A stretch of DNA of 63,481 nt, counting the filler, from Octopus bimaculoides (taxonomy: Eukaryota), in assembly GCF_001194135.2 (NCBI RefSeq). It is 5 parts of 4 records of this genome, joined end to end, with 100 filler letters (N's around TTAATTAATTAA, not from the genome) between each part and the next. Parts side by side here need not be neighbours in the genome. Positions count along the whole stretch, not along the records: positions 1 to 20,569 come from NC_068988.1; 4 more parts are not named here. One strand, 5' to 3'. Every line of letters begins with the position of its first letter. Within the stretch, counting starts at the first letter, position 1. A program made the position numbers and the translations under genes. The notes below the pieces were generated by a model. That model saw only the letters and a list, made by a program, of their open reading frames with translations, was not told where the DNA came from and made no database searches. This document shows, one piece after another, positions 1-63,481 of this stretch.

Positions 1-30
<30 letters not shown>

Positions 31-34
<4 letters not shown>

Positions 35-100
35 TCACTGCCTTGAATCGAACTCGGAATCTTGGGGTTAGTAGCCCCCGCTCTTAACCACTACGCCATA
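31..100 (-). mobile_element. tRNA-derived SINE head followed by (TAA)n; hammerhead-bearing family
   Basis: Reverse complement reads TGGCGTAGTGG (A box) ... GAGTTCGATTC (B box) ... GGCAGTGACCTGAATAATAA; the same head recurs at 34222-34320. Confidence 0.75.
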
Positions 101-114
101 TGCTCGTGGGCATA

Positions 115-195
<81 letters not shown>

Positions 196-196
<1 letters not shown>

Positions 197-345
197 CACC
201 GAAAAATACCTTAGGAATGATAACCCAGGTTCGAAAGTTCTCCAAGGCACCTGATGAGGGCTGAAGAGCATATCACCCGAAACGTTGTATTAACAACAAG
301 CAAGATAAGGACAAATATCCGTGAATTGTAAATAATGTATAAATA
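196..345 (+). mobile_element. Tail of the same SINE-like element, containing a hammerhead-like core
   Basis: gaaaaataccttaggaatga...cacctgatga...ccgaaacgttg...ggacaaatatcc matches both arms at 34048-34497. Confidence 0.75.
246..290 (+). ncRNA. Minimal hammerhead ribozyme-like motif (degenerate copy)
   Basis: CTGATGA (251-257), stem II GGCTGA/TCACCC with one mismatch, GAAAC-GTT (279-286); stem I only partly paired in this copy. Confidence 0.5.
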
Positions 346-1237
346 TACATATATATTAGTAAAAACTTACGGTGGACACGTCTTCGTGGCGTTCCATTAT
401 AGATAAATAAATATAAGATACTTCAAGTACAGCACATCGCCAACGAGTGAAAATTACGTAGACACACGAGCGATAAGTACAGGACGAATTACCAAATATG
501 ATACGAGAACAGGACATCACCAACGGTTGAACAATACGTAAGCACATGAAAGAGAAGTACGGGACAAAATACCAAAAGAAGTGTAAACCCTCCTCATTTG
601 TCGACTGTTAATTACTCCCTATTTCGAGCTTTCAACGACAATATAGGAAAACGTTATAGAACAGCAGCACCCAGGAATATAAATATATAAGGTTTCTGGT
701 GAGTTAGAGCTTCGAACTAACAAACAACGACAGGATGGACGTACAAAGTTAGCAATTGACGAAGACAAACATTAAGGGACATTAGGCCAAGATGCATTGT
801 AATGAGTAACGCCCGGGAGAAATTTTGAATGGATATAGAATAAATACAAGGTCAGAAAATAATAGAGAGGAAGAAATGAGAGAAAAAAATGTCGGTAGGC
901 GAGGCAAAATGACGTCCAGGTGGATAAGATACACATGGCTAATACAAAGGTTTTCACCATGAACCTGGTTACGAGACTGAAAATATATAACATTCGAGTG
1001 CAGACCATTTTAACTCAGCGTGATATATTATCACGTTTCATTAGATTATGGAATTGAAAGCGGAGATAATAGTTCTGCCTGTTTGCAAAACTTTGAGAGG
1101 TAAATGAATTGTCGAATGCATTGAATATGCCACCGTTCGTGGCCACTTGTAATTGACGGCAATTATTTTTGGTTATTATTGGAAAAATAAGGATATTACA
1201 CAGACAGGGTGTTATGTAAGTATTTTATGTAACTTAC

Positions 1238-2230
1238 CGCAGCATGTAAACGAACACCATTCCAAAGTATCATGATCCAAAACATCAGATTGCTGGATGC
1301 TGCAATTGTTGTATAAGTGTATATATAAACATTAGTTTTAAATGACTCGTTTATAATTCCGTAAGTTGCAATACAAGAGCTGATAATGCTACCAAGAACG
1401 AGGTATCCGATAGTAAACCGTATTGATTCATTTACTAATCCCAGTATTGTACTCAGATTATCGTGTGCATTACATAAATCTGTAATCTCTCTAGGTTTCT
1501 TCGCCAAAATTGAAATGTGTGGTTGCTGTTCCTTTAGGCAGCGTTGAGCCTGAGTCGCCAGCTTGTCAAATTCATACTTAAGAATAAAACCGATTATGAA
1601 ATTTATATACGTATCAAGTAAATAAGACGTCAGTGACATGCAGTTAATTACAACTTGTATTGTTAGAAATGGAATGTTGAAAGTACTGTTGATTGGTACA
1701 GGATATGTTAAGAAAATCAGCATATCAGGGTTAAAAAGCGGCAAAACTTGCTCCATAAATATGTAAAGAGTTACCGGCACCAACATTCCTATAGATAGAG
1801 ATATATATGAGAATTTTATATTGCAGTTATAGAATTTTTTATCTTCTTCTTGAATTTCAATTTCGGCGAATGTTTCAATTAGTTGCTTGTCATCAGAATT
1901 CCTGATTAATTTCACAAAACAAAACAACAAAAAGGAACATTGGTAAAATATTATGCAAATATACCCAAACCTTTCATCAGTTTTATGAACTTTCAGTAGT
2001 ATAAAATTGATAATGTAACGAATGGGGTTTACTATTAAATATACATGATACAATATATATAAAGCTTGGTAAAATATTCTTATAAATTTGAGTGATTTTA
2101 GCGATGAACTATCCATAACAGATATCCTAAAATTATTAAATTTTCGGTAACATTCCAACATTTTTAAGAATTGTGTTCGAGTTCTTTTCATATTTTCTAT
2201 ATTTACGATATCTTCAGAATGCGTTTCCAT
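1238..2230 (-). CDS. Large first coding exon (331 aa, TM1-TM6) of a gustatory-receptor-like (GRL/7tm_7-type) chemoreceptor; the ORF reads through the donor to 1196
   Basis: Six hydrophobic segments; long loop before TM5 with LKYEFDKL...ITDLCNAHDNLSTILGLVNESI, like the GR H..L..(v)N motif; GTAAGT donor at 1237-1232 in phase 0 after LHAA; clear paralogue at 7885-8841. Confidence 0.8.
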
Positions 2231-3028
2231 ATCGGCAAATGGAATCGATGACAGGGAAGTGTGAAGTTTTAGTTTTTAAAGAATTTACTATTCCTTTTAC
2301 AAATGAAGATATATTTGCTTTATACTGAAGAAAACAGTAGCAACATACACTACTAATGAACGGCTCATATGATTTTAGATATTATTTCATCAAAATAACA
2401 ACCTATTACATGAAACAAATACGATCCAGCAGTATTCTTAATCACATACGCTTACATTTGCATTGATGTAAAGGATTTAAGCAGTCACAATTTTTAAATC
2501 TATCAAAGAAATTCGTGTAATATCTTCCTTACAGAAATCATATTACAAATTACGGAATATATGAACACTGCCACGGTACTCCTATGCATAACAAGTGTCA
2601 TCTAAATGTAACAAATCAACTGCTGTGTATATTTGCGAGACGAATTACCTGTCCCTACGCAACAATCCGAACCTAATTATTTTCCCGATATTCTCTAAAA
2701 GTGTTTGTATAATATATGAGTATACACATATCACACACACACACACGCAAGCACGCACGCGCGCGCTCACACCCCCTCATACATATACGTACATGTTTGT
2801 GTCCCTCTATACATATATGTTCATATACATACACACAGGCGCGTAGACACCCACACACACGCACACATATTAATACGGACTCATACATAGACATACATAG
2901 CTGTGTCCGTCTGTACATATATGTCCATAAACATGCACACATGCGCATATATATGTATGCATATGGATATATGTGTGTGTGTATACATATATGTATGTAT
3001 ATATATGTATATATATATATATATATAT

Positions 3029-3168
3029 AGTAGCTTGCTTACGAACCACACGGTCCCGTGTTCAGTCCTACTGCGTGGCACCCTGGGCAAGTGTCTTCTA
3101 CTATAGCCGCAGGCCGAACAAAGCTTTGTGAGTGGATTTGGTAGATGGAAACTGAAAGAAGCCCGTTG

Positions 3169-3170
<2 letters not shown>
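3029..3170 (+). mobile_element. SINE family B, 5' part
   Basis: tagcttgcttacgaaccacacggtcccgtgttcagtcc...gaaagaagcccg; similar copies at 6236, 36008, 38561, 53479, 57683, 59480. Confidence 0.8.
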
Positions 3171-3207
<37 letters not shown>

Positions 3208-3625
3208 NNNNNNNNNNNNNNNNNNNNNNNNNNNNNNNNNNNNNNNNNNNNNNNNNNNNNNNNNNNNNNNNNNNNNNNNNNNNNNNNNNNNNNNNNNNNN
3301 NNNNNNNNNNNNNNNNNNNNNNNNNNNNNNNNNNNNNNNNNNNNNNNNNNNNNNNNNNNNNNNNNNNNNNNNNNNNNNNNNNNNNNNNNNNNNNNNNNNN
3401 NNNNNNNNNNNNNNNNNNNNNNNNNNNNNNNNNNNNNNNNNNNNNNNNNNNNNNNNNNNNNNNNNNNNNNNNNNNNNNNNNNNNNNNNNNNNNNNNNNNN
3501 NNNNNNNNNNNNNNNNNNNNNNNNNNNNNNNNNNNNNNNNNNNNNNNNNNNNNNNNNNNNNNNNNNNNNNNNNNNNNNNNNNNNNNNNNNNNNNNNNNNN
3601 NNNNNNNNNNNNNNNNNNNNNNNNN

Positions 3626-3663
<38 letters not shown>

Positions 3664-3907
3664 CCACACTCACACATACTTGCTCATGTGTTTGTATGTT
3701 AGCGGGGCGATAATAATATTTCCTTAATTTATCCATTGTCACTCCTCACTCTGTTCAGAAAACAATTACACTATGCTACATAGATTTCAATTAGTTTCCC
3801 CTAATGGAAATAACTACTCGATATCTATTTGATGGTGTTGCATTAGCAATCAGAATTGTTTAATCTCTGTCGAAGGCATATTTATCTTATTAAATATATT
3901 AATGTTG

Positions 3908-4430
3908 TTAAGGTGGCAAGTTTGTAGAATCGTTAGCACTCTAGAAAAAAACAAAATGCTAGGTGGCGTCGTTTTTTCGTCTCTTTACGTTCTGAGTTCA
4001 AATTCCACTGATATTGATATTGTATTTCATTCATTCGGGGTCGATGAAATAAGGACCACCTGCGCCCTGCCGATTCGTTGTAATCGGCTTACACTTTCCC
4101 TGAAATTTCTGGTTTTGTGTCAAAATCTGAATGCATTCAGAAACGATAGAACCACTTCCTGGTATTGCATCAGTATCTGGTACTGATATTATTATTATTA
4201 TTATTATTATGGTTATTATTATTGTTGTTGTTGTTATTAAGGCGACCAGCTTGCAGAATCGCTAGCAAACCGAGAAAAATGCTTAGTGGTATTTCGGCCG
4301 TCATTACGGTCTGAGTTCAAATCCCGCCAAGCTTTACCTTATATTTCCTCCTTCCGGGGTCGATATAATAAGTACCAGCAGTGTACTGGGGTCGTCGTAA
4401 TATCAAGCCTTGTGCTCGTAATAGAAAGAG
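3908..4430 (+). mobile_element. Two decayed SINE family A copies separated by (TTA)n
   Basis: aagg(t/c)ggc...gaatcgttagca...ctgagttcaaat...ggggtcgat core, compared with 45101-45470. Confidence 0.75.
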
Positions 4431-6235
4431 AGGATTATTATCATTATTATTTCAAATCAGTATATTTATCAATTTACAATCAAATAAATCTACATAACTC
4501 TCGTAGACATTTTTGAAATTAGAAAATGATGATAGTGGGTATATATATNNNNNNNNNNNNNNNNNNNNNNNNNNNNNNNNNNNNNNNNNNNNNNNNNNNN
4601 NNNNNNNNNNNNNNNNNNNNNNNNNNNNNNNNNNNNNNNNNNNNNNNNNNNNNNNNNNNNNNNNNNNNNNNNNNNNNNNNNNNNNNNNNNNNNNNNNNNN
4701 NNNNNNNNNNNNNNNNNNNNNNNNNNNNNNNNNNNNNNNNNNNNNNNNNNNNNNNNNNNNNNNNNNNNNNNNNNNNNNNNNNNNNNNNNNNNNNNNNNNN
4801 NNNNNNNNNNNNNNNNNNNNNNNNNNNNNNNNNNNNNNNNNNNNNNNNNNNNNNNNNNNNNNNNNNNNNNNNNNNNNNNNNNNNNNNNNNNNNNNNNNNN
4901 NNNNNNNNNNNNNNNNNNNNNNNNNNNNNNNNNNNNNNNNNNNNNNNNNNNNNNNNNNNNNNNNNNNNNNNNNNNNNNNNNNNNNNNNNNNNNNNNNNNN
5001 NNNNNNNNNNNNNNNNNNNNNNNNNNNNNNNNNNNNNNNNNNNNNNNNNNNNNNNNNNNNNNNNNNNNNNNNNNNNNNNNNNNNNNNNNNNNNNNNNNNN
5101 NNNNNNNNNNNNNNNNNNNNNNNNNNNNNNNNNNNNNNNNNNNNNNNNNNNNNNNNNNNNNNNNNNNNNNNNNNNNNNNNNNNNNNNNNNNNNNNNNNNN
5201 NNNNNNNNNNNNNNNNNNNNNNNNNNNNNNNNNNNNNNNNNNNNNNNNNNNNNNNNNNNNNNNNNNNNNNNNNNNNNNNTATATATATATATATATATTT
5301 AAGATTACTATTCTTCCGGTCACAAAATCCCACCAGCAAAACTGGCACGAGCAAGGATTAGAAATGCTAATCCAAGCAGCCCTTGCCGATTTGGCAGAAA
5401 TTCCCGACTCTATTCTAATTGGAGAAGGCAACATTTTAAGGGACAATGTGAAGGTCGAATGATCTTACTCATATCGCCTTCTCCACATAAATTCACAATG
5501 ATAAGAGTCAACCATGGAACGGTGGAATTCTTTCTGTTATGAAAACAATTATAGAACGCGTTGTAGATACACTCCTTGTGCGCATGCACAACATCTTGGT
5601 TATTATGCAAACACATATGGAATACCTGTTGCTTCTTCATAGGTTTACACATCGAATCCATCATGTGTTTTGCTTCTTTTCGGAGTTAAAGGCATAGGAA
5701 TTTGAGCCATAGATTATCCATCTTTTAATTATATGTCAGGGAGAATTTATTGTACTACTTGACAAGAGCAAAATAATTATCAGCTTCCATCATTCGGAAA
5801 CCTGAGATGAATAACTTTTCTCTTCATCCTCTCCTGCATTGTTTCACGTGGCAATGAAATATTTTAAAATAGTCTACAGAGTTACATATTATTCCTTCAA
5901 CTAAGATAGATTGAAACATTGTCTCAATATCTGCAGAAGACGAAATTATGTCTCAACATTAAATAAGCTGTCTGTTCATTTAGTGTAGAGGAAATGATTG
6001 TTTTCACACTGCTGCTATATATTCTAAAGTTCTTCCAAATTATTCATTTGAGTATTGTGATATTCTTTCTATTAATTCTTTACTGATCTTCATTTTTTTC
6101 TTCTAACTCATTTTGCTTTAATATTATATTTCATTTGTTTTGTCATTTTACTGTTTTGTATATTAACGTGTGGTAGACATTTCGGATGTGAAAATAAAAT
6201 ATGCGTAAAATAAATGCTTAAGGATTACTCTTTCT

Positions 6236-6589
6236 TTTACTCTTTTACTTTGTTTCAGTCATTTGACTGTGGCCATGCTGGAGCACCACCTTTAGTCGAG
6301 CAAATCGACCCCAGGACTTATTCTTTGTAAGCCTAGTACTTATTCTATCGGTCTCTTTTGCCGAACCGCTAAGTTACGGGGACGTAAACACACCAGCATC
6401 GGTTGTCAAGCGATGTTGGGGACAAACAAAGACACACAAACACACATATATACATACATATATACGACGGGCTTCTTTCAGTTTCCGTCTAACAAATCCA
6501 CTCACAAGGCTTTGGTCGGCCCGAGGCTATAGTAGAAGACACTTGCCCAAGGTGCCACGCAGTGGGACTGAACCCGGAACCATGTGGTT
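6236..6589 (-). mobile_element. SINE family B, near full length, 5'-truncated
   Basis: Reverse complement of the 38561-38810 and 3029-3170 type sequence. Confidence 0.8.
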
Positions 6590-6843
6590 CCCTCTTTCTA
6601 CAGTTTATCTAATGCCGTCATAAGCAGCTTCCTCTTGGGAAATTACAGTTTGTTTTACAAGTGTTCCAAAGATATTTTTTTCTGGTAATACATAAATTAA
6701 AACGTGTTTTGAAGGGAAAACGAGTGCAATAAAGATGATGTTGACGATGATAAGGATAATGAAAGTAACAAGAATAATGAGCTAAAAGTAGGAAATATAT
6801 TGTTGCGTCTTGGGAAAGTCTAATATTATTATAATATAATAAT

Positions 6844-7226
6844 AACAAGAGCACTCAGAGAGCGCAAATCTCCGCTAAAGCAACACCAACGTCTTCTCAA
6901 CGATTAGCCGGAGATGATTTTTAAAATGAGAATATCTGAAATAAACTCGACTGCTCTCACAAACGAGAGTACCAATAATGAACCCTACCGCTCTCAAAAA
7001 TTAAAAAAAAAAACAACAACAGGAAAAATAATCCAGAATCCTTGTCCGTTACAAGATCGATCCCAAAATCTAATCAGTTCGTGCCAGTCACGAGGCCAAA
7101 TATCTATGAAAATTTCATCCGAATCCATTCAACGGTTCTTGAAAAATGTTGTCCAAGGACAAACAAACAAAAGCAAACAAACGTGACTGAAATTAATACC
7201 TCCGCCTTCGCTAAGGCGGAGGCAAT
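6844..7226. mobile_element. Non-autonomous Helentron/HINE-like element
   Basis: Starts aacaagagcactcagagagcgcaaa-ctccgc; ends in a perfect 10-bp stem-loop CCTCCGCCTT-CGCT-AAGGCGGAGG (7199-7222); short (CAAA)n before the hairpin. Confidence 0.55.
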
Positions 7227-7884
7227 ATTAATAGAATATTGTTATATTTATACTAATGAAGCGACAAGGAAAAACTAAATACATCAATAATGAAAACAAT
7301 CAGAAATAAAAATAAATACTTGACAATTATAAGATTGGTGCCAATAATAATAATGGTAATTGTTATCACACAAAATTGAATTTTTGACAGAATTAGTAAT
7401 ATTTTCTGTTATTTCTATTAGATTTGATGTCTTCATTTTTATCTTTTTTTAATGCTACAATTGATATACTCGATTTATAATAAAAATTCCACTGTACATC
7501 ACAACCCGTTCTCCATTTCTGTACGCTGTAAGTTGTCATCACCACACAAGTTAAGCAAACGTGGCCGGTTCAGAAATTGTGAAATAGAGAGTAAGAAAAA
7601 GAGGGAGGGTGAAAATGGAAGTCAACGAGAAGGACAAGTGTTGAACTCAGGCATTAGTGGTACTCTATTGAATTTGTGTGGATGAGAGGCAAGGCTAATC
7701 TCCACATGACATGAACAAAGAGCGAAGAGAACCGGAACAAACGACAAAAGATCATTCTGTGTAGCTGACACGTTAAAAAGTCGATCGTTTAAACACCTAT
7801 AATGGTGTTATTTCTAACATAGCAATACAAATATAAGGCAAATTGGACAGCTTAGAGTTATGTAATAAAATTTATACTACATAC

Positions 7885-8841
7885 CGATCTGTTTAATTGA
7901 ATTCCGCACCAAAGCATTGCAGTCCACGATGACAGACATCCTGTAACCACCACAGCTACATAAATGTTTATAAACATGTTAGTTTTGAAAGAATCATTTA
8001 TTATTCCATACGTAGCAATACAGCAGCTGATGACACTACCGAACACGAGAAATCCTGAAATAAACTGCAGGGAATCATTTACTAATCTCACTATTAAACA
8101 CAGAGCATCATGGGTGTTACATATGTCTGTAATCTCTCCATGATTCGTAATAATATCCGACTTAGCTGATTGCTTTTCAGTTACATAAATCTGTGCTTCA
8201 TTCGCCACTTTGTTAAAATGACATATAAGAGTAACTGCGATTAGAAGATATATATACACATCAGTTAATATGGATAAAGCTGATACAGAATTAAATACAA
8301 TCTGCATTACTAAAAATGGGATGATGTAAGTGTAAGTATTTGGAACAGGATATTCGTAAAAGATCAACAAATCATAACTCAACAGCGGTATAATGAAATC
8401 CAGAGTTATACTTCCAATAATAATTAGACATATTAATATATATACTGACTTATATATTATAGGGTTGTTGTACCAGATTCCATCTTCATCCTCAGTTTTA
8501 AGTTTAGCAAACTTTTCAATTAGCTCCTTGTCTCTAGATTTTCTGAACAGTTTTATAAATGGAGAGAGAGAAAGGAATATACGAAAAAATATTATGTAAA
8601 TATATAAAAACATTTTATCGTTTTCGATCGTTTTCAGTTGTATTAAGGAAACAATGTGACGAATAGGGTTTAGAATCAGATATATGTAAAACAGTGCACA
8701 GAAAACTTGTAGAAATATTGCTTTAAGTTTGTTTGATTTCATCAACGATATATCGATTATTGATTTGCTAAAACTATTAATTTTTCGATAAATTTCGAGA
8801 GTTTTCAAGAACTGAGTTTCATTTGTGTTCACGGTTTCCAT
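7885..8841 (-). CDS. Large first coding exon (319 aa, TM1-TM6) of a second GRL/7tm_7-type chemoreceptor paralogue; the ORF reads through the donor to 7858
   Basis: Colinear with 1238-2230, sharing TQFLK.LE.YRK, NPIR, DK.LIE.FA, YPVP, IPFL, EITD.CN.HD.L, CIATYGIIN.SFKTN and LW.G; GTATGT donor at 7884-7879 in phase 0 at the homologous codon. Confidence 0.8.
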
Positions 8842-10880
8842 AATTTCGTCTTTTTCACAACTGGTTGATTCTCTTCAAAAATATACACAGACCATGCAAG
8901 ATTTCTTTCTCTCCGAGAGTGCAAGTGCTTGGTTATTTAAACTTGTGTGATACGCAATTACTTGTCGGACGAAGTCGTAACAGACACGTCGCACATATAT
9001 TAGTGACATAAGAATGGACCAATAGCAGCTTATACAAAATGCGGCAAGTAATTTTTCTTCATTATCTTTGTGGGTATATACATGTATTCATGTATGTATA
9101 TCTACCATTGTATTTCTCGACGCATCAAATCAGGTTTAATCAGGTTCTTAATGGATAATGTATTTACAATAACAGCGATGCGTTAACATCTATCAAATGA
9201 TCTTACTTTAGTCATTCATTGGAAATTTGTGTGTGTTTGTCATTTTATCCCAATTATTGGTTATACAGCAGTACGATGGTTAACTTCCTCTATCCACATA
9301 CTTAACTTCCTACATACATACATAATACATACATACATGCACAAACCATACACACACTCACAAAGACAAGCACAGAGGCACACACACTCACGCACACACG
9401 CACACACATTTACTACATATGTGGAAAATCGGTGTTGTTTGTTTGTAGCGTTGTTAGCTAACTCCTCCTATATCGTTTAATTGATTTTGATGAAACTTGA
9501 CACGTGAGTAGAACACATGTCTGAAAACCTCGTGACATACTTAGATTGTTGAAAACAATCCATAATAGGGCCCCTGGAAGGGACCTTTATATCTACTTCA
9601 TATAACTAATTTTTTTAAATACCCAAGGGAAATAACCCATAGCATCTGCACAATAATCTTTTTAAAGAATCAAGGGAAATAATCCAATTCATTGTTTATG
9701 TTCGATTACTTTGAATATTGATTTTTTGTGTATCCAGTTTCTAATTTTTGCAGACAATATCACTTTATTTGGGCTCCTCCAATGGATCCATCTATCTACT
9801 ACATATTACTAATATTTTATTTAAACAACCCAAGGGAAATAACCCATACGACCTGCAGTTTTTAGTGAAACGATCAATATTTGATTCTCACGATCAGCCG
9901 ACCTGATTCTGCATTTCACTACTCACAGTTTTGAACTGCTAAACATTATTATTATCGCACTTCCTTCATTTGAACCTTAAACCTTAAAGACTTCATTCAT
10001 ACATTTCTATACATACATACTTTTTTGAATGCCCATTCTGAATTTGTACAGTTACACTTTTTTCCATGACAGTAGATAAATTTTGTATTCCACAACGTAT
10101 TTGTAGTGGCTTCATGCAGGCATAGCGTGGATTCGATCCTCAATAGCCAAATTTCACTTAACACTTCAACAGCGCTTTCCTCACGGTAAAACAATAGTTT
10201 TTCTGTGAATGACAGCAGTTATACATTTCCCAGATGCCTTCGCTAAGCAGAATAATATCTTTGCTGCTTGACCCTTCTAACCTCTTCTAGGCCACCACTA
10301 GCTGGAATGGAGATAACAGACCTCCAACGAAATCATTCGTTCTCAACAATATGACTATCTTTCTGGCTGCTTTTCCATACTTATAAAAACAAGAACTCCG
10401 TAAGCTAAAGGCAGTTACTGAGAGCGACCATCAGTGAGTGTGAACGTTATTATTTCACTTTCTTCAAACACTTCTTTCACATATTTATATAACCTCTCTC
10501 ACCAGCCTCCGACAATCTCTCCCTCCTCCAGCTGACAGTTTTTTGTACTTTTTCGTGACGGAAAATACACGTTTTTGTGGCAGTTATAACAATAATGCTT
10601 TCTTATATCAGAGTAATAAGGCGTTTCAATAGAACATTTTTACCCCCGGGTATTATCGGGTACATCAGCTAATATATTTGTATATATACATACTTATATA
10701 TATATATATATATNNNNNNNNNNNNNNNNNNNNNNNNNNNNNNNNNNNNNNNNNNNNNNNNNNNNNNNNNNNNNNNNNNNNNNNNNNNNNNNNNNNNNNN
10801 NNNNNNNNNNNNNNNNNNNNNNNNNNNNNTATATATACACACACACACACACACACACAGAGGGGGGTACACATACATAC

Positions 10881-10911
<31 letters not shown>

Positions 10912-10984
10912 ATATCGTCGGTTGCGACGACAAGTGTTTCAGTTGATCAGATCAACGGAACAGCCTGCTCGCGAAATCAATATG

Positions 10985-11405
10985 CAAAGTGGTGGCAGGT
11001 AGATATGCTGTGCAATACATGTGGAAGATCCTGGAAGGAATTGTCCCAAGCTTTGGCATCGAGAGTTACGCTAACACTAGAACAGGGCTTTATTGCTCAG
11101 TGCCAAAACTTCCAACTTTGCCATCAAAATACAGGACAAGATATTGCAATAGCCTGGGCTTTAAAGGCCCACGGTTCTTCAATATTGTTTCGAAGGACCT
11201 GATTGACCTACATGGGGTGGATGTAGATGCCTTCAAAACAAAACTAGATCACTTACAGTCAAGAGTCCCAGATGAACCAACTTCACAGCAGGAAGTGCCA
11301 ACGAGGGCAGCAAAGTCACACTCCCTCATGTACCAAATATCAAGTTCTAAAAGGAACTAGGGAAGTAAAACTTATATAGCAACACCAAATGGTGGTGTCC
11401 CAGGA
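10985..11405 (+). mobile_element. CR1/L2-group LINE ORF2 C-terminus and 3' end
   Basis: RY...YMWKILEGIVP...KGPRFFN...FKTKLDH...VPDEP...RAAKSHSL, a typical post-RT tail of invertebrate CR1-like LINEs. Confidence 0.75.
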
Positions 11406-11677
11406 GGTCACAGCTCGTTAGATGTAACTTGTTCAATTAAATTCAATTCATTTACGTTTACGTAAATATCATTGAATATTTTTTTGATGTCGGACTGAAA
11501 GAAAATTACATAATCAATAGAGAATTGTTTTTCGAAACTGAGCTTACTATCATTTCCTGCACTTAGTGGTAGCACTTCCGATATATCAACGAAATTAAAT
11601 AACCTACAACATATCAATAACTACGTAACTATAGCCTATCTACTTACCTGCAAATGTATAATTCCACGTAAATATGA

Positions 11678-11711
<34 letters not shown>

Positions 11712-12215
11712 NNNNNNNNNNNNNNNNNNNNNNNNNNNNNNNNNNNNNNNNNNNNNNNNNNNNNNNNNNNNNNNNNNNNNNNNNNNNNNNNNNNNNNNNN
11801 NNNNNNNNNNNNNNNNNNNNNNNNNNNNNNNNNNNNNNNNNNNNNNNNNNNNNNNNNNNNNNNNNNNNNNNNNNNNNNNNNNNNNNNNNNNNNNNNNNNN
11901 NNNNNNNNNNNNNNNNNNNNNNNNNNNNNNNNNNNNNNNNNNNNNNNNNNNNNNNNNNNNNNNNNNNNNNNNNNNNNNNNNNNNNNNNNNNNNNNNNNNN
12001 NNNNNNNNNNNNNNNNNNNNNNNNNNNNNNNNNNNNNNNNNNNNNNNNNNNNNNNNNNNNNNNNNNNNNNNNNNNNNNNNNNNNNNNNNNNNNNNNNNNN
12101 NNNNNNNNNNNNNNNNNNNNNNNNNNNNNNNNNNNNNNNNNNNNNNNNNNNNNNNNNNNNNNNNNNNNNNNNNNNNNNNNNNNNNNNNNNNNNNNNNNNN
12201 NNNNNNNNNNNNNNN

Positions 12216-12272
<57 letters not shown>

Positions 12273-12291
12273 GTATGCATATATATAATAT

Positions 12292-12337
<46 letters not shown>

Positions 12338-12958
12338 GTATGCATATATATAATATACACACACTCACACACACACACTGTTGCACACACACATATATAC
12401 ATTCATGTATGTATATATAAACGGGTGATTGTGTCCACGCCTGAAGAGTATATATGTATACACATATGCATGTTTGCATCTGTATACGACATTAGATACT
12501 TAATTATCTAGCTACTTTTTAGGAGCGTCTAGATACAACAAGATTAATGTTTTTTTGCCAAACCTTCAGTAAATCAGTAAATATGTAGTTTTGAAGAGCC
12601 ATTATACCTACGTCCATCTGTCGGACAATGATTTACGGAGAACCACAGAATGAAATAGTATACACAAGAAGCAATGTACATTAAGCTGATGTTATTAATT
12701 GAAAAATACCCTAAAATACACTAAACATTGGCGCAGGCGTTGGTTCTGGATGAGATGTCAATGCGTGGCACCTTGGGCAAATGTTTTCTACTCTATGCAC
12801 AAGCCGACCAAAGTTCTGGGTGTGGATTGGTTTTGTGGTTTCTATTGTGGTAGGGGTCAGTCCCTTACTTGCAAAATATATCAAGTGCAGATTGCATCGA
12901 GTAATCATTTGCAGTAAAGACGGTTCCTAAAGAACAGCCATATTTAGGTGGCGATGTA

Positions 12959-13004
<46 letters not shown>

Positions 13005-13007
13005 GTA

Positions 13008-13735
13008 TATTGGATCATCCCATAAATAATTTGTTTTCTTTTCAGTTGCAACAGCTAAAAGTCGGAGGGGGATGGGATAAACTGCCTGCATCAGCTATAA
13101 AAGCAGATCCGTGTACTTATTCTTAGTGTTAGTGTTGAAGAGTGCAGTTCCATTTTAATGGTTATTTCTTCAAAGCGATATTGGAAGTGACAAAGGAGCA
13201 TATTCGGTGTATTTTACGTTGTGAGTTGAATAAAGGCAACAACACAACGGAAAGTGTGAGGAATATTAATGCAGTATGCGTGTATTGGACAATAACTGTA
13301 AGCCAGTGTCAACGGTAGTTCCAGAAACTCCGATCCAGAAACTACAACCTAGAAGACGAGCATCGTCCTACAAGATCCATAGAGTTCGACGAGGAAGTCC
13401 TGCAAACCCTGGTGGAACAAAGTCCCATCGTAACTGTTGAAAAACTAGCAGAGAAACTTGGATTTGCTCATTCAACTAGTCATTCAAATGAGTGCTAGAA
13501 GAAAAACGATCATATTTGGATTCAAGACTATAGGTGTTCTTCCATCAGGATAATGCTCGGTTACATACAGCGAGGATAACGTTCCCAAGGCTTTAGCAAT
13601 TTGAATAGCACACGATGCCCCATCCACCATATTCGCAGGACATTGCCCCATCTGCTTATCATTTATTCCGCAGTTTTCAAAATCATTTATATGCCAAAAT
13701 ATGAAATCTTTAGACGAGATTCAGAACAGTGCTGG
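13008..13735 (+). mobile_element. Decayed mariner transposon with internal deletion
   Basis: EVTKEHIRCILRCELNKGNN...QR*FQK...LEDEHRP (HTH) and VFFHQDNARLHT...HPPYSQDIAPSAYHLFRSFQNHL (catalytic motifs), with stops; TA-flanked TIR-like start at 13008. Confidence 0.88.
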
Positions 13736-14227
13736 TCCTCTAAATTTTTTCCTTTCTGACTTTTTAAGATTTTTTTGTATTCACAAATGTGTAAACTACA
13801 TACTAAAGATAACAGATCCTCTTATTGAATTCTAATTTCATTGCAGTGCGATGTGTTATCACAGAAATTCTTGTTGTCTGAGTGAAATTCTGAAATAAGA
13901 AAATGGCCCTAACGATGTTATGGTGTCTTGTATAAGTCCTGAGCTTATATATATATATATATATATATATATNNNNNNNNNNNNNNNNNNNNNNNNNNNN
14001 NNNNNNNNNNNNNNNNNNNNNNNNNNNNNNNNNNNNNNNNNNNNNNNNNNNNNNNNNNNNNNNNNNNNNNNNNNNNNNNNNNNNNNNNNNNNNNNNNNNN
14101 NNNNNNNNNNNNNNNNNNNNNNNNNNNNNNNNNNNNNNNNNNNNNNNNNNNNNNNNNNNNNNNNNNNNNNNNNNNNNNNNNNNNNNNNNNNNNNNNNNNN
14201 NNNNNNNNNNNNNNNNNNNNNNNNNNN

Positions 14228-14287
<60 letters not shown>

Positions 14288-14721
14288 TGCATGTATATAT
14301 ATATATATGTGTGTGTGTGTGTATGTGCGTGTGTTTATATATAAATATAATTGTATACACACGCACATAGAACAGACATAAACCTATGTATTAACTCACC
14401 TCTCCTCTTCTCTTTCTCTATGTGTGTGTGAGTGAGTGTTAGTGTTTCACCACAGCTGTACTAGCTATCGTTGTTTTTAATGTCCCCGTCACAAAGGTGA
14501 TCGGCATAAAGAAGCGACAGACAAAGCACCAGATAAGCACCAGGCGCGGTCTGTCGGGTTAAACGTATGAAGCGTGTGCTCCAGTATGGCCAATGTTGAA
14601 CCACCGCTGAAGATAACAAAATAGGAAAACATAAGATTTCTGTAGAAATACTGATATGTTGTTACGTTTATATATTCGTTTTGCAAGATTTTTGATGTGA
14701 ATTCGTGTGATGAAACAGATA

Positions 14722-14914
14722 TTGTTGTATTTGGGGACGGTCATGTTGCCAGTTTAGCCAATAAAAACACACGCACTGTATATTTGGTGTTCATTTGCTT
14801 CAGCTCTATTTTATGATTAATGTAAAATAAAACTGAAGCAAATGAACACCAAATATACAGTGCGTGTGTTTTTATTGGCTAAACTGGCAACATGACCGTC
14901 CCCAAATGCAACAA
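14722..14914. repeat. Near-perfect fold-back palindrome (82-bp arms, 1 mismatch, 29-nt loop)
   Basis: 14722-14803 is the reverse complement of 14833-14914. Confidence 0.92.
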
Positions 14915-17525
14915 ATACGGATACGTTGGTTCCTCATATCTAGTCTATTTCAATAGGTGAGATGGAATGCAAAATCATTGAATAGATTCGCTATTTAGGT
15001 TTATCCAATTTAATCGGTAGCTTAACATTCAGAAAAATCAATGAATTAATTGTGGATCTGGAAATATACGATTTATTTGTTTATTAAGTGTTTATATATT
15101 CTCTTAATTTCCGCTTATGAAATATATAACAAATTGAATCCATCGTAATCAACAGTATCTATGGGAGATAACTCTCATATATTTAACGGGGTTTTGTCCC
15201 TTGAGAGTAGTATACAAGTTTTGTTTTCAGATATTCATTTAAGATATTCATTTAGAGAGTCAAGACTATTGAAAAGGTTGCAAGACGCAACGAAAATTTT
15301 AGGAAAATAAAAATAAGAAATAAGTGGAAATTTTACCGGTGAGTGTTAAATTTTAAGGCACAATAAGAAAATGACTCTCCCCAGACATTTAAGTGAAAGT
15401 TATTTAGATTACGTACATGCATATATATACATATATATACATTTTGTTGGGCTTTAAGCATTTTTGACGGGATGGCTCGACTTGATATTAAATAATACTC
15501 ATGAATGTTTATTGGTGCGTTTGCGAGTGTTGACGCAATCTTCACAACGGTCCGAGTCAGTTTCGAGAAGTAAAGTTCACTACAGAAAATATATAAAAGT
15601 CAGATGCTGGAGTTCCCTCTTAAAGTGACTTTATGTTAATCAGTTGGGTGCGATATTGCTGGATGCGGTTTATGAAACCTCTAGATGCAACAATAGCTCC
15701 ATGGAAACTGTGGAAGAAACACTCCATCTTTAGCTTCACATGACCATTATAGAAAATTCTTAGCGGCATTTTGTGTTAGCGCGCTTGTGTGTGTATGACC
15801 ACTGCTTCACTACCGTTATCGTTCTATCTTTGTTCTCGTCACATAACTCATCAGTAAAAAGAATCGATAGACAACGCACGAGAGTTAACATAAGCATTAG
15901 GGAAGGCTTGTTGGACTAAAATGTTCAAGTATGTGCTCCTGTATGGCCAATGTTCAATGAACGTTGGTTACAACAAAATATACGAAATTCTTAACATCAA
16001 AAATAAATTTCTGTAGAAATCCTGAATCATTGGTCCGTTATAGACGAGTAGTGCAATAATTGAGAAGGAATGCAAAATAATTGTTCAGCCGGTGTCTTTG
16101 AAGGATAATGAGTTCGAGTTCCATGGCTGGAAGTTGACAAATTTTTCGGCCTTGTAAATGTAATTATAAAGGCAACTCTGCATTCGGAAAATATCATCTT
16201 GTTTGTATTGTAGAATACACATTTTCGACGCTTCTAATAAACGAAGAAAGATCTGTTTATTTACATTACATTCACACGTAATTGTTCTGAGTTTAAATGC
16301 TGCCTGGGTCACCTTTTTCTTTCATCCTTTCGGGTCAATAAAATGAATACCAGTTGAACAGTAAAGTACATGTCATTGGCTTAGCTTCTTACCCCGAAAC
16401 CGCTGGCTTTGTACCAAAATTTGAAATCAATTTCTTACATAGCGTATAAGGGGTTAACGTAGGTGAACATTTTCTTCAGGTGTATGTGGGTAGCTTAATT
16501 AAAATGTGAAAAATGAACTGCAGCGCAATTTGAACATATTATGTCCATACCAACGTCGAACGTCGAATTGTCGTACAGTTCGGTTAAAGCCACCCAATCA
16601 TCAGGCGGGATTGTTATATCGAGTGACAGATGAAATCAACTAAGCATGTGCATTAACCGTTTATCGGGTGGATGTCGTAATTTTTTTAGTTGCTGAATTA
16701 ACATATAAAACCTAGGTTCACCGGTTGTTATGGTATAATCCCCTATACCAAATGCACCATCTCAACCCCACAAAAATATTTGGGTGCTAAACTTTTTTAA
16801 GTGAATCATTTTCCCTGAGGTCATAATCATGTGAAACATTTATCTCATCAATTTTTTAAAATATCACAGTACGGAAACAAAACGCAAAATCACATTTATT
16901 TTAACAAATTTATACAATGATGGCCATATATAAATATAGCGAAATTTATTACGTTTCGCGGAAAAGTGCAGAAATGTGTATGTGCGTGCGTGTGTGTATG
17001 TGCGTGTGTGCGTGTGTGTATGTGCGTCGCTGATTATATGTCATTGGCCGTCGTATTCTACTTCACCCTGAACAAGATACTAAACTCCACCAGGAGCAAG
17101 TCTACTCCTCAGGAGTTCATGAGTTTTGGTGAGTGTGGAGCTATGCTTTATATGTTACTGGTCCCAGGTCCACTGTTAGGAGTGATAGCGCCTATCAGCG
17201 ATTATCACATCAGCTATGTGTGAAATAGCAGAAGTCGATTTATGTGAAATAGAAGATTGGCCGCCTGGCCTGAATCAATTAGTCCCATTGGTTGAAGGAT
17301 ATGTTTTTTTTTTTTGCCGGGTAGACGAGATTCCCTACTTAAAAGCTATATAGGTTATGCACCTTAGTCGAATGTTCGAGGCCGTTGGAGATACTTGAAC
17401 AAATTGTAAATAAATAAATGGAAGGTCAACAAGAAATCATTGCTGTACCATTCCAAGGAAAATTAAATCGTCAAACTTCGAGATAAAGGTCCGTGAATGC
17501 CGATTGTAGACAGAGCACATGAAGA

Positions 17526-17628
<103 letters not shown>

Positions 17629-18169
17629 GGTGGTAGTGGAGTGAAATATACGCTAGTCAAACAAAAATGTACGGTGTATTGTGTTTATGTTTGTTTAGCT
17701 TCTCTTGATTGAATACACATTGCAATGGGGCTGGAGATTAAACTGTAATACGTTGAATGAAGACTATTACTTTGCAATAATTGGAAATTAAATAAATATC
17801 ATTGAATTTCCTTTTAAAGTTTCACGAAGTTATATTCTTTAAATTTGTGGACAAAGACGTGCTTCATTATAGCTTCGTGTAATTCAAATTACCAATATTT
17901 CTGATGCTTTATTTCTCATGCTTGCTTTCTATGCGCTGGAACCAGTACACGATGAAGGATATTATAAAAGTGATAATCTGAATAATAGAAAACAAATAAG
18001 AATAAGAAATGCAACGACATTGACATGACATTTTAAAGCTGTTTAGCGGTTTTTAGTCTGTTTTCACGTTCTGATTTCAAATTCCGCCGAGGTCAACTTT
18101 ACCCTTCACCCTTTCGGAGTCGATAAATTACGTACAATTGAAACACTGGAGTTGGTGCAATTAGTCGAT

Positions 18170-19470
18170 GAAAGATATGGAAGACTGTTTAGCATACCAT
18201 GTTTGTGATTTTATTTTCGTAAATCCTGGATGTCGATTGCCTTAGCCCGCTCTATTCCATTATCAATTAATGGTGATAGGTACTGTCTTTCGAATAGAAT
18301 TTCCTTTAATTCTTGGAGTCTTTTGTCCAGCGTTTCATAATTTGAGACAACTGAATAAATTATTCTCGCTAGATTTAAAGGAATGTTTGTCTTTGTGTGC
18401 TTAGGGTGGTTGGAAATGAATAGAAGGTATTGTTTGGAATCAGTCGGTTTCAATGTTTGTGTCTTTTTATGTTTAAAGCGTCTAGAAATGTGAGTTGGTT
18501 TTGACTAAATTCCATTGTGAATTGGATATGACTGGTAATGCTGTCAATTAGGTTTTTGAATTCATTGAGTTGGTCGAATGCGTGAGATCATAGAATGAGA
18601 CAATCATCCAAGTAGTGCTTCCATTTCTCTAACTGACACTTGTAGAAATTCAGGTTGTATTTTAATTTGAATTGAATTATTCAGGTAGATCACAACTAGA
18701 TTAGCGTAAATTGCAGCAACGTTTGTGCCCACTGCAGTCCCTTATTCTCTTATCATCAAAGTTATCATCAAAAATGTTATCATCAAAGGTAAAAACGTTG
18801 TTTTGCAAAATGAATGTATGTCGCTCGATGATAAAATCTTTTTCTATCCGGGATCTCATTGGGGTATTTTTCCAGCCGGAATCTTATTGCCTCCAGTCCG
18901 TATTGGTGTGGAATCGAAGTGAACAGCTTTATCACACCAAAGGAGACGATGAAAATGTCCTTGTTGTCGTGTTTAGGGAGGTGGTTTCGGAGATCCAGAT
19001 CGTCTCTTACAATACTTGCTATGTGTTTGAGAATTGGTTTTAGCAGTATGTCTATAAAGTTGCTTTGTCCGTGTATTTCACAATTTGGGCCTGCCACAAT
19101 TGGTCTTAGTTTGAAGACAGTGGGATGTGGTACATTGATGCAGGTTGAGGTGGAACATTTGCAGGCTTTGTTAAATATTTTGCTCTTGTTGGTTTTTAGG
19201 AAGTTCGCAGCGGTAACTGGTTTCGTATTCAAAATTCGTTAAATAATCGCATTCCATTTTTTAAATGTTTTATTGATGTTAGCAAATAAGGTCGTTTAAT
19301 TTGGTCATCGTTTCTGACCATTGGTATTTATCTACTCTTTCATAGTATGTAGTATCTTGTTTGGTATCCATAATTACAACAACACTCCCCTTATCCACGT
19401 CTTTGTCGTGTTTGGTATCCATAATTACAACAACACTCCCCTTATCCACTTCTTTCATTATGATATCGTT
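18170..19470 (-). mobile_element. Penelope-like retroelement RT remnant (frameshifted)
   Basis: VDKGSVVVIMDTK (tandemly duplicated at ~19350-19450), LRPIVAGPNC, SFGVIKLFTSIPHQYGLEAI, KPTDSKQYL..SNHPKHTKTNIP. Confidence 0.85.
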
Positions 19471-19915
19471 ACTGTTTTTTACTCAAGGTACGCTAAATAG
19501 TCTTCCTTTTTACTCAAGGTACGCCCAGATAATTATAACACACACATACCCATGCGCACGCACACTTCACTGACAAATATAACACACACATATACACGCA
19601 TACACGTGTACACACATACACGTGTACACATATACACACACAACCCTGATAAATATAACACACACATACACGCGCGCGCACGCACACACACACACATGCA
19701 CGCACACACACGCACACACATAAATGGAACACCTACATACACGCACACACGTTCACTCTCACACCCACACACATAAACACAATGTGTTCGGTGCCAGTTC
19801 TCTTCTATTGAAATATTGAATAAAAATGCGTCGAATGATATTCGTAATTTTATATAACATAAATCTACGCATGTTTAAAAAGAATACTTTTTCGAAACTG
19901 ATTTACCATTTCACA

Positions 19916-20300
19916 GTGGAGGCGCAATGGCCCAGTGGTTAGGGTAGCGGACTCGCGGTCGTAGGATCGCGGTTTTGATTCCCAGACCGGGCGTTGTGAG
20001 TGTTTATTGAGCGAAAACACCTAAAGCTCCACGAGATTCCGGCAAGGAGTGGAGGCGAACCCTGCTGTACTCTTTCACCACAACTTTCTCTCACTCTATC
20101 TTCCTGTTTCTGTTGTACCTGTATTTTAAAGGGCCAGCCTCGTCACACTCTGTGTCACGCTGAATCTCCCCCGAGAACTACGTTAAGGGTACACGTGTCT
20201 GTGGAGTGCTGAGCCACTTGTACGTTAATTCCACGAGTAGGCTGTTCCGTTGATCGGATCAACTGGAACGCTCGTCGTTGTAACCGACGGAGTGCCAACG
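19916..20300 (+). mobile_element. Full-length tRNA-derived SINE family C
   Basis: A box TGGCCCAGTGG, B box GGTTTTGATTCCC; flanked by ATTTCACA repeats (19908-19915, 20301-20308); homologous to 29594 and 34517. Confidence 0.88.
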
Positions 20301-20569
20301 ATTTCACAATTAAACGAAATTTTTCTAAATCGCTCTGTATCATATTCTCCATGATACGGGTTGTACTAAATTGGTGTATATATTTATACTTACAGAGATT
20401 ATTGTCGAAGGAGTTATAGTCACATATACACTCAATTTAATACCCAGTGTAAATAAAGACATCCGCTTTAACATCAGCATCATCTGAAAATACAGCAAGA
20501 AAACATCTATGGGGCACATAAATATACTCAAATCAAGGCAGCAAATACAGACATATTTATGTATGCACG

Positions 20570-20669
20570 NNNNNNNNNNNNNNNNNNNNNNNNNNNNNNN
20601 NNNNNNNNNNNNNTTAATTAATTAANNNNNNNNNNNNNNNNNNNNNNNNNNNNNNNNNNNNNNNNNNNN
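20570..20669. other. Artificial scaffold-join linker 44N-TTAATTAATTAA-44N
   Basis: Exactly 100 nt with stops in all six frames; identical at 35831, 53332 and 58843. Confidence 0.93.
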
Positions 20670-20722
<53 letters not shown>

Positions 20723-22137
20723 TACACATGTACACACATATACTCATACATATATACATACATACAACATACATGCACACGCACACACACTCCCACCCAC
20801 ACACAGTGATTCATTCATCATTGAAGGATACAGTGACCGCAATAACATCTGAACTGTATAAAATCCAGTATGGGATTAAGATCATATTACACAAACCATA
20901 TATAAATAATCTCAAGTCTATATGCTATAGAACATAGACACATAATATAGTCTGCCAACATATTTCTGTGGTTGAAGAAATATTATCCAGACACTTAAGA
21001 GGTCATATTCCTGAGACTCTATCATGGCGGAAACGAAAAAAAAACACTTAAGGAATTTTGTTTTAATTCTACTATTTTGGTATTTTTACTTGTTTTCCAA
21101 CTTCAGTAAAGTAACAACACTTTATGATTGTGATCGAACTTTCTTTACAGCAAACCGACAAGAGAGTCTCTACATGGTTTCTTGACCTGCTAGCAATAGC
21201 AGCCACATCTTCCATAAATCATATCTCACCTTCAGAAGAACATATTACATCTTAATAAAAAAAAAAACAACAACATGGGATGCACAAACAACAACTTTGA
21301 TAATAGGTTTGATTAGAGCAGAAGTGACATCGGACTTTATCAATATGGAAAAAAAAATATATAAAATTAGAAATAAAAAGAGGATGAAACTTGAAATTTA
21401 TTTATATTTGATAGTACCAATTGATGTTGTTGTTGATGATGTTGCTGAAAAAGTTTGCACTCATCTGCCAATACAAACAAAACTATGAGCTCTCTCTCAA
21501 AGAGAGAAGACAGTTAACCTAAATTTTAAAACATAGAAGCACTTTAATGACCTGACCTTGTACTAGGCACTTATTGCAATATTTTGGCTTAAATCATCTG
21601 TAAAAAAAAAAACCACAAATGACCAGTCCAGTTAACAAACAACTGACCAAACTTCCAGAGACTGCATCATGACACTTGACATTCTACTGGGTCAAAGACC
21701 AGACGCTTAACTTGCAAACAGCCAAATTCATTCAGTAGCTATGACAGAAAGGTGGAATCTACAACTGTTTTATTTGCACTACTGTGTTAAGCTTTACCTG
21801 GAGAAAAGGTTAACAAGGATCCTATACTTGGGGACATCTATCTCTCAGTAACTTAACATTTAATGATAAAGGAAAAAATGTTGAGCATAAGCCCAGTGAT
21901 GCTTGTAAAAGGAATACCATTGTTATCATATGTAAAAAAAAAAGTGAGCTAAAATTTAAGTTTGTACACATAGCACAATTTTCCAACACAGTTTCAACCA
22001 TGCTTTAGTGACTAATGTCTATAGGTGATGTGTCAAATGGAGTTCCAATTTACCTAAAGAAAACTAAACGTTGAAACTATCACAACAAACTGTTCAATAG
22101 TTTCAGTGTTTAACTCACTGACCTGTTTTAAAATATA

Positions 22138-22372
22138 CAGGGTGGCCCAAAAGTAGGTTTGCAGTTATCAGGTAGGCACTTTAAATTTCTTTCAAAATAT
22201 TTTATTCCAGTTAAATTTCAATCTTACAAACTGAAAAGGGAGCGTGACAAAATTAACTAAATTAGCATAGAATAACAGTTTCACGTTTTTTTATAATTAA
22301 GATCTAAACTATTAATATATGAATATAAAAAAGATAGTTGAATAACTGTAAACCTACTTTTGGGCCACCCTC
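22138..22372. mobile_element. Tc1/mariner-type MITE
   Basis: ~30-bp TIRs CAGGGTGGCCCAAAAGTAGGTTT(G/A)CAGTTAT flanked by TA on both sides. Confidence 0.85.
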
Positions 22373-23653
22373 TATAATAAGGTACAAAACCATAATTTTG
22401 TCAGGGCTTGGTACTGGTTATGTTGAGCACAGTACTTGGTTGATACTTGTTTTATTGATCCCAGAAGAACAAAAGGCAAAATGGATCTAGTGGGATGGAT
22501 TTCAATTCAGAAGGTAAAGGGACATAACTAAATACAAAAAGGTATTTAATCCCTCACTCTATCGATTCTACAACTTCCCACTACCCTTTGACAACATATA
22601 ATAAATGTGATGGTGCCATGTTAAAAATACCGGTGCTGGTGCCCCATAGAAAGCATCCTGTACACTGTGTGAAGTGGATTAGGAAGGGCATCTAGTCATA
22701 GAAACCATGCCAGAACAGACAATGAGGCTTGGTATAGCTCTGTCAAACCAGCCAACCCATGACAGCATGGAAATAATGATGATGTAAAGAGCTCAAGTCT
22801 AGAATATCCTTCTAGTATTTAGCTTAAAGTCTTAGAGACTTGATATCCAATCCAATCCTATCCTATCCAGATAATCATATCTTCCTTTTGTTGAACAGCT
22901 CAAGGTTAGCTCTGATGATGCAAACCTATGGTGAAAGAGATTCCAGCTGTGAGTATCGAGCTTTTTTTCCAATGAGCAGAGAACCCAAGAACACATTATC
23001 CAACATGTTCTTTTTATAAAATGTTTAAGTTGTGATCCAGAGAGATTTGGTTGCTATTTCTAGCAGGTCAAGGGACCACGCAGAGCACTCTTACTACCCA
23101 CTATGCTTGTAATCATTTATATTTATAACACTGTTTGATAGCATTAAGTACTAATGATATAAGAATCAGCGTGAAAATGGATCAATGCTTGGAAGGAGTT
23201 GGTGACTGAGGTGGTTGCTTAACATGTTTAAAAAAAAAAAGGAGGGCTGTTTTATCTTTTTTTGGTGGGGTAATACAGTCCAGAAAATCTATGTCTACGG
23301 TTAGGGGCTGATGTGCACCTTTCCGCAGTTGTGAATGTCCTGAATGGAGCCAACCAACAGCTGTTCAGGGTTGAAAAAAAAAATGTCATTTATAGCAACT
23401 GGGGCTATGAGAAATATATCATCTGATGAATTAAAATGTAAAGAAATGAAAATAAACTACTATCTGTAGCAATTACACATGCTCTAGTGAACATAATGTT
23501 CACTTCTCTATGTTAATATGGCTGCTGTCTGCTGTGGCGAGATAGATTCTTATAAACAATGTGTGAGCATGGGAAAAAGTAAATGTCAAATGAAACACTG
23601 GTGATTTTGCGCATGCATGCAAGTGTGTATGTGTGTTTGGGTGTGTGTGTTTA

Positions 23654-23725
<72 letters not shown>

Positions 23726-24104
23726 CTGTGCCTGTTAAAAAAGTAGTTCATATATATAGTAATGATGACATATTTAAATATATTTATTAAAAGTTCAATG
23801 TCTGTTGCTACCACCTAAAATGGTGAGTTGTTCCCACTCTGCAGTGCCTATTTACAGCTTCTTGACTAGGGTCATCTGAAAACTGTCTTCTAGCCATAGG
23901 AGATACATATTATTAAAAAAAAAACACGTGTCTCAACACTGGCTGTCCACTAAGGCACCTGGTTATCTGCATGATACAATAATTGAAAAAAATACTTGAA
24001 AAAATAACCTTACAATAATTGAAAAACAAAAAAACTTTTTCAATTCTAAAAATCATAAATAAGGAATAAATCAAAAATTCAAAGTATTCAGAATTTATTC
24101 AAAG

Positions 24105-24378
24105 CAGTGGTTCCCAAACTTTTTCAGGCTGCTGCCCCCTTGACACCCAGGCCGTATTCCTAGCATCCAACTAACCATCATAAATATAGATTTCTTTCTG
24201 AAGCAAATTCAAAGCAAATAAGACTTAACCTAATGAACCCATTATTTTGTTGCTCTTTACAGGAATCACCCCTTTTGACTACCCCATTATTGCCCTAATT
24301 TTCTTCAATGCCACTTGGAACTTCCCCCCCCACCACCACCACCACAGGGGGTAATACCACCCACTTTGGGAACCACTG
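24105..24378. mobile_element. hAT-type MITE
   Basis: TIR CAGTGGTTCCCAAA / TTTGGGAACCACTG; 8-bp TSD ATTCAAAG / ATTTAAAG. Confidence 0.85.
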
Positions 24379-24699
24379 ATTTAAAGCAAAATACAGTTTT
24401 TTTATACTGATTTCAAATTTTGGCACAAGGCCAGCAAATCTGGGAGAGGGGGTAAGTCAATTACAGCGACCCAGTGCTCAACTGGTACTTATTTCATCAC
24501 CCCCAAAAGAATGAAAGGCAAAGTTGATTTCAGCAGGATCTGAACTAACATAAAGACGGACAAAATGCCATTAAGCATTTTGCTAAGCATGCTAACAATT
24601 CTACCAGCTTGCTGCCTTGATATTGGCAGAAATTTTCTCCAAAAAATTTAAATCAAGGACAGAAAAATGAATTATCCCTCATGTACACTCTCATTATCA

Positions 24700-24985
24700 C
24701 CATCGTTTAACGTCCACTTTCCATGCTAGCATGGGTTGGATGATTTGACTGAGGACTGGTGGTCCAAATGGCTGCACCAGGCTCCAATCTGATTTGGCAG
24801 AGTTTCTACAGCTGGATGCCCTTCCTAACACCAACCACTCCAAGAGTGTAGTGGGTGCTTTTACGTGCCACTGGCACAAAGGCCAGTCAGGCGGTACTGG
24901 CAACGGCCATGCTCAGAATGGTGTATTTTACGTGCCACCTGCACAGGAGCCAGTCCAGCGGCACTGGCAATGATCTCACTCAAAA
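24700..24985 (-). mobile_element. 3' UTR fragment of the RTE-like LINE seen at 27110-28030
   Basis: Reverse complement of 27740-28015; further fragments near 22610, 32600 and 33800. Confidence 0.8.
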
Positions 24986-26851
24986 ATAGAATCACTTGGC
25001 AAATACATAATAATGAAGAAATTTTTTTTTTGTAGGGGTGGGGGATATCTGATTAAACTGAGTTCAGTTTTAGACTGGAAATTAATTAATGAACCTCAGA
25101 AGTAATGGTGGTGAAACTGATTCTTAATGGATTCAAAATCAGAACACAAAGTGATGTAACCCATAGGCACAGATGTGGATGTGTGGTAAGAATTTTGCTT
25201 CTTAACCACATGGTTCTAGGTTCAATCCCACTGTCTAGCACCTTGGTCAAGTGTCTTCTACTACAACAGTGGATCAATCAAATCCTTTAGATTTGTTAGA
25301 TGGAAACTAAAAGAAGCCCATCATGTACATATATATATTTATATAGGCATATGTCTTTGTGCTTGTCCCTCACCACCACTTGACAACAGGTGTTGGTTTA
25401 TTTATGTTCCCATGATTGAGAGGTTTGGCAAAAGAGTCTGACAGAAGAAGCACTAGGCTGTAAAAAAAAAATGTATTGGGGCTGATTTGTTCAACTATAG
25501 TGAAATCTGAACTTAGAAGGCAAAAGGGATGTACAGGAAAGAGGTGACGGTCATGGCTGGAATATTTCTGATCATAATTTTTGTTCAAACAGGCCAAGCC
25601 TGGAACTAAACAGTAATAGTAGTGAAAGTAGAAAAACCAGCAAAACAATTTTTATATGTTAAAGAAATGTACTTGCATAGCAAGTGACCTGATCTGAGAT
25701 CATGTGCTGGAACGAAAACAATTGCAGCGTGGAAGGTGTTTATAAGCCTTTTAAAATAACATACAAAGACCGTTAGATTCACTTGAACATTTAAATTTAA
25801 TTTGTCAAAATATTTTCATCGCTTTGAGACTGCGACCTGTTAACTGACAAAATTCTGTGCTGCATCTGATGGCTATTTGGAGCACTCAATACAGAATGCA
25901 TGAAACAAAAAGGGATGATAACAGCTGGAAAACAGGAAGGACTGCTTAACTAAGGCTGACAAGTGTAAGTGGTGGACAAAATCAAGTGTAAGTGGAACAG
26001 AGTGTGTGGTGGAAACAATGGAGACAGAAAGCTCATGAACCCTGATTGAAATTTGCAACCCAGTAAGTTTTTCAAGGACTCACCACAATTACCACTTAGG
26101 CAGATATCAGATTACAAAAAAAAATTTTTTTTAATTAAATAGAAAGTGAAAAAAATGGGGAAAATAAAACAGTCCTTGGTGTCATTTTAATTTTTTTAAT
26201 ATACACTCATCACCACAACCTCCTCTTTAGCTGTTAAAATTCATATTGCCTTTATTAATCAATGAATCCCTTTTACTCCCAAATTCTTGTTTCACAAGAA
26301 GGACCACAATCAGATAAGAAAATCCTAGTGTGAGGAACCATCACTGTTATAAAGATTACGTCGGCTGGAGTCACACCTTTTGTTAAGTAAGGTTAATCTA
26401 AAGTATAAACAGCATCTATATGTAGCAAGTTAACAATTTTCTTCCCTATATTCACAACTATCATTAACAAAACTAGGTTAGTGTTTGTTGTTGTACTACT
26501 GCTGCTACTTTTTACTATAGAGGATAGGCTGAAAAATGTCATCTATTTCAAATATACACATTTTTATTATATCTATTATTATTAGGGTAGCGGATTAGCA
26601 AAATGCTAGGAACATTTGACAGAATGCCTCGCAGAAGTACCAGTGCTACATTCTGAGCTCAAATCTCATCCAGGTCGACTTTACCTTTCATTCTTTCAGC
26701 GTTAATAAAATAAGGTACCAGTAAAGTTCTAGGGGTGATATAATCAACTAACCTAGTCCAATCAAACTTACTGGCCTTATGCCTAAATTAGAAACAAACA
26801 TTACTGTTGTTATTATTGGCCATGGGACTATTTGGAAATCATTATTATTAC

Positions 26852-26882
<31 letters not shown>

Positions 26883-26884
<2 letters not shown>

Positions 26885-27095
26885 GGTAGTGAGCTGGCAG
26901 AATTCTTAGCATGCCGGGCGAAATGCTTAGCAGTATTCAGTCTGCTGTTACATTTTGAGTTCAAATTCCACTGAGGCCAACTTTGCCTTTCATCCTTTCA
27001 GGGTCAATAAATTAAGTACCAGTTGAGTACTGGACTGATCTAATTGATTGGGCCTCTCCCACCAAGTTTCAGGCCTTGTGCCTATAATAGAAAGG
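26883..27095 (+). mobile_element. SINE family A copy, heavily CpG-decayed
   Basis: Aligns to the 45101 copy with most CG changed to TG/CA. Confidence 0.8.
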
Positions 27096-27109
27096 ATTAT
27101 TATTACTAT

Positions 27110-28030
27110 TAATAGTAATATGGTCATTTGGCAAGAATGGATGAGGATAGCTGTGTGAAAAAGTGCCACAGCCTAGCGGTTGAGGGTACCTGTGGAAGAG
27201 GTAGAACCAGGATGACCTGGGATGAGGTGGTGAAGCACGACCTTTGGACATTAGGCCTCACCGAGGCAATGACTAGTGACTGAGACCTTTGGAAATATGC
27301 TGTGCATGAGAAGACCCAGAAAGACAAGTGAGACCATAACCTGTGGCCTTTACCAGGGTGTAGCCAGCCCACTTATGCATACCTTTCCTTCTTTGGACAC
27401 AAATCCCTGATTGCGAAGACCTGTTGAGGCAAGTGAAATCAAAATTGAAATCGAACCAAATTCGATGACTGGCACCCATGCCAACCTTCCTTCATTGGAC
27501 ACTAACTCTGCTTGCAAAGACCTGTTGGGGCAAGTGAAATCGTAACTAAACCAAATTCGATGACTGGCACCCGTGCCAGTGGAGTGCTAACAGCACCATC
27601 CGAGCAGGGTCACTGCCAGAGCAGCTGTCTGGCTTCCGTGCCAGTGGCACGTAAAATGCACTATTTGAGCGTGATCGTTACCAGTGTCGCCTTACTGGCA
27701 CTTGTGCTGGTGACGTGTGAACAAAACATTCGAGCGAGGTCATTACTAGCGCCACTCAACTGACTCCTGTGCTGGTGGCACGTAAAAACACCATTTGAGC
27801 GTGGCCGTTGCCAGTACCTCCAGACTGGCCCTCGTGCTGGTGGCACGTAAAAGCACCCACTACACTCTCGGAGTGGTTGGCATTAGGAAGGGCATCTAGC
27901 TGTAGAAACTCTGCCAGATCAGATTGGAGCCTGGTGCAGCCATCTGGTTCGCCAGTCCTCAGTCAAATCGTCCAACCCATGCTAGCATGGAAAGCGGACG
28001 TTAAACGATGATGATTATGATGATGATGAA
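27110..28030 (+). mobile_element. RTE-clade LINE 3' end (ORF C-terminus, long 3' UTR, (GAT)n tail)
   Basis: GRGRTRMTWDEVVKHDLWTLGLTEAMTSD*DLWKYAV matches the RTE RGRP..TW...v..Dl..lgl....a.DR..W motif; UTR has internal repeats of gtggcacgtaaaa. Confidence 0.82.
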
Positions 28031-29593
28031 ATTGGGCTCCTTCAACCCCATCAATCTTGTTGCTTTCACCCATCTTCTGTAAAACATGTAAAACACACTG
28101 GAAAGCAGTACCTTTCTCTATCTCAACTTCCTCTTGAAGTGGTACTTGAAGTGGATAAGTGTTTGCCCAGAGAGAAAAATCCCTGTCCTCAAACCTTTTA
28201 AATGCATCCACCACACAACTTATATCACTATATTCACACTTCTTTCCTCGAAATACAAGTTTTCCAGAATATTTCAAATATATCAATTCCACAACACAAA
28301 AAGAATACAAAAATCAGACTAAAAATCTTAAAGAACAAAAAAAATCAAGGAGAATCATTGCCGTTTTCTAAGGAATCAAATCCGTAATAATTTTCAAAAC
28401 TAAAACAAAAATATGTAAGAATTAACTGAAAATATTTGTATTTAAAAGTTCAATAACTGAAGAAGATAAAATAAAAATATGATACGTTGTTTGAAACTTG
28501 CTCATTTATATAGAAATCAGCCAGACATAGATATAACAACAAATGAAACAAGTTGTAAAAGATAAACATATGCAGAAATCTGGGAATTTTGATGAATAAC
28601 TAATTCAATTAGACTATTAATTGATTTATTCATTTGTAGTTAGGAAATTGTGGATTTGAAAAACAAAAAACAATAATAAAAGGTTATAGAGGAATTACAC
28701 AAAAATTTCATAATCATTTTTTATTATTCAAAGAAAACATTCTACCTTCCTCCCTCCCCATTCTCTTTCTTGCAGACACACACACACACACAGACACACA
28801 CACACGCACGCACGCACACACACTTTTGTGTGTGTAAGCAATATGCACAAATATGGAATAAAATAGATTTGAACAATAAAATGGATATAAAATAGTTAAA
28901 ATGATATCCAATTAGATTGATGTCATTGTATGTGAGTCACAGATATGAGTCACATTACAATTTTAAAGCAGCTTTTAAAATAAAATTTCTTGCAAGCAAA
29001 GGCATGCTTCAAGTTTGCCGACTGGAAAGTGATCGTGGTTAGTAAAAGCTAAATAGAAGACTGCAAAACTCCAAGCTAGCTTTAACTAGACAAATAGTAT
29101 CTCATCTCTAGAACTTGTAGCCGAGGAAGAAAGCAAGCAGAAAGATTGATGCTATCTATCTGTTTATGATTATTAAAAAAATAAGTGGAAGCATTGGTCC
29201 AAATCAATGCCGATCTATATTCACAAGATGGTCAGTGGAGAGGCGAGAAAGATAGAGGCTTAAGAACCCAATGAACAGAAGGAATGCAACAAAGGTGAAA
29301 GGAGTGAATGCCTGATTAATTAACCACTGCAGAGCAATCAGTGTTCCTAAAAATTTACTGGATAAATAACAATAACATGATTAGATGAATCAAATATGAA
29401 GGAAAATATAGTAAGAGACTACAAGACTAAATATATTTTGGCAAGAACAATTAACTGCATATGTAAGTTTATGTGTATATGTGTATGTACACATGGGGGA
29501 GGAAATGAGGTCTAGTGGGAGAAAGCATATGAAAGGAAACATTTCAGAAAATGAAGAATATGTCTTTTTATTTCTACCATATAATGTACTTCC

Positions 29594-29975
29594 GTGGAGG
29601 CACAATGGCCCAGTGGTTATGGCAGCGGACTCGCGGTCATAGGATCGTGATTTCGATTCCCAGACCGGGCGTTGTGAGTGTTTATTGAGCAAAAACACCT
29701 AAAGCTCCACAAGGCTCCGGCAGGGGATGGTGGCGAACCCTGCTGTACTCTTCCACCACAACTTTCTCTCACTCTTACTTCCTGTTTCTGTTGTGCCTGT
29801 AATTCAAAGGGTCAGCCTTGTCACACTGTGTCGCGCTGAATATCCCCGAGAACTACGTTAAGGGTACACGTGTCTGTGGAGTGCTCAGCCACTTGCATGT
29901 TAATTTCACGAGCAGGCTGTTCCGTTGATCGGATCAACTGGAACCCTCGACGTCGTAAGCGACGGAGTGCCAACA
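29594..29975 (+). mobile_element. Full-length SINE family C with 13-bp TSD
   Basis: ATAATGTACTTCC at 29581-29593 and 29976-29988; A and B boxes intact. Confidence 0.92.
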
Positions 29976-32900
29976 ATAATGTACTTCCATTTTAGTGGAA
30001 ATACATATACTGTACTTCCATTTTAACACCACCACCCAGTCCATTGGTTACCTTTAGCAGAATTCACTCTGTTGGAAGCATTCAGAGTATAACTGCTGTT
30101 CTTTCTCTATCCATGTGTTTTTCCTGCTGAAAAGGTTGGACATCAACAGCATCATTCTCATGCTGCAAGGATGAGACTACAGCATGAGATTAACGCAAAG
30201 ACCTGTGAGGGTCATGTCGACTGCACACAAAACTTAGACCATCATTGAAGAACAAATCTGTTTTCACATTAAATAACAAGCCAAAAGCTATGTAGTAGTC
30301 TAAGTTTGAATAAATGACAGAGACTTAGTCTTGCCCAAGTGATTTTGTTTTAACCTCAAAATGCCACACAGTGTGACCTAACCCAAGACCCCAAAATTGG
30401 GAAGCAAGCTTCTTAACCATATTCTGTTCCTAAAAAAAACTTGAAGAGAGGAATCTGAAGAAATTTTTAAATTATATAGAAAACAATATAGTGTGACTGA
30501 CCCTGTATTGTTGTAAGTAGATGAAAATTTTAGTTTTTACACTGTGAACAGTGATTTTAATCTCATGTGACTAATACAAACCAGAAACATCTTATATTAC
30601 TATAAACTGGTTCTTATATAGGCAGAAGGCCTAAAATTTGGGGAAGGAGGCCAGTCAATTGCATCAACCCCAGTGCTTGACTATACTTCATTTTATGTCC
30701 CCAAAAGGATGGAAGGCAGTCGACATTGGTGGGATTTGAACTTGGAATGTAAAGAACCAGAAGAAATGCTGCTCAGCATTTTTTGCCAACACGCTAACAA
30801 TTCTGCTAGCCTGCCACCCAAATATATTACCACAAATTAAAAACAGAAATATTATATATTGCCATAAATTAAACTAAAATAGAAAAAAAAATATTGTTAG
30901 TTTCTAACTATCATGTTTATTTATCAATCTTGAAAGGAAAGAAGAAATTTTAAAGAGAAAACCAAATAACTGAAAAACGATTGAAAATGACAAAATTCTT
31001 CAAAAGCAACTTATTTATTCTATCATAACAACTAATTAACAAGAAGGGATTCAAGGAGACTAATGGTCTGGAAGCGAGATACAGCATTCATTAAAGTACA
31101 TCAAAATAGGAGTTTGACTAGACATGAACGACTATTTAAATAAGTCTCATTTACACCCCTCTCTTTCTCTCTTCTGTTTCTCCATCAGTCAAGAATTTCA
31201 TGAAATGTTGTCTAATACAAGCAATAAACAACCAAAGGTTTCTTATCATCCTCAACCTACTCAATACTGATTCTATTTGTTTTTATCAGTGTTTTGTGCA
31301 TTTATTTATCTGCTCAAACATCATTACCAAACTGTCACTAAATGAACTACTTTTTAACAGATAGTCATCACTAACACAGCACTGCTACCAGTTTATATAG
31401 TCTAATTTAAAATGAACCGAGTTAAAACCTGGATGTTATCAAAGCCGGAGTGAACTGCTGGAAAAGAAGTGATGTCTCAACATCTGATAGCACATGATTT
31501 GTCTGCTGATAAAACCAGCAGCATCTGTCAAAAACTCATCAAAATGACAAATATTTCAAAAGATGAAATAGCCTGCACATTAGTGTTTGTGTATGTAAGT
31601 TTGTTTTGTGTGGGATCATTTTTTTTTTACTGCCTTCAGAAAAGCAGAATAAAAAGTCAGGGTTAGGTAACTATTTCAGGTATCAGGACATCTTTGTGGC
31701 TGATCCTACAGATAACAATCCTGCTATAGATCAAATACCAGAATCACAGTTCAAAACATCAAAACGTGATATCAGCACAACGCATCTTTACAAAATATTT
31801 AAGGATATTCTATGCACACCCACACACTTTTTCACATGTTTTCTATGGAATAATGAAAAAGCAATTTCTGCAACTTTGGAAAATTTTTTAAAACAGTTTG
31901 AAAGAAAAAAATTTACACCTTCTTGCAAATATAGCGATTCTTTGAATAAGGTTGCTCAAACTGCTCGTGTGGTAACCAAATCTCCCTCAACAATCTGTGT
32001 ATTTGAAGAACAGCACTAAAATGACAATCACAGGACAAAATGCCTATTGTGAAATGATGCTTGCTAATCAGTATAAATACTAAGAGAACAAATAAATCAT
32101 TGATGATATCTCCTGCTGATTGTTTAGCAAAAGGGCATTCCAGGCACACGCATGGTAGGGTGGTCAAGAAGCTCACTTTGTAAACGCATGGCTTCAGGTT
32201 CAGTCCCAATGCACAGCACCATGGGCAAGTGTCTTCTACTATAGCTTAAGAGGAGGGCAGGGGTTATCAACCAATGTCTTATGAGTGAAATGAAAACTGT
32301 GAGGTAACCTTGTGTGCGCATGAGAGAGAGAGAGAGAGAGAGAGAGGGGGGTTGTCCCTGCCATCCCACTGCTTGACAACTTGTGTTGGTTTATGTCCCT
32401 GTAACTTAGCAGCTCAGCAAAAGAGACAACAAAATAAGAACCAGACTTAAAAAGTAAGTACTGGGGTCCCCAACATGGTTGGAGTTCAATGACTGAAACA
32501 AGGAAAAATAAAGGCTAACCTTTCTCTTCTGAGGGTCAAAAGGCCAACAACCAGCAGACAGAGAACTGTCCATATTTGTTTTCCACAATTGGAAGGCATC
32601 ATCATCATTTAACGTCCATTTTTCATGCTGGCATGGGTTGGACGGTTTGACAAACTGATGAACTGAAGGGCTGTTCAGGCTCCAGTCTGATTTGGCATGG
32701 TTTCTATGGCTGGATGCCCTTCCTAATGCCAGCCACTTTACAGAGTATGCTGGGTGCTTTTACGCAGCACAGGTATGGGTGCTTTTTACGTGCATATACA
32801 AATTTTTAGATGTATATACAAATTTACAAGACAGAGTCAGAATAAAATCAATGTTTACAAAATCATTTTAATGAACTTTAAATAGCCATGAAAACACAGA

Positions 32901-33482
32901 TGTGGTTGTTTGGTTAGGAAGATTGCTTCCCAACCCCATGGTTCCAGGTTCAACACCACTGCATGGCACTTTAGGTAAATGTCTTCTATTATAGCTCCAG
33001 GTTGCCCAAAGCCTCATGAATGGATTTATGTACTTGGACATGTGATTTACATGTAAATGGATCTGACTGACAAACTGAAAAGCTTGTATGTGTGCGTGTG
33101 AATATGTACATGCACAAACACACACATATAGTAGTACTTTTATATTTGGGGATGGTCTTTTTTTTTTCCTTTGCCAATAAACACATGCACTGTTTATTTG
33201 ATCTTCACTTTAGGTTTAGTATTAGTTTATTTGTCATTGAAGAGGTCACAGAATGTATGACAAAAAGAACTCTAACAAATAAACTAATATTAACAATAAA
33301 GCTAAAGTGAAGATCAAATAAACAGTGCATGTGTTTATTGACAAAAAAAAAAAAAGGTAACCATCTCCAGATATAAGAATATCTGTTTCAACAACACACA
33401 ATATCACATCAAGAAGATTGCAAAACAAATACATGAAAGTACATATTAATATATGAGTGTTGTAGTTTGCTTGAAGCATTGT

Positions 33483-33745
33483 AATATCAAAGAAGGTAAA
33501 AAGAGAGAAAACAGAAAGCTTCTGACAATGCGGAAAGTTTAATAAAACCTTTATATTTCAGGCGCAAAGGCCCAACTTCAGAAGAAAAGAACAGTCTGAG
33601 AAAAGTCCAGTAGGTTCTGTTAGCCCGTTCAAATTCCCTGGTGTTATGTGAAGATGGGCCTTTCCGCTTAAAATATAAAGGTTTTATTAAACTTTTCACA
33701 TTGTCAGAAGCTTTCTATTCTCTCTCTTTTTATCTTCTTTGATAT
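33483..33745. repeat. Fold-back MITE-like inverted repeat (~97-bp imperfect arms)
   Basis: 33483-33580 versus the reverse complement of 33649-33745. Confidence 0.8.
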
Positions 33746-34099
33746 ATTAGTAAGTACATGTATTTATGTAAGTGAATGCATTTTTTTTTTTTTTTGTCTC
33801 CTTGACTTGACACCACATGATAGTTGTAAAGCAGTGTCCTTCATTTCCAATATTCTGCAAAAACATTTCTGGCTATGGGGAAACATTACCTTACTGGAAA
33901 ACAGGCAAGGGTCAGTGACGGGAAGGGCATCTGGCCATATAAAAATAATCTACCCCAATAAACTCCATCCAAGTGAAAAAAATAGGCATTAAAACAATGA
34001 TGATGATAACGATTCTAATACAGTTCTATATTTAAGAGATGAGGAATTATTTACATTATTTACATTTGATGGATATTTGTCCTCATCTTGTTTGTTGTT

Positions 34100-34145
34100 A
34101 ACACAACGTTTTGGCTGATATACCTTCCAGCCTTCATCAGGTGTC
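34100..34145 (-). ncRNA. Minimal hammerhead-like motif, G12 mutated (GAAA to AAAA)
   Basis: rc: GACAC-CTGATGA-A-GGCTG-GAAGGTATAT-CAGCC-AAAAC-GTT-GTGTT; stem II perfect, stem I GACAC/GTGTT. Confidence 0.55.
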
Positions 34146-34399
34146 TTTGGGGAAATTTCGAACCTGGGTTCTCATCCTTAAGGTATTTTTCGACGTTATC
34201 ATTATTATTATTATTATTATTCAGGTCACTGCCTGGAATCAAACTCAGAATCTTGGGAGTTAAGAATGCAGGCTACTAACTTGAAGATTCTGAGTTCGAT
34301 TCCAGGCAGTGACCTGAATAATAAGATGATGATGATGATGATGATGATAACATTGAAAAATACCTTAGGAATGAGAACCCAGGTTTGAAATTTCTCCAA

Positions 34400-34445
34400 G
34401 ACACCTGATGAAGGCCGGGGGGTATATCAACCGAAACATTGTGTT
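34400..34445 (+). ncRNA. Minimal hammerhead-like motif, degenerate
   Basis: GACAC-CTGATGA-A-GGCCG...CAACC-GAAAC-ATT-GTGTT. Confidence 0.5.
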
Positions 34446-34516
34446 AACAACAACCAAGATGAGGACAAATATCTGTCAAATGTAAATAATGTAAATAGTG
34501 AATGATTCTAATAGCC

Positions 34517-34900
34517 TTGTTGGCACTCCGTCGCTTACAACGATGAGGGTTCCAGTTGATCCGATCAACGGAACAGCCTGCTCGTGAAATTAACGTGCAA
34601 GTGGCTGAGCAATCCACAGACACGTGTACCCTTAACGTAGTTCTTGGGGATATTCAGCGTGACACAGTGTGACAAGGCTGGCCCTTTGAATTACAGGCAC
34701 AACAGAAACAGGAAGTAAGAGCGAGAGAAAGTTATGGTGAAAGAGTACAGCAGGGTTCACCACCATCCCCTGCCGGAGCCTCGTGGAGCTTTAGGTGTTT
34801 TCGCTCAATAAACATTCACAACGCCCGGTCTGGGAATTGAAACCGCGATCCTATGACCGTGAGTCCGCTGCCCTAACCACTGGGCCATTGCGCTTCCACC
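34517..34900 (-). mobile_element. Full-length SINE family C with 13-bp TSD
   Basis: GATTCTAATAGCC at 34504-34516 and 34901-34913. Confidence 0.92.
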
Positions 34901-35690
34901 GATTCTAATAGCCATACAAGTGACATCAAATCCATTCATGGAGAAACAGTTTAGCTCATTTGGATTCCTGACTGTTTCTTTCTTTTGTTTGGATCAGTCC
35001 TTCACTTACTTTTCCAACACTAACCTCTTTCTCAGCACTACAATTTATTTCTATGCTCTTTGCTATATTCAATAACACAACTTAAAACCAGCCTAATAAC
35101 TTGACTCTTTAGTACTTACAGCTTAGCTAAGTTTCTTTATATTTATTGTCATGATGATGATGATAAAGGAGTGAGAAAAAAAAAATTCTATGGAAATGAA
35201 CATAAGAAGTTTCAACATTCATACCTATCTCAAAGGCATTAACAGCCCATGCAAGAACATAAGTGATTACATCACTTAGTTTACATTTGTCTAGTCAAAA
35301 CTATTTATCAACATCACTACCTCCCCAGTATTTAACACACACTTACAAGGACTGATACATGGCTGTCAACTGACAGAATACTAACAATGTTTGCTAAAGC
35401 TAAAAGAGAAAAGAAACAAATAAAAAGTAATTAAAAAAAAGGAGGCAGGAAGGTACATAAGAAAAGGAAGACTAGAAAGGAATTTATATGAGACAAAACT
35501 GGATTGCCAAGAACTGCTTAAACAATGTCTCATACTTAAGCAGGGTACCTCATGGGGGTGAGGAAAATTTTTTTTTTCAATGTCTGATATATATATATAT
35601 GGGAGAATATACAAAAAATAACAACAGACGAGGACAGGTGGTGTAAATAACAAAAGTATATATTAGTATGACGCTCGGGAATACGGAAAG

Positions 35691-35727
35691 TCTTTGACGT
35701 TTCGAGCTACGCTCTTCAACAGAAAGA
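35691..35727 (-). ncRNA. Minimal hammerhead-like motif with CUGUUGA core variant, probably at a Penelope-like 3' end (~35615-35830)
   Basis: rc: TCTTT-CTGTTGA-A-GAGC-GTA-GCTC-GAAAC-GTC-AAAGA; stems I and II perfectly paired, GUC site. Confidence 0.6.
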
Positions 35728-35830
35728 ATACGGAGACAAGGAGAAAAACACGGAGAAAAAAAATTGAATAGTGTTCAGTCAACGGTCAATCATAATAATG
35801 GCCGATCATAACAATGACTGACCGGAAGTT

Positions 35831-35930
35831 NNNNNNNNNNNNNNNNNNNNNNNNNNNNNNNNNNNNNNNNNNNNTTAATTAATTAANNNNNNNNNNNNNN
35901 NNNNNNNNNNNNNNNNNNNNNNNNNNNNNN
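35831..35930. other. Artificial scaffold-join linker
   Basis: 44N-TTAATTAATTAA-44N. Confidence 0.93.
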
Positions 35931-36001
<71 letters not shown>

Positions 36002-36382
36002 CATATATACGACGAGCTTCTTTCAGTTTCCGTCTACCAAATCCACTCACAAGGCTTTGGTCGGCCCGAGGCTGTAGTAGAAGACACTTGCCCAAGGAGT
36101 CACACAGTGGGAATGAACCCGGAACCATGTGGTTGGTAAGCAAGCTACTTACCACACAGCCACTTGTTTCTTTTTACACAATATTAAAACAACGGCTAAA
36201 AATTTTCTGAAGCAACACCCCACTAATTTTATCGACGAGCCGCCACAGTATATGAGTACATATACATACAAATACACACACATAAGTGTATACATATATA
36301 ATATATATATATGCGCATGTATAGGTGTATACATATATATACATATATATTATATATACATTTATATACTTGCATGTATGCG

Positions 36383-36455
<73 letters not shown>

Positions 36456-36835
36456 CTATCTACCTACCTGTTTGTGTGTATGTGTGTGTGTGTGTGTGTT
36501 TGTGCGCACGTCTGTAGAAAAACAAAAGTAGAGAGTCGGTTCATAAATTATTTAATTGTCATCTTACACGTATTTCCTCAACAATATATAGGGAAAACCT
36601 TATGAACAGATTACATTTTGGATTCATCAGAATTTGCATAACAAACGTAAGATTTATGATAGACATGGGACAGTGTCATGGTACCAACACACATAACATA
36701 ACACTGTCTGATAGCATAACACTGTCTGATGGCCATTATAAATCTTAGTTATTTACGTTTGTTATGCAATTTGTGAAAAATTGATAAGGTAATTTGCTCA
36801 TAAAACGTTTTCCTACATAACAAATATTATTGTTT

Positions 36836-38130
36836 ACTAGCAGAAATACCCGGCTTTGCCCGGGTTAAAGAGAATAATGAAATCTAAAAACGCCGTCTAG
36901 ACTACGCAACCCTCAACTGTTAGTAGCTACGATACCATATTTCTACAATAATAACTCTCCAATCCATGCCAGCATGGAACATAGACATTAAGTGGAATGT
37001 CAGTCTCTCATCTAGGAGGGCCTTGAAATCAATGTTACCAACTGGGGACTATGTGTGTCGCAGTGATAATAAAAAGACCCAAAGGAGGTCTGCAACGAAA
37101 TAATTTTACTCAACACTTTGCAAGTGAATCAGTAGAGGCAAAGATGCGTCTCATTTNNNNNNNNNNNNNNNNNNNNNNNNNNNNNNNNNNNNNNNNNNNN
37201 NNNNNNNNNNNNNNNNNNNNNNNNNNNNNNNNNNNNNNNNNNNNNNNNNNNNNNNNNNNNNNNNNNNNNNNNNNNNNNNNNNNNNNNNNNNNNNNNNNNN
37301 NNNNNNNNNNNNNNNNNNNNNNNNNNNNNNNNNNNNNNNNNNNNNNNNNNNNNNNNNNNNNNNNNNNNNNNNNNNNNNNNNNNNNNNNNNNNNNNNNNNN
37401 NNNNNNNNNNNNNNNNNNNNNNNNNNNNNNNNNNNNNNNNNNNNNNNNNNNNNNNNNNNNNNNNNNNNNNNNNNNNNNNNNNNNNNNNNNNNNNNNNNNN
37501 NNNNNNNNNNNNNNNNNNNNNNNNNNNNNNNNNNNNNNNNNNNNNNNNNNNNNNNNNNNNNNNNNNNNNNNNNNNNNNNNNNNNNNNNNNNNNNNNNNNN
37601 NNNNNNNNNNNNNNNNNNNNNNNNNNNNNNNNNNNNNNNNNNNNNNNNNNNNNNNNNNNNNNNNNNNNNNNNNNNNNNNNNNNNNNNNNNNNNNNNNNNN
37701 NNNNNNNNNNNNNNNNNNNNNNNNNNNNNNNNNNNNNNNNNNNNNNNNNNNNNNNNNNNNNNNNNNNNNNNNNNNNNNNNNNNNNNNNNNNNNNNNNNNN
37801 NNNNNNNNNNNNNNNNNNNNNNNNNNNNNNNNNNNNNNNNNNNNNNNNNNNNNNNNNTCTGAAAGTATCTGTCATTACAGTATCAAAATGTGATTGTTTC
37901 AGTTAGTAGAATAGTTTCATTTTTAAAGTGAAAGTATTTGACATGAGTGTTTTTGTTTCACTTTTGACACGTAATACTTAAATAGTGGAGGAGATATTAT
38001 GTTGCCGTGGGCTCGAACTCTGCAAGAAGTTAAATTTTTTTTTGACTAAAACACAACTGGAACCCTAAGTAAGGCATCTGTAAAATTTGAATGAAATTGG
38101 TTCCGTAGTTCTCGAGTTTTAGGGATTCAC

Positions 38131-38161
<31 letters not shown>

Positions 38162-38186
38162 CACATTCTCATTTTTATATATATAG
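36836..38186 (+). mobile_element. Helitron/HINE-like non-autonomous element spanning a gap
   Basis: Starts ACTAG...CCCGG-CTTTG-CCCGGG hairpin; ends with (GACA)n then TTTTATATATATAG. That the two ends belong to one element is inferred. Confidence 0.55.
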
Positions 38187-38560
38187 ATGAAACGTTTAAT
38201 ATAACTTAATTTAGATAATTTATGAATTGACTTTTCAGTTTTTTTTTTTCGATATGAACTCTATCTCTCCTTTCTAACTGTAAAGAGCAATGAAAGAAAA
38301 CTGGGAGTACATTACACGAGTTCTTTTATTAGTTTTCTCTTTTGATATATAATGATGCACATAGACTTCTGGTTATATGTCATACAGCTTAAATTTTAAT
38401 TGCATTTTACAAATATATTTTTGTGAGTGTATTTATATGTATATCTATATATGTGTAAGTATATATATATATGTATGTATATATACATATGTATATGTAT
38501 ATATGTAAGTATATATATATATATACATACATACATACATACTATATATATATATAATAT

Positions 38561-38810
38561 GGAGTGGTTGTGTGGTAAGTAGCTTGCTTATCAACCACAT
38601 GGTTCTGGGTGTCTGTATTTGTTCCCCCAACATCTCTTGACAACCGATGGTGGTGTGTTTACGTCCCTGTAACTTAGCGGTTCGGCAAAATAGACCGATA
38701 GAATAAGTATTAGGCTTACAAAGAATAAGTCCTGGGATCGATTTGCTCGACTAAAGTCGGTACTCCAACATGGCTGCAGTCAAATGACTGAAACTAGTAA
38801 AAGAGTAAAA
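38561..38810 (+). mobile_element. SINE family B (internally deleted)
   Basis: ggagtggttgtgtggtaagtagcttgc head plus gtaacttagcggttcggcaaaa...aaatgactgaaac tail. Confidence 0.8.
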
Positions 38811-39239
38811 TAGTATATATACATATATATATATATANNNNNNNNNNNNNNNNNNNNNNNNNNNNNNNNNNNNNNNNNNNNNNNNNNNNNNNNNNNNNNN
38901 NNNNNNNNNNNNNNNNNNNNNNNNNNNNNNNNNNNNNNNNNNNNNNNNNNNNNNNNNNNNNNNNNNNNNNNNNNNNNNNNNNNNNNNNNNNNNNNNNNNN
39001 NNNNNNNNNNNNNNNNNNNNNNNNNNNNNNNNNNNNNNNNNNNNNNNNNNNNNNNNNNNNNNNNNNNNNNNNNNNNNNNNNNNNNNNNNNNNNNNNNNNN
39101 NNNNNNNNNNNNNNNNNNNNNNNNNNNNNNNNNNNNNNNNNNNNNNNNNNNNNNNNNNNNNNNNNNNNNNNNNNNNNNNNNNNNNNNNNNNNNNNNNNNN
39201 NNNNNNNNNNNNNNNNNNNNNNNNNNNNNNNNNNNNNNN

Positions 39240-39303
<64 letters not shown>

Positions 39304-39399
39304 AGAATCAAAATCTGCAGCGCATCAACCTACTTGTGAAGGACAGTAATATAGAAGTAGTTGATAGCTGTTAGATATCTAATTGGTGTGGAGACTGAC

Positions 39400-39501
39400 C
39401 TGTTTGGCAAAAGCTGCGGGGACTGTTTGACTAAGTTCAGCCAAGCAGTTGTTAATCCTATCACGTCGTCTTTTTTCAATCACCTTATGGGAAGTTTGAT
39501 C
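39400..39501 (-). CDS. helt: Internal exon encoding the basic region and helix 1 of a HES/HEY-class bHLH-Orange factor, best matching HELT (Heslike/Megane)
   Basis: ttattttcag|GAT...CAG|gtcagt, 102 nt, phase 0/0: DQTSHKVIEKRRRDRINNCLAELSQTVPAAFAKQ. The SHKVIEKRRRDRIN.CL.EL..TVP.A.AKQ signature is HELT-like, and the intron after KQ is the conserved HELT/HEY position. Confidence 0.88.
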
Positions 39502-40810
39502 CTGAAAATAATAAAACATCATAAAATGTAAACAAAAGGCAAAATACAACTATTATTTCAACAACATCAACAAGGCAGCCTTTATTCGGTCACTCGATCA
39601 GATTGATATAACAGCCTAATCTTTCTTAAATGATACACTATAATGTAAAAGAAAATTTGGATAATATAGTCAGAGATATGATAAGCACGAAAGGAAAGCA
39701 TGTCATGGCTATAACCGATATGAACAATAATAACATTATCAATAACTGTATCGATCGGAAATTCATAGTTTTGTTTTTTAATTGATAATCGACTAAATAC
39801 ATTGAATATATTGACTGTATAGTGTCTGTCTTTTCTATTTTTATAAGAGGCTGTGCCTAATATACCTCAGATGTACTCTAAATCTCCGATGCCTGTAGAT
39901 ATTCTTAGATGGCAAGGTTACTGTTTGCATGGAACGTATACGCGTAACTCGGCTCTTTGACGGAAATTCAGTCTTGGATCAATCAAGGACCAACACGAGC
40001 GCTTGGCATCTGGAATGTTGTCAGGCATAGCCTCTTATATACTCATGTTTTCCATGCCTGTGTGTTTATTTTCATAACCGATTCTCGTAAACTCACATCC
40101 TTTATGCAATGTTCTTCTCATTCGTCACCTTCGAGGTAAATACAAAAAATATTGGTTCCTCATACAGTTGCATGGCCCAAAATTTTTTCAAGAAAGGTTT
40201 AGGCGATTACTTCGACTCCAAAACTTCACTGATATTTTATTTTGTCGACTTCGAAAGAATGAAAGCAAAGTCAACTTCGACAGGATTTAAGCTGGAAGAA
40301 ACAGTCAGACCTTTTTGCCCGGCGCTCTTATTAAGGTGGTGAGCTTGCAGGATCGTTAACACATCAGACAAAATGCTTCACGGCATTTCATCTTAACGTT
40401 CTGAGTTCAAATGCCGACATGATCGATTTTTACCTTCTATCCTTTCGGGATCGATAGAATAAATACCAGTTTAAGTATTGAGATCGATATAATCGACCTA
40501 TCCACTTCCTCGAAAATGATGACCTTGCCCTATAATCTGAAATTATTATTATTATTAAGAAGTCATCATCATCATCATCATCATCATTATAAAGGCGGCG
40601 AGCTGACAGAATCGTTAGCACGCCGGGGAAAAAAAAACTTAGCGGCATTTCGTCCGTGTTAGCGTTCTGTGTTCAAATGCCAACTGGATTGATTTTACCT
40701 TTCATCCTTTCAGGGTCGATAAATTAAGTACCAGTGAAACATTGGGATCGATGTAATCGACTAGTCCCTCCTCCCCCACAATTTCGGGCCTTGTGCCGGT
40801 AGTAGAAAGG

Positions 40811-40843
<33 letters not shown>

Positions 40844-40854
40844 GTTACTATTAC

Positions 40855-40893
<39 letters not shown>

Positions 40894-40965
40894 CATCATC
40901 ATCATCATCATTCTTCTTCTTCTTCTTCTTCTTATTATTATTATTATTATCATTANNNNNNNNNN

Positions 40966-41385
40966 CTACTAAGCGCAGCTCTGTGTGCCTTCGGTGTGTG
41001 CTGTGGTCTGTTGTGGTGCTCCTACTTTCACTGTATTGAAAGTATTTTACGTAGGATGTGCGCGGTGCCTAGTAGTGCTATTTTCAGTATACTTGTAAGT
41101 TCTGGTGTTTTTGTTATGTATTTTTCTGAATGATTTTTTTTTTATCATACCTAATGCGCCTACTATGATAGGAATTGTTTGTTTTTTGGCTCCACATTCG
41201 AATTACCTCTATTTCCAGATCTTTGTATTCTCAAAGTATCTCCGTTTCTTTTAGAGAAACATTATCATCTGTTGATACAGGTACATCGATTACAAAACAT
41301 TTTTTTTCTTGGTGATCCCTGACAACTATACCCGGCCTATTTGCCTTAATTTCTCTATCTGTGTGTAATTGGCATATGAAGTAAG
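40966..41385 (-). mobile_element. R4/Dong-clade non-LTR retrotransposon 3' end (RLE endonuclease domain and 3' UTR)
   Basis: TDREIKANRPGIVVRD..EKKCFVIDV...DDNVSLKETE...YKDLEIE..RMW and KIALLGTAHILRK. Confidence 0.85.
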
Positions 41386-41679
41386 TGCCAGTGAAATACT
41401 GGGGTTGATGTAATCTACTTAACCCCTCCTCGTATTTCCGGGCCTTGTGCTTATAGTAGACAGGATTATTATTAGTGTTGGGAGTAGCGAGCTCGCAGAG
41501 GTCGACTTTGTCTTTCATCCTTTTGGGGTCGATAAAATAAATGCCAGTCAAGTAGTGGGGGAAATTCTACCAACTGACACCCTCCTTTCAAAGCTGCTGG
41601 CCTCGTGCCAAAATTTGAAAGAATTAGTATTATTATTCAGAATGTTGTAAGTATGTTCATCACCACTTTTCAACATCGG

Positions 41680-41820
41680 AGTGTGGGAAGCGGTTTCGCG
41701 TTGGAGCTCGTTAGACATGACGTCACGTGACTGGCACATCGCGAACTGTTAAGGAGGGCACAGGAGACATGCAGGTGTCTACATATGTTTCTTAAGACAC
41801 TCACGTGTGCACGTGTGAGA
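41680..41820. promoter_or_regulatory. Putative bHLH/Notch-responsive enhancer upstream of the HELT-like exon
   Basis: TGTGGGAA (41682), TGACGTCA overlapping CACGTG (41718-41729), CAGGTG (41772), CATATG (41782), CACGTG x2 (41802, 41810) in CpG-rich, non-repeat DNA. Confidence 0.4.
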
Positions 41821-42621
41821 GGGGCCTGTCTTCGTCACAGAAGAACTGTGCGACTGTATGAGAAGCCGTGTGTACGCTGGTGGCATGACGTTTTCGTAGA
41901 CGTGCCGCCTGCTTGTGTGTGTGTGTGTGTGTGTGTGTGAGCGTGAGCGTGGAGATGGTGTATTTCTCTCGTTGTTATTGTTGTTGTACACTTGAAAATT
42001 AAAGACGACTCAAGGTTGGTGAAGTGGAGTGGGTGGTAGTTGTGTTGGTGTGTGTTAATGTGTGTGTGTCTGAGCACCAAGTACATCCTCGCACGCAAAT
42101 GGAACACGTGTCGCCTCTGTTGCAGTGTATACTACCACGGCATAACCTCCNNNNNNNNNNNNNNNNNNNNNNNNNNNNNNNNNNNNNNNNNNNNNNNNNN
42201 NNNNNNNNNNNNNNNNNNNNNNNNNNNNNNNNNNNNNNNNNNNNNNNNNNNNNNNNNNNNNNNNNNNNNNNNNNNNNNNNNNNNNNNNNNNNNNNNNNNN
42301 NNNNNNNNNNNNNNNNNNNNNNNNNNNNNNNNNNNNNNNNNNNNNNNNNNNNNNNNNNNNNNNNNNNNNNNNNNNNNNNNNNNNNNNNNNNNNNNNNNNN
42401 NNNNNNNNNNNNNNNNNNNNNNNNNNNNNNNNNNNNNNNNNNNNNNNNNNNNNNNNNNNNNNNNNNNNNNNNNNNNNNNNNNNNNNNNNNNNNNNNNNNN
42501 NNNNNNNNNNNNNNNNNNNNNNNNNNNNNNNNNNNNNNNNNNNNNNNNNNNNNNNNNNNNNNNNNNNNNNNNNNNNNNNNNNNNNNNNNNNNNNNNNNNN
42601 NNNNNNNNNNNNNNNNNNNNN

Positions 42622-42668
<47 letters not shown>

Positions 42669-45100
42669 CCACGCTCTGACACACACAAATGTACACATAT
42701 ACTATAGACATAACACGCATTTAAAATTAAACACAATAAAAACACAAAAATGCACACAGGCATTCATACAATTTCACACATATACACATGCACGCATGCA
42801 CATAAATGCACTTACTGACATAAATATCCATAATTATACACACACATTAGAAAAATTGCACACTAACATCTACACATGAACACACTATAGAATACACATA
42901 ACATACACACATTTAGACATAGAGAAAATAACTCACTCAAATGTTTGCATAAACACCCATACCTCTATAGACATAAACATATACAAACACGACTAAATTT
43001 CCCACCTTTCTTCCTTCGTTCTCTATTCTTTTTCTTTAGAGGTTGTCTGTTCACTTCCTTCTCTCTGTCTCTGCATATATCTGTTCCCACTTTTCTTTAC
43101 CTACATCTATCTCGCACATTCTACCTTTCTATCTATCTATCTGTCTGTCTGTCTGTCTGTCATCACATTTTCTCTTCCTCCGTATCATTTTTATATCACT
43201 AGCATTTCTTCTTCTCATCTCTCTTCCTCCCATCACTTTCTACTCTTTGCCCACTTTCTCACTATTTTCCTCATTTAAAGACCTAANNNNNNNNNNNNNN
43301 NNNNNNNNNNNNNNNNNNNNNNNNNNNNNNNNNNNNNNNNNNNNNNNNNNNNNNNNNNNNNNNNNNNNNNNNNNNNNNNNNNNNNNNNNNNNNNNNNNNN
43401 NNNNNNNNNNNNNNNNNNNNNNNNNNNNNNNNNNNNNNNNNNNNNNNNNNNNNNNNNNNNNNNNNNNNNNNNNNNNNNNNNNNNNNNNNNNNNNNNNNNN
43501 NNNNNNNNNNNNNNNNNNNNNNNNNNNNNNNNNNNNNNNNNNNNNNNNNNNNNNNNNNNNNNNNNNNNNNNNNNNNNNNNNNNNNNNNNNNNNNNNNNNN
43601 NNNNNNNNNNNNNNNNNNNNNNNNNNNNNNNNNNNNNNNNNNNNNNNNNNNNNNNNNNNNNNNNNNNNNNNNNNNNNNNNNNNNNNNNNNNNNNNNNNNN
43701 NNNNNNNNNNNNNNNNNNNNNNNNNNNNNNNNNNNNNNNNNNNNNNNNNNNNNNNNNNNNNNNNNNNNNNNNNNNNNNNNNNNNNNNNNNNNNNNNNNNN
43801 NNNNNNNNNNATATATATTATATATTATATTATATTATATTATATTATATTACACACACACACATATACGCGCGCACGCACATGAAAGCAGAAAAATGGA
43901 ATATTTGTGTTTGTGAAAAGAATAGATGATGATGATGATGATGATGATGATGACGACGACGACGATGATGTGGAAGAAAGGGGTTACTTCGGTCGGTTTG
44001 CCAAGGTACCTATGTACTTGTATAGCAATAATGATGGCTGTACTGTGTGTGTGCGTATCTACGGTCTTGTATGTATATATGTATGTATGTATGCATGCAT
44101 ATATGTCTACGTGTGTGTGTTGGTTTACACACGCACACACATACACACATACATATGTATATCTATGTATATTCATGGAGGTGTGTGTGTGTGTGTGTGT
44201 GTGCGTGTGCGTGCGCTGATCCTTTCTTGTTTTCATGTACATAATTACTCCCCAATTTGTTAGTTACTCAATCTGAGTAACTAACCATCTCCAGAGGCTA
44301 GTTATTGTCTCGGCTGACTGCCGGATCGTGCCGCTAGCCAAGCATACAATAGACTTCTACAGGTGCTGACATTAACTCTCCACTGTCTACTTTAGAATGG
44401 GCATATAATCTGCAAGCCGTGATTCCAAACACTCGCTACCATCAGCTGCTGTCTATATTTTACTTACAAAACCTCCCACGATATACATAGGCCACACAGT
44501 ATCCATGTTTCGCTTAAGTTGCAGCTTATTCCAAATTAAAATCATTTATGTTGCTTCCGTAGGTCCGCTCTCCCCACCACTATTGCAAACCGTCTCACCA
44601 CTACCATGTTCCAGTAACTCTTTATTTGACTTTATGGCCCCTATCTAACTTTTGACGAAGACTACTTTATCTCCTGCTCCATTTTATCCATATCCACCGA
44701 TCCCCTAGCATCAGTTTCTTCGTTTGTTAAGTCCTTAACAAAACAGCAATTATCACATTGTTACGTAAGTGGTTGTACGCTAACGCTGTTATTTAACATA
44801 AATGTTGGGGAGGAAGTCAGGCAGATTGCATAAGGATGAAAATACTGTTCTTCTTAGCAGGAGAGAAGGATGTAGGGGTAATTAATGTACGCCACCTCAT
44901 CATATAAAACATGCAGATCTACATAATGTTACTACGACAATGTAATTTTAAACAATTCTCCTTGAGTACATTTTACTATAAGCGAACGGAGTCATTTTAT
45001 GGTTTCAGCCTTTTACGCTCTCAGTTCAAATTTTTCCTATTTTACTTTCATGCTTCCACCTTCGATAAACTAATGTATTAACAATATATTTATATTTCAA

Positions 45101-45470
45101 AGGCGGCGAGCTGGCACAAACGTTAGCACGCCGAGCGAAATGCTTAGCGGTATTTCGTCTGCCGTTACGTTCTGAGTTCAAATTCCGCCGAGGTCGACTT
45201 TACCTTTCATCCTTTCGGGGTCGATAAATAAAGTACCAGTTATGCACTGGGGTCGATGTAATCGACTTAATCCCTTTGTCTGTCCTTGTTTGTCCCCTCT
45301 ATGTTTAGCCCCTTGTAGGCAATAAAGAAATAAGAAACGTTAGCCTGGCGAAATGCTTAGCGGTATATTGTCTGTCTTTATGTTCTGAGTTCAAATTCCG
45401 CCGAGGTCGACTTGGCCTTTCATCCTTTCGGGTTCGATAAATTAAGTACCAGCTGTGTATTGGGGTCGAT
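45101..45470 (+). mobile_element. Two tandem SINE family A copies, CpG-intact
   Basis: aaggcggcgagctggc...ttagcacgccg...gttctgagttcaaattccgccgaggtcgact..., second copy from ~45335. Confidence 0.85.
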
Positions 45471-45477
45471 CTAATCC

Positions 45478-46214
45478 ATCATTCCATGCTTTTCGTATGC
45501 AAGCCAGCGGGGCTCGCTCTGAGCATTCTAATTTTTTCACAGTGAACGTACCGGCCGCCTCGGACACTCGGCGAAAAGCACCCTCGGAGGAACCGTCCGG
45601 GCCGAAACGACCGGGAGGTGGACGCGCTACTGCAACGCGAACGGCGACGCCCGACGACGCCTGCCTCGTGGCTTCCGCACCGACCCGCGCAGGCGTGNNN
45701 NNNNNNNNNNNNNNNNNNNNNNNNNNNNNNNNNNNNNNNNNNNNNNNNNNNNNNNNNNNNNNNNNNNNNNNNNNNNNNNNNNNNNNNNNNNNNNNNNNNN
45801 NNNNNNNNNNNNNNNNNNNNNNNNNNNNNNNNNNNNNNNNNNNNNNNNNNNNNNNNNNNNNNNNNNNNNNNNNNNNNNNNNNNNNNNNNNNNNNNNNNNN
45901 NNNNNNNNNNNNNNNNNNNNNNNNNNNNNNNNNNNNNNNNNNNGGACGCGCGCGAGGCGCGCCCGCGACGGTGCCGTCGCCCCGAACGTGCTGGGGCACG
46001 TTTTCGTGACCCGAATTCCGGCTACGAGCTTTTCAAAAGCAATAATTTTAATATACGCTACCGGAGCTGGAATTACCACGGCTGCTGGCACCAGACTTGT
46101 CCTCCGGTCGATCCTCGTTAACGGATTTGAAGTGTACTCATTCCGATCGCGGGGCCTCGGCAGAGTCCCGCGTCGTTATTTTTCGTCACTACCTCCCCGT
46201 GCCGGGAGTGGGTA
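45478..46214 (-). rRNA. 18S rRNA: Isolated 18S rRNA fragment (about V3-V4), probably an rDNA pseudogene, interrupted by a gap
   Basis: rc contains GGGGAGGTAGTGACGAAAAATAAC, GTCTGGTGCCAGCAGCCGTGGTAATTCCAGCTCC and GCGTATATTAAA; GC-rich expanded V4; both ends abut SINE or microsatellite DNA. Confidence 0.92.
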
Positions 46215-46596
46215 TCATCATCATCATCATCATTATTATTACTATTTTCGCCGAGGTCGACTTTACCTTTCATCCTTTCGAGGTCGGTAAATTGAGTACT
46301 AGTTACACACTGGGTTAGATGTAATTGACTAGTCACTTCCCCACAAATTTCAGGCCTTGTATCTATAGTGGAAAGGTTTATAATTATTATTGAGGTGGTG
46401 AACTGGCACAGTCATTAGCATGACGCAAAAAATGCTTCGCGGTGTTTCATCTGTCTTAGTTCAAATTCCGCCGAGGTCGACTTTGCTTTTTATCCTTTCG
46501 GGGCTGATAAATTAAGTGCCAGTTGAGCTCTAGGGTCCATATAATCGACTAGACCTCTCCCCTAAAATTTCAGGCCTTGTGCCTATAATAGAAAGT

Positions 46597-48060
46597 TTTT
46601 TGGTAACCATGGATGTTTCTTCCTTATATCCCATTATAAGGAGTAGAAGCATGCATGGATGCCTTCGAAAAGCGGTCAAACAAGAGTATTCCATCAAATT
46701 TTCTCTGTAGATTATTGAGTGAAGTTTAGACAAAGATTTTACCACCAGACGAAAGGTTGCGTCATGGGTATCCCCATAGCAGTTAATTTCGCTAATGTCT
46801 TCATGACGAAATTCGAGACAGTTACTGAGGACATTCAAATCCCTTCATGGTCATGAACCAATACTCTGGTTACGGTTCATTGATGACGTATTTTTTGTCT
46901 GGGAAGGATCACATGATAGTTTAATCGACTTTTTGCATTTCTGTGACTGTTATGCTAAAAACTATAGTTTTAAGTCCAACATAAAATTTACGTCTAGTTT
47001 TTCAAAAACTAGTGTTGAATTTTTGGACATAAAAGTCAAGTTTTCTGGGGGCAGAATAGTGACAGAGTTATTTTGCAAGCCCACGTCATCCCACATTTAT
47101 CTCCACCGCCGCTCCGATCATCCACATCATATTATTCGGTTAAAACCGAAATCCCAACTTTTGAGGATAAAACGGATTTGCACTGACATAGGGGATTACT
47201 GGAAACATGCAAATGCTTTTGTATGTCATTATGTCAAACGAGGTTACAGTGAATCACGTTTAAAGAAAATAGCAAGTGAAATAGCTAAGATTAGCAAAGA
47301 TAGTCAAACCTTCACGCATAATTTTAGCAAACACTATACAATAGATGACAGAATTTCTGTAGTGATTAACTGGCACCGAAATTTCGCTGGCATTTCAAAA
47401 GTGTTGCATGAAAGTTACCAGCATGTGGCGAAAAAAATCCTCGTTTTAAACAGATATTTTCTCAGTCGCCTATCGTAGCCTTTAGACGGAATAAGAATAG
47501 AAGAGAATTATTGGACTCCAAGAAAACGAGCATTGGTGTATCTGCACGCTGTACTTTGAAAAACAGCTGCAAGAGAGGTAAGCCCTGTTCATTGTGCAAC
47601 AACATGAGTCAAGTGAATTCCATCAGGAATCATAACAGAAATGTTATAATTTATACAGAAGGTGGGACATGTAGAGATTCTTATTTAGTGTACGCGGCAG
47701 AATGCATGAAACACAACTTGATTTATATTGATTGTACAACAGAACAATTAAACAAAAAGTTTAATGGGCACAGATTCGACGTCTGGCACAATAACTTCAC
47801 TTTCACTTCTCAGAATGCATGAGGAGAAATATGTTTGCAGGTTATTAACATCACGCCCTGGAGGAATGAATAAAATGACAGGAGAATATCATCAAATTTA
47901 TGCAAAACTTTCATTAAGTATTCTTCTTTTTCCTTTTCTTTTTTCTTTCCTCTTTTTTTCTGTCTTTTTTCTTGTCTTCTTTTTTCTGTCTTTTTCTTTT
48001 CGCCTGTTATAAAATTGAAACTTAAAAACTGATGATGTCGTTCCATTAACGTGTGGACGC
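46597..48060 (+). mobile_element. Penelope-like retroelement (RT plus GIY-YIG), frameshifted and 5'-truncated
   Basis: VTMDVSSLY, FYHQTKGCVMG, WLRFIDDVFFVW, FLDI, KPTSSHIYLH..SDHP, SQLLRIKRIC; then C..C...LVYAAECMKHNLIYIDCT...LNKKFNGH. Confidence 0.92.
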
Positions 48061-48261
48061 TGGTTGCTCGCGTTCAGACTTTAAATTTAAATTTCTATAA
48101 TTTTGAATTTTTATCACCTCTTATTTTGAACTTGACAAAGTCAGACAACTTGTCTGTTTTATACCTTTGTGAAGAGTTACGTCAATCCTTTTTATATTAT
48201 TATTATTATTATTATTATTATTGTTGTTATTATTATTGTTCAGTAGTTTTATTTTTATAAC

Positions 48262-48361
48262 GTGCTTTCACTTCACTACCGAGCGCAGCTCTGTGTGCCT
48301 TGGGTATGTGCTGTGGTTTGCTGTGGTGCTCTTATGGTTACTGTATTGAAAGTGTTCTGCG
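48262..48361 (-). mobile_element. R4/Dong 3'-terminal fragment embedded in (TTA)n
   Basis: gcgcagctctgtgtgcctt..gtgctgtgg..tgtggtgctc matches 40966-41050. Confidence 0.75.
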
Positions 48362-48643
48362 TTATTATTATTATCATTATCATTATTATTATTATCATTA
48401 TTATTATTATTATTATAATTATTATTATTAAGGCGGTGAGCAGGTAGAATCATTAGCAAGCCAGACGAAATGCTTTGCGGTATTTCGTCTGCCGGTACGT
48501 TCTGAGTTCAAATTCTGCCGGGGTCGACTTTGTCTTTCATTCTTTCGGGGTCAATTAAATAAGTACCAGTTACGCACTGGGATTGATGTAATCGGCTTAA
48601 TCCCTTCCTCCAAATTTGAGGCACTGTGCTTCCAGTAGAACGG

Positions 48644-48808
<165 letters not shown>

Positions 48809-49860
48809 NNNNNNNNNNNNNNNNNNNNNNNNNNNNNNNNNNNNNNNNNNNNNNNNNNNNNNNNNNNNNNNNNNNNNNNNNNNNNNNNNNNNNNNNNNNN
48901 NNNNNNNNNNNNNNNNNNNNNNNNNNNNNNNNNNNNNNNNNNNNNNNNNNNNNNNNNNNNNNNNNNNNNNNNNNNNNNNNNNNNNNNNNNNNNNNNNNNN
49001 NNNNNNNNNNNNNNNNNNNNNNNNNNNNNNNNNNNNNNNNNNNNNNNNNNNNNNNNNNNNNNNNNNNNNNNNNNNNNNNNNNNNNNNNNNNNNNNNNNNN
49101 NNNNNNNNNNNNNNNNNNNNNNNNNNNNNNNNNNNNNNNNNNNNNNNNNNNNNNNNNNNNNNNNNNNNNNNNNNNNNNNNNNNNNNNNNNNNNNNNNNNN
49201 NNNNNNNNNNNNNNNNNNNNNNNNNNNNNNNNNNNNNNNNNNNNNNNNNNNNNNNNNNNNNNNNNNNNNNNNNNNNNNNNNNNNNNNNNNNNNNNNNNNN
49301 NNNNNNNNNNNNNNNNNNNNNNNNNNNNNNNNNNNNNNNNNNNNNNNNNNNNNNNNNNNNNNNNNNNNNNNNNNNNNNNNNNNNNNNNNNNNNNNNNNNN
49401 NNNNNNNNNNNNNNNNNNNNNNNNNNNNNNNNNNNNNNNNNNNNNNNNNNNNNNNNNNNNNNNNNNNNNNNNNNNNNNNNNNNNNNNNNNNNNNNNNNNN
49501 NNNNNNNNNNNNNNNNNNNNNNNNNNNNNNNNNNNNNNNNNNNNNNNNNNNNNNNNNNNNNNNNNNNNNNNNNNNNNNNNNNNNNNNNNNNNNNNNNNNN
49601 NNNNNNNNNNNNNNNNNNNNNNNNNNNNNNNNNNNNNNNNNNNNNNNNNNNNNNNNNNNNNNNNNNNNNNNNNNNNNNNNNNNNNNNNNNNNNNNGTAGT
49701 ATTTCGGCCGTCACTACATTCTGAGTTCAAATTCTGCCGAGGTCAACTTTGTCTTTTATCCTTTCGGGTCGATAAATTAAGTACCTGTTGAGTACTGGGG
49801 TTGATGTAATCAACACACCCCCTCCCTCCAAATTGCTGCCCTTGTGGTAAAATTTGAGAC

Positions 49861-49893
<33 letters not shown>

Positions 49894-50851
49894 AGATAGT
49901 TTGTTAGGTTCAGAAGTAAGTAGTTAGACGAAAATTTTTAGGTTTGTTGGCGTTATTATTATTCTTGTTCTTGTGGTAATAGCTATTGTTGTTGCATGTG
50001 TGAAGAATTTATAGCTTTACAATGTCATCTCGCGTCACCACCACCACCACCACCACCACCACCATGCTTATTCCGGTTTCAGACGGCCTAAAGCGGAAAC
50101 GCATCGTAAAGGGCCACGTGACTACGGTCCGTGTTATGGCTATTGTGTAAAATTCACCATCTGATAAGGGCCGCATTCTCAGCTTTTGTCCATGCGGTCA
50201 AGGAATCTTTTCTCGTGAAGTCGTCTTATAAAACACACGCATGTATGTATATGTATGCTTGCATTTATGTATGTATACATGACACCCCATATACATACAT
50301 ACATACATACATTCATACATACATACAATACAATACATACATAAATATGTATGTATATAGTTATAGCAGTGATGTAGATGCTGGTAGGGAAACGTTGTAT
50401 AAGACACAAATTAAGGACAAAAATCAACGCTGGCTAGATGTTAGTTAAACTACACCACACTTCAGTGGGCGAGCGACAGGCATGCCGCACGGCACGCGCC
50501 GCACCGAAGGTCAGAGAAGCCGCCACAATGACGTCACTTTGTACAAAGCACTGACAATTACACTGAATCTAACATGGAGAAGCAGCTTGTCTAAATGCCC
50601 GGATGACCACCTAAACGATGTGATTGTATGGTGGTGGTGGTGGTAGTGATGGGTGAAGGGGCGATTGGCTTTGTGTGGGAGTAGAAGAGGTAACGGTGAT
50701 AATAGGAGGTAAAGTGTGCGTGTGAGTGAGGTTTAGTGGGAGATAGACGTGTGAACTGGAAGGCCAACATCGTTTGGCATTATTGCTACATTTATTATCG
50801 TGTTACAGAGTTGATGAACAGTGTTTAGGTTGTAATTGCGAATGAATGCAG

Positions 50852-50940
<89 letters not shown>

Positions 50941-51515
50941 NNNNNNNNNNNNNNNNNNNNNNNNNNNNNNNNNNNNNNNNNNNNNNNNNNNNNNNNNNNN
51001 NNNNNNNNNNNNNNNNNNNNNNNNNNNNNNNNNNNNNNNNNNNNNNNNNNNNNNNNNNNNNNNNNNNNNNNNNNNNNNNNNNNNNNNNNNNNNNNNNNNN
51101 NNNNNNNNNNNNNNNNNNNNNNNNNNNNNNNNNNNNNNNNNNNNNNNNNNNNNNNNNNNNNNNNNNNNNNNNNNNNNNNNNNNNNNNNNNNNNNNNNNNN
51201 NNNNNNNNNNNNNNNNNNNNNNNNNNNNNNNNNNNNNNNNNNNNNNNNNNNNNNNNNNNNNNNNNNNNNNNNNNNNNNNNNNNNNNNNNNNNNNNNNNNN
51301 NNNNNNNNNNNNNNNNNNNNNNNNNNNNNNNNNNNNNNNNNNNNNNNNNNNNNNNNNNNNNNNNNNNNNNNNNNNNNNNNNNNNNNNNNNNNNNNNNNNN
51401 NNNNNNNNNNNNNNNNNNNNNNNNNNNNNNNNNNNNNNNNNNNNNNNNNNNNNNNNNNNNNNNNNNNNNNNNNNNNNNNNNNNNNNNNNNNNNNNNNNNN
51501 NNNNNNNNNNNNNNN

Positions 51516-51575
<60 letters not shown>

Positions 51576-53331
51576 TGATGATGATAATAATAATAATTTT
51601 ATCATTGTTATTAGCATTATTCAAAAACTGTTTAATTTGGCTTCATTCATTCGTTCGTCCACTCACTCACTCACTCCCTATCTCACTCACCCACCCACCC
51701 TGTCTGTCTCTCCCTATATATATGAAAGAAGGTTTGAAAATACAATTTTAAAGATGTTTATTCACTTGACCGGTTTCACTTTTTAGAAAAAGATTGTCAA
51801 AAGTCAAATGTAAAGCTTTGTAGAAGCTTTGCTGTGTTAAGTACTGGTTGTCACAAAAGTATTAAAATACATATATACATTCTTTGATAGTAATAAGAAA
51901 ATGTTAAAAACAGTTACAAGAGAGTATTCAACAAAAAATATTACGAGTTCAATAAAAATCATGTTTGGTAGTATATATATTCAATAAAAATTATGTTTCT
52001 TTAGAAGTATATATACACACAGAAAGAGTTATATTTAAGAATTTACAAAAGATTGGAGACACAAACACACACGCATATATGCACACATATGTACACACAC
52101 ACACACACACACACACACTCAAAAGAAAAACACACATACATATACATCACAATAAACACTCACAAACATACATACACACAAGCATGCACACACACAATGA
52201 CACACCTCCCCGACAAATACAAGCCATGTAGACACACTCACACAAACACACCCACACGTATACACACACGGTTGCTCACACACACGCACGCCACAAGGAC
52301 AATTAAAACAACACAAACTTACTCCAACCAGCGTCCCACACAGTCCCTTAAAATAGCAAACATTCCCTAGCTACACACAAGAGAGAAAACATGTTAAAAA
52401 CGACAGGTCGGTTCCTCTCCAATTTTTTGTAAATTCTTAAATATATCTCTTTATGTATATATATATATTCTTCCAAACAAACATGATTTTTATTGAATAT
52501 ATATACTACGAAACATGATTTTTATTGAACTCCTAATATTTTTTGTTGAATACTCTCTTGTAAACTGTTGAAGAAAAAGTTCTTTCTAAGACAAGAGAGT
52601 GTAAGAGAAGAGTGCGCGCAAGTCTGTGTGTGTATGTGTGTATGTGTAATGGCACATGTGTGTGTGTATGTGTTGTGTGTGTGGTGTGTGTGGTTTTGGT
52701 GGTTTATATGTGTATGTGTGAGTGAACTTTGTGTCGCTTAATGTTGTAGAAAAAATTCAGTAGCATGGTAGATGGAGTGGCGGTCTTTTTGTGCACTTGT
52801 GTGTCTCATCACATGTGCGTAGAGGAATGGTCAGTAGAAAGGTGTTTGACTGGCAGTTTGAAGTGTGTGTGTGTGCGTGTGTATGTACGTGTATGCGTGT
52901 ATGTATGAGTGTGTGCTGCGTGTGTAGGAGGTATGTGTGCGTTCATGTGCGTGTCCGTGTGTGTGTACGTGTGTACGTGTGTATATGTGTGTGTGTGTGT
53001 ATGCGCGTGAGTGTATGTGCGTGTGTACACGTGTATGTGTGCGCGTGTGTATGTGTGTGTATGTGTGTGTGTGTGCATACGTGTGAACAGGGGGGTTGTG
53101 TGTGGAAGTATATGTGCGCTTTTGTGCGTGTATGCGCGTGCGTATGTGAGTGAATGTGCGTGTAGTTGTGTATACGTGTGTGTGTATTTGTGCGTGTGTG
53201 TACGCAGATGTGTGTACGTGTGTGTGCGTGGGGTTGTGTGTGTTAGGTATGTATGCAGTCCTGTGTGTGTGTGCGCGTGCGTGTGTGTATGTGCGTGTGT
53301 GCGTGTGTGTATGTATGTGTGTGCGTATATG

Positions 53332-53431
53332 NNNNNNNNNNNNNNNNNNNNNNNNNNNNNNNNNNNNNNNNNNNNTTAATTAATTAANNNNNNNNNNNNN
53401 NNNNNNNNNNNNNNNNNNNNNNNNNNNNNNN
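53332..53431. other. Artificial scaffold-join linker
   Basis: 44N-TTAATTAATTAA-44N. Confidence 0.93.
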
Positions 53432-53480
<49 letters not shown>

Positions 53481-54099
53481 GATGGGCTTCTTCCAGTTTC
53501 CATCTACCAAATCCACTCACAAGGCTTTGGTCGGTCCGATGCTATAGCAGAAGACACATGCCCAAGATGCCACGCAGTGAGGCTGAACCCGGAACCATGT
53601 GGTTGGTAAACAAGCTACTTACCACACAGCCACTCCGGCACCGAATTAAGTAATAAACAAAGTTCTATCCGTTTTCAAAACCTTTGCCCTATTTCCATGA
53701 AATGGTTAATTCTGGGTAAATTGTTAATTTGATGAAAAGTTAATTCTGGGACACCCTGTATACACACACATATACATGCATAGATACATACATGCATGCA
53801 CAGATACATACATGCATAGATACATACACACATGCATACATATTTAATACATTCACAATTACATGCTTACATACATACATGCATCCATACAAACATATAT
53901 ACATGCATACATGCATGCACACATACATACATATATGCACACGCGCATACATACAAAGATACATACATACATGCATACATGCATAAATGCATGTATGCAT
54001 GCATATATAATGCAATGTTCATATCTAGTCGTAGAACGGGGAAAGACAGATAACACGGACTCAAAACCCGTGCATCAACTGTCTCTCTATCTCCCCCAC

Positions 54100-54870
54100 T
54101 TCCATTCCTTGGCGTAGATGAAAATGCATCATACGAGCTGTGGACAAAGATGGAGTGACTCAAGAACATTACATCAGACTTAGGAAATTGTGGCAGTCGG
54201 AACTCTCCTCATACACCAAAACAATATCCCACAATGCATCTGAAGTACCAGCGCTGATCCCAAGAATTAAGACATTTGATTGGGGTGTAGAGGAAACTAA
54301 CTCCATAGATACCAAAACCCGCAAAATCCTGACAACAACTGGGAACTTCCACAGAAACAGTGATGTTGACGGGCTCTACCTATGAAAGAAATGAAGTCGG
54401 TAGAGGCCTGAGATCAGTGCAGATGGCCTTCGAATACCGTAGGGTATCACTCAGGCAACACCTGCTGAACAAAAGCAGCAAAAATAAATATATAAATGCA
54501 GTGCTGGGAGCAACATTGCACGAGTTGGCAGGGAACTCCTCGGGAAGCACTCTCTTCCTGATGATCTCCTATACAGCCCCAAAACAGCTGGGCTCTCTGA
54601 CCCCAGAGAAGACCTGGATGGAAAGCACTCAGCTTACAAAATAAAAAAGACTATGCATGGGTATGTTGCCCGGAAGCTTGAAGAAGACAGTAGAATTGAC
54701 ACGAAGCGCAGCCTCTCTTGGACACAAGACCACTACATCACATCACACTTTGAAGGTCATGCGTTTGCAATCCAGGAACAGGGGATTGCCACAAAGTACT
54801 TGGTGAACAAGTGAGACAGTGACGCTCTTATAATCCCAAGGTACAACCGCATGTGTAGGCTATGTTATGT
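54100..54870 (+). mobile_element. R4/Dong-clade LINE fragment (post-RT to zinc-knuckle region)
   Basis: IDTKTRKILT..GNFHRNSDVDGLYL...GRGL, MHGY, FEGHAFAIQEQGIATKY, CRLC, with stops and frameshifts. Confidence 0.85.
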
Positions 54871-55019
54871 TTCTGTGGTATGTTGGTAAATTAACGTCCC
54901 CCGTTCGGCAAAAGAGACCGATAGAATAAGTACTAGGCTTACAAAGAATAAGTCCTGGGGTCGATTTCTTCGACTAAAGGGTGCAGTCAGATTACTGAAA
55001 CAAATAAAACAATAAAATG

Positions 55020-55072
<53 letters not shown>

Positions 55073-55215
55073 TTTGGAATGGTTCTTGAAGTACACATGA
55101 ATGTATAATATGCATACATTGAGTTTTAAAAAAAAGACCTTCTCGATAGAAAATGTGAATGGCTGTACATGTGAGACAAATCTACATATCCTGTAAATAA
55201 TATCTAGCCAGCATT

Positions 55216-55560
55216 CAGGGACATCTGGGTGGAGGAGTTTGTCTCCCTCTCGCAAACTTAAGGACACAGTAATTGTGTCAAGGCCAACAGGAAGCGGTCC
55301 AGCTTCCTAGGGCTAAACGGCAGTAGTGTATTCCCTTCTTGGGATTGTCACATTAAGTCGACAATATACTACAACGTTATCGCACCACTACTACTTAAAT
55401 CTCTCTGAGAGATTTAGAAATATAATATTTCTAATTTTGCTAATCAGTGAATAAACTTCACTATGATTATATAAGTTTGCGAGAGCTAGACAAACTTCTT
55501 CGACCGGATGGCAGGCTACTTCAGGCTGATGACGAGCAAAGACTCAGAAACATGTCCCTG
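55216..55560. mobile_element. Inverted-repeat element, right arm carrying a hammerhead motif (Penelope pLTR-like)
   Basis: 55216-55260 is the reverse complement of 55473-55560 except that the ribozyme core is deleted in the left arm. Confidence 0.65.
55522..55560 (+). ncRNA. Minimal hammerhead ribozyme motif (palindromic stem III)
   Basis: CAGG-CTGATGA-C-GAG-CAAAGA-CTC-A-GAAAC-AT-GTC-CCTG; stem I CAGG/CCTG, ACATGT palindrome, GUC site. Confidence 0.7.
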
Positions 55561-56353
55561 NNNNNNNNNNNNNNNNNNNNNNNNNNNNNNNNNNNNNNNN
55601 NNNNNNNNNNNNNNNNNNNNNNNNNNNNNNNNNNNNNNNNNNNNNNNNNNNNNNNNNNNNNNNNNNNNNNNNNNNNNNNNNNNNNNNNNNNNNNNNNNNN
55701 NNNNNNNNNNNNNNNNNNNNNNNNNNNNNNNNNNNNNNNNNNNNNNNNNNNNNNNNNNNNNNNNNNNNNNNNNNNNNNNNNNNNNNNNNNNNNNNNNNNN
55801 NNNNNNNNNNNNNNNNNNNNNNNNNNNNNNNNNNNNNNNNNNNNNNNNNNNNNNNNNNNNNNNNNNNNNNNNNNNNNNNNNNNNNNNNNNNNNNNNNNNN
55901 NNNNNNNNNNNNNNNNNNNNNNNNNNNNNNNNNNNNNNNNNNNNNNNNNNNNNNNNNNNNNNNNNNNNNNNNNNNNNNNNNNNNNNNNNNNNNNNNNNNN
56001 NNNNNNNNNNNNNNNNNNNNNNNNNNNNNNNNNNNNNNNNNNNNNNNNNNNNNNNNNNNNNNNNNNNNNNNNNNNNNNNNNNNNNNNNNNNNNNNNNNNN
56101 NNNNNNNNNNNNNNNNNNNNNNNNNNNNNNNNNNNNNNNNNNNNNNNNNNNNNNNNNNNNNNNNNNNNNNNNNNNNNNNNNNNNNNNNNNNNNNNNNNNN
56201 NNNNNNNNNNNNNNNNNNNNNNNNNNNNNNNNNNNNNNNNNNNNNNNNNNNNNNNNNNNNNNNNNNNNNNNNNNNNNNNNNNNNNNNNNNNNNNNNNNNN
56301 NNNNNNNNNNNNNNNNNNNNNNNNNNNNNNNNNNNNNNNNNNNNNNNNNNNNN

Positions 56354-56403
<50 letters not shown>

Positions 56404-56635
56404 CAGTACGTGTATATATATATATATATATGCTCTTTCACATGAACGGACATAAACCGGATATTACTCATCATTGTCCGAACTAAATGAAAAACATAAA
56501 TAATAAAACTGGATGAAATTCAAGACAGCACACACGCGCATACATATATATACACACATGTACACACACACAGAGATAAAAATATATATATGTATGTATA
56601 TACACAAACACTTGTGCATGCGTCAGCGAATGCAG

Positions 56636-56945
56636 CTTCCTTCCTTGTTGTTGTTTAACCCCAGGTCAGTCCCGATCCAGACAGACCTATGATCAAAGAT
56701 GTTCCAGATGTGACCATCCTGTCTTTTATTCAGACATAGTGTATCTTGGACTACATTATCTAAAATACCCTTCCTTGTTATTGTTGTATAGTCCCAGGTC
56801 AGTCCTGATCCAGACAGACCTATGATCAAAGACGTTCCAGCTGTGACCATCCTGTCTTTTATTCAGGCATAGTGTATCTAGGACTTCATTATCTAATGTG
56901 TCCTTCCTTGTCGTTGTGGTTTAGCTCTAGGTCAGTCCTGAACAA
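56636..56945. repeat. Tandem repeat, ~130-bp unit, about 2.3 copies
   Basis: ccttccttgt...caggtcagtcc..atccagacagacctatgatcaaaga recurs at ~56636, 56768 and 56901. Confidence 0.85.
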
Positions 56946-57008
56946 GCCTTGTTCCGCCGAAAGTCTTGTGAGTGGATTTACTTTACAGAAATTGAAACAC
57001 ACACACAC

Positions 57009-57046
<38 letters not shown>

Positions 57047-57144
57047 TCTATTATTCTTTTATTTGTTTCAATCATTTTGACTGCGACCATTCTGTTATTC
57101 TGTACATCTGTAAGAACTCTGTCAATTTTTTGTGTCTTCAAAAG

Positions 57145-57680
57145 CTTCTCGTCTGATCTTTCTTAAGGCTCTCTTGAACGTGTCGACGAATCTTTCCGCT
57201 AACCTATTTGACCGTGGATGGTACGGCGGAGTTAACACAATCCTTCATCTAGACTGACTGACAGACAGATTTTTTTTTTAAAAACTCCCTCGCCGTGAAT
57301 CGTGTATCTTTATCTGACAGGATCGTATCTGGCACTCCATAACGAGCAAACAATTCTTCCAAGAAAGTCAATAGTCAGATTTGTGGTTGGCCTTGAATAT
57401 TTACGCACTTCAGGCCATTTGGAATAGCTATCCACCACGATGATAAAATAAGAGCCATTTATTGGTCCTGCAAAATCCACATCCGCACTGGGGTGCCCTT
57501 GCTGCCATAGAGCATCCTCTACGTTGTTTTACCAATCTCTGAATTTGTTTGTCCATAATCGGCCAAAACACGTAACTCCTCACGAGGCTTTTCATCCGGG
57601 CAATTTCCGGATGTCGTACATGGAAGTCTTTCAATATTCTGTTTTGCAGTCCTTCGGGTATTACCACCATTTGTACATAG
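57145..57680 (-). mobile_element. Ty3/Gypsy integrase remnant
   Basis: FHVRHPEIARMKSLVRSYVFWP (H2C2), DFAGP...VVDSYSKWPEV, ARYGVPDTILSD, PYHPRSNRLAERFV. Confidence 0.9.
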
Positions 57681-58743
57681 GCGCAGAAGTGGCTTTGTGG
57701 TAAGTAGCTTGCAGACCAACCACATGGTTCCGGGTTCAGTCTCACTGCGTGACATATTGGGCAAGTTCCTTTTACTGTAGTCTCGAGCTGACCTAAGCCT
57801 GAGAGTGGATTTGGTAGACGGTGACTGAAAGAAACCCGTCTCATATATATATATATANNNNNNNNNNNNNNNNNNNNNNNNNNNNNNNNNNNNNNNNNNN
57901 NNNNNNNNNNNNNNNNNNNNNNNNNNNNNNNNNNNNNNNNNNNNNNNNNNNNNNNNNNNNNNNNNNNNNNNNNNNNNNNNNNNNNNNNNNNNNNNNNNNN
58001 NNNNNNNNNNNNNNNNNNNNNNNNNNNNNNNNNNNNNNNNNNNNNNNNNNNNNNNNNNNNNNNNNNNNNNNNNNNNNNNNNNNNNNNNNNNNNNNNNNNN
58101 NNNNNNNNNNNNNNNNNNNNNNNNNNNNNNNNNNNNNNNNNNNNNNNNNNNNNNNNNNNNNNNNNNNNNNNNNNNNNNNNNNNNNNNNNNNNNNNNNNNN
58201 NNNNNNNNNNNNNNNNNNNNNNNNNNNNNNNNNNNNNNNNNNNNNNNNNNNNNNNNNNNNNNNNNNNNNNNNNNNNNNNNNNNNNNNNNNNNNNNNNNNN
58301 NNNNNNNNNNATATATATATATATATATAATTATATGTATATATGTTTATTTGTGCATATATAACGCACAAAAATATGTGTGTATGTATATGTGTGCATG
58401 AGAGGGAGAAACAGAGTGTGAACTACGATGCGTGCATGCGTGTGTATGTGTATGTATCTGTGTGTGTGTTTATCTTTCAATGATGTAATTCGACAAAAAT
58501 AAAGGAAAAAAAAACCTGACATAATCCATAAAGCACAACAACGAAAAAGGGAGGTGGGGGAGGAAAACAAAAAAAAGAAAATAACCCCACCAATTCTGAA
58601 CGAACGAAGTGGCGATATTTGTTCTGCACCAAGTAACAGACACTCCCATCTGAGCCAGAGACACCTCACTAGTGACTAGTCCTCTCCCAGGTGGAAATAA
58701 GTAGCCAACGGAGCTACACTTCGTCAGTTACCATATGGCTTTG

Positions 58744-58841
<98 letters not shown>

Positions 58842-58842
58842 G

Positions 58843-58942
58843 NNNNNNNNNNNNNNNNNNNNNNNNNNNNNNNNNNNNNNNNNNNNTTAATTAATTAANN
58901 NNNNNNNNNNNNNNNNNNNNNNNNNNNNNNNNNNNNNNNNNN
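58843..58942. other. Artificial scaffold-join linker
   Basis: 44N-TTAATTAATTAA-44N. Confidence 0.93.
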
Positions 58943-60659
58943 AGGGCTACTGGAAATAACCAATAGATAACAAATTTCAGAGTGGATTGTAGGTATTCGA
59001 CACCTACTTCTAGCGCAGGCGCTGGTTATTTCTACTAGCCCTTAATTATAATTATATTTTTATAATTATATACGTAAAGAAAATTAATGTTACCTATACG
59101 GTCATTTTTATGCGCTAGGCCACTGATATAATCATTTTTATGATTATATCTTTATCTTATAACTATATATATATACATACATACATATAAATATACTTAG
59201 TCTCCTGGCAACGAATATTTTTAGACCCAGTCCGCCATGATCTCTTAGTATGTATGTATGTATGTATGTATGTATGTATGTATGTATGTACGTACGTACG
59301 TACGTACGTACGTATGTACGTATATAAATAAATGTATGTTTATGTATGCTCGCATGTACATGCATAAGCGTGCACGCGCATGAATTTATATAGTATATGG
59401 CTGTATCTATATCTGCGAATATAAGTGTGTATGTATATATGTGTACGTATGTATATATGTATGTATAATGTGTGTATTTTTACTTTTATTTGTTTCACTC
59501 ATGTGATTGCGGCCATGCCGGAGCACCGCCTTACAGGGTTTTTAGCCGAAAAAAATCGACCCCAGGACTGATTCTTTGTAAGCCTAGTACTTATTCTATC
59601 GTTACTTTTGCCGAACCGCTATGTTACGGGGACGTAAACACGCCAACATCTATCAAGCGATACATACACATGCATATATATATATATATATATATATGTA
59701 TATGCGTATATATATGTATATATTTTTGTATATATGTGTGATCTGATCTTTTGTGTGTGAGTGTGTGTGTATGTGTGTGTGTGTGTATGTGTATGTGTGT
59801 GTGTATGTGTGTGCGTGCGTGAATGTATGTAAGTGTAGACATATCTAGACCAGCAAGAACGCAGAGACATGAAGCATTCTCTGAAGATTGAGCACCTCCC
59901 CTCCCCCCACTCTCGCATACCTCCTCCCCNNNNNNNNNNNNNNNNNNNNNNNNNNNNNNNNNNNNNNNNNNNNNNNNNNNNNNNNNNNNNNNNNNNNNNN
60001 NNNNNNNNNNNNNNNNNNNNNNNNNNNNNNNNNNNNNNNNNNNNNNNNNNNNNNNNNNNNNNNNNNNNNNNNNNNNNNNNNNNNNNNNNNNNNNNNNNNN
60101 NNNNNNNNNNNNNNNNNNNNNNNNNNNNNNNNNNNNNNNNNNNNNNNNNNNNNNNNNNNNNNNNNNNNNNNNNNNNNNNNNNNNNNNNNNNNNNNNNNNN
60201 NNNNNNNNNNNNNNNNNNNNNNNNNNNNNNNNNNNNNNNNNNNNNNNNNNNNNNNNNNNNNNNNNNNNNNNNNNNNNNNNNNNNNNNNNNNNNNNNNNNN
60301 NNNNNNNNNNNNNNNNNNNNNNNNNNNNNNNNNNNNNNNNNNNNNNNNNNNNNNNNNNNNNNNNNNNNNNNNNNNNNNNNNNNNNNNNNNNNNNNNNNNN
60401 NNNNNNNNNNNNNNNNNNNNNNNNNNNNNNNNNNNNNNNNNNNNNNNNNNNNNNNNNNNNNNNNNNNNNNNNNNNNNNNNNNNNNNNNNNNNNNNNNNNN
60501 NNNNNNNNNNNNNNNNNNNNNNNNNNNNNNNNNNNNNNNNNNNNNNNNNNNNNNNNNNNNNNNNNNNNNNNNNNNNNNNNNNNNNNNNNNNNNNNNNNNN
60601 NNNNNNNNNNNNNNNNNNNNNNNNNNNNNNNNNNNNNNNNNNNNNNNNNNNNNNNNNAT

Positions 60660-60805
60660 ATGCGTATAAGAAGGGATGACCACTAAGTGGACATCCGATA
60701 TGCTACAAGGAGGTCATCAACGACCCCACCACAAAGTTGGGTCGTTGTTGACCTCTTTCTAGCATATCGGATGTTCACCTAGTGGTCATCCCTTCTTATA
60801 CACAT
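60660..60805. repeat. Fold-back hairpin (~65-bp arms, 10-nt loop)
   Basis: 60665-60727 versus the reverse complement of 60738-60800, about 6 mismatches. Confidence 0.9.
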
Positions 60806-60944
60806 GTAATACAATTTTTCTGAATTTTCAGATTTGTTTATACGCTAGACCACTGGTTTTAAATTGATGTTAATTAAATTAATATTCAATTTATCACCCT
60901 CAGTATATATATAATTTTAGTTTAAGAAGCACAAAGTATCTGAC

Positions 60945-61500
60945 AGTAGCGATGACAATGCTGACAAATACGATGACGCTGACGGCGCCGACAACGACGA
61001 TGATGAGGAATAATAATAATGATAGTTATTATGATGATGATGATGATGATGATGATGGAGACGATGATGGGGATGATGTTGAATAAAAAGAATGATAGTG
61101 ATGATGATGCTGGAGATAATACGACGATGATGATAATGATGATGTGTATGATGACGATGATTATTATGATGAATATGGTAATGATAATGACGATGATGAT
61201 GATGATGATAACGACGAAGACTACGACGACAACGATGATGATGATGATGATGGTGAGGACGATGACGATGATGGGGATGATGTTGAATAAAAAGAATGAT
61301 GATGATGATGATGATGATGACGAGGATGATGATGACGACGACCATGATGACAATGATGCTGATGATAATGATGATGTGATGATGATGACAGTGACGAACG
61401 ATGGCGAAAATGATGACGACAACCATGATGACAATGATGCTGATGATAATGATGATGATGATGATGATGATGATGACGATGACGACCACAACGACGACGA
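60945..61500. repeat. Compound (GAT/GAC/AAT)n low-complexity tract with duplicated sub-blocks
   Basis: atggggatgatgttgaataaaaagaatgat occurs twice; catgatgacaatgatgctgatgataat occurs twice. Confidence 0.9.
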
Positions 61501-61674
61501 CTGTTTGTTGTGTAGTGGTAAGCGGTATGGAACTGAACTGAAATAATTAGGAACAGCGCGAAAAATTAAACGCCATTGTTGCATGCTTTTCCATCAAAGA
61601 TGGCGCCTATCAGAGCAATTCTTCTCTGTTTTCTCCATATGTTTCTCTCTTTATGCTCTTTTTTTAAAGTTTAG

Positions 61675-61705
<31 letters not shown>

Positions 61706-62063
61706 GTTATTATTGTAGTTTTCTGTTTCTTTTTGCACACACATATATATGTATACATGGCCATAAATACCAGAGAGAACAATCGAGGGGGTTTTCATTT
61801 GAAATGAGAGTGTTGGGTAAGTTGGAAAGAAAAAGTCACAATTTGGTCGGTCTGTCGGCCGGCTGGCTGGTTGGGTCGCTGGTTGGCTGGTTGAGAAGTA
61901 AAAAAAAAAAAATAAAGACAAGAGAAAAGGAGAGAAATAGATAGATAGATAGAAAGGGAAAGAGAAAGAGAGAGAGAGAAAGGGAGAAAGGATGTAAATT
62001 TTGATGTGTGCATGTGATGTGTCTCAAAGAAGGCCAAGTTGCGATATATATATATACACACAC

Positions 62064-62094
<31 letters not shown>

Positions 62095-62749
62095 TATATA
62101 TAAATATATATATATNNNNNNNNNNNNNNNNNNNNNNNNNNNNNNNNNNNNNNNNNNNNNNNNNNNNNNNNNNNNNNNNNNNNNNNNNNNNNNNNNNNNN
62201 NNNNNNNNNNNNNNNNNNNNNNNNNNNNNNNNNNNNNNNNNNNNNNNNNNNNNNNNNNNNNNNNNNNNNNNNNNNNNNNNNNNNNNNNNNNNNNNNNNNN
62301 NNNNNNNNNNNNNNNNNNNNNNNNNNNNNNNNNNNNNNNNNNNNNNNNNNNNNNNNNNNNNNNNNNNNNNNNNNNNNNNNNNNNNNNNNNNNNNNNNNNN
62401 NNNNNNNNNNNNNNNNNNNNNNNNNNNNNNNNNNNNNNNNNNNNNNNNNNNNNNNNNNNNNNNNNNNNNNNNNNNNNNNNNNNNNNNNNNNNNNNNNNNN
62501 NNNNNNNNNNNNNNNNNNNNNNNNNNNNNNNNNNNNNNNNNNNNNNNNNNNNNNNNNNNNNNNNNNNNNNNNNNNNNNNNNNNNNNNNNNTATGTATGTA
62601 TGTTTATATAAACACACCACAACAAACCTTTCTCTATAGATACATATCCAGGCAAAAAGAACTTCTTAAATGGTGCCTGATGATTTTGACCTTTTTCGCT
62701 TCGGTGTAGTTTTCTTAACGCATCTTCCATTCTTCAATGGCTAGCATCG

Positions 62750-62964
62750 GTTACAGCTGCTGCTGCTGCTGCTGTTGCTGTTGTTGTTGTTATTGTTGTT
62801 CCTGGTATTGATGTTGTTGTTGTTGTTGTTGTGCTTTGTACGTGTGGAGTCGTCGTTGTTGTTGTTGTTGTTGTTGTTTTTGCGATTGAATTTCTGTTGG
62901 ACGTTGTTGTCACTTGTATTGATTTTAATTGATCATCACCCCCCCCCCACTTCACTACCATCAC

Positions 62965-63023
<59 letters not shown>

Positions 63024-63030
63024 CCACCAC

Positions 63031-63065
<35 letters not shown>

Positions 63066-63240
63066 ATGTCGCTGTCGACGTCATTATCTTTTTCTTCATC
63101 GCCGCTGTTACCATTCTGCCATGATAATAATATAAATAATAATAATGATAATAATATAAATAATAATAATGATAATAATAATAATAATAATGATAATAAT
63201 AACGATCACATCATCATCATCATCATCATCATCATATGTT
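62750..63240. repeat. Series of trinucleotide microsatellites (GCT, GTT, CAT, AAT)
   Basis: Direct reading. Confidence 0.92.
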
Positions 63241-63338
63241 GTCGTCGCTGCAGCGGTTTTCTTACGACGATTTCTTCATCGCAATCTCAGTCTTTGAGTT
63301 CAGATCGTAAAAATTCGGAACTAATGATACACCTATAC

Positions 63339-63369
<31 letters not shown>

Positions 63370-63418
63370 CACACACACATGTGTATGTGTATATACATGC
63401 ATACATATACATATATAT

Positions 63419-63481
<63 letters not shown>

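What the first reader, a model, noticed from the sequence alone, without database searches (positions are those of the whole stretch)
1238..8841. Tandem pair of divergent gustatory-receptor-like (7TM ion-channel) chemoreceptor genes in a probable cephalopod
Seen: two colinear 319-331 aa exons, roughly 40% identical by eye, each with six TM segments, a long TM4-TM5 loop carrying EITD.CN.HD.L..I..LVN.S, and a phase-0 donor right after TM6. Known: insect GR/OR and invertebrate GRL proteins (PF08395 7tm_7 group) have this H..L...vN loop, conserved C-terminal phase-0 introns and a TM7 TY.....QF motif. Cephalopod chemosensation is usually discussed in terms of nAChR-derived chemotactile receptors, IRs and GPCRs. 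Inference: this is part of a lineage-expanded GRL family, a possibly undescribed octopus chemosensory system. Both frames are still open despite deep divergence, which suggests purifying selection.
Basis: partly seen in the sequence, partly recalled or inferred. Interest (0 to 1): 0.88.

Follow-up and report, generated by a model that had tools for sequence, protein, structure and literature searches.

The report
Octopus taste-receptor-like gene with interchangeable front exons
The two reading frames are real and belong to the insect taste/smell receptor channel family, but they are most likely two of at least five interchangeable first exons of one Octopus bimaculoides gene, all joined to the same three small final exons, the same layout as the fly gene Gr39a.

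Summary

**What is in the window.** It is Octopus bimaculoides chromosome DNA. Two minus-strand ORFs, 7885-8841 (319 aa) and 1238-2230 (331 aa), are 43% identical. Each has its own ATG, encodes helices S0-S6, and ends in a phase-0 GT donor. Both assembly gaps lie between the ORFs, not in them.

**Family.** The full protein is a gustatory-receptor-like (GRL) 7TM ion channel. Isoform X1 scores 31.6 bits on Pfam 7tm_7 (cut-off 26.6). An AlphaFold model (pLDDT 86.8) has only insect OR/Orco/GR structures as its top 23 Foldseek matches. No GPCR matches.

**Not two genes.** Neither ORF encodes TM7. In the 69-kb O. bimaculoides locus and the gapless 107-kb O. sinensis locus, 5 and 8 such cassettes lie in tandem upstream of three small phase-0 exons that encode TM7. 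In each species one of these cassettes carries a stop. NCBI models join the orthologues of both window cassettes to the same tail.

**Novelty and limits.** This is the Drosophila Gr39a/Gr28b layout. GRLs in molluscs are known. This layout in a cephalopod, and most of the cassettes, appear undescribed or unannotated. Expression and ligands were not tested here.

The parts
7885..8841 (-). It is an alternative first coding exon of LOC106880719: 319 aa with its own ATG at 8841, encoding helices S0 to S6.
   Evidence: It is 100% identical to residues 1-319 of XP_052825891/2 (P0008, P0001). The AlphaFold helices are listed.
7883..7884 (-). Phase-0 GT splice donor of cassette C1 (TCG|GTATGT).
   Evidence: In the NCBI models this donor is joined to constant exon E2, which lies outside the window at L001 56117.
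1238..2230 (-). It is a second alternative first coding exon: 331 aa with its own ATG at 2230, encoding S0 to S6. No O. bimaculoides protein matching it was returned by either database search.
   Evidence: It is 43% identical to C1. Its O. sinensis orthologue (79% aa identity over the whole cassette) is spliced to the shared tail in LOC118764607 isoforms X3 and X4. No 100% match was found in the protein database.
1236..1237 (-). Phase-0 GT splice donor of cassette C2 (GCG|GTAAGT).
   Evidence: It sits at the position homologous to the donors of all other cassettes in both species.
8842..8981 (-). Proximal upstream block of C1. It is a putative 5'UTR or promoter and shares a recognisable block with the upstream regions of the other cassettes.
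   Evidence: Alignment A4 of the 140 nt upstream of all 13 cassettes. Function is inferred only.
2231..2370 (-). Proximal upstream block of C2, a putative own 5'UTR or promoter.
   Evidence: An in-frame stop lies upstream of the ATG. Function is inferred only.
2371..7882 (.). Spacer between the cassettes, which is intronic for C1 transcripts. It holds both assembly gaps (3208-3625 and 4549-5279, each flanked by (TA)n) and a dispersed repeat at 6236-6589.
   Evidence: A profile built from tail peptides finds no cassette and no TM7 exon here.

Best explanation
**Gene layout.** The finding covers the first two variable exons of one multi-cassette gustatory-receptor-like gene, O. bimaculoides LOC106880719. 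Each cassette is about 320 aa, has its own start codon and probably its own promoter, and encodes the N-terminal re-entrant helix plus transmembrane helices S1-S6. Every cassette ends in a phase-0 donor. One cassette per transcript is spliced, over any downstream cassettes, to three small phase-0 constant exons 37-50 kb downstream and outside the window. Those exons encode the end of S6, S7a, a beta-hairpin and the helix S7b (TYILVVIQT).

**Products.** The result is a set of 7TM ion-channel subunits with different S1-S6 bodies, where the ligand pocket lies in the solved insect receptors, and an identical C-terminal pore and assembly module.

**Likely function.** By analogy with the solved insect GR and OR channels, they most likely form tetrameric ligand-gated cation channels. 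The shared S7 could allow isoforms to co-assemble. A chemosensory role is the most likely function.

**Shown:** family membership, fold, exon layout, splice signals, conservation in a second species, and maintenance of the open frames.

**Inferred:** use of every cassette, separate promoters, channel activity and a chemosensory role.
For: **Family and fold.**
- P0008 (isoform X1) scores 31.6 bits on PF08395 against a cut-off of 26.6, aligned over 41-388 to profile positions 33-367 of 370.
- Remote relatives of the family profile in Sepia, Haliotis, Littorina and Nucella score 54-82 bits on 7tm_7 and also hit Trehalose_recp.
- A family profile searched against PDB sequences hits only Gr64a (E = 1e-5), Gr43a and MhOR5.
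- The AlphaFold model has pLDDT 86.8 and pTM 0.86. It shows long S4-S6 helices, S7a, a hairpin and S7b.
- The top 23 Foldseek PDB matches are all insect OR/Orco/GR structures (TM-score 0.47-0.67). The next match has E = 0.09.
- There are seven hydrophobic segments. K+R counts are 22 on the predicted inside against 4 outside, which fits N-in, C-out.

**Layout.**
- Five cassettes and one forward-strand constant-exon set lie in L001.
- Eight cassettes and a single constant set lie in the gapless L002.
- All cassettes have GT donors at the homologous phase-0 position. All constant exons have a polypyrimidine tract, an AG acceptor and phase 0.
- O. sinensis isoforms X2 (c1) and X3/X4 (c2) carry the identical tail.
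- The neighbouring gene LOC118764606 has 2 cassettes plus 3 constant exons.

**Maintenance.**
- P(no stop under neutral substitution) is <= 0.01 per cassette.
- Cassettes have 0-3 gap positions between the species, against 22-99 in the flanks.

Against: - No transcript data were available here. Cassette-to-tail joins rest on NCBI gene models, for C1 in both species and for c2 in O. sinensis only, and those two c2 models are N-terminally truncated.
- The C2 isoform alone gives no Pfam hit, and isoform X2 scores 25.1 bits, below the cut-off.
- Orthologue dN/dS for C2 (1.31) and C3 (0.8-1.55) is about 1. Nucleotide divergence in cassettes is about the same as in the flanks. This is compatible with relaxed constraint.
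- One cassette (C4 / c7) carries a stop in each species.
- O. bimaculoides has a second, inverted copy of the constant exons, about 95% identical, whose meaning is unresolved.
- GRLs outside insects include non-chemosensory cases (own knowledge: C. elegans LITE-1, Nematostella Grl1), so a chemosensory role is not assured.
Confidence: 0.8

Rival explanations
1. One reading: two independent tandem GRL genes, each with its own downstream TM7 exon or exons.
For: - Each ORF has its own ATG, with an in-frame stop upstream.
- The spacer between the ORFs contains two assembly gaps, which could in principle hide small exons.
Against: - tblastn and a tail-peptide HMM find no TM7-like exon between or right after the cassettes in the window.
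- None lies between any of the 8 cassettes in the gapless O. sinensis locus, which is colinear with the window across both gaps.
- The orthologues of both cassettes are modelled with the identical 57-aa tail in one gene.
Confidence: 0.05
2. Only C1 is a working first exon. C2 and the other cassettes are decaying duplicated exons inside its first intron and are never used productively.
For: - O. bimaculoides RefSeq models use only C1.
- dN/dS for C2 and C3 orthologue pairs is about 1 or higher. Substitution divergence in cassettes is about that of the flanks.
- C4 / c7 carry stops.
- The C2 and C3 isoforms give no single-sequence Pfam hit.
Against: - Open frames of 318-331 codons are retained in both species, with P <= 0.01 each under neutral substitution and 1.4e-10 jointly.
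- The cassettes have no frameshifting indels, while the flanks have 22-99 gap positions per about 800 nt.
- Consensus donors and start codons are conserved in every cassette.
- O. sinensis isoforms X3 and X4 use c2.
- Orthologues of C2 and C3 stay open in more distant octopod assemblies at 61-68% identity.
- Paralogue dN/dS is 0.34-0.51.
- A dN/dS near 1 is common in chemoreceptor ligand-binding regions (own knowledge).
Confidence: 0.12
3. The layout is as in the best explanation, but the proteins are not environmental chemoreceptors. They might instead act as light or H2O2 sensors like C. elegans LITE-1/GUR-3, as developmental signalling proteins like Nematostella Grl1, or as internal metabolite sensors.
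For: - No expression or ligand data exist here.
- The family is small, with 26 representative hits, unlike typical large chemoreceptor expansions.
- Non-insect GRLs with non-chemosensory roles are known (own knowledge).
- The reviews read here discuss octopus chemosensation in terms of chemotactile receptors, IRs and GPCRs, without GRLs.
Against: - Multiple fast-evolving cassettes differ most in S3 and S6. These helices line the ligand pocket in the solved insect OR MhOR5 (own knowledge).
- Exon birth and death between two Octopus species is the pattern typical of environmental chemoreceptors such as Gr39a (PMC2204066).
Confidence: 0.25

Closest known systems
Drosophila Gr39a (also Gr28b and Gr23a): alternatively spliced gustatory receptor loci
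   Same: - Several large tandem 5' exons each encode six TMs, followed by three small shared exons that encode TM7 and the C-terminus. Any one large exon is spliced to the small ones (PMC2204066).
- Both loci show exon duplication, loss and pseudo-exons between related species.
- Both belong to the same protein family (PF08395).
   Different: - The host is a cephalopod mollusc, not an insect, and protein identity to insect GRs and ORs is only about 10-15%.
- The locus is far larger: 49 kb in O. bimaculoides and 87 kb in O. sinensis.
- It holds up to 8 cassettes.
- The TM7 motif is TYxxxxxQT rather than QF.
- Use of each cassette is not yet shown by transcripts.
- Whether the layout is inherited or convergent is unknown.
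Invertebrate gustatory-receptor-like (GRL) proteins of the 7TM ion channel superfamily, reported in Mollusca, Annelida, Cnidaria and other phyla
   Same: - Pfam 7tm_7 membership and the Orco/GR fold.
- Three phase-0 introns near the C-terminus.
- Relatives found here in Haliotis, Littorina, Nucella and Sepia.
- GRLs in Mollusca are already reported (PMC7746228).
   Different: - I found no description of the cephalopod members.
- The octopus clade is very divergent: the octopus-only profile does not reach the PDB GR sequences directly.
- It diversifies by cassette exons rather than by whole-gene copies.
Solved insect receptor channels: Orco (6C70), MhOR5 (7LIC), Gr64a (8JME), Gr43a and BmGr9
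   Same: - The predicted fold matches over nearly its full length, with TM-scores of 0.47-0.67.
- Shared features are S0, long S4-S6 helices, S7a, a beta-hairpin and S7b.
   Different: Tetramer formation, ion conduction and ligand gating are untested for the octopus protein.
Clustered protocadherin and UGT1A loci: variable first exons with constant 3' exons
   Same: The gene logic is the same. A tandem array of variable first exons, each likely to have its own promoter, is spliced to shared constant exons.
   Different: - The protein family is unrelated.
- Promoter choice is not demonstrated here.
- There are far fewer cassettes.

Membership tests
GR/GRL chemoreceptors (Pfam PF08395 7tm_7; 7TM ion channel superfamily) | The sequence matches the family HMM above the curated cut-off. 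| tested here: met
   P0008 (C1 plus the full tail) scores 31.6 bits against a cut-off of 26.6, aligned end to end. Isoform X2 scores 25.1 bits and the C5 construct 24.3 bits, both just below. The C2 and C3 constructs give no hit on their own but are clear paralogues.
GR/GRL chemoreceptors (Pfam PF08395 7tm_7; 7TM ion channel superfamily) | The fold is that of Orco and the GRs: S0-S7, long S4-S6 helices, and S7 split into S7a, a hairpin and S7b. | tested here: met
   The AlphaFold model has pLDDT 86.8. The top 23 Foldseek PDB matches are all insect OR/Orco/GR structures with probability 1.00 and TM-score 0.47-0.67.
GR/GRL chemoreceptors (Pfam PF08395 7tm_7; 7TM ion channel superfamily) | Seven TM segments with the N-terminus inside and the C-terminus outside, the opposite of GPCRs. 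| tested here: inconclusive
   A hydropathy scan gives 7 segments. K+R counts are 22 in the predicted cytoplasmic loops against 4 outside, which fits N-in, C-out. This is a prediction only; no dedicated topology predictor or experiment was used.
GR/GRL chemoreceptors (Pfam PF08395 7tm_7; 7TM ion channel superfamily) | TM7 carries the motif TYhhhhhQF. | tested here: inconclusive
   The octopus sequence is TYILVVIQT: T, Y and Q are kept and F is replaced by T. The other cephalopod sequences found (Sepia, O. sinensis LOC118764606 and P0026, whose source was not looked up) also have QT. The Haliotis, Littorina and Nucella relatives have QF.
GR/GRL chemoreceptors (Pfam PF08395 7tm_7; 7TM ion channel superfamily) | Conserved phase-0 introns near the C-terminus. 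| tested here: inconclusive
   Three phase-0 introns are present: after S6, after ...EVIAK and before MLGSFITY. Whether their positions are homologous to the insect introns was not aligned here. That the insect introns are conserved is from my own knowledge (Robertson 2003 and 2015).
GR/GRL chemoreceptors (Pfam PF08395 7tm_7; 7TM ion channel superfamily) | Forms a tetrameric ligand-gated cation channel. | not testable with these tools
   This needs heterologous expression, electrophysiology and cryo-EM.
Multi-cassette GR loci (Gr39a / Gr28b type) | Several tandem large 5' exons, each with its own ATG and encoding TM1-6. | tested here: met
   There are 5 cassettes in L001 and 8 in L002, one in each species carrying a stop. 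Two of them lie in the window.
Multi-cassette GR loci (Gr39a / Gr28b type) | One shared set of small 3' exons encoding TM7, downstream of all cassettes, with compatible splice phases. | tested here: met
   The gapless L002 has a single set, at 91120, 95070 and 97153. All junctions are phase 0 with consensus signals. L001 has an extra inverted copy that remains unresolved.
Multi-cassette GR loci (Gr39a / Gr28b type) | Transcripts join each cassette separately to the shared exons. | not testable with these tools
   Only NCBI gene models are available: C1 in both species and c2 in O. sinensis. No RNA-seq reads were accessible.
   No GPCR family appears in the Pfam results. The best GPCR in Foldseek is at rank 36, with E = 0.94 and TM-score 0.12.
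Cephalopod chemotactile receptors (derived from nicotinic acetylcholine receptors) | Cys-loop receptor (Neur_chan) domains. | tested here: not met
   No such Pfam hit and no such PDB or Foldseek match was found.

The most novel reading that the evidence does not exclude
The layout of variable first exons plus three phase-0 constant exons may be an ancestral, or repeatedly favoured, way for GR/GRL genes to diversify. In that case octopus would use promoter choice among cassettes across about three neighbouring genes, giving roughly 12-15 isoforms. Sensory cells would then carry distinct ligand-binding bodies on a common pore and assembly module. This would be an overlooked ionotropic chemoreceptor system alongside the chemotactile receptors.
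Probability: 0.2. Interest if true: 0.75.

Novelty: new member of a known kind. Interest (0 to 1): 0.5.

Why it matters
**A possible further receptor class.** The reviews read here discuss cephalopod chemosensation in terms of nAChR-derived chemotactile receptors, IRs and GPCRs. This locus shows that octopuses also keep a small, fast-evolving cluster of insect-type 7TM ion-channel receptors. If these are expressed in suckers, lips or the olfactory organ, they would be a further receptor class to test.

**A shared gene layout across phyla.** The layout is the same as Drosophila Gr39a/Gr28b, in a different phylum. That poses a clear question: is cassette splicing onto a constant TM7 module ancestral in this family, or convergent? 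It also gives a natural experiment on which half of the protein sets ligand specificity.

**An annotation gap.** Most cassettes, including the lower one in this window, appear to be missing from current annotation. Gene-family counts for cephalopod GRLs are therefore underestimates.

Tried and rejected
**Searches and models that failed or gave nothing.**
- Pfam on the two bare ORFs gave no hit. The TM7 tail is needed.
- A word-index homologue search with the 57-aa tail alone found nothing, so one search was wasted.
- Looking up isoform X2 proteins on contigs failed, because only the longest isoform is indexed. Isoform X1 identifiers from the cluster listing worked.
- The first AlphaFold run, with 7 sequences, gave pLDDT 38 and was discarded. 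A 31-sequence alignment fixed this.
- The octopus-only profile against PDB sequences gave only insignificant ferritin hits. The link to solved GRs needs the intermediate molluscan sequences or the structural comparison.

**Ideas rejected.**
- TM7 exons hidden between the cassettes: tblastn and a tail HMM on six-frame translations find none.
- GPCR or Cys-loop receptor identity: rejected.

**Dead ends.**
- Other window ORFs (10989-11360, 18211-19242 and others) have no Pfam hit and look like retroelement remnants.
- An all-against-all BLAST of the cassette upstream regions was swamped by microsatellites. The short proximal alignment was more useful but only suggestive.
- One literature query was too broad and gave nothing useful.

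Full report
**1. The observation**

The window has two long minus-strand ORFs, 1196-2230 and 7858-8841. Trimmed to ATG and splice donor they are 2230->1238 (331 aa, here called C2) and 8841->7885 (319 aa, C1).

- They are 43% identical over 328 aa, E = 3e-87.
- Both end at consensus phase-0 donors, TCG|GTATGT and GCG|GTAAGT.

I tested the flagged assembly gaps first.

- Gaps 3208-3625 and 4549-5279 lie in the spacer between the two ORFs, not in them.
- Both are bracketed by (TA)n.
- The window stays colinear with the gapless Octopus sinensis assembly across both gaps.

The window is 100% identical to O. bimaculoides chromosome CM046608.1. C1 is residues 1-319 of XP_052825891/2, LOC106880719.

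**2. Family**

*Sequence evidence.*

- The bare ORFs give no Pfam hit.
- The full-length isoform X1 (P0008, 390 aa) matches PF08395 7tm_7 end to end at 31.6 bits, above the curated 26.6.
- Isoform X2 scores 25.1 bits.
- A profile of the octopus sequences, searched against 1.84 billion representative proteins, found only 26 hits.
- The distant hits come from O. sinensis LOC118764606, an O. bimaculoides protein that UniProt already names 'Gustatory receptor', Sepia pharaonis, Haliotis, Littorina and Nucella.
- All of these pass the 7tm_7 cut-off, and the strongest four score 54-82 bits. Most also match Trehalose_recp.
- A profile that includes them hits only insect Gr64a, Gr43a and MhOR5 among all PDB sequences.
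- The octopus-only profile does not reach those sequences.

*Structural evidence.*

- AlphaFold with 7 sequences failed, with pLDDT 38.
- With 31 sequences it gave pLDDT 86.8 and pTM 0.86. The model shows the characteristic long S4-S6 helices, S7a, a short beta-hairpin and S7b.
- Foldseek against the PDB returned 23 insect OR, Orco and GR chains first, with probability 1.00 and TM-score 0.47-0.67.
- The matches then drop sharply to E >= 0.09. The first GPCR is at rank 36 with TM-score 0.12.
- Hydropathy gives seven segments. The K+R bias is 22 in predicted cytoplasmic loops against 4 outside, which fits N-in, C-out.

**3. Gene structure: where the interpretation changes**

Neither window ORF encodes TM7, and the tail of P0001 is not in the window.

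- In O. sinensis, isoform X2 (the orthologue of C1) and isoforms X3 and X4 (the orthologue of C2) belong to one gene, LOC118764607. They end in the identical 57-aa tail.
- I fetched the whole O. bimaculoides gene as L001, 69 kb. The window is L001 1-18841 reversed.
- L001 holds five cassettes on one strand: C1 at 10001, C2 at 16612, C3 at 25005, C4 at about 32084 (one in-frame stop) and C5 at 37212.
- Three constant exons follow at 56117-56185, 57231-57320 and 59218-59274.
- The gapless O. sinensis locus L002 (107 kb) has eight cassettes. Seven are open. The C4 orthologue has a stop at a different position.
- L002 has exactly one set of constant exons downstream. A tail-peptide HMM run over all six reading frames confirms there is no other set.
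- Every cassette has its own ATG at the homologous position and a GTAAGT, GTATGT, GTGAGT or GTAAGC donor in phase 0.
- Every constant exon has a polypyrimidine tract, an AG acceptor and phase 0.
- An internal CAG acceptor 42 nt into E2 explains the difference between isoforms X1 and X2.
- The next gene along, LOC118764606 (L003), has two cassettes and three constant exons.
- LOC118764608 also has isoforms, with its own near-identical tail.

[quoted passage not shown] That paper also reports exon gain, loss and pseudo-exons between species.

**4. Selection**

| Comparison | Result |
|---|---|
| Paralogous cassettes, dN/dS | 0.34-0.51 (dS 0.77-1.14) |
| Orthologue C1, dN/dS | 0.42 |
| Orthologue C2, dN/dS | 1.31 |
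| Orthologue C3, dN/dS | 0.8-1.55 |
| Orthologue C5, dN/dS | 0.66 |
| Orthologue C4 (stop-bearing), dN/dS | 0.63 |
| Substitution divergence, cassettes | 0.075-0.119 |
| Substitution divergence, flanks | 0.085-0.134 |
| Gap positions, cassettes | 0-3 |
| Gap positions, flanks | 22-99 |

- Random substitution at the observed density leaves a frame open in at most 1% of trials per cassette, and 1.4e-10 jointly.
- Orthologues of C1, C2 and C3 are open in more distant octopod assemblies at 61-72% identity.
- So the frames and splice signals are under selection, while the amino-acid sequence evolves fast.
- Among paralogues, S3 and S6 are the most divergent (0.33-0.34 mean pairwise identity) and S5 the least (0.54).
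- In MhOR5 the ligand pocket is lined by S2, S3, S4 and S6 (own knowledge). This pattern is therefore compatible with ligand-pocket diversification, but it does not prove it.

**5. Mechanism proposed**

- One cassette per transcript, probably chosen by its own promoter, is spliced over the downstream cassettes to E2-E4.
- The upstream 140 nt of the cassettes share a recognisable block, so the duplication unit included the 5' flank.
- The products are subunits with variable S0-S6 and a constant S7a, hairpin and S7b.
- In the solved insect channels S7b lines the pore, and S7a together with the cytoplasmic extensions of S4-S6 forms the tetramer anchor (own knowledge of the Orco and GR structures).
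- A constant S7 would therefore keep pore and assembly properties fixed while ligand recognition varies. It could also let isoforms co-assemble.
- Channel activity, tetramer formation, expression site and ligands are all inferred.

**6. Comparison with what is known, and novelty**

- GRLs are documented across Protostomia, including Mollusca (PMC7746228).
- The NCBI models carry the 7tm_7 domain, and a UniProt O. bimaculoides paralogue is already named 'Gustatory receptor'.
- Cassette splicing is known in insect GRs.
- Three things appear to be undescribed: the presence and layout of this cluster in cephalopods, its turnover between two Octopus species, and most of the cassettes as coding sequence.
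- C2 of the window has no exact match in the protein database.
- The searches turned up no paper on any of these, and the reviews read discuss octopus chemosensation without GRLs.
- I file it as a new member of a known kind, of moderate interest.

**7. Caveats**

- No transcript reads were available.
- The O. sinensis c2 isoforms are N-terminally truncated models.
- O. bimaculoides has a roughly 95%-identical inverted copy of the constant-exon block at L001 49942-53058. It is absent from the O. sinensis locus sequence fetched here and could be a real duplication or mis-oriented contigs.
- Large gaps in L001 may hide further C3-like cassettes, of which O. sinensis has four.

Noticed in passing
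L001 49942-53058 (minus strand) compared with L001 55915-59875 (plus strand); outside the window: O. bimaculoides carries a second, inverted copy of the three constant exons and their flanks. It is about 95% identical to the forward copy, lies about 3 kb upstream of it, and spans contig joins. The gapless O. sinensis locus fetched here has only one copy. It could be a real inverted duplication or mis-oriented contigs.
   Followed up: partly
L001 about 32084-33034 (cassette C4) and L002 72465-73418 (c7): One cassette has a single in-frame stop in each species, at different positions (ELI*TF in one, NY*FK in the other). Its conserved motifs are also degraded (QIIRIYN, LEN). It is a pseudo-exon retained in both species, like the pseudo-exons reported at Gr39a.
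   Followed up: partly
L002 28335, 47247, 55762 and 67022; minus-strand fragments at L002 65551-65168 and 54039-53664: O. sinensis has four C3-type cassettes that are 89-94% identical to each other, plus two broken inverted fragments. O. bimaculoides shows one C3. This is either recent exon duplication or copies hidden in the O. bimaculoides assembly gaps (L001 18842-21355, 22776-24591, 27265-31458).
   Followed up: partly
L003 (O. sinensis CM016866.1 83050339-83098122): 10001-11014, 23267-24277, 27093-27164, 30160-30258, 37704-37781: The neighbouring GRL gene LOC118764606 has the same design: two cassettes 43% identical to each other, the second not used in the only model retrieved (P0024), plus three constant exons. 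LOC118764608 also has isoforms with its own near-identical tail. The layout is therefore a property of the whole cluster.
   Followed up: partly
window 3180-3207, 3626-3655, 4540-4548, 5280-5298; also the gaps at 10714-10829, 11712-12215 and 13973-14227: The two gaps inside the finding are flanked on both sides by (TA)n microsatellites. The three gaps further upstream are flanked mostly by (TA)n, with (TG)n/(AC)n runs next to some of them. These repeats are the likely cause of the assembly breaks.
   Followed up: partly
window 6236-6589; window 10989-11360 (+); window 18211-19242 (-): A dispersed repeat is 83% identical to L001 35827-36163. Several ORFs of 80-150 aa look like retroelement remnants but have no Pfam hit.
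   Followed up: partly
L001 56117-56185 (constant exon E2): An internal CAG acceptor 42 nt into E2 removes 14 aa (VHSITQSIHFMQFQ) at the end of S6 and gives isoform X2. Only the longer isoform X1 passes the Pfam cut-off, so X1 is probably the canonical product.
   Followed up: partly
TM7 of the cephalopod and gastropod relatives (P0008, P0024, P0026, P0031 compared with P0028, P0033, P0034): Four sequences (O. bimaculoides LOC106880719, O. sinensis LOC118764606, Sepia, and P0026 of unknown source) have TYxxxxxQT, where the gastropod GRLs and insect GRs have TYxxxxxQF. This may be a lineage-specific change at the extracellular end of the pore helix.
   Followed up: no
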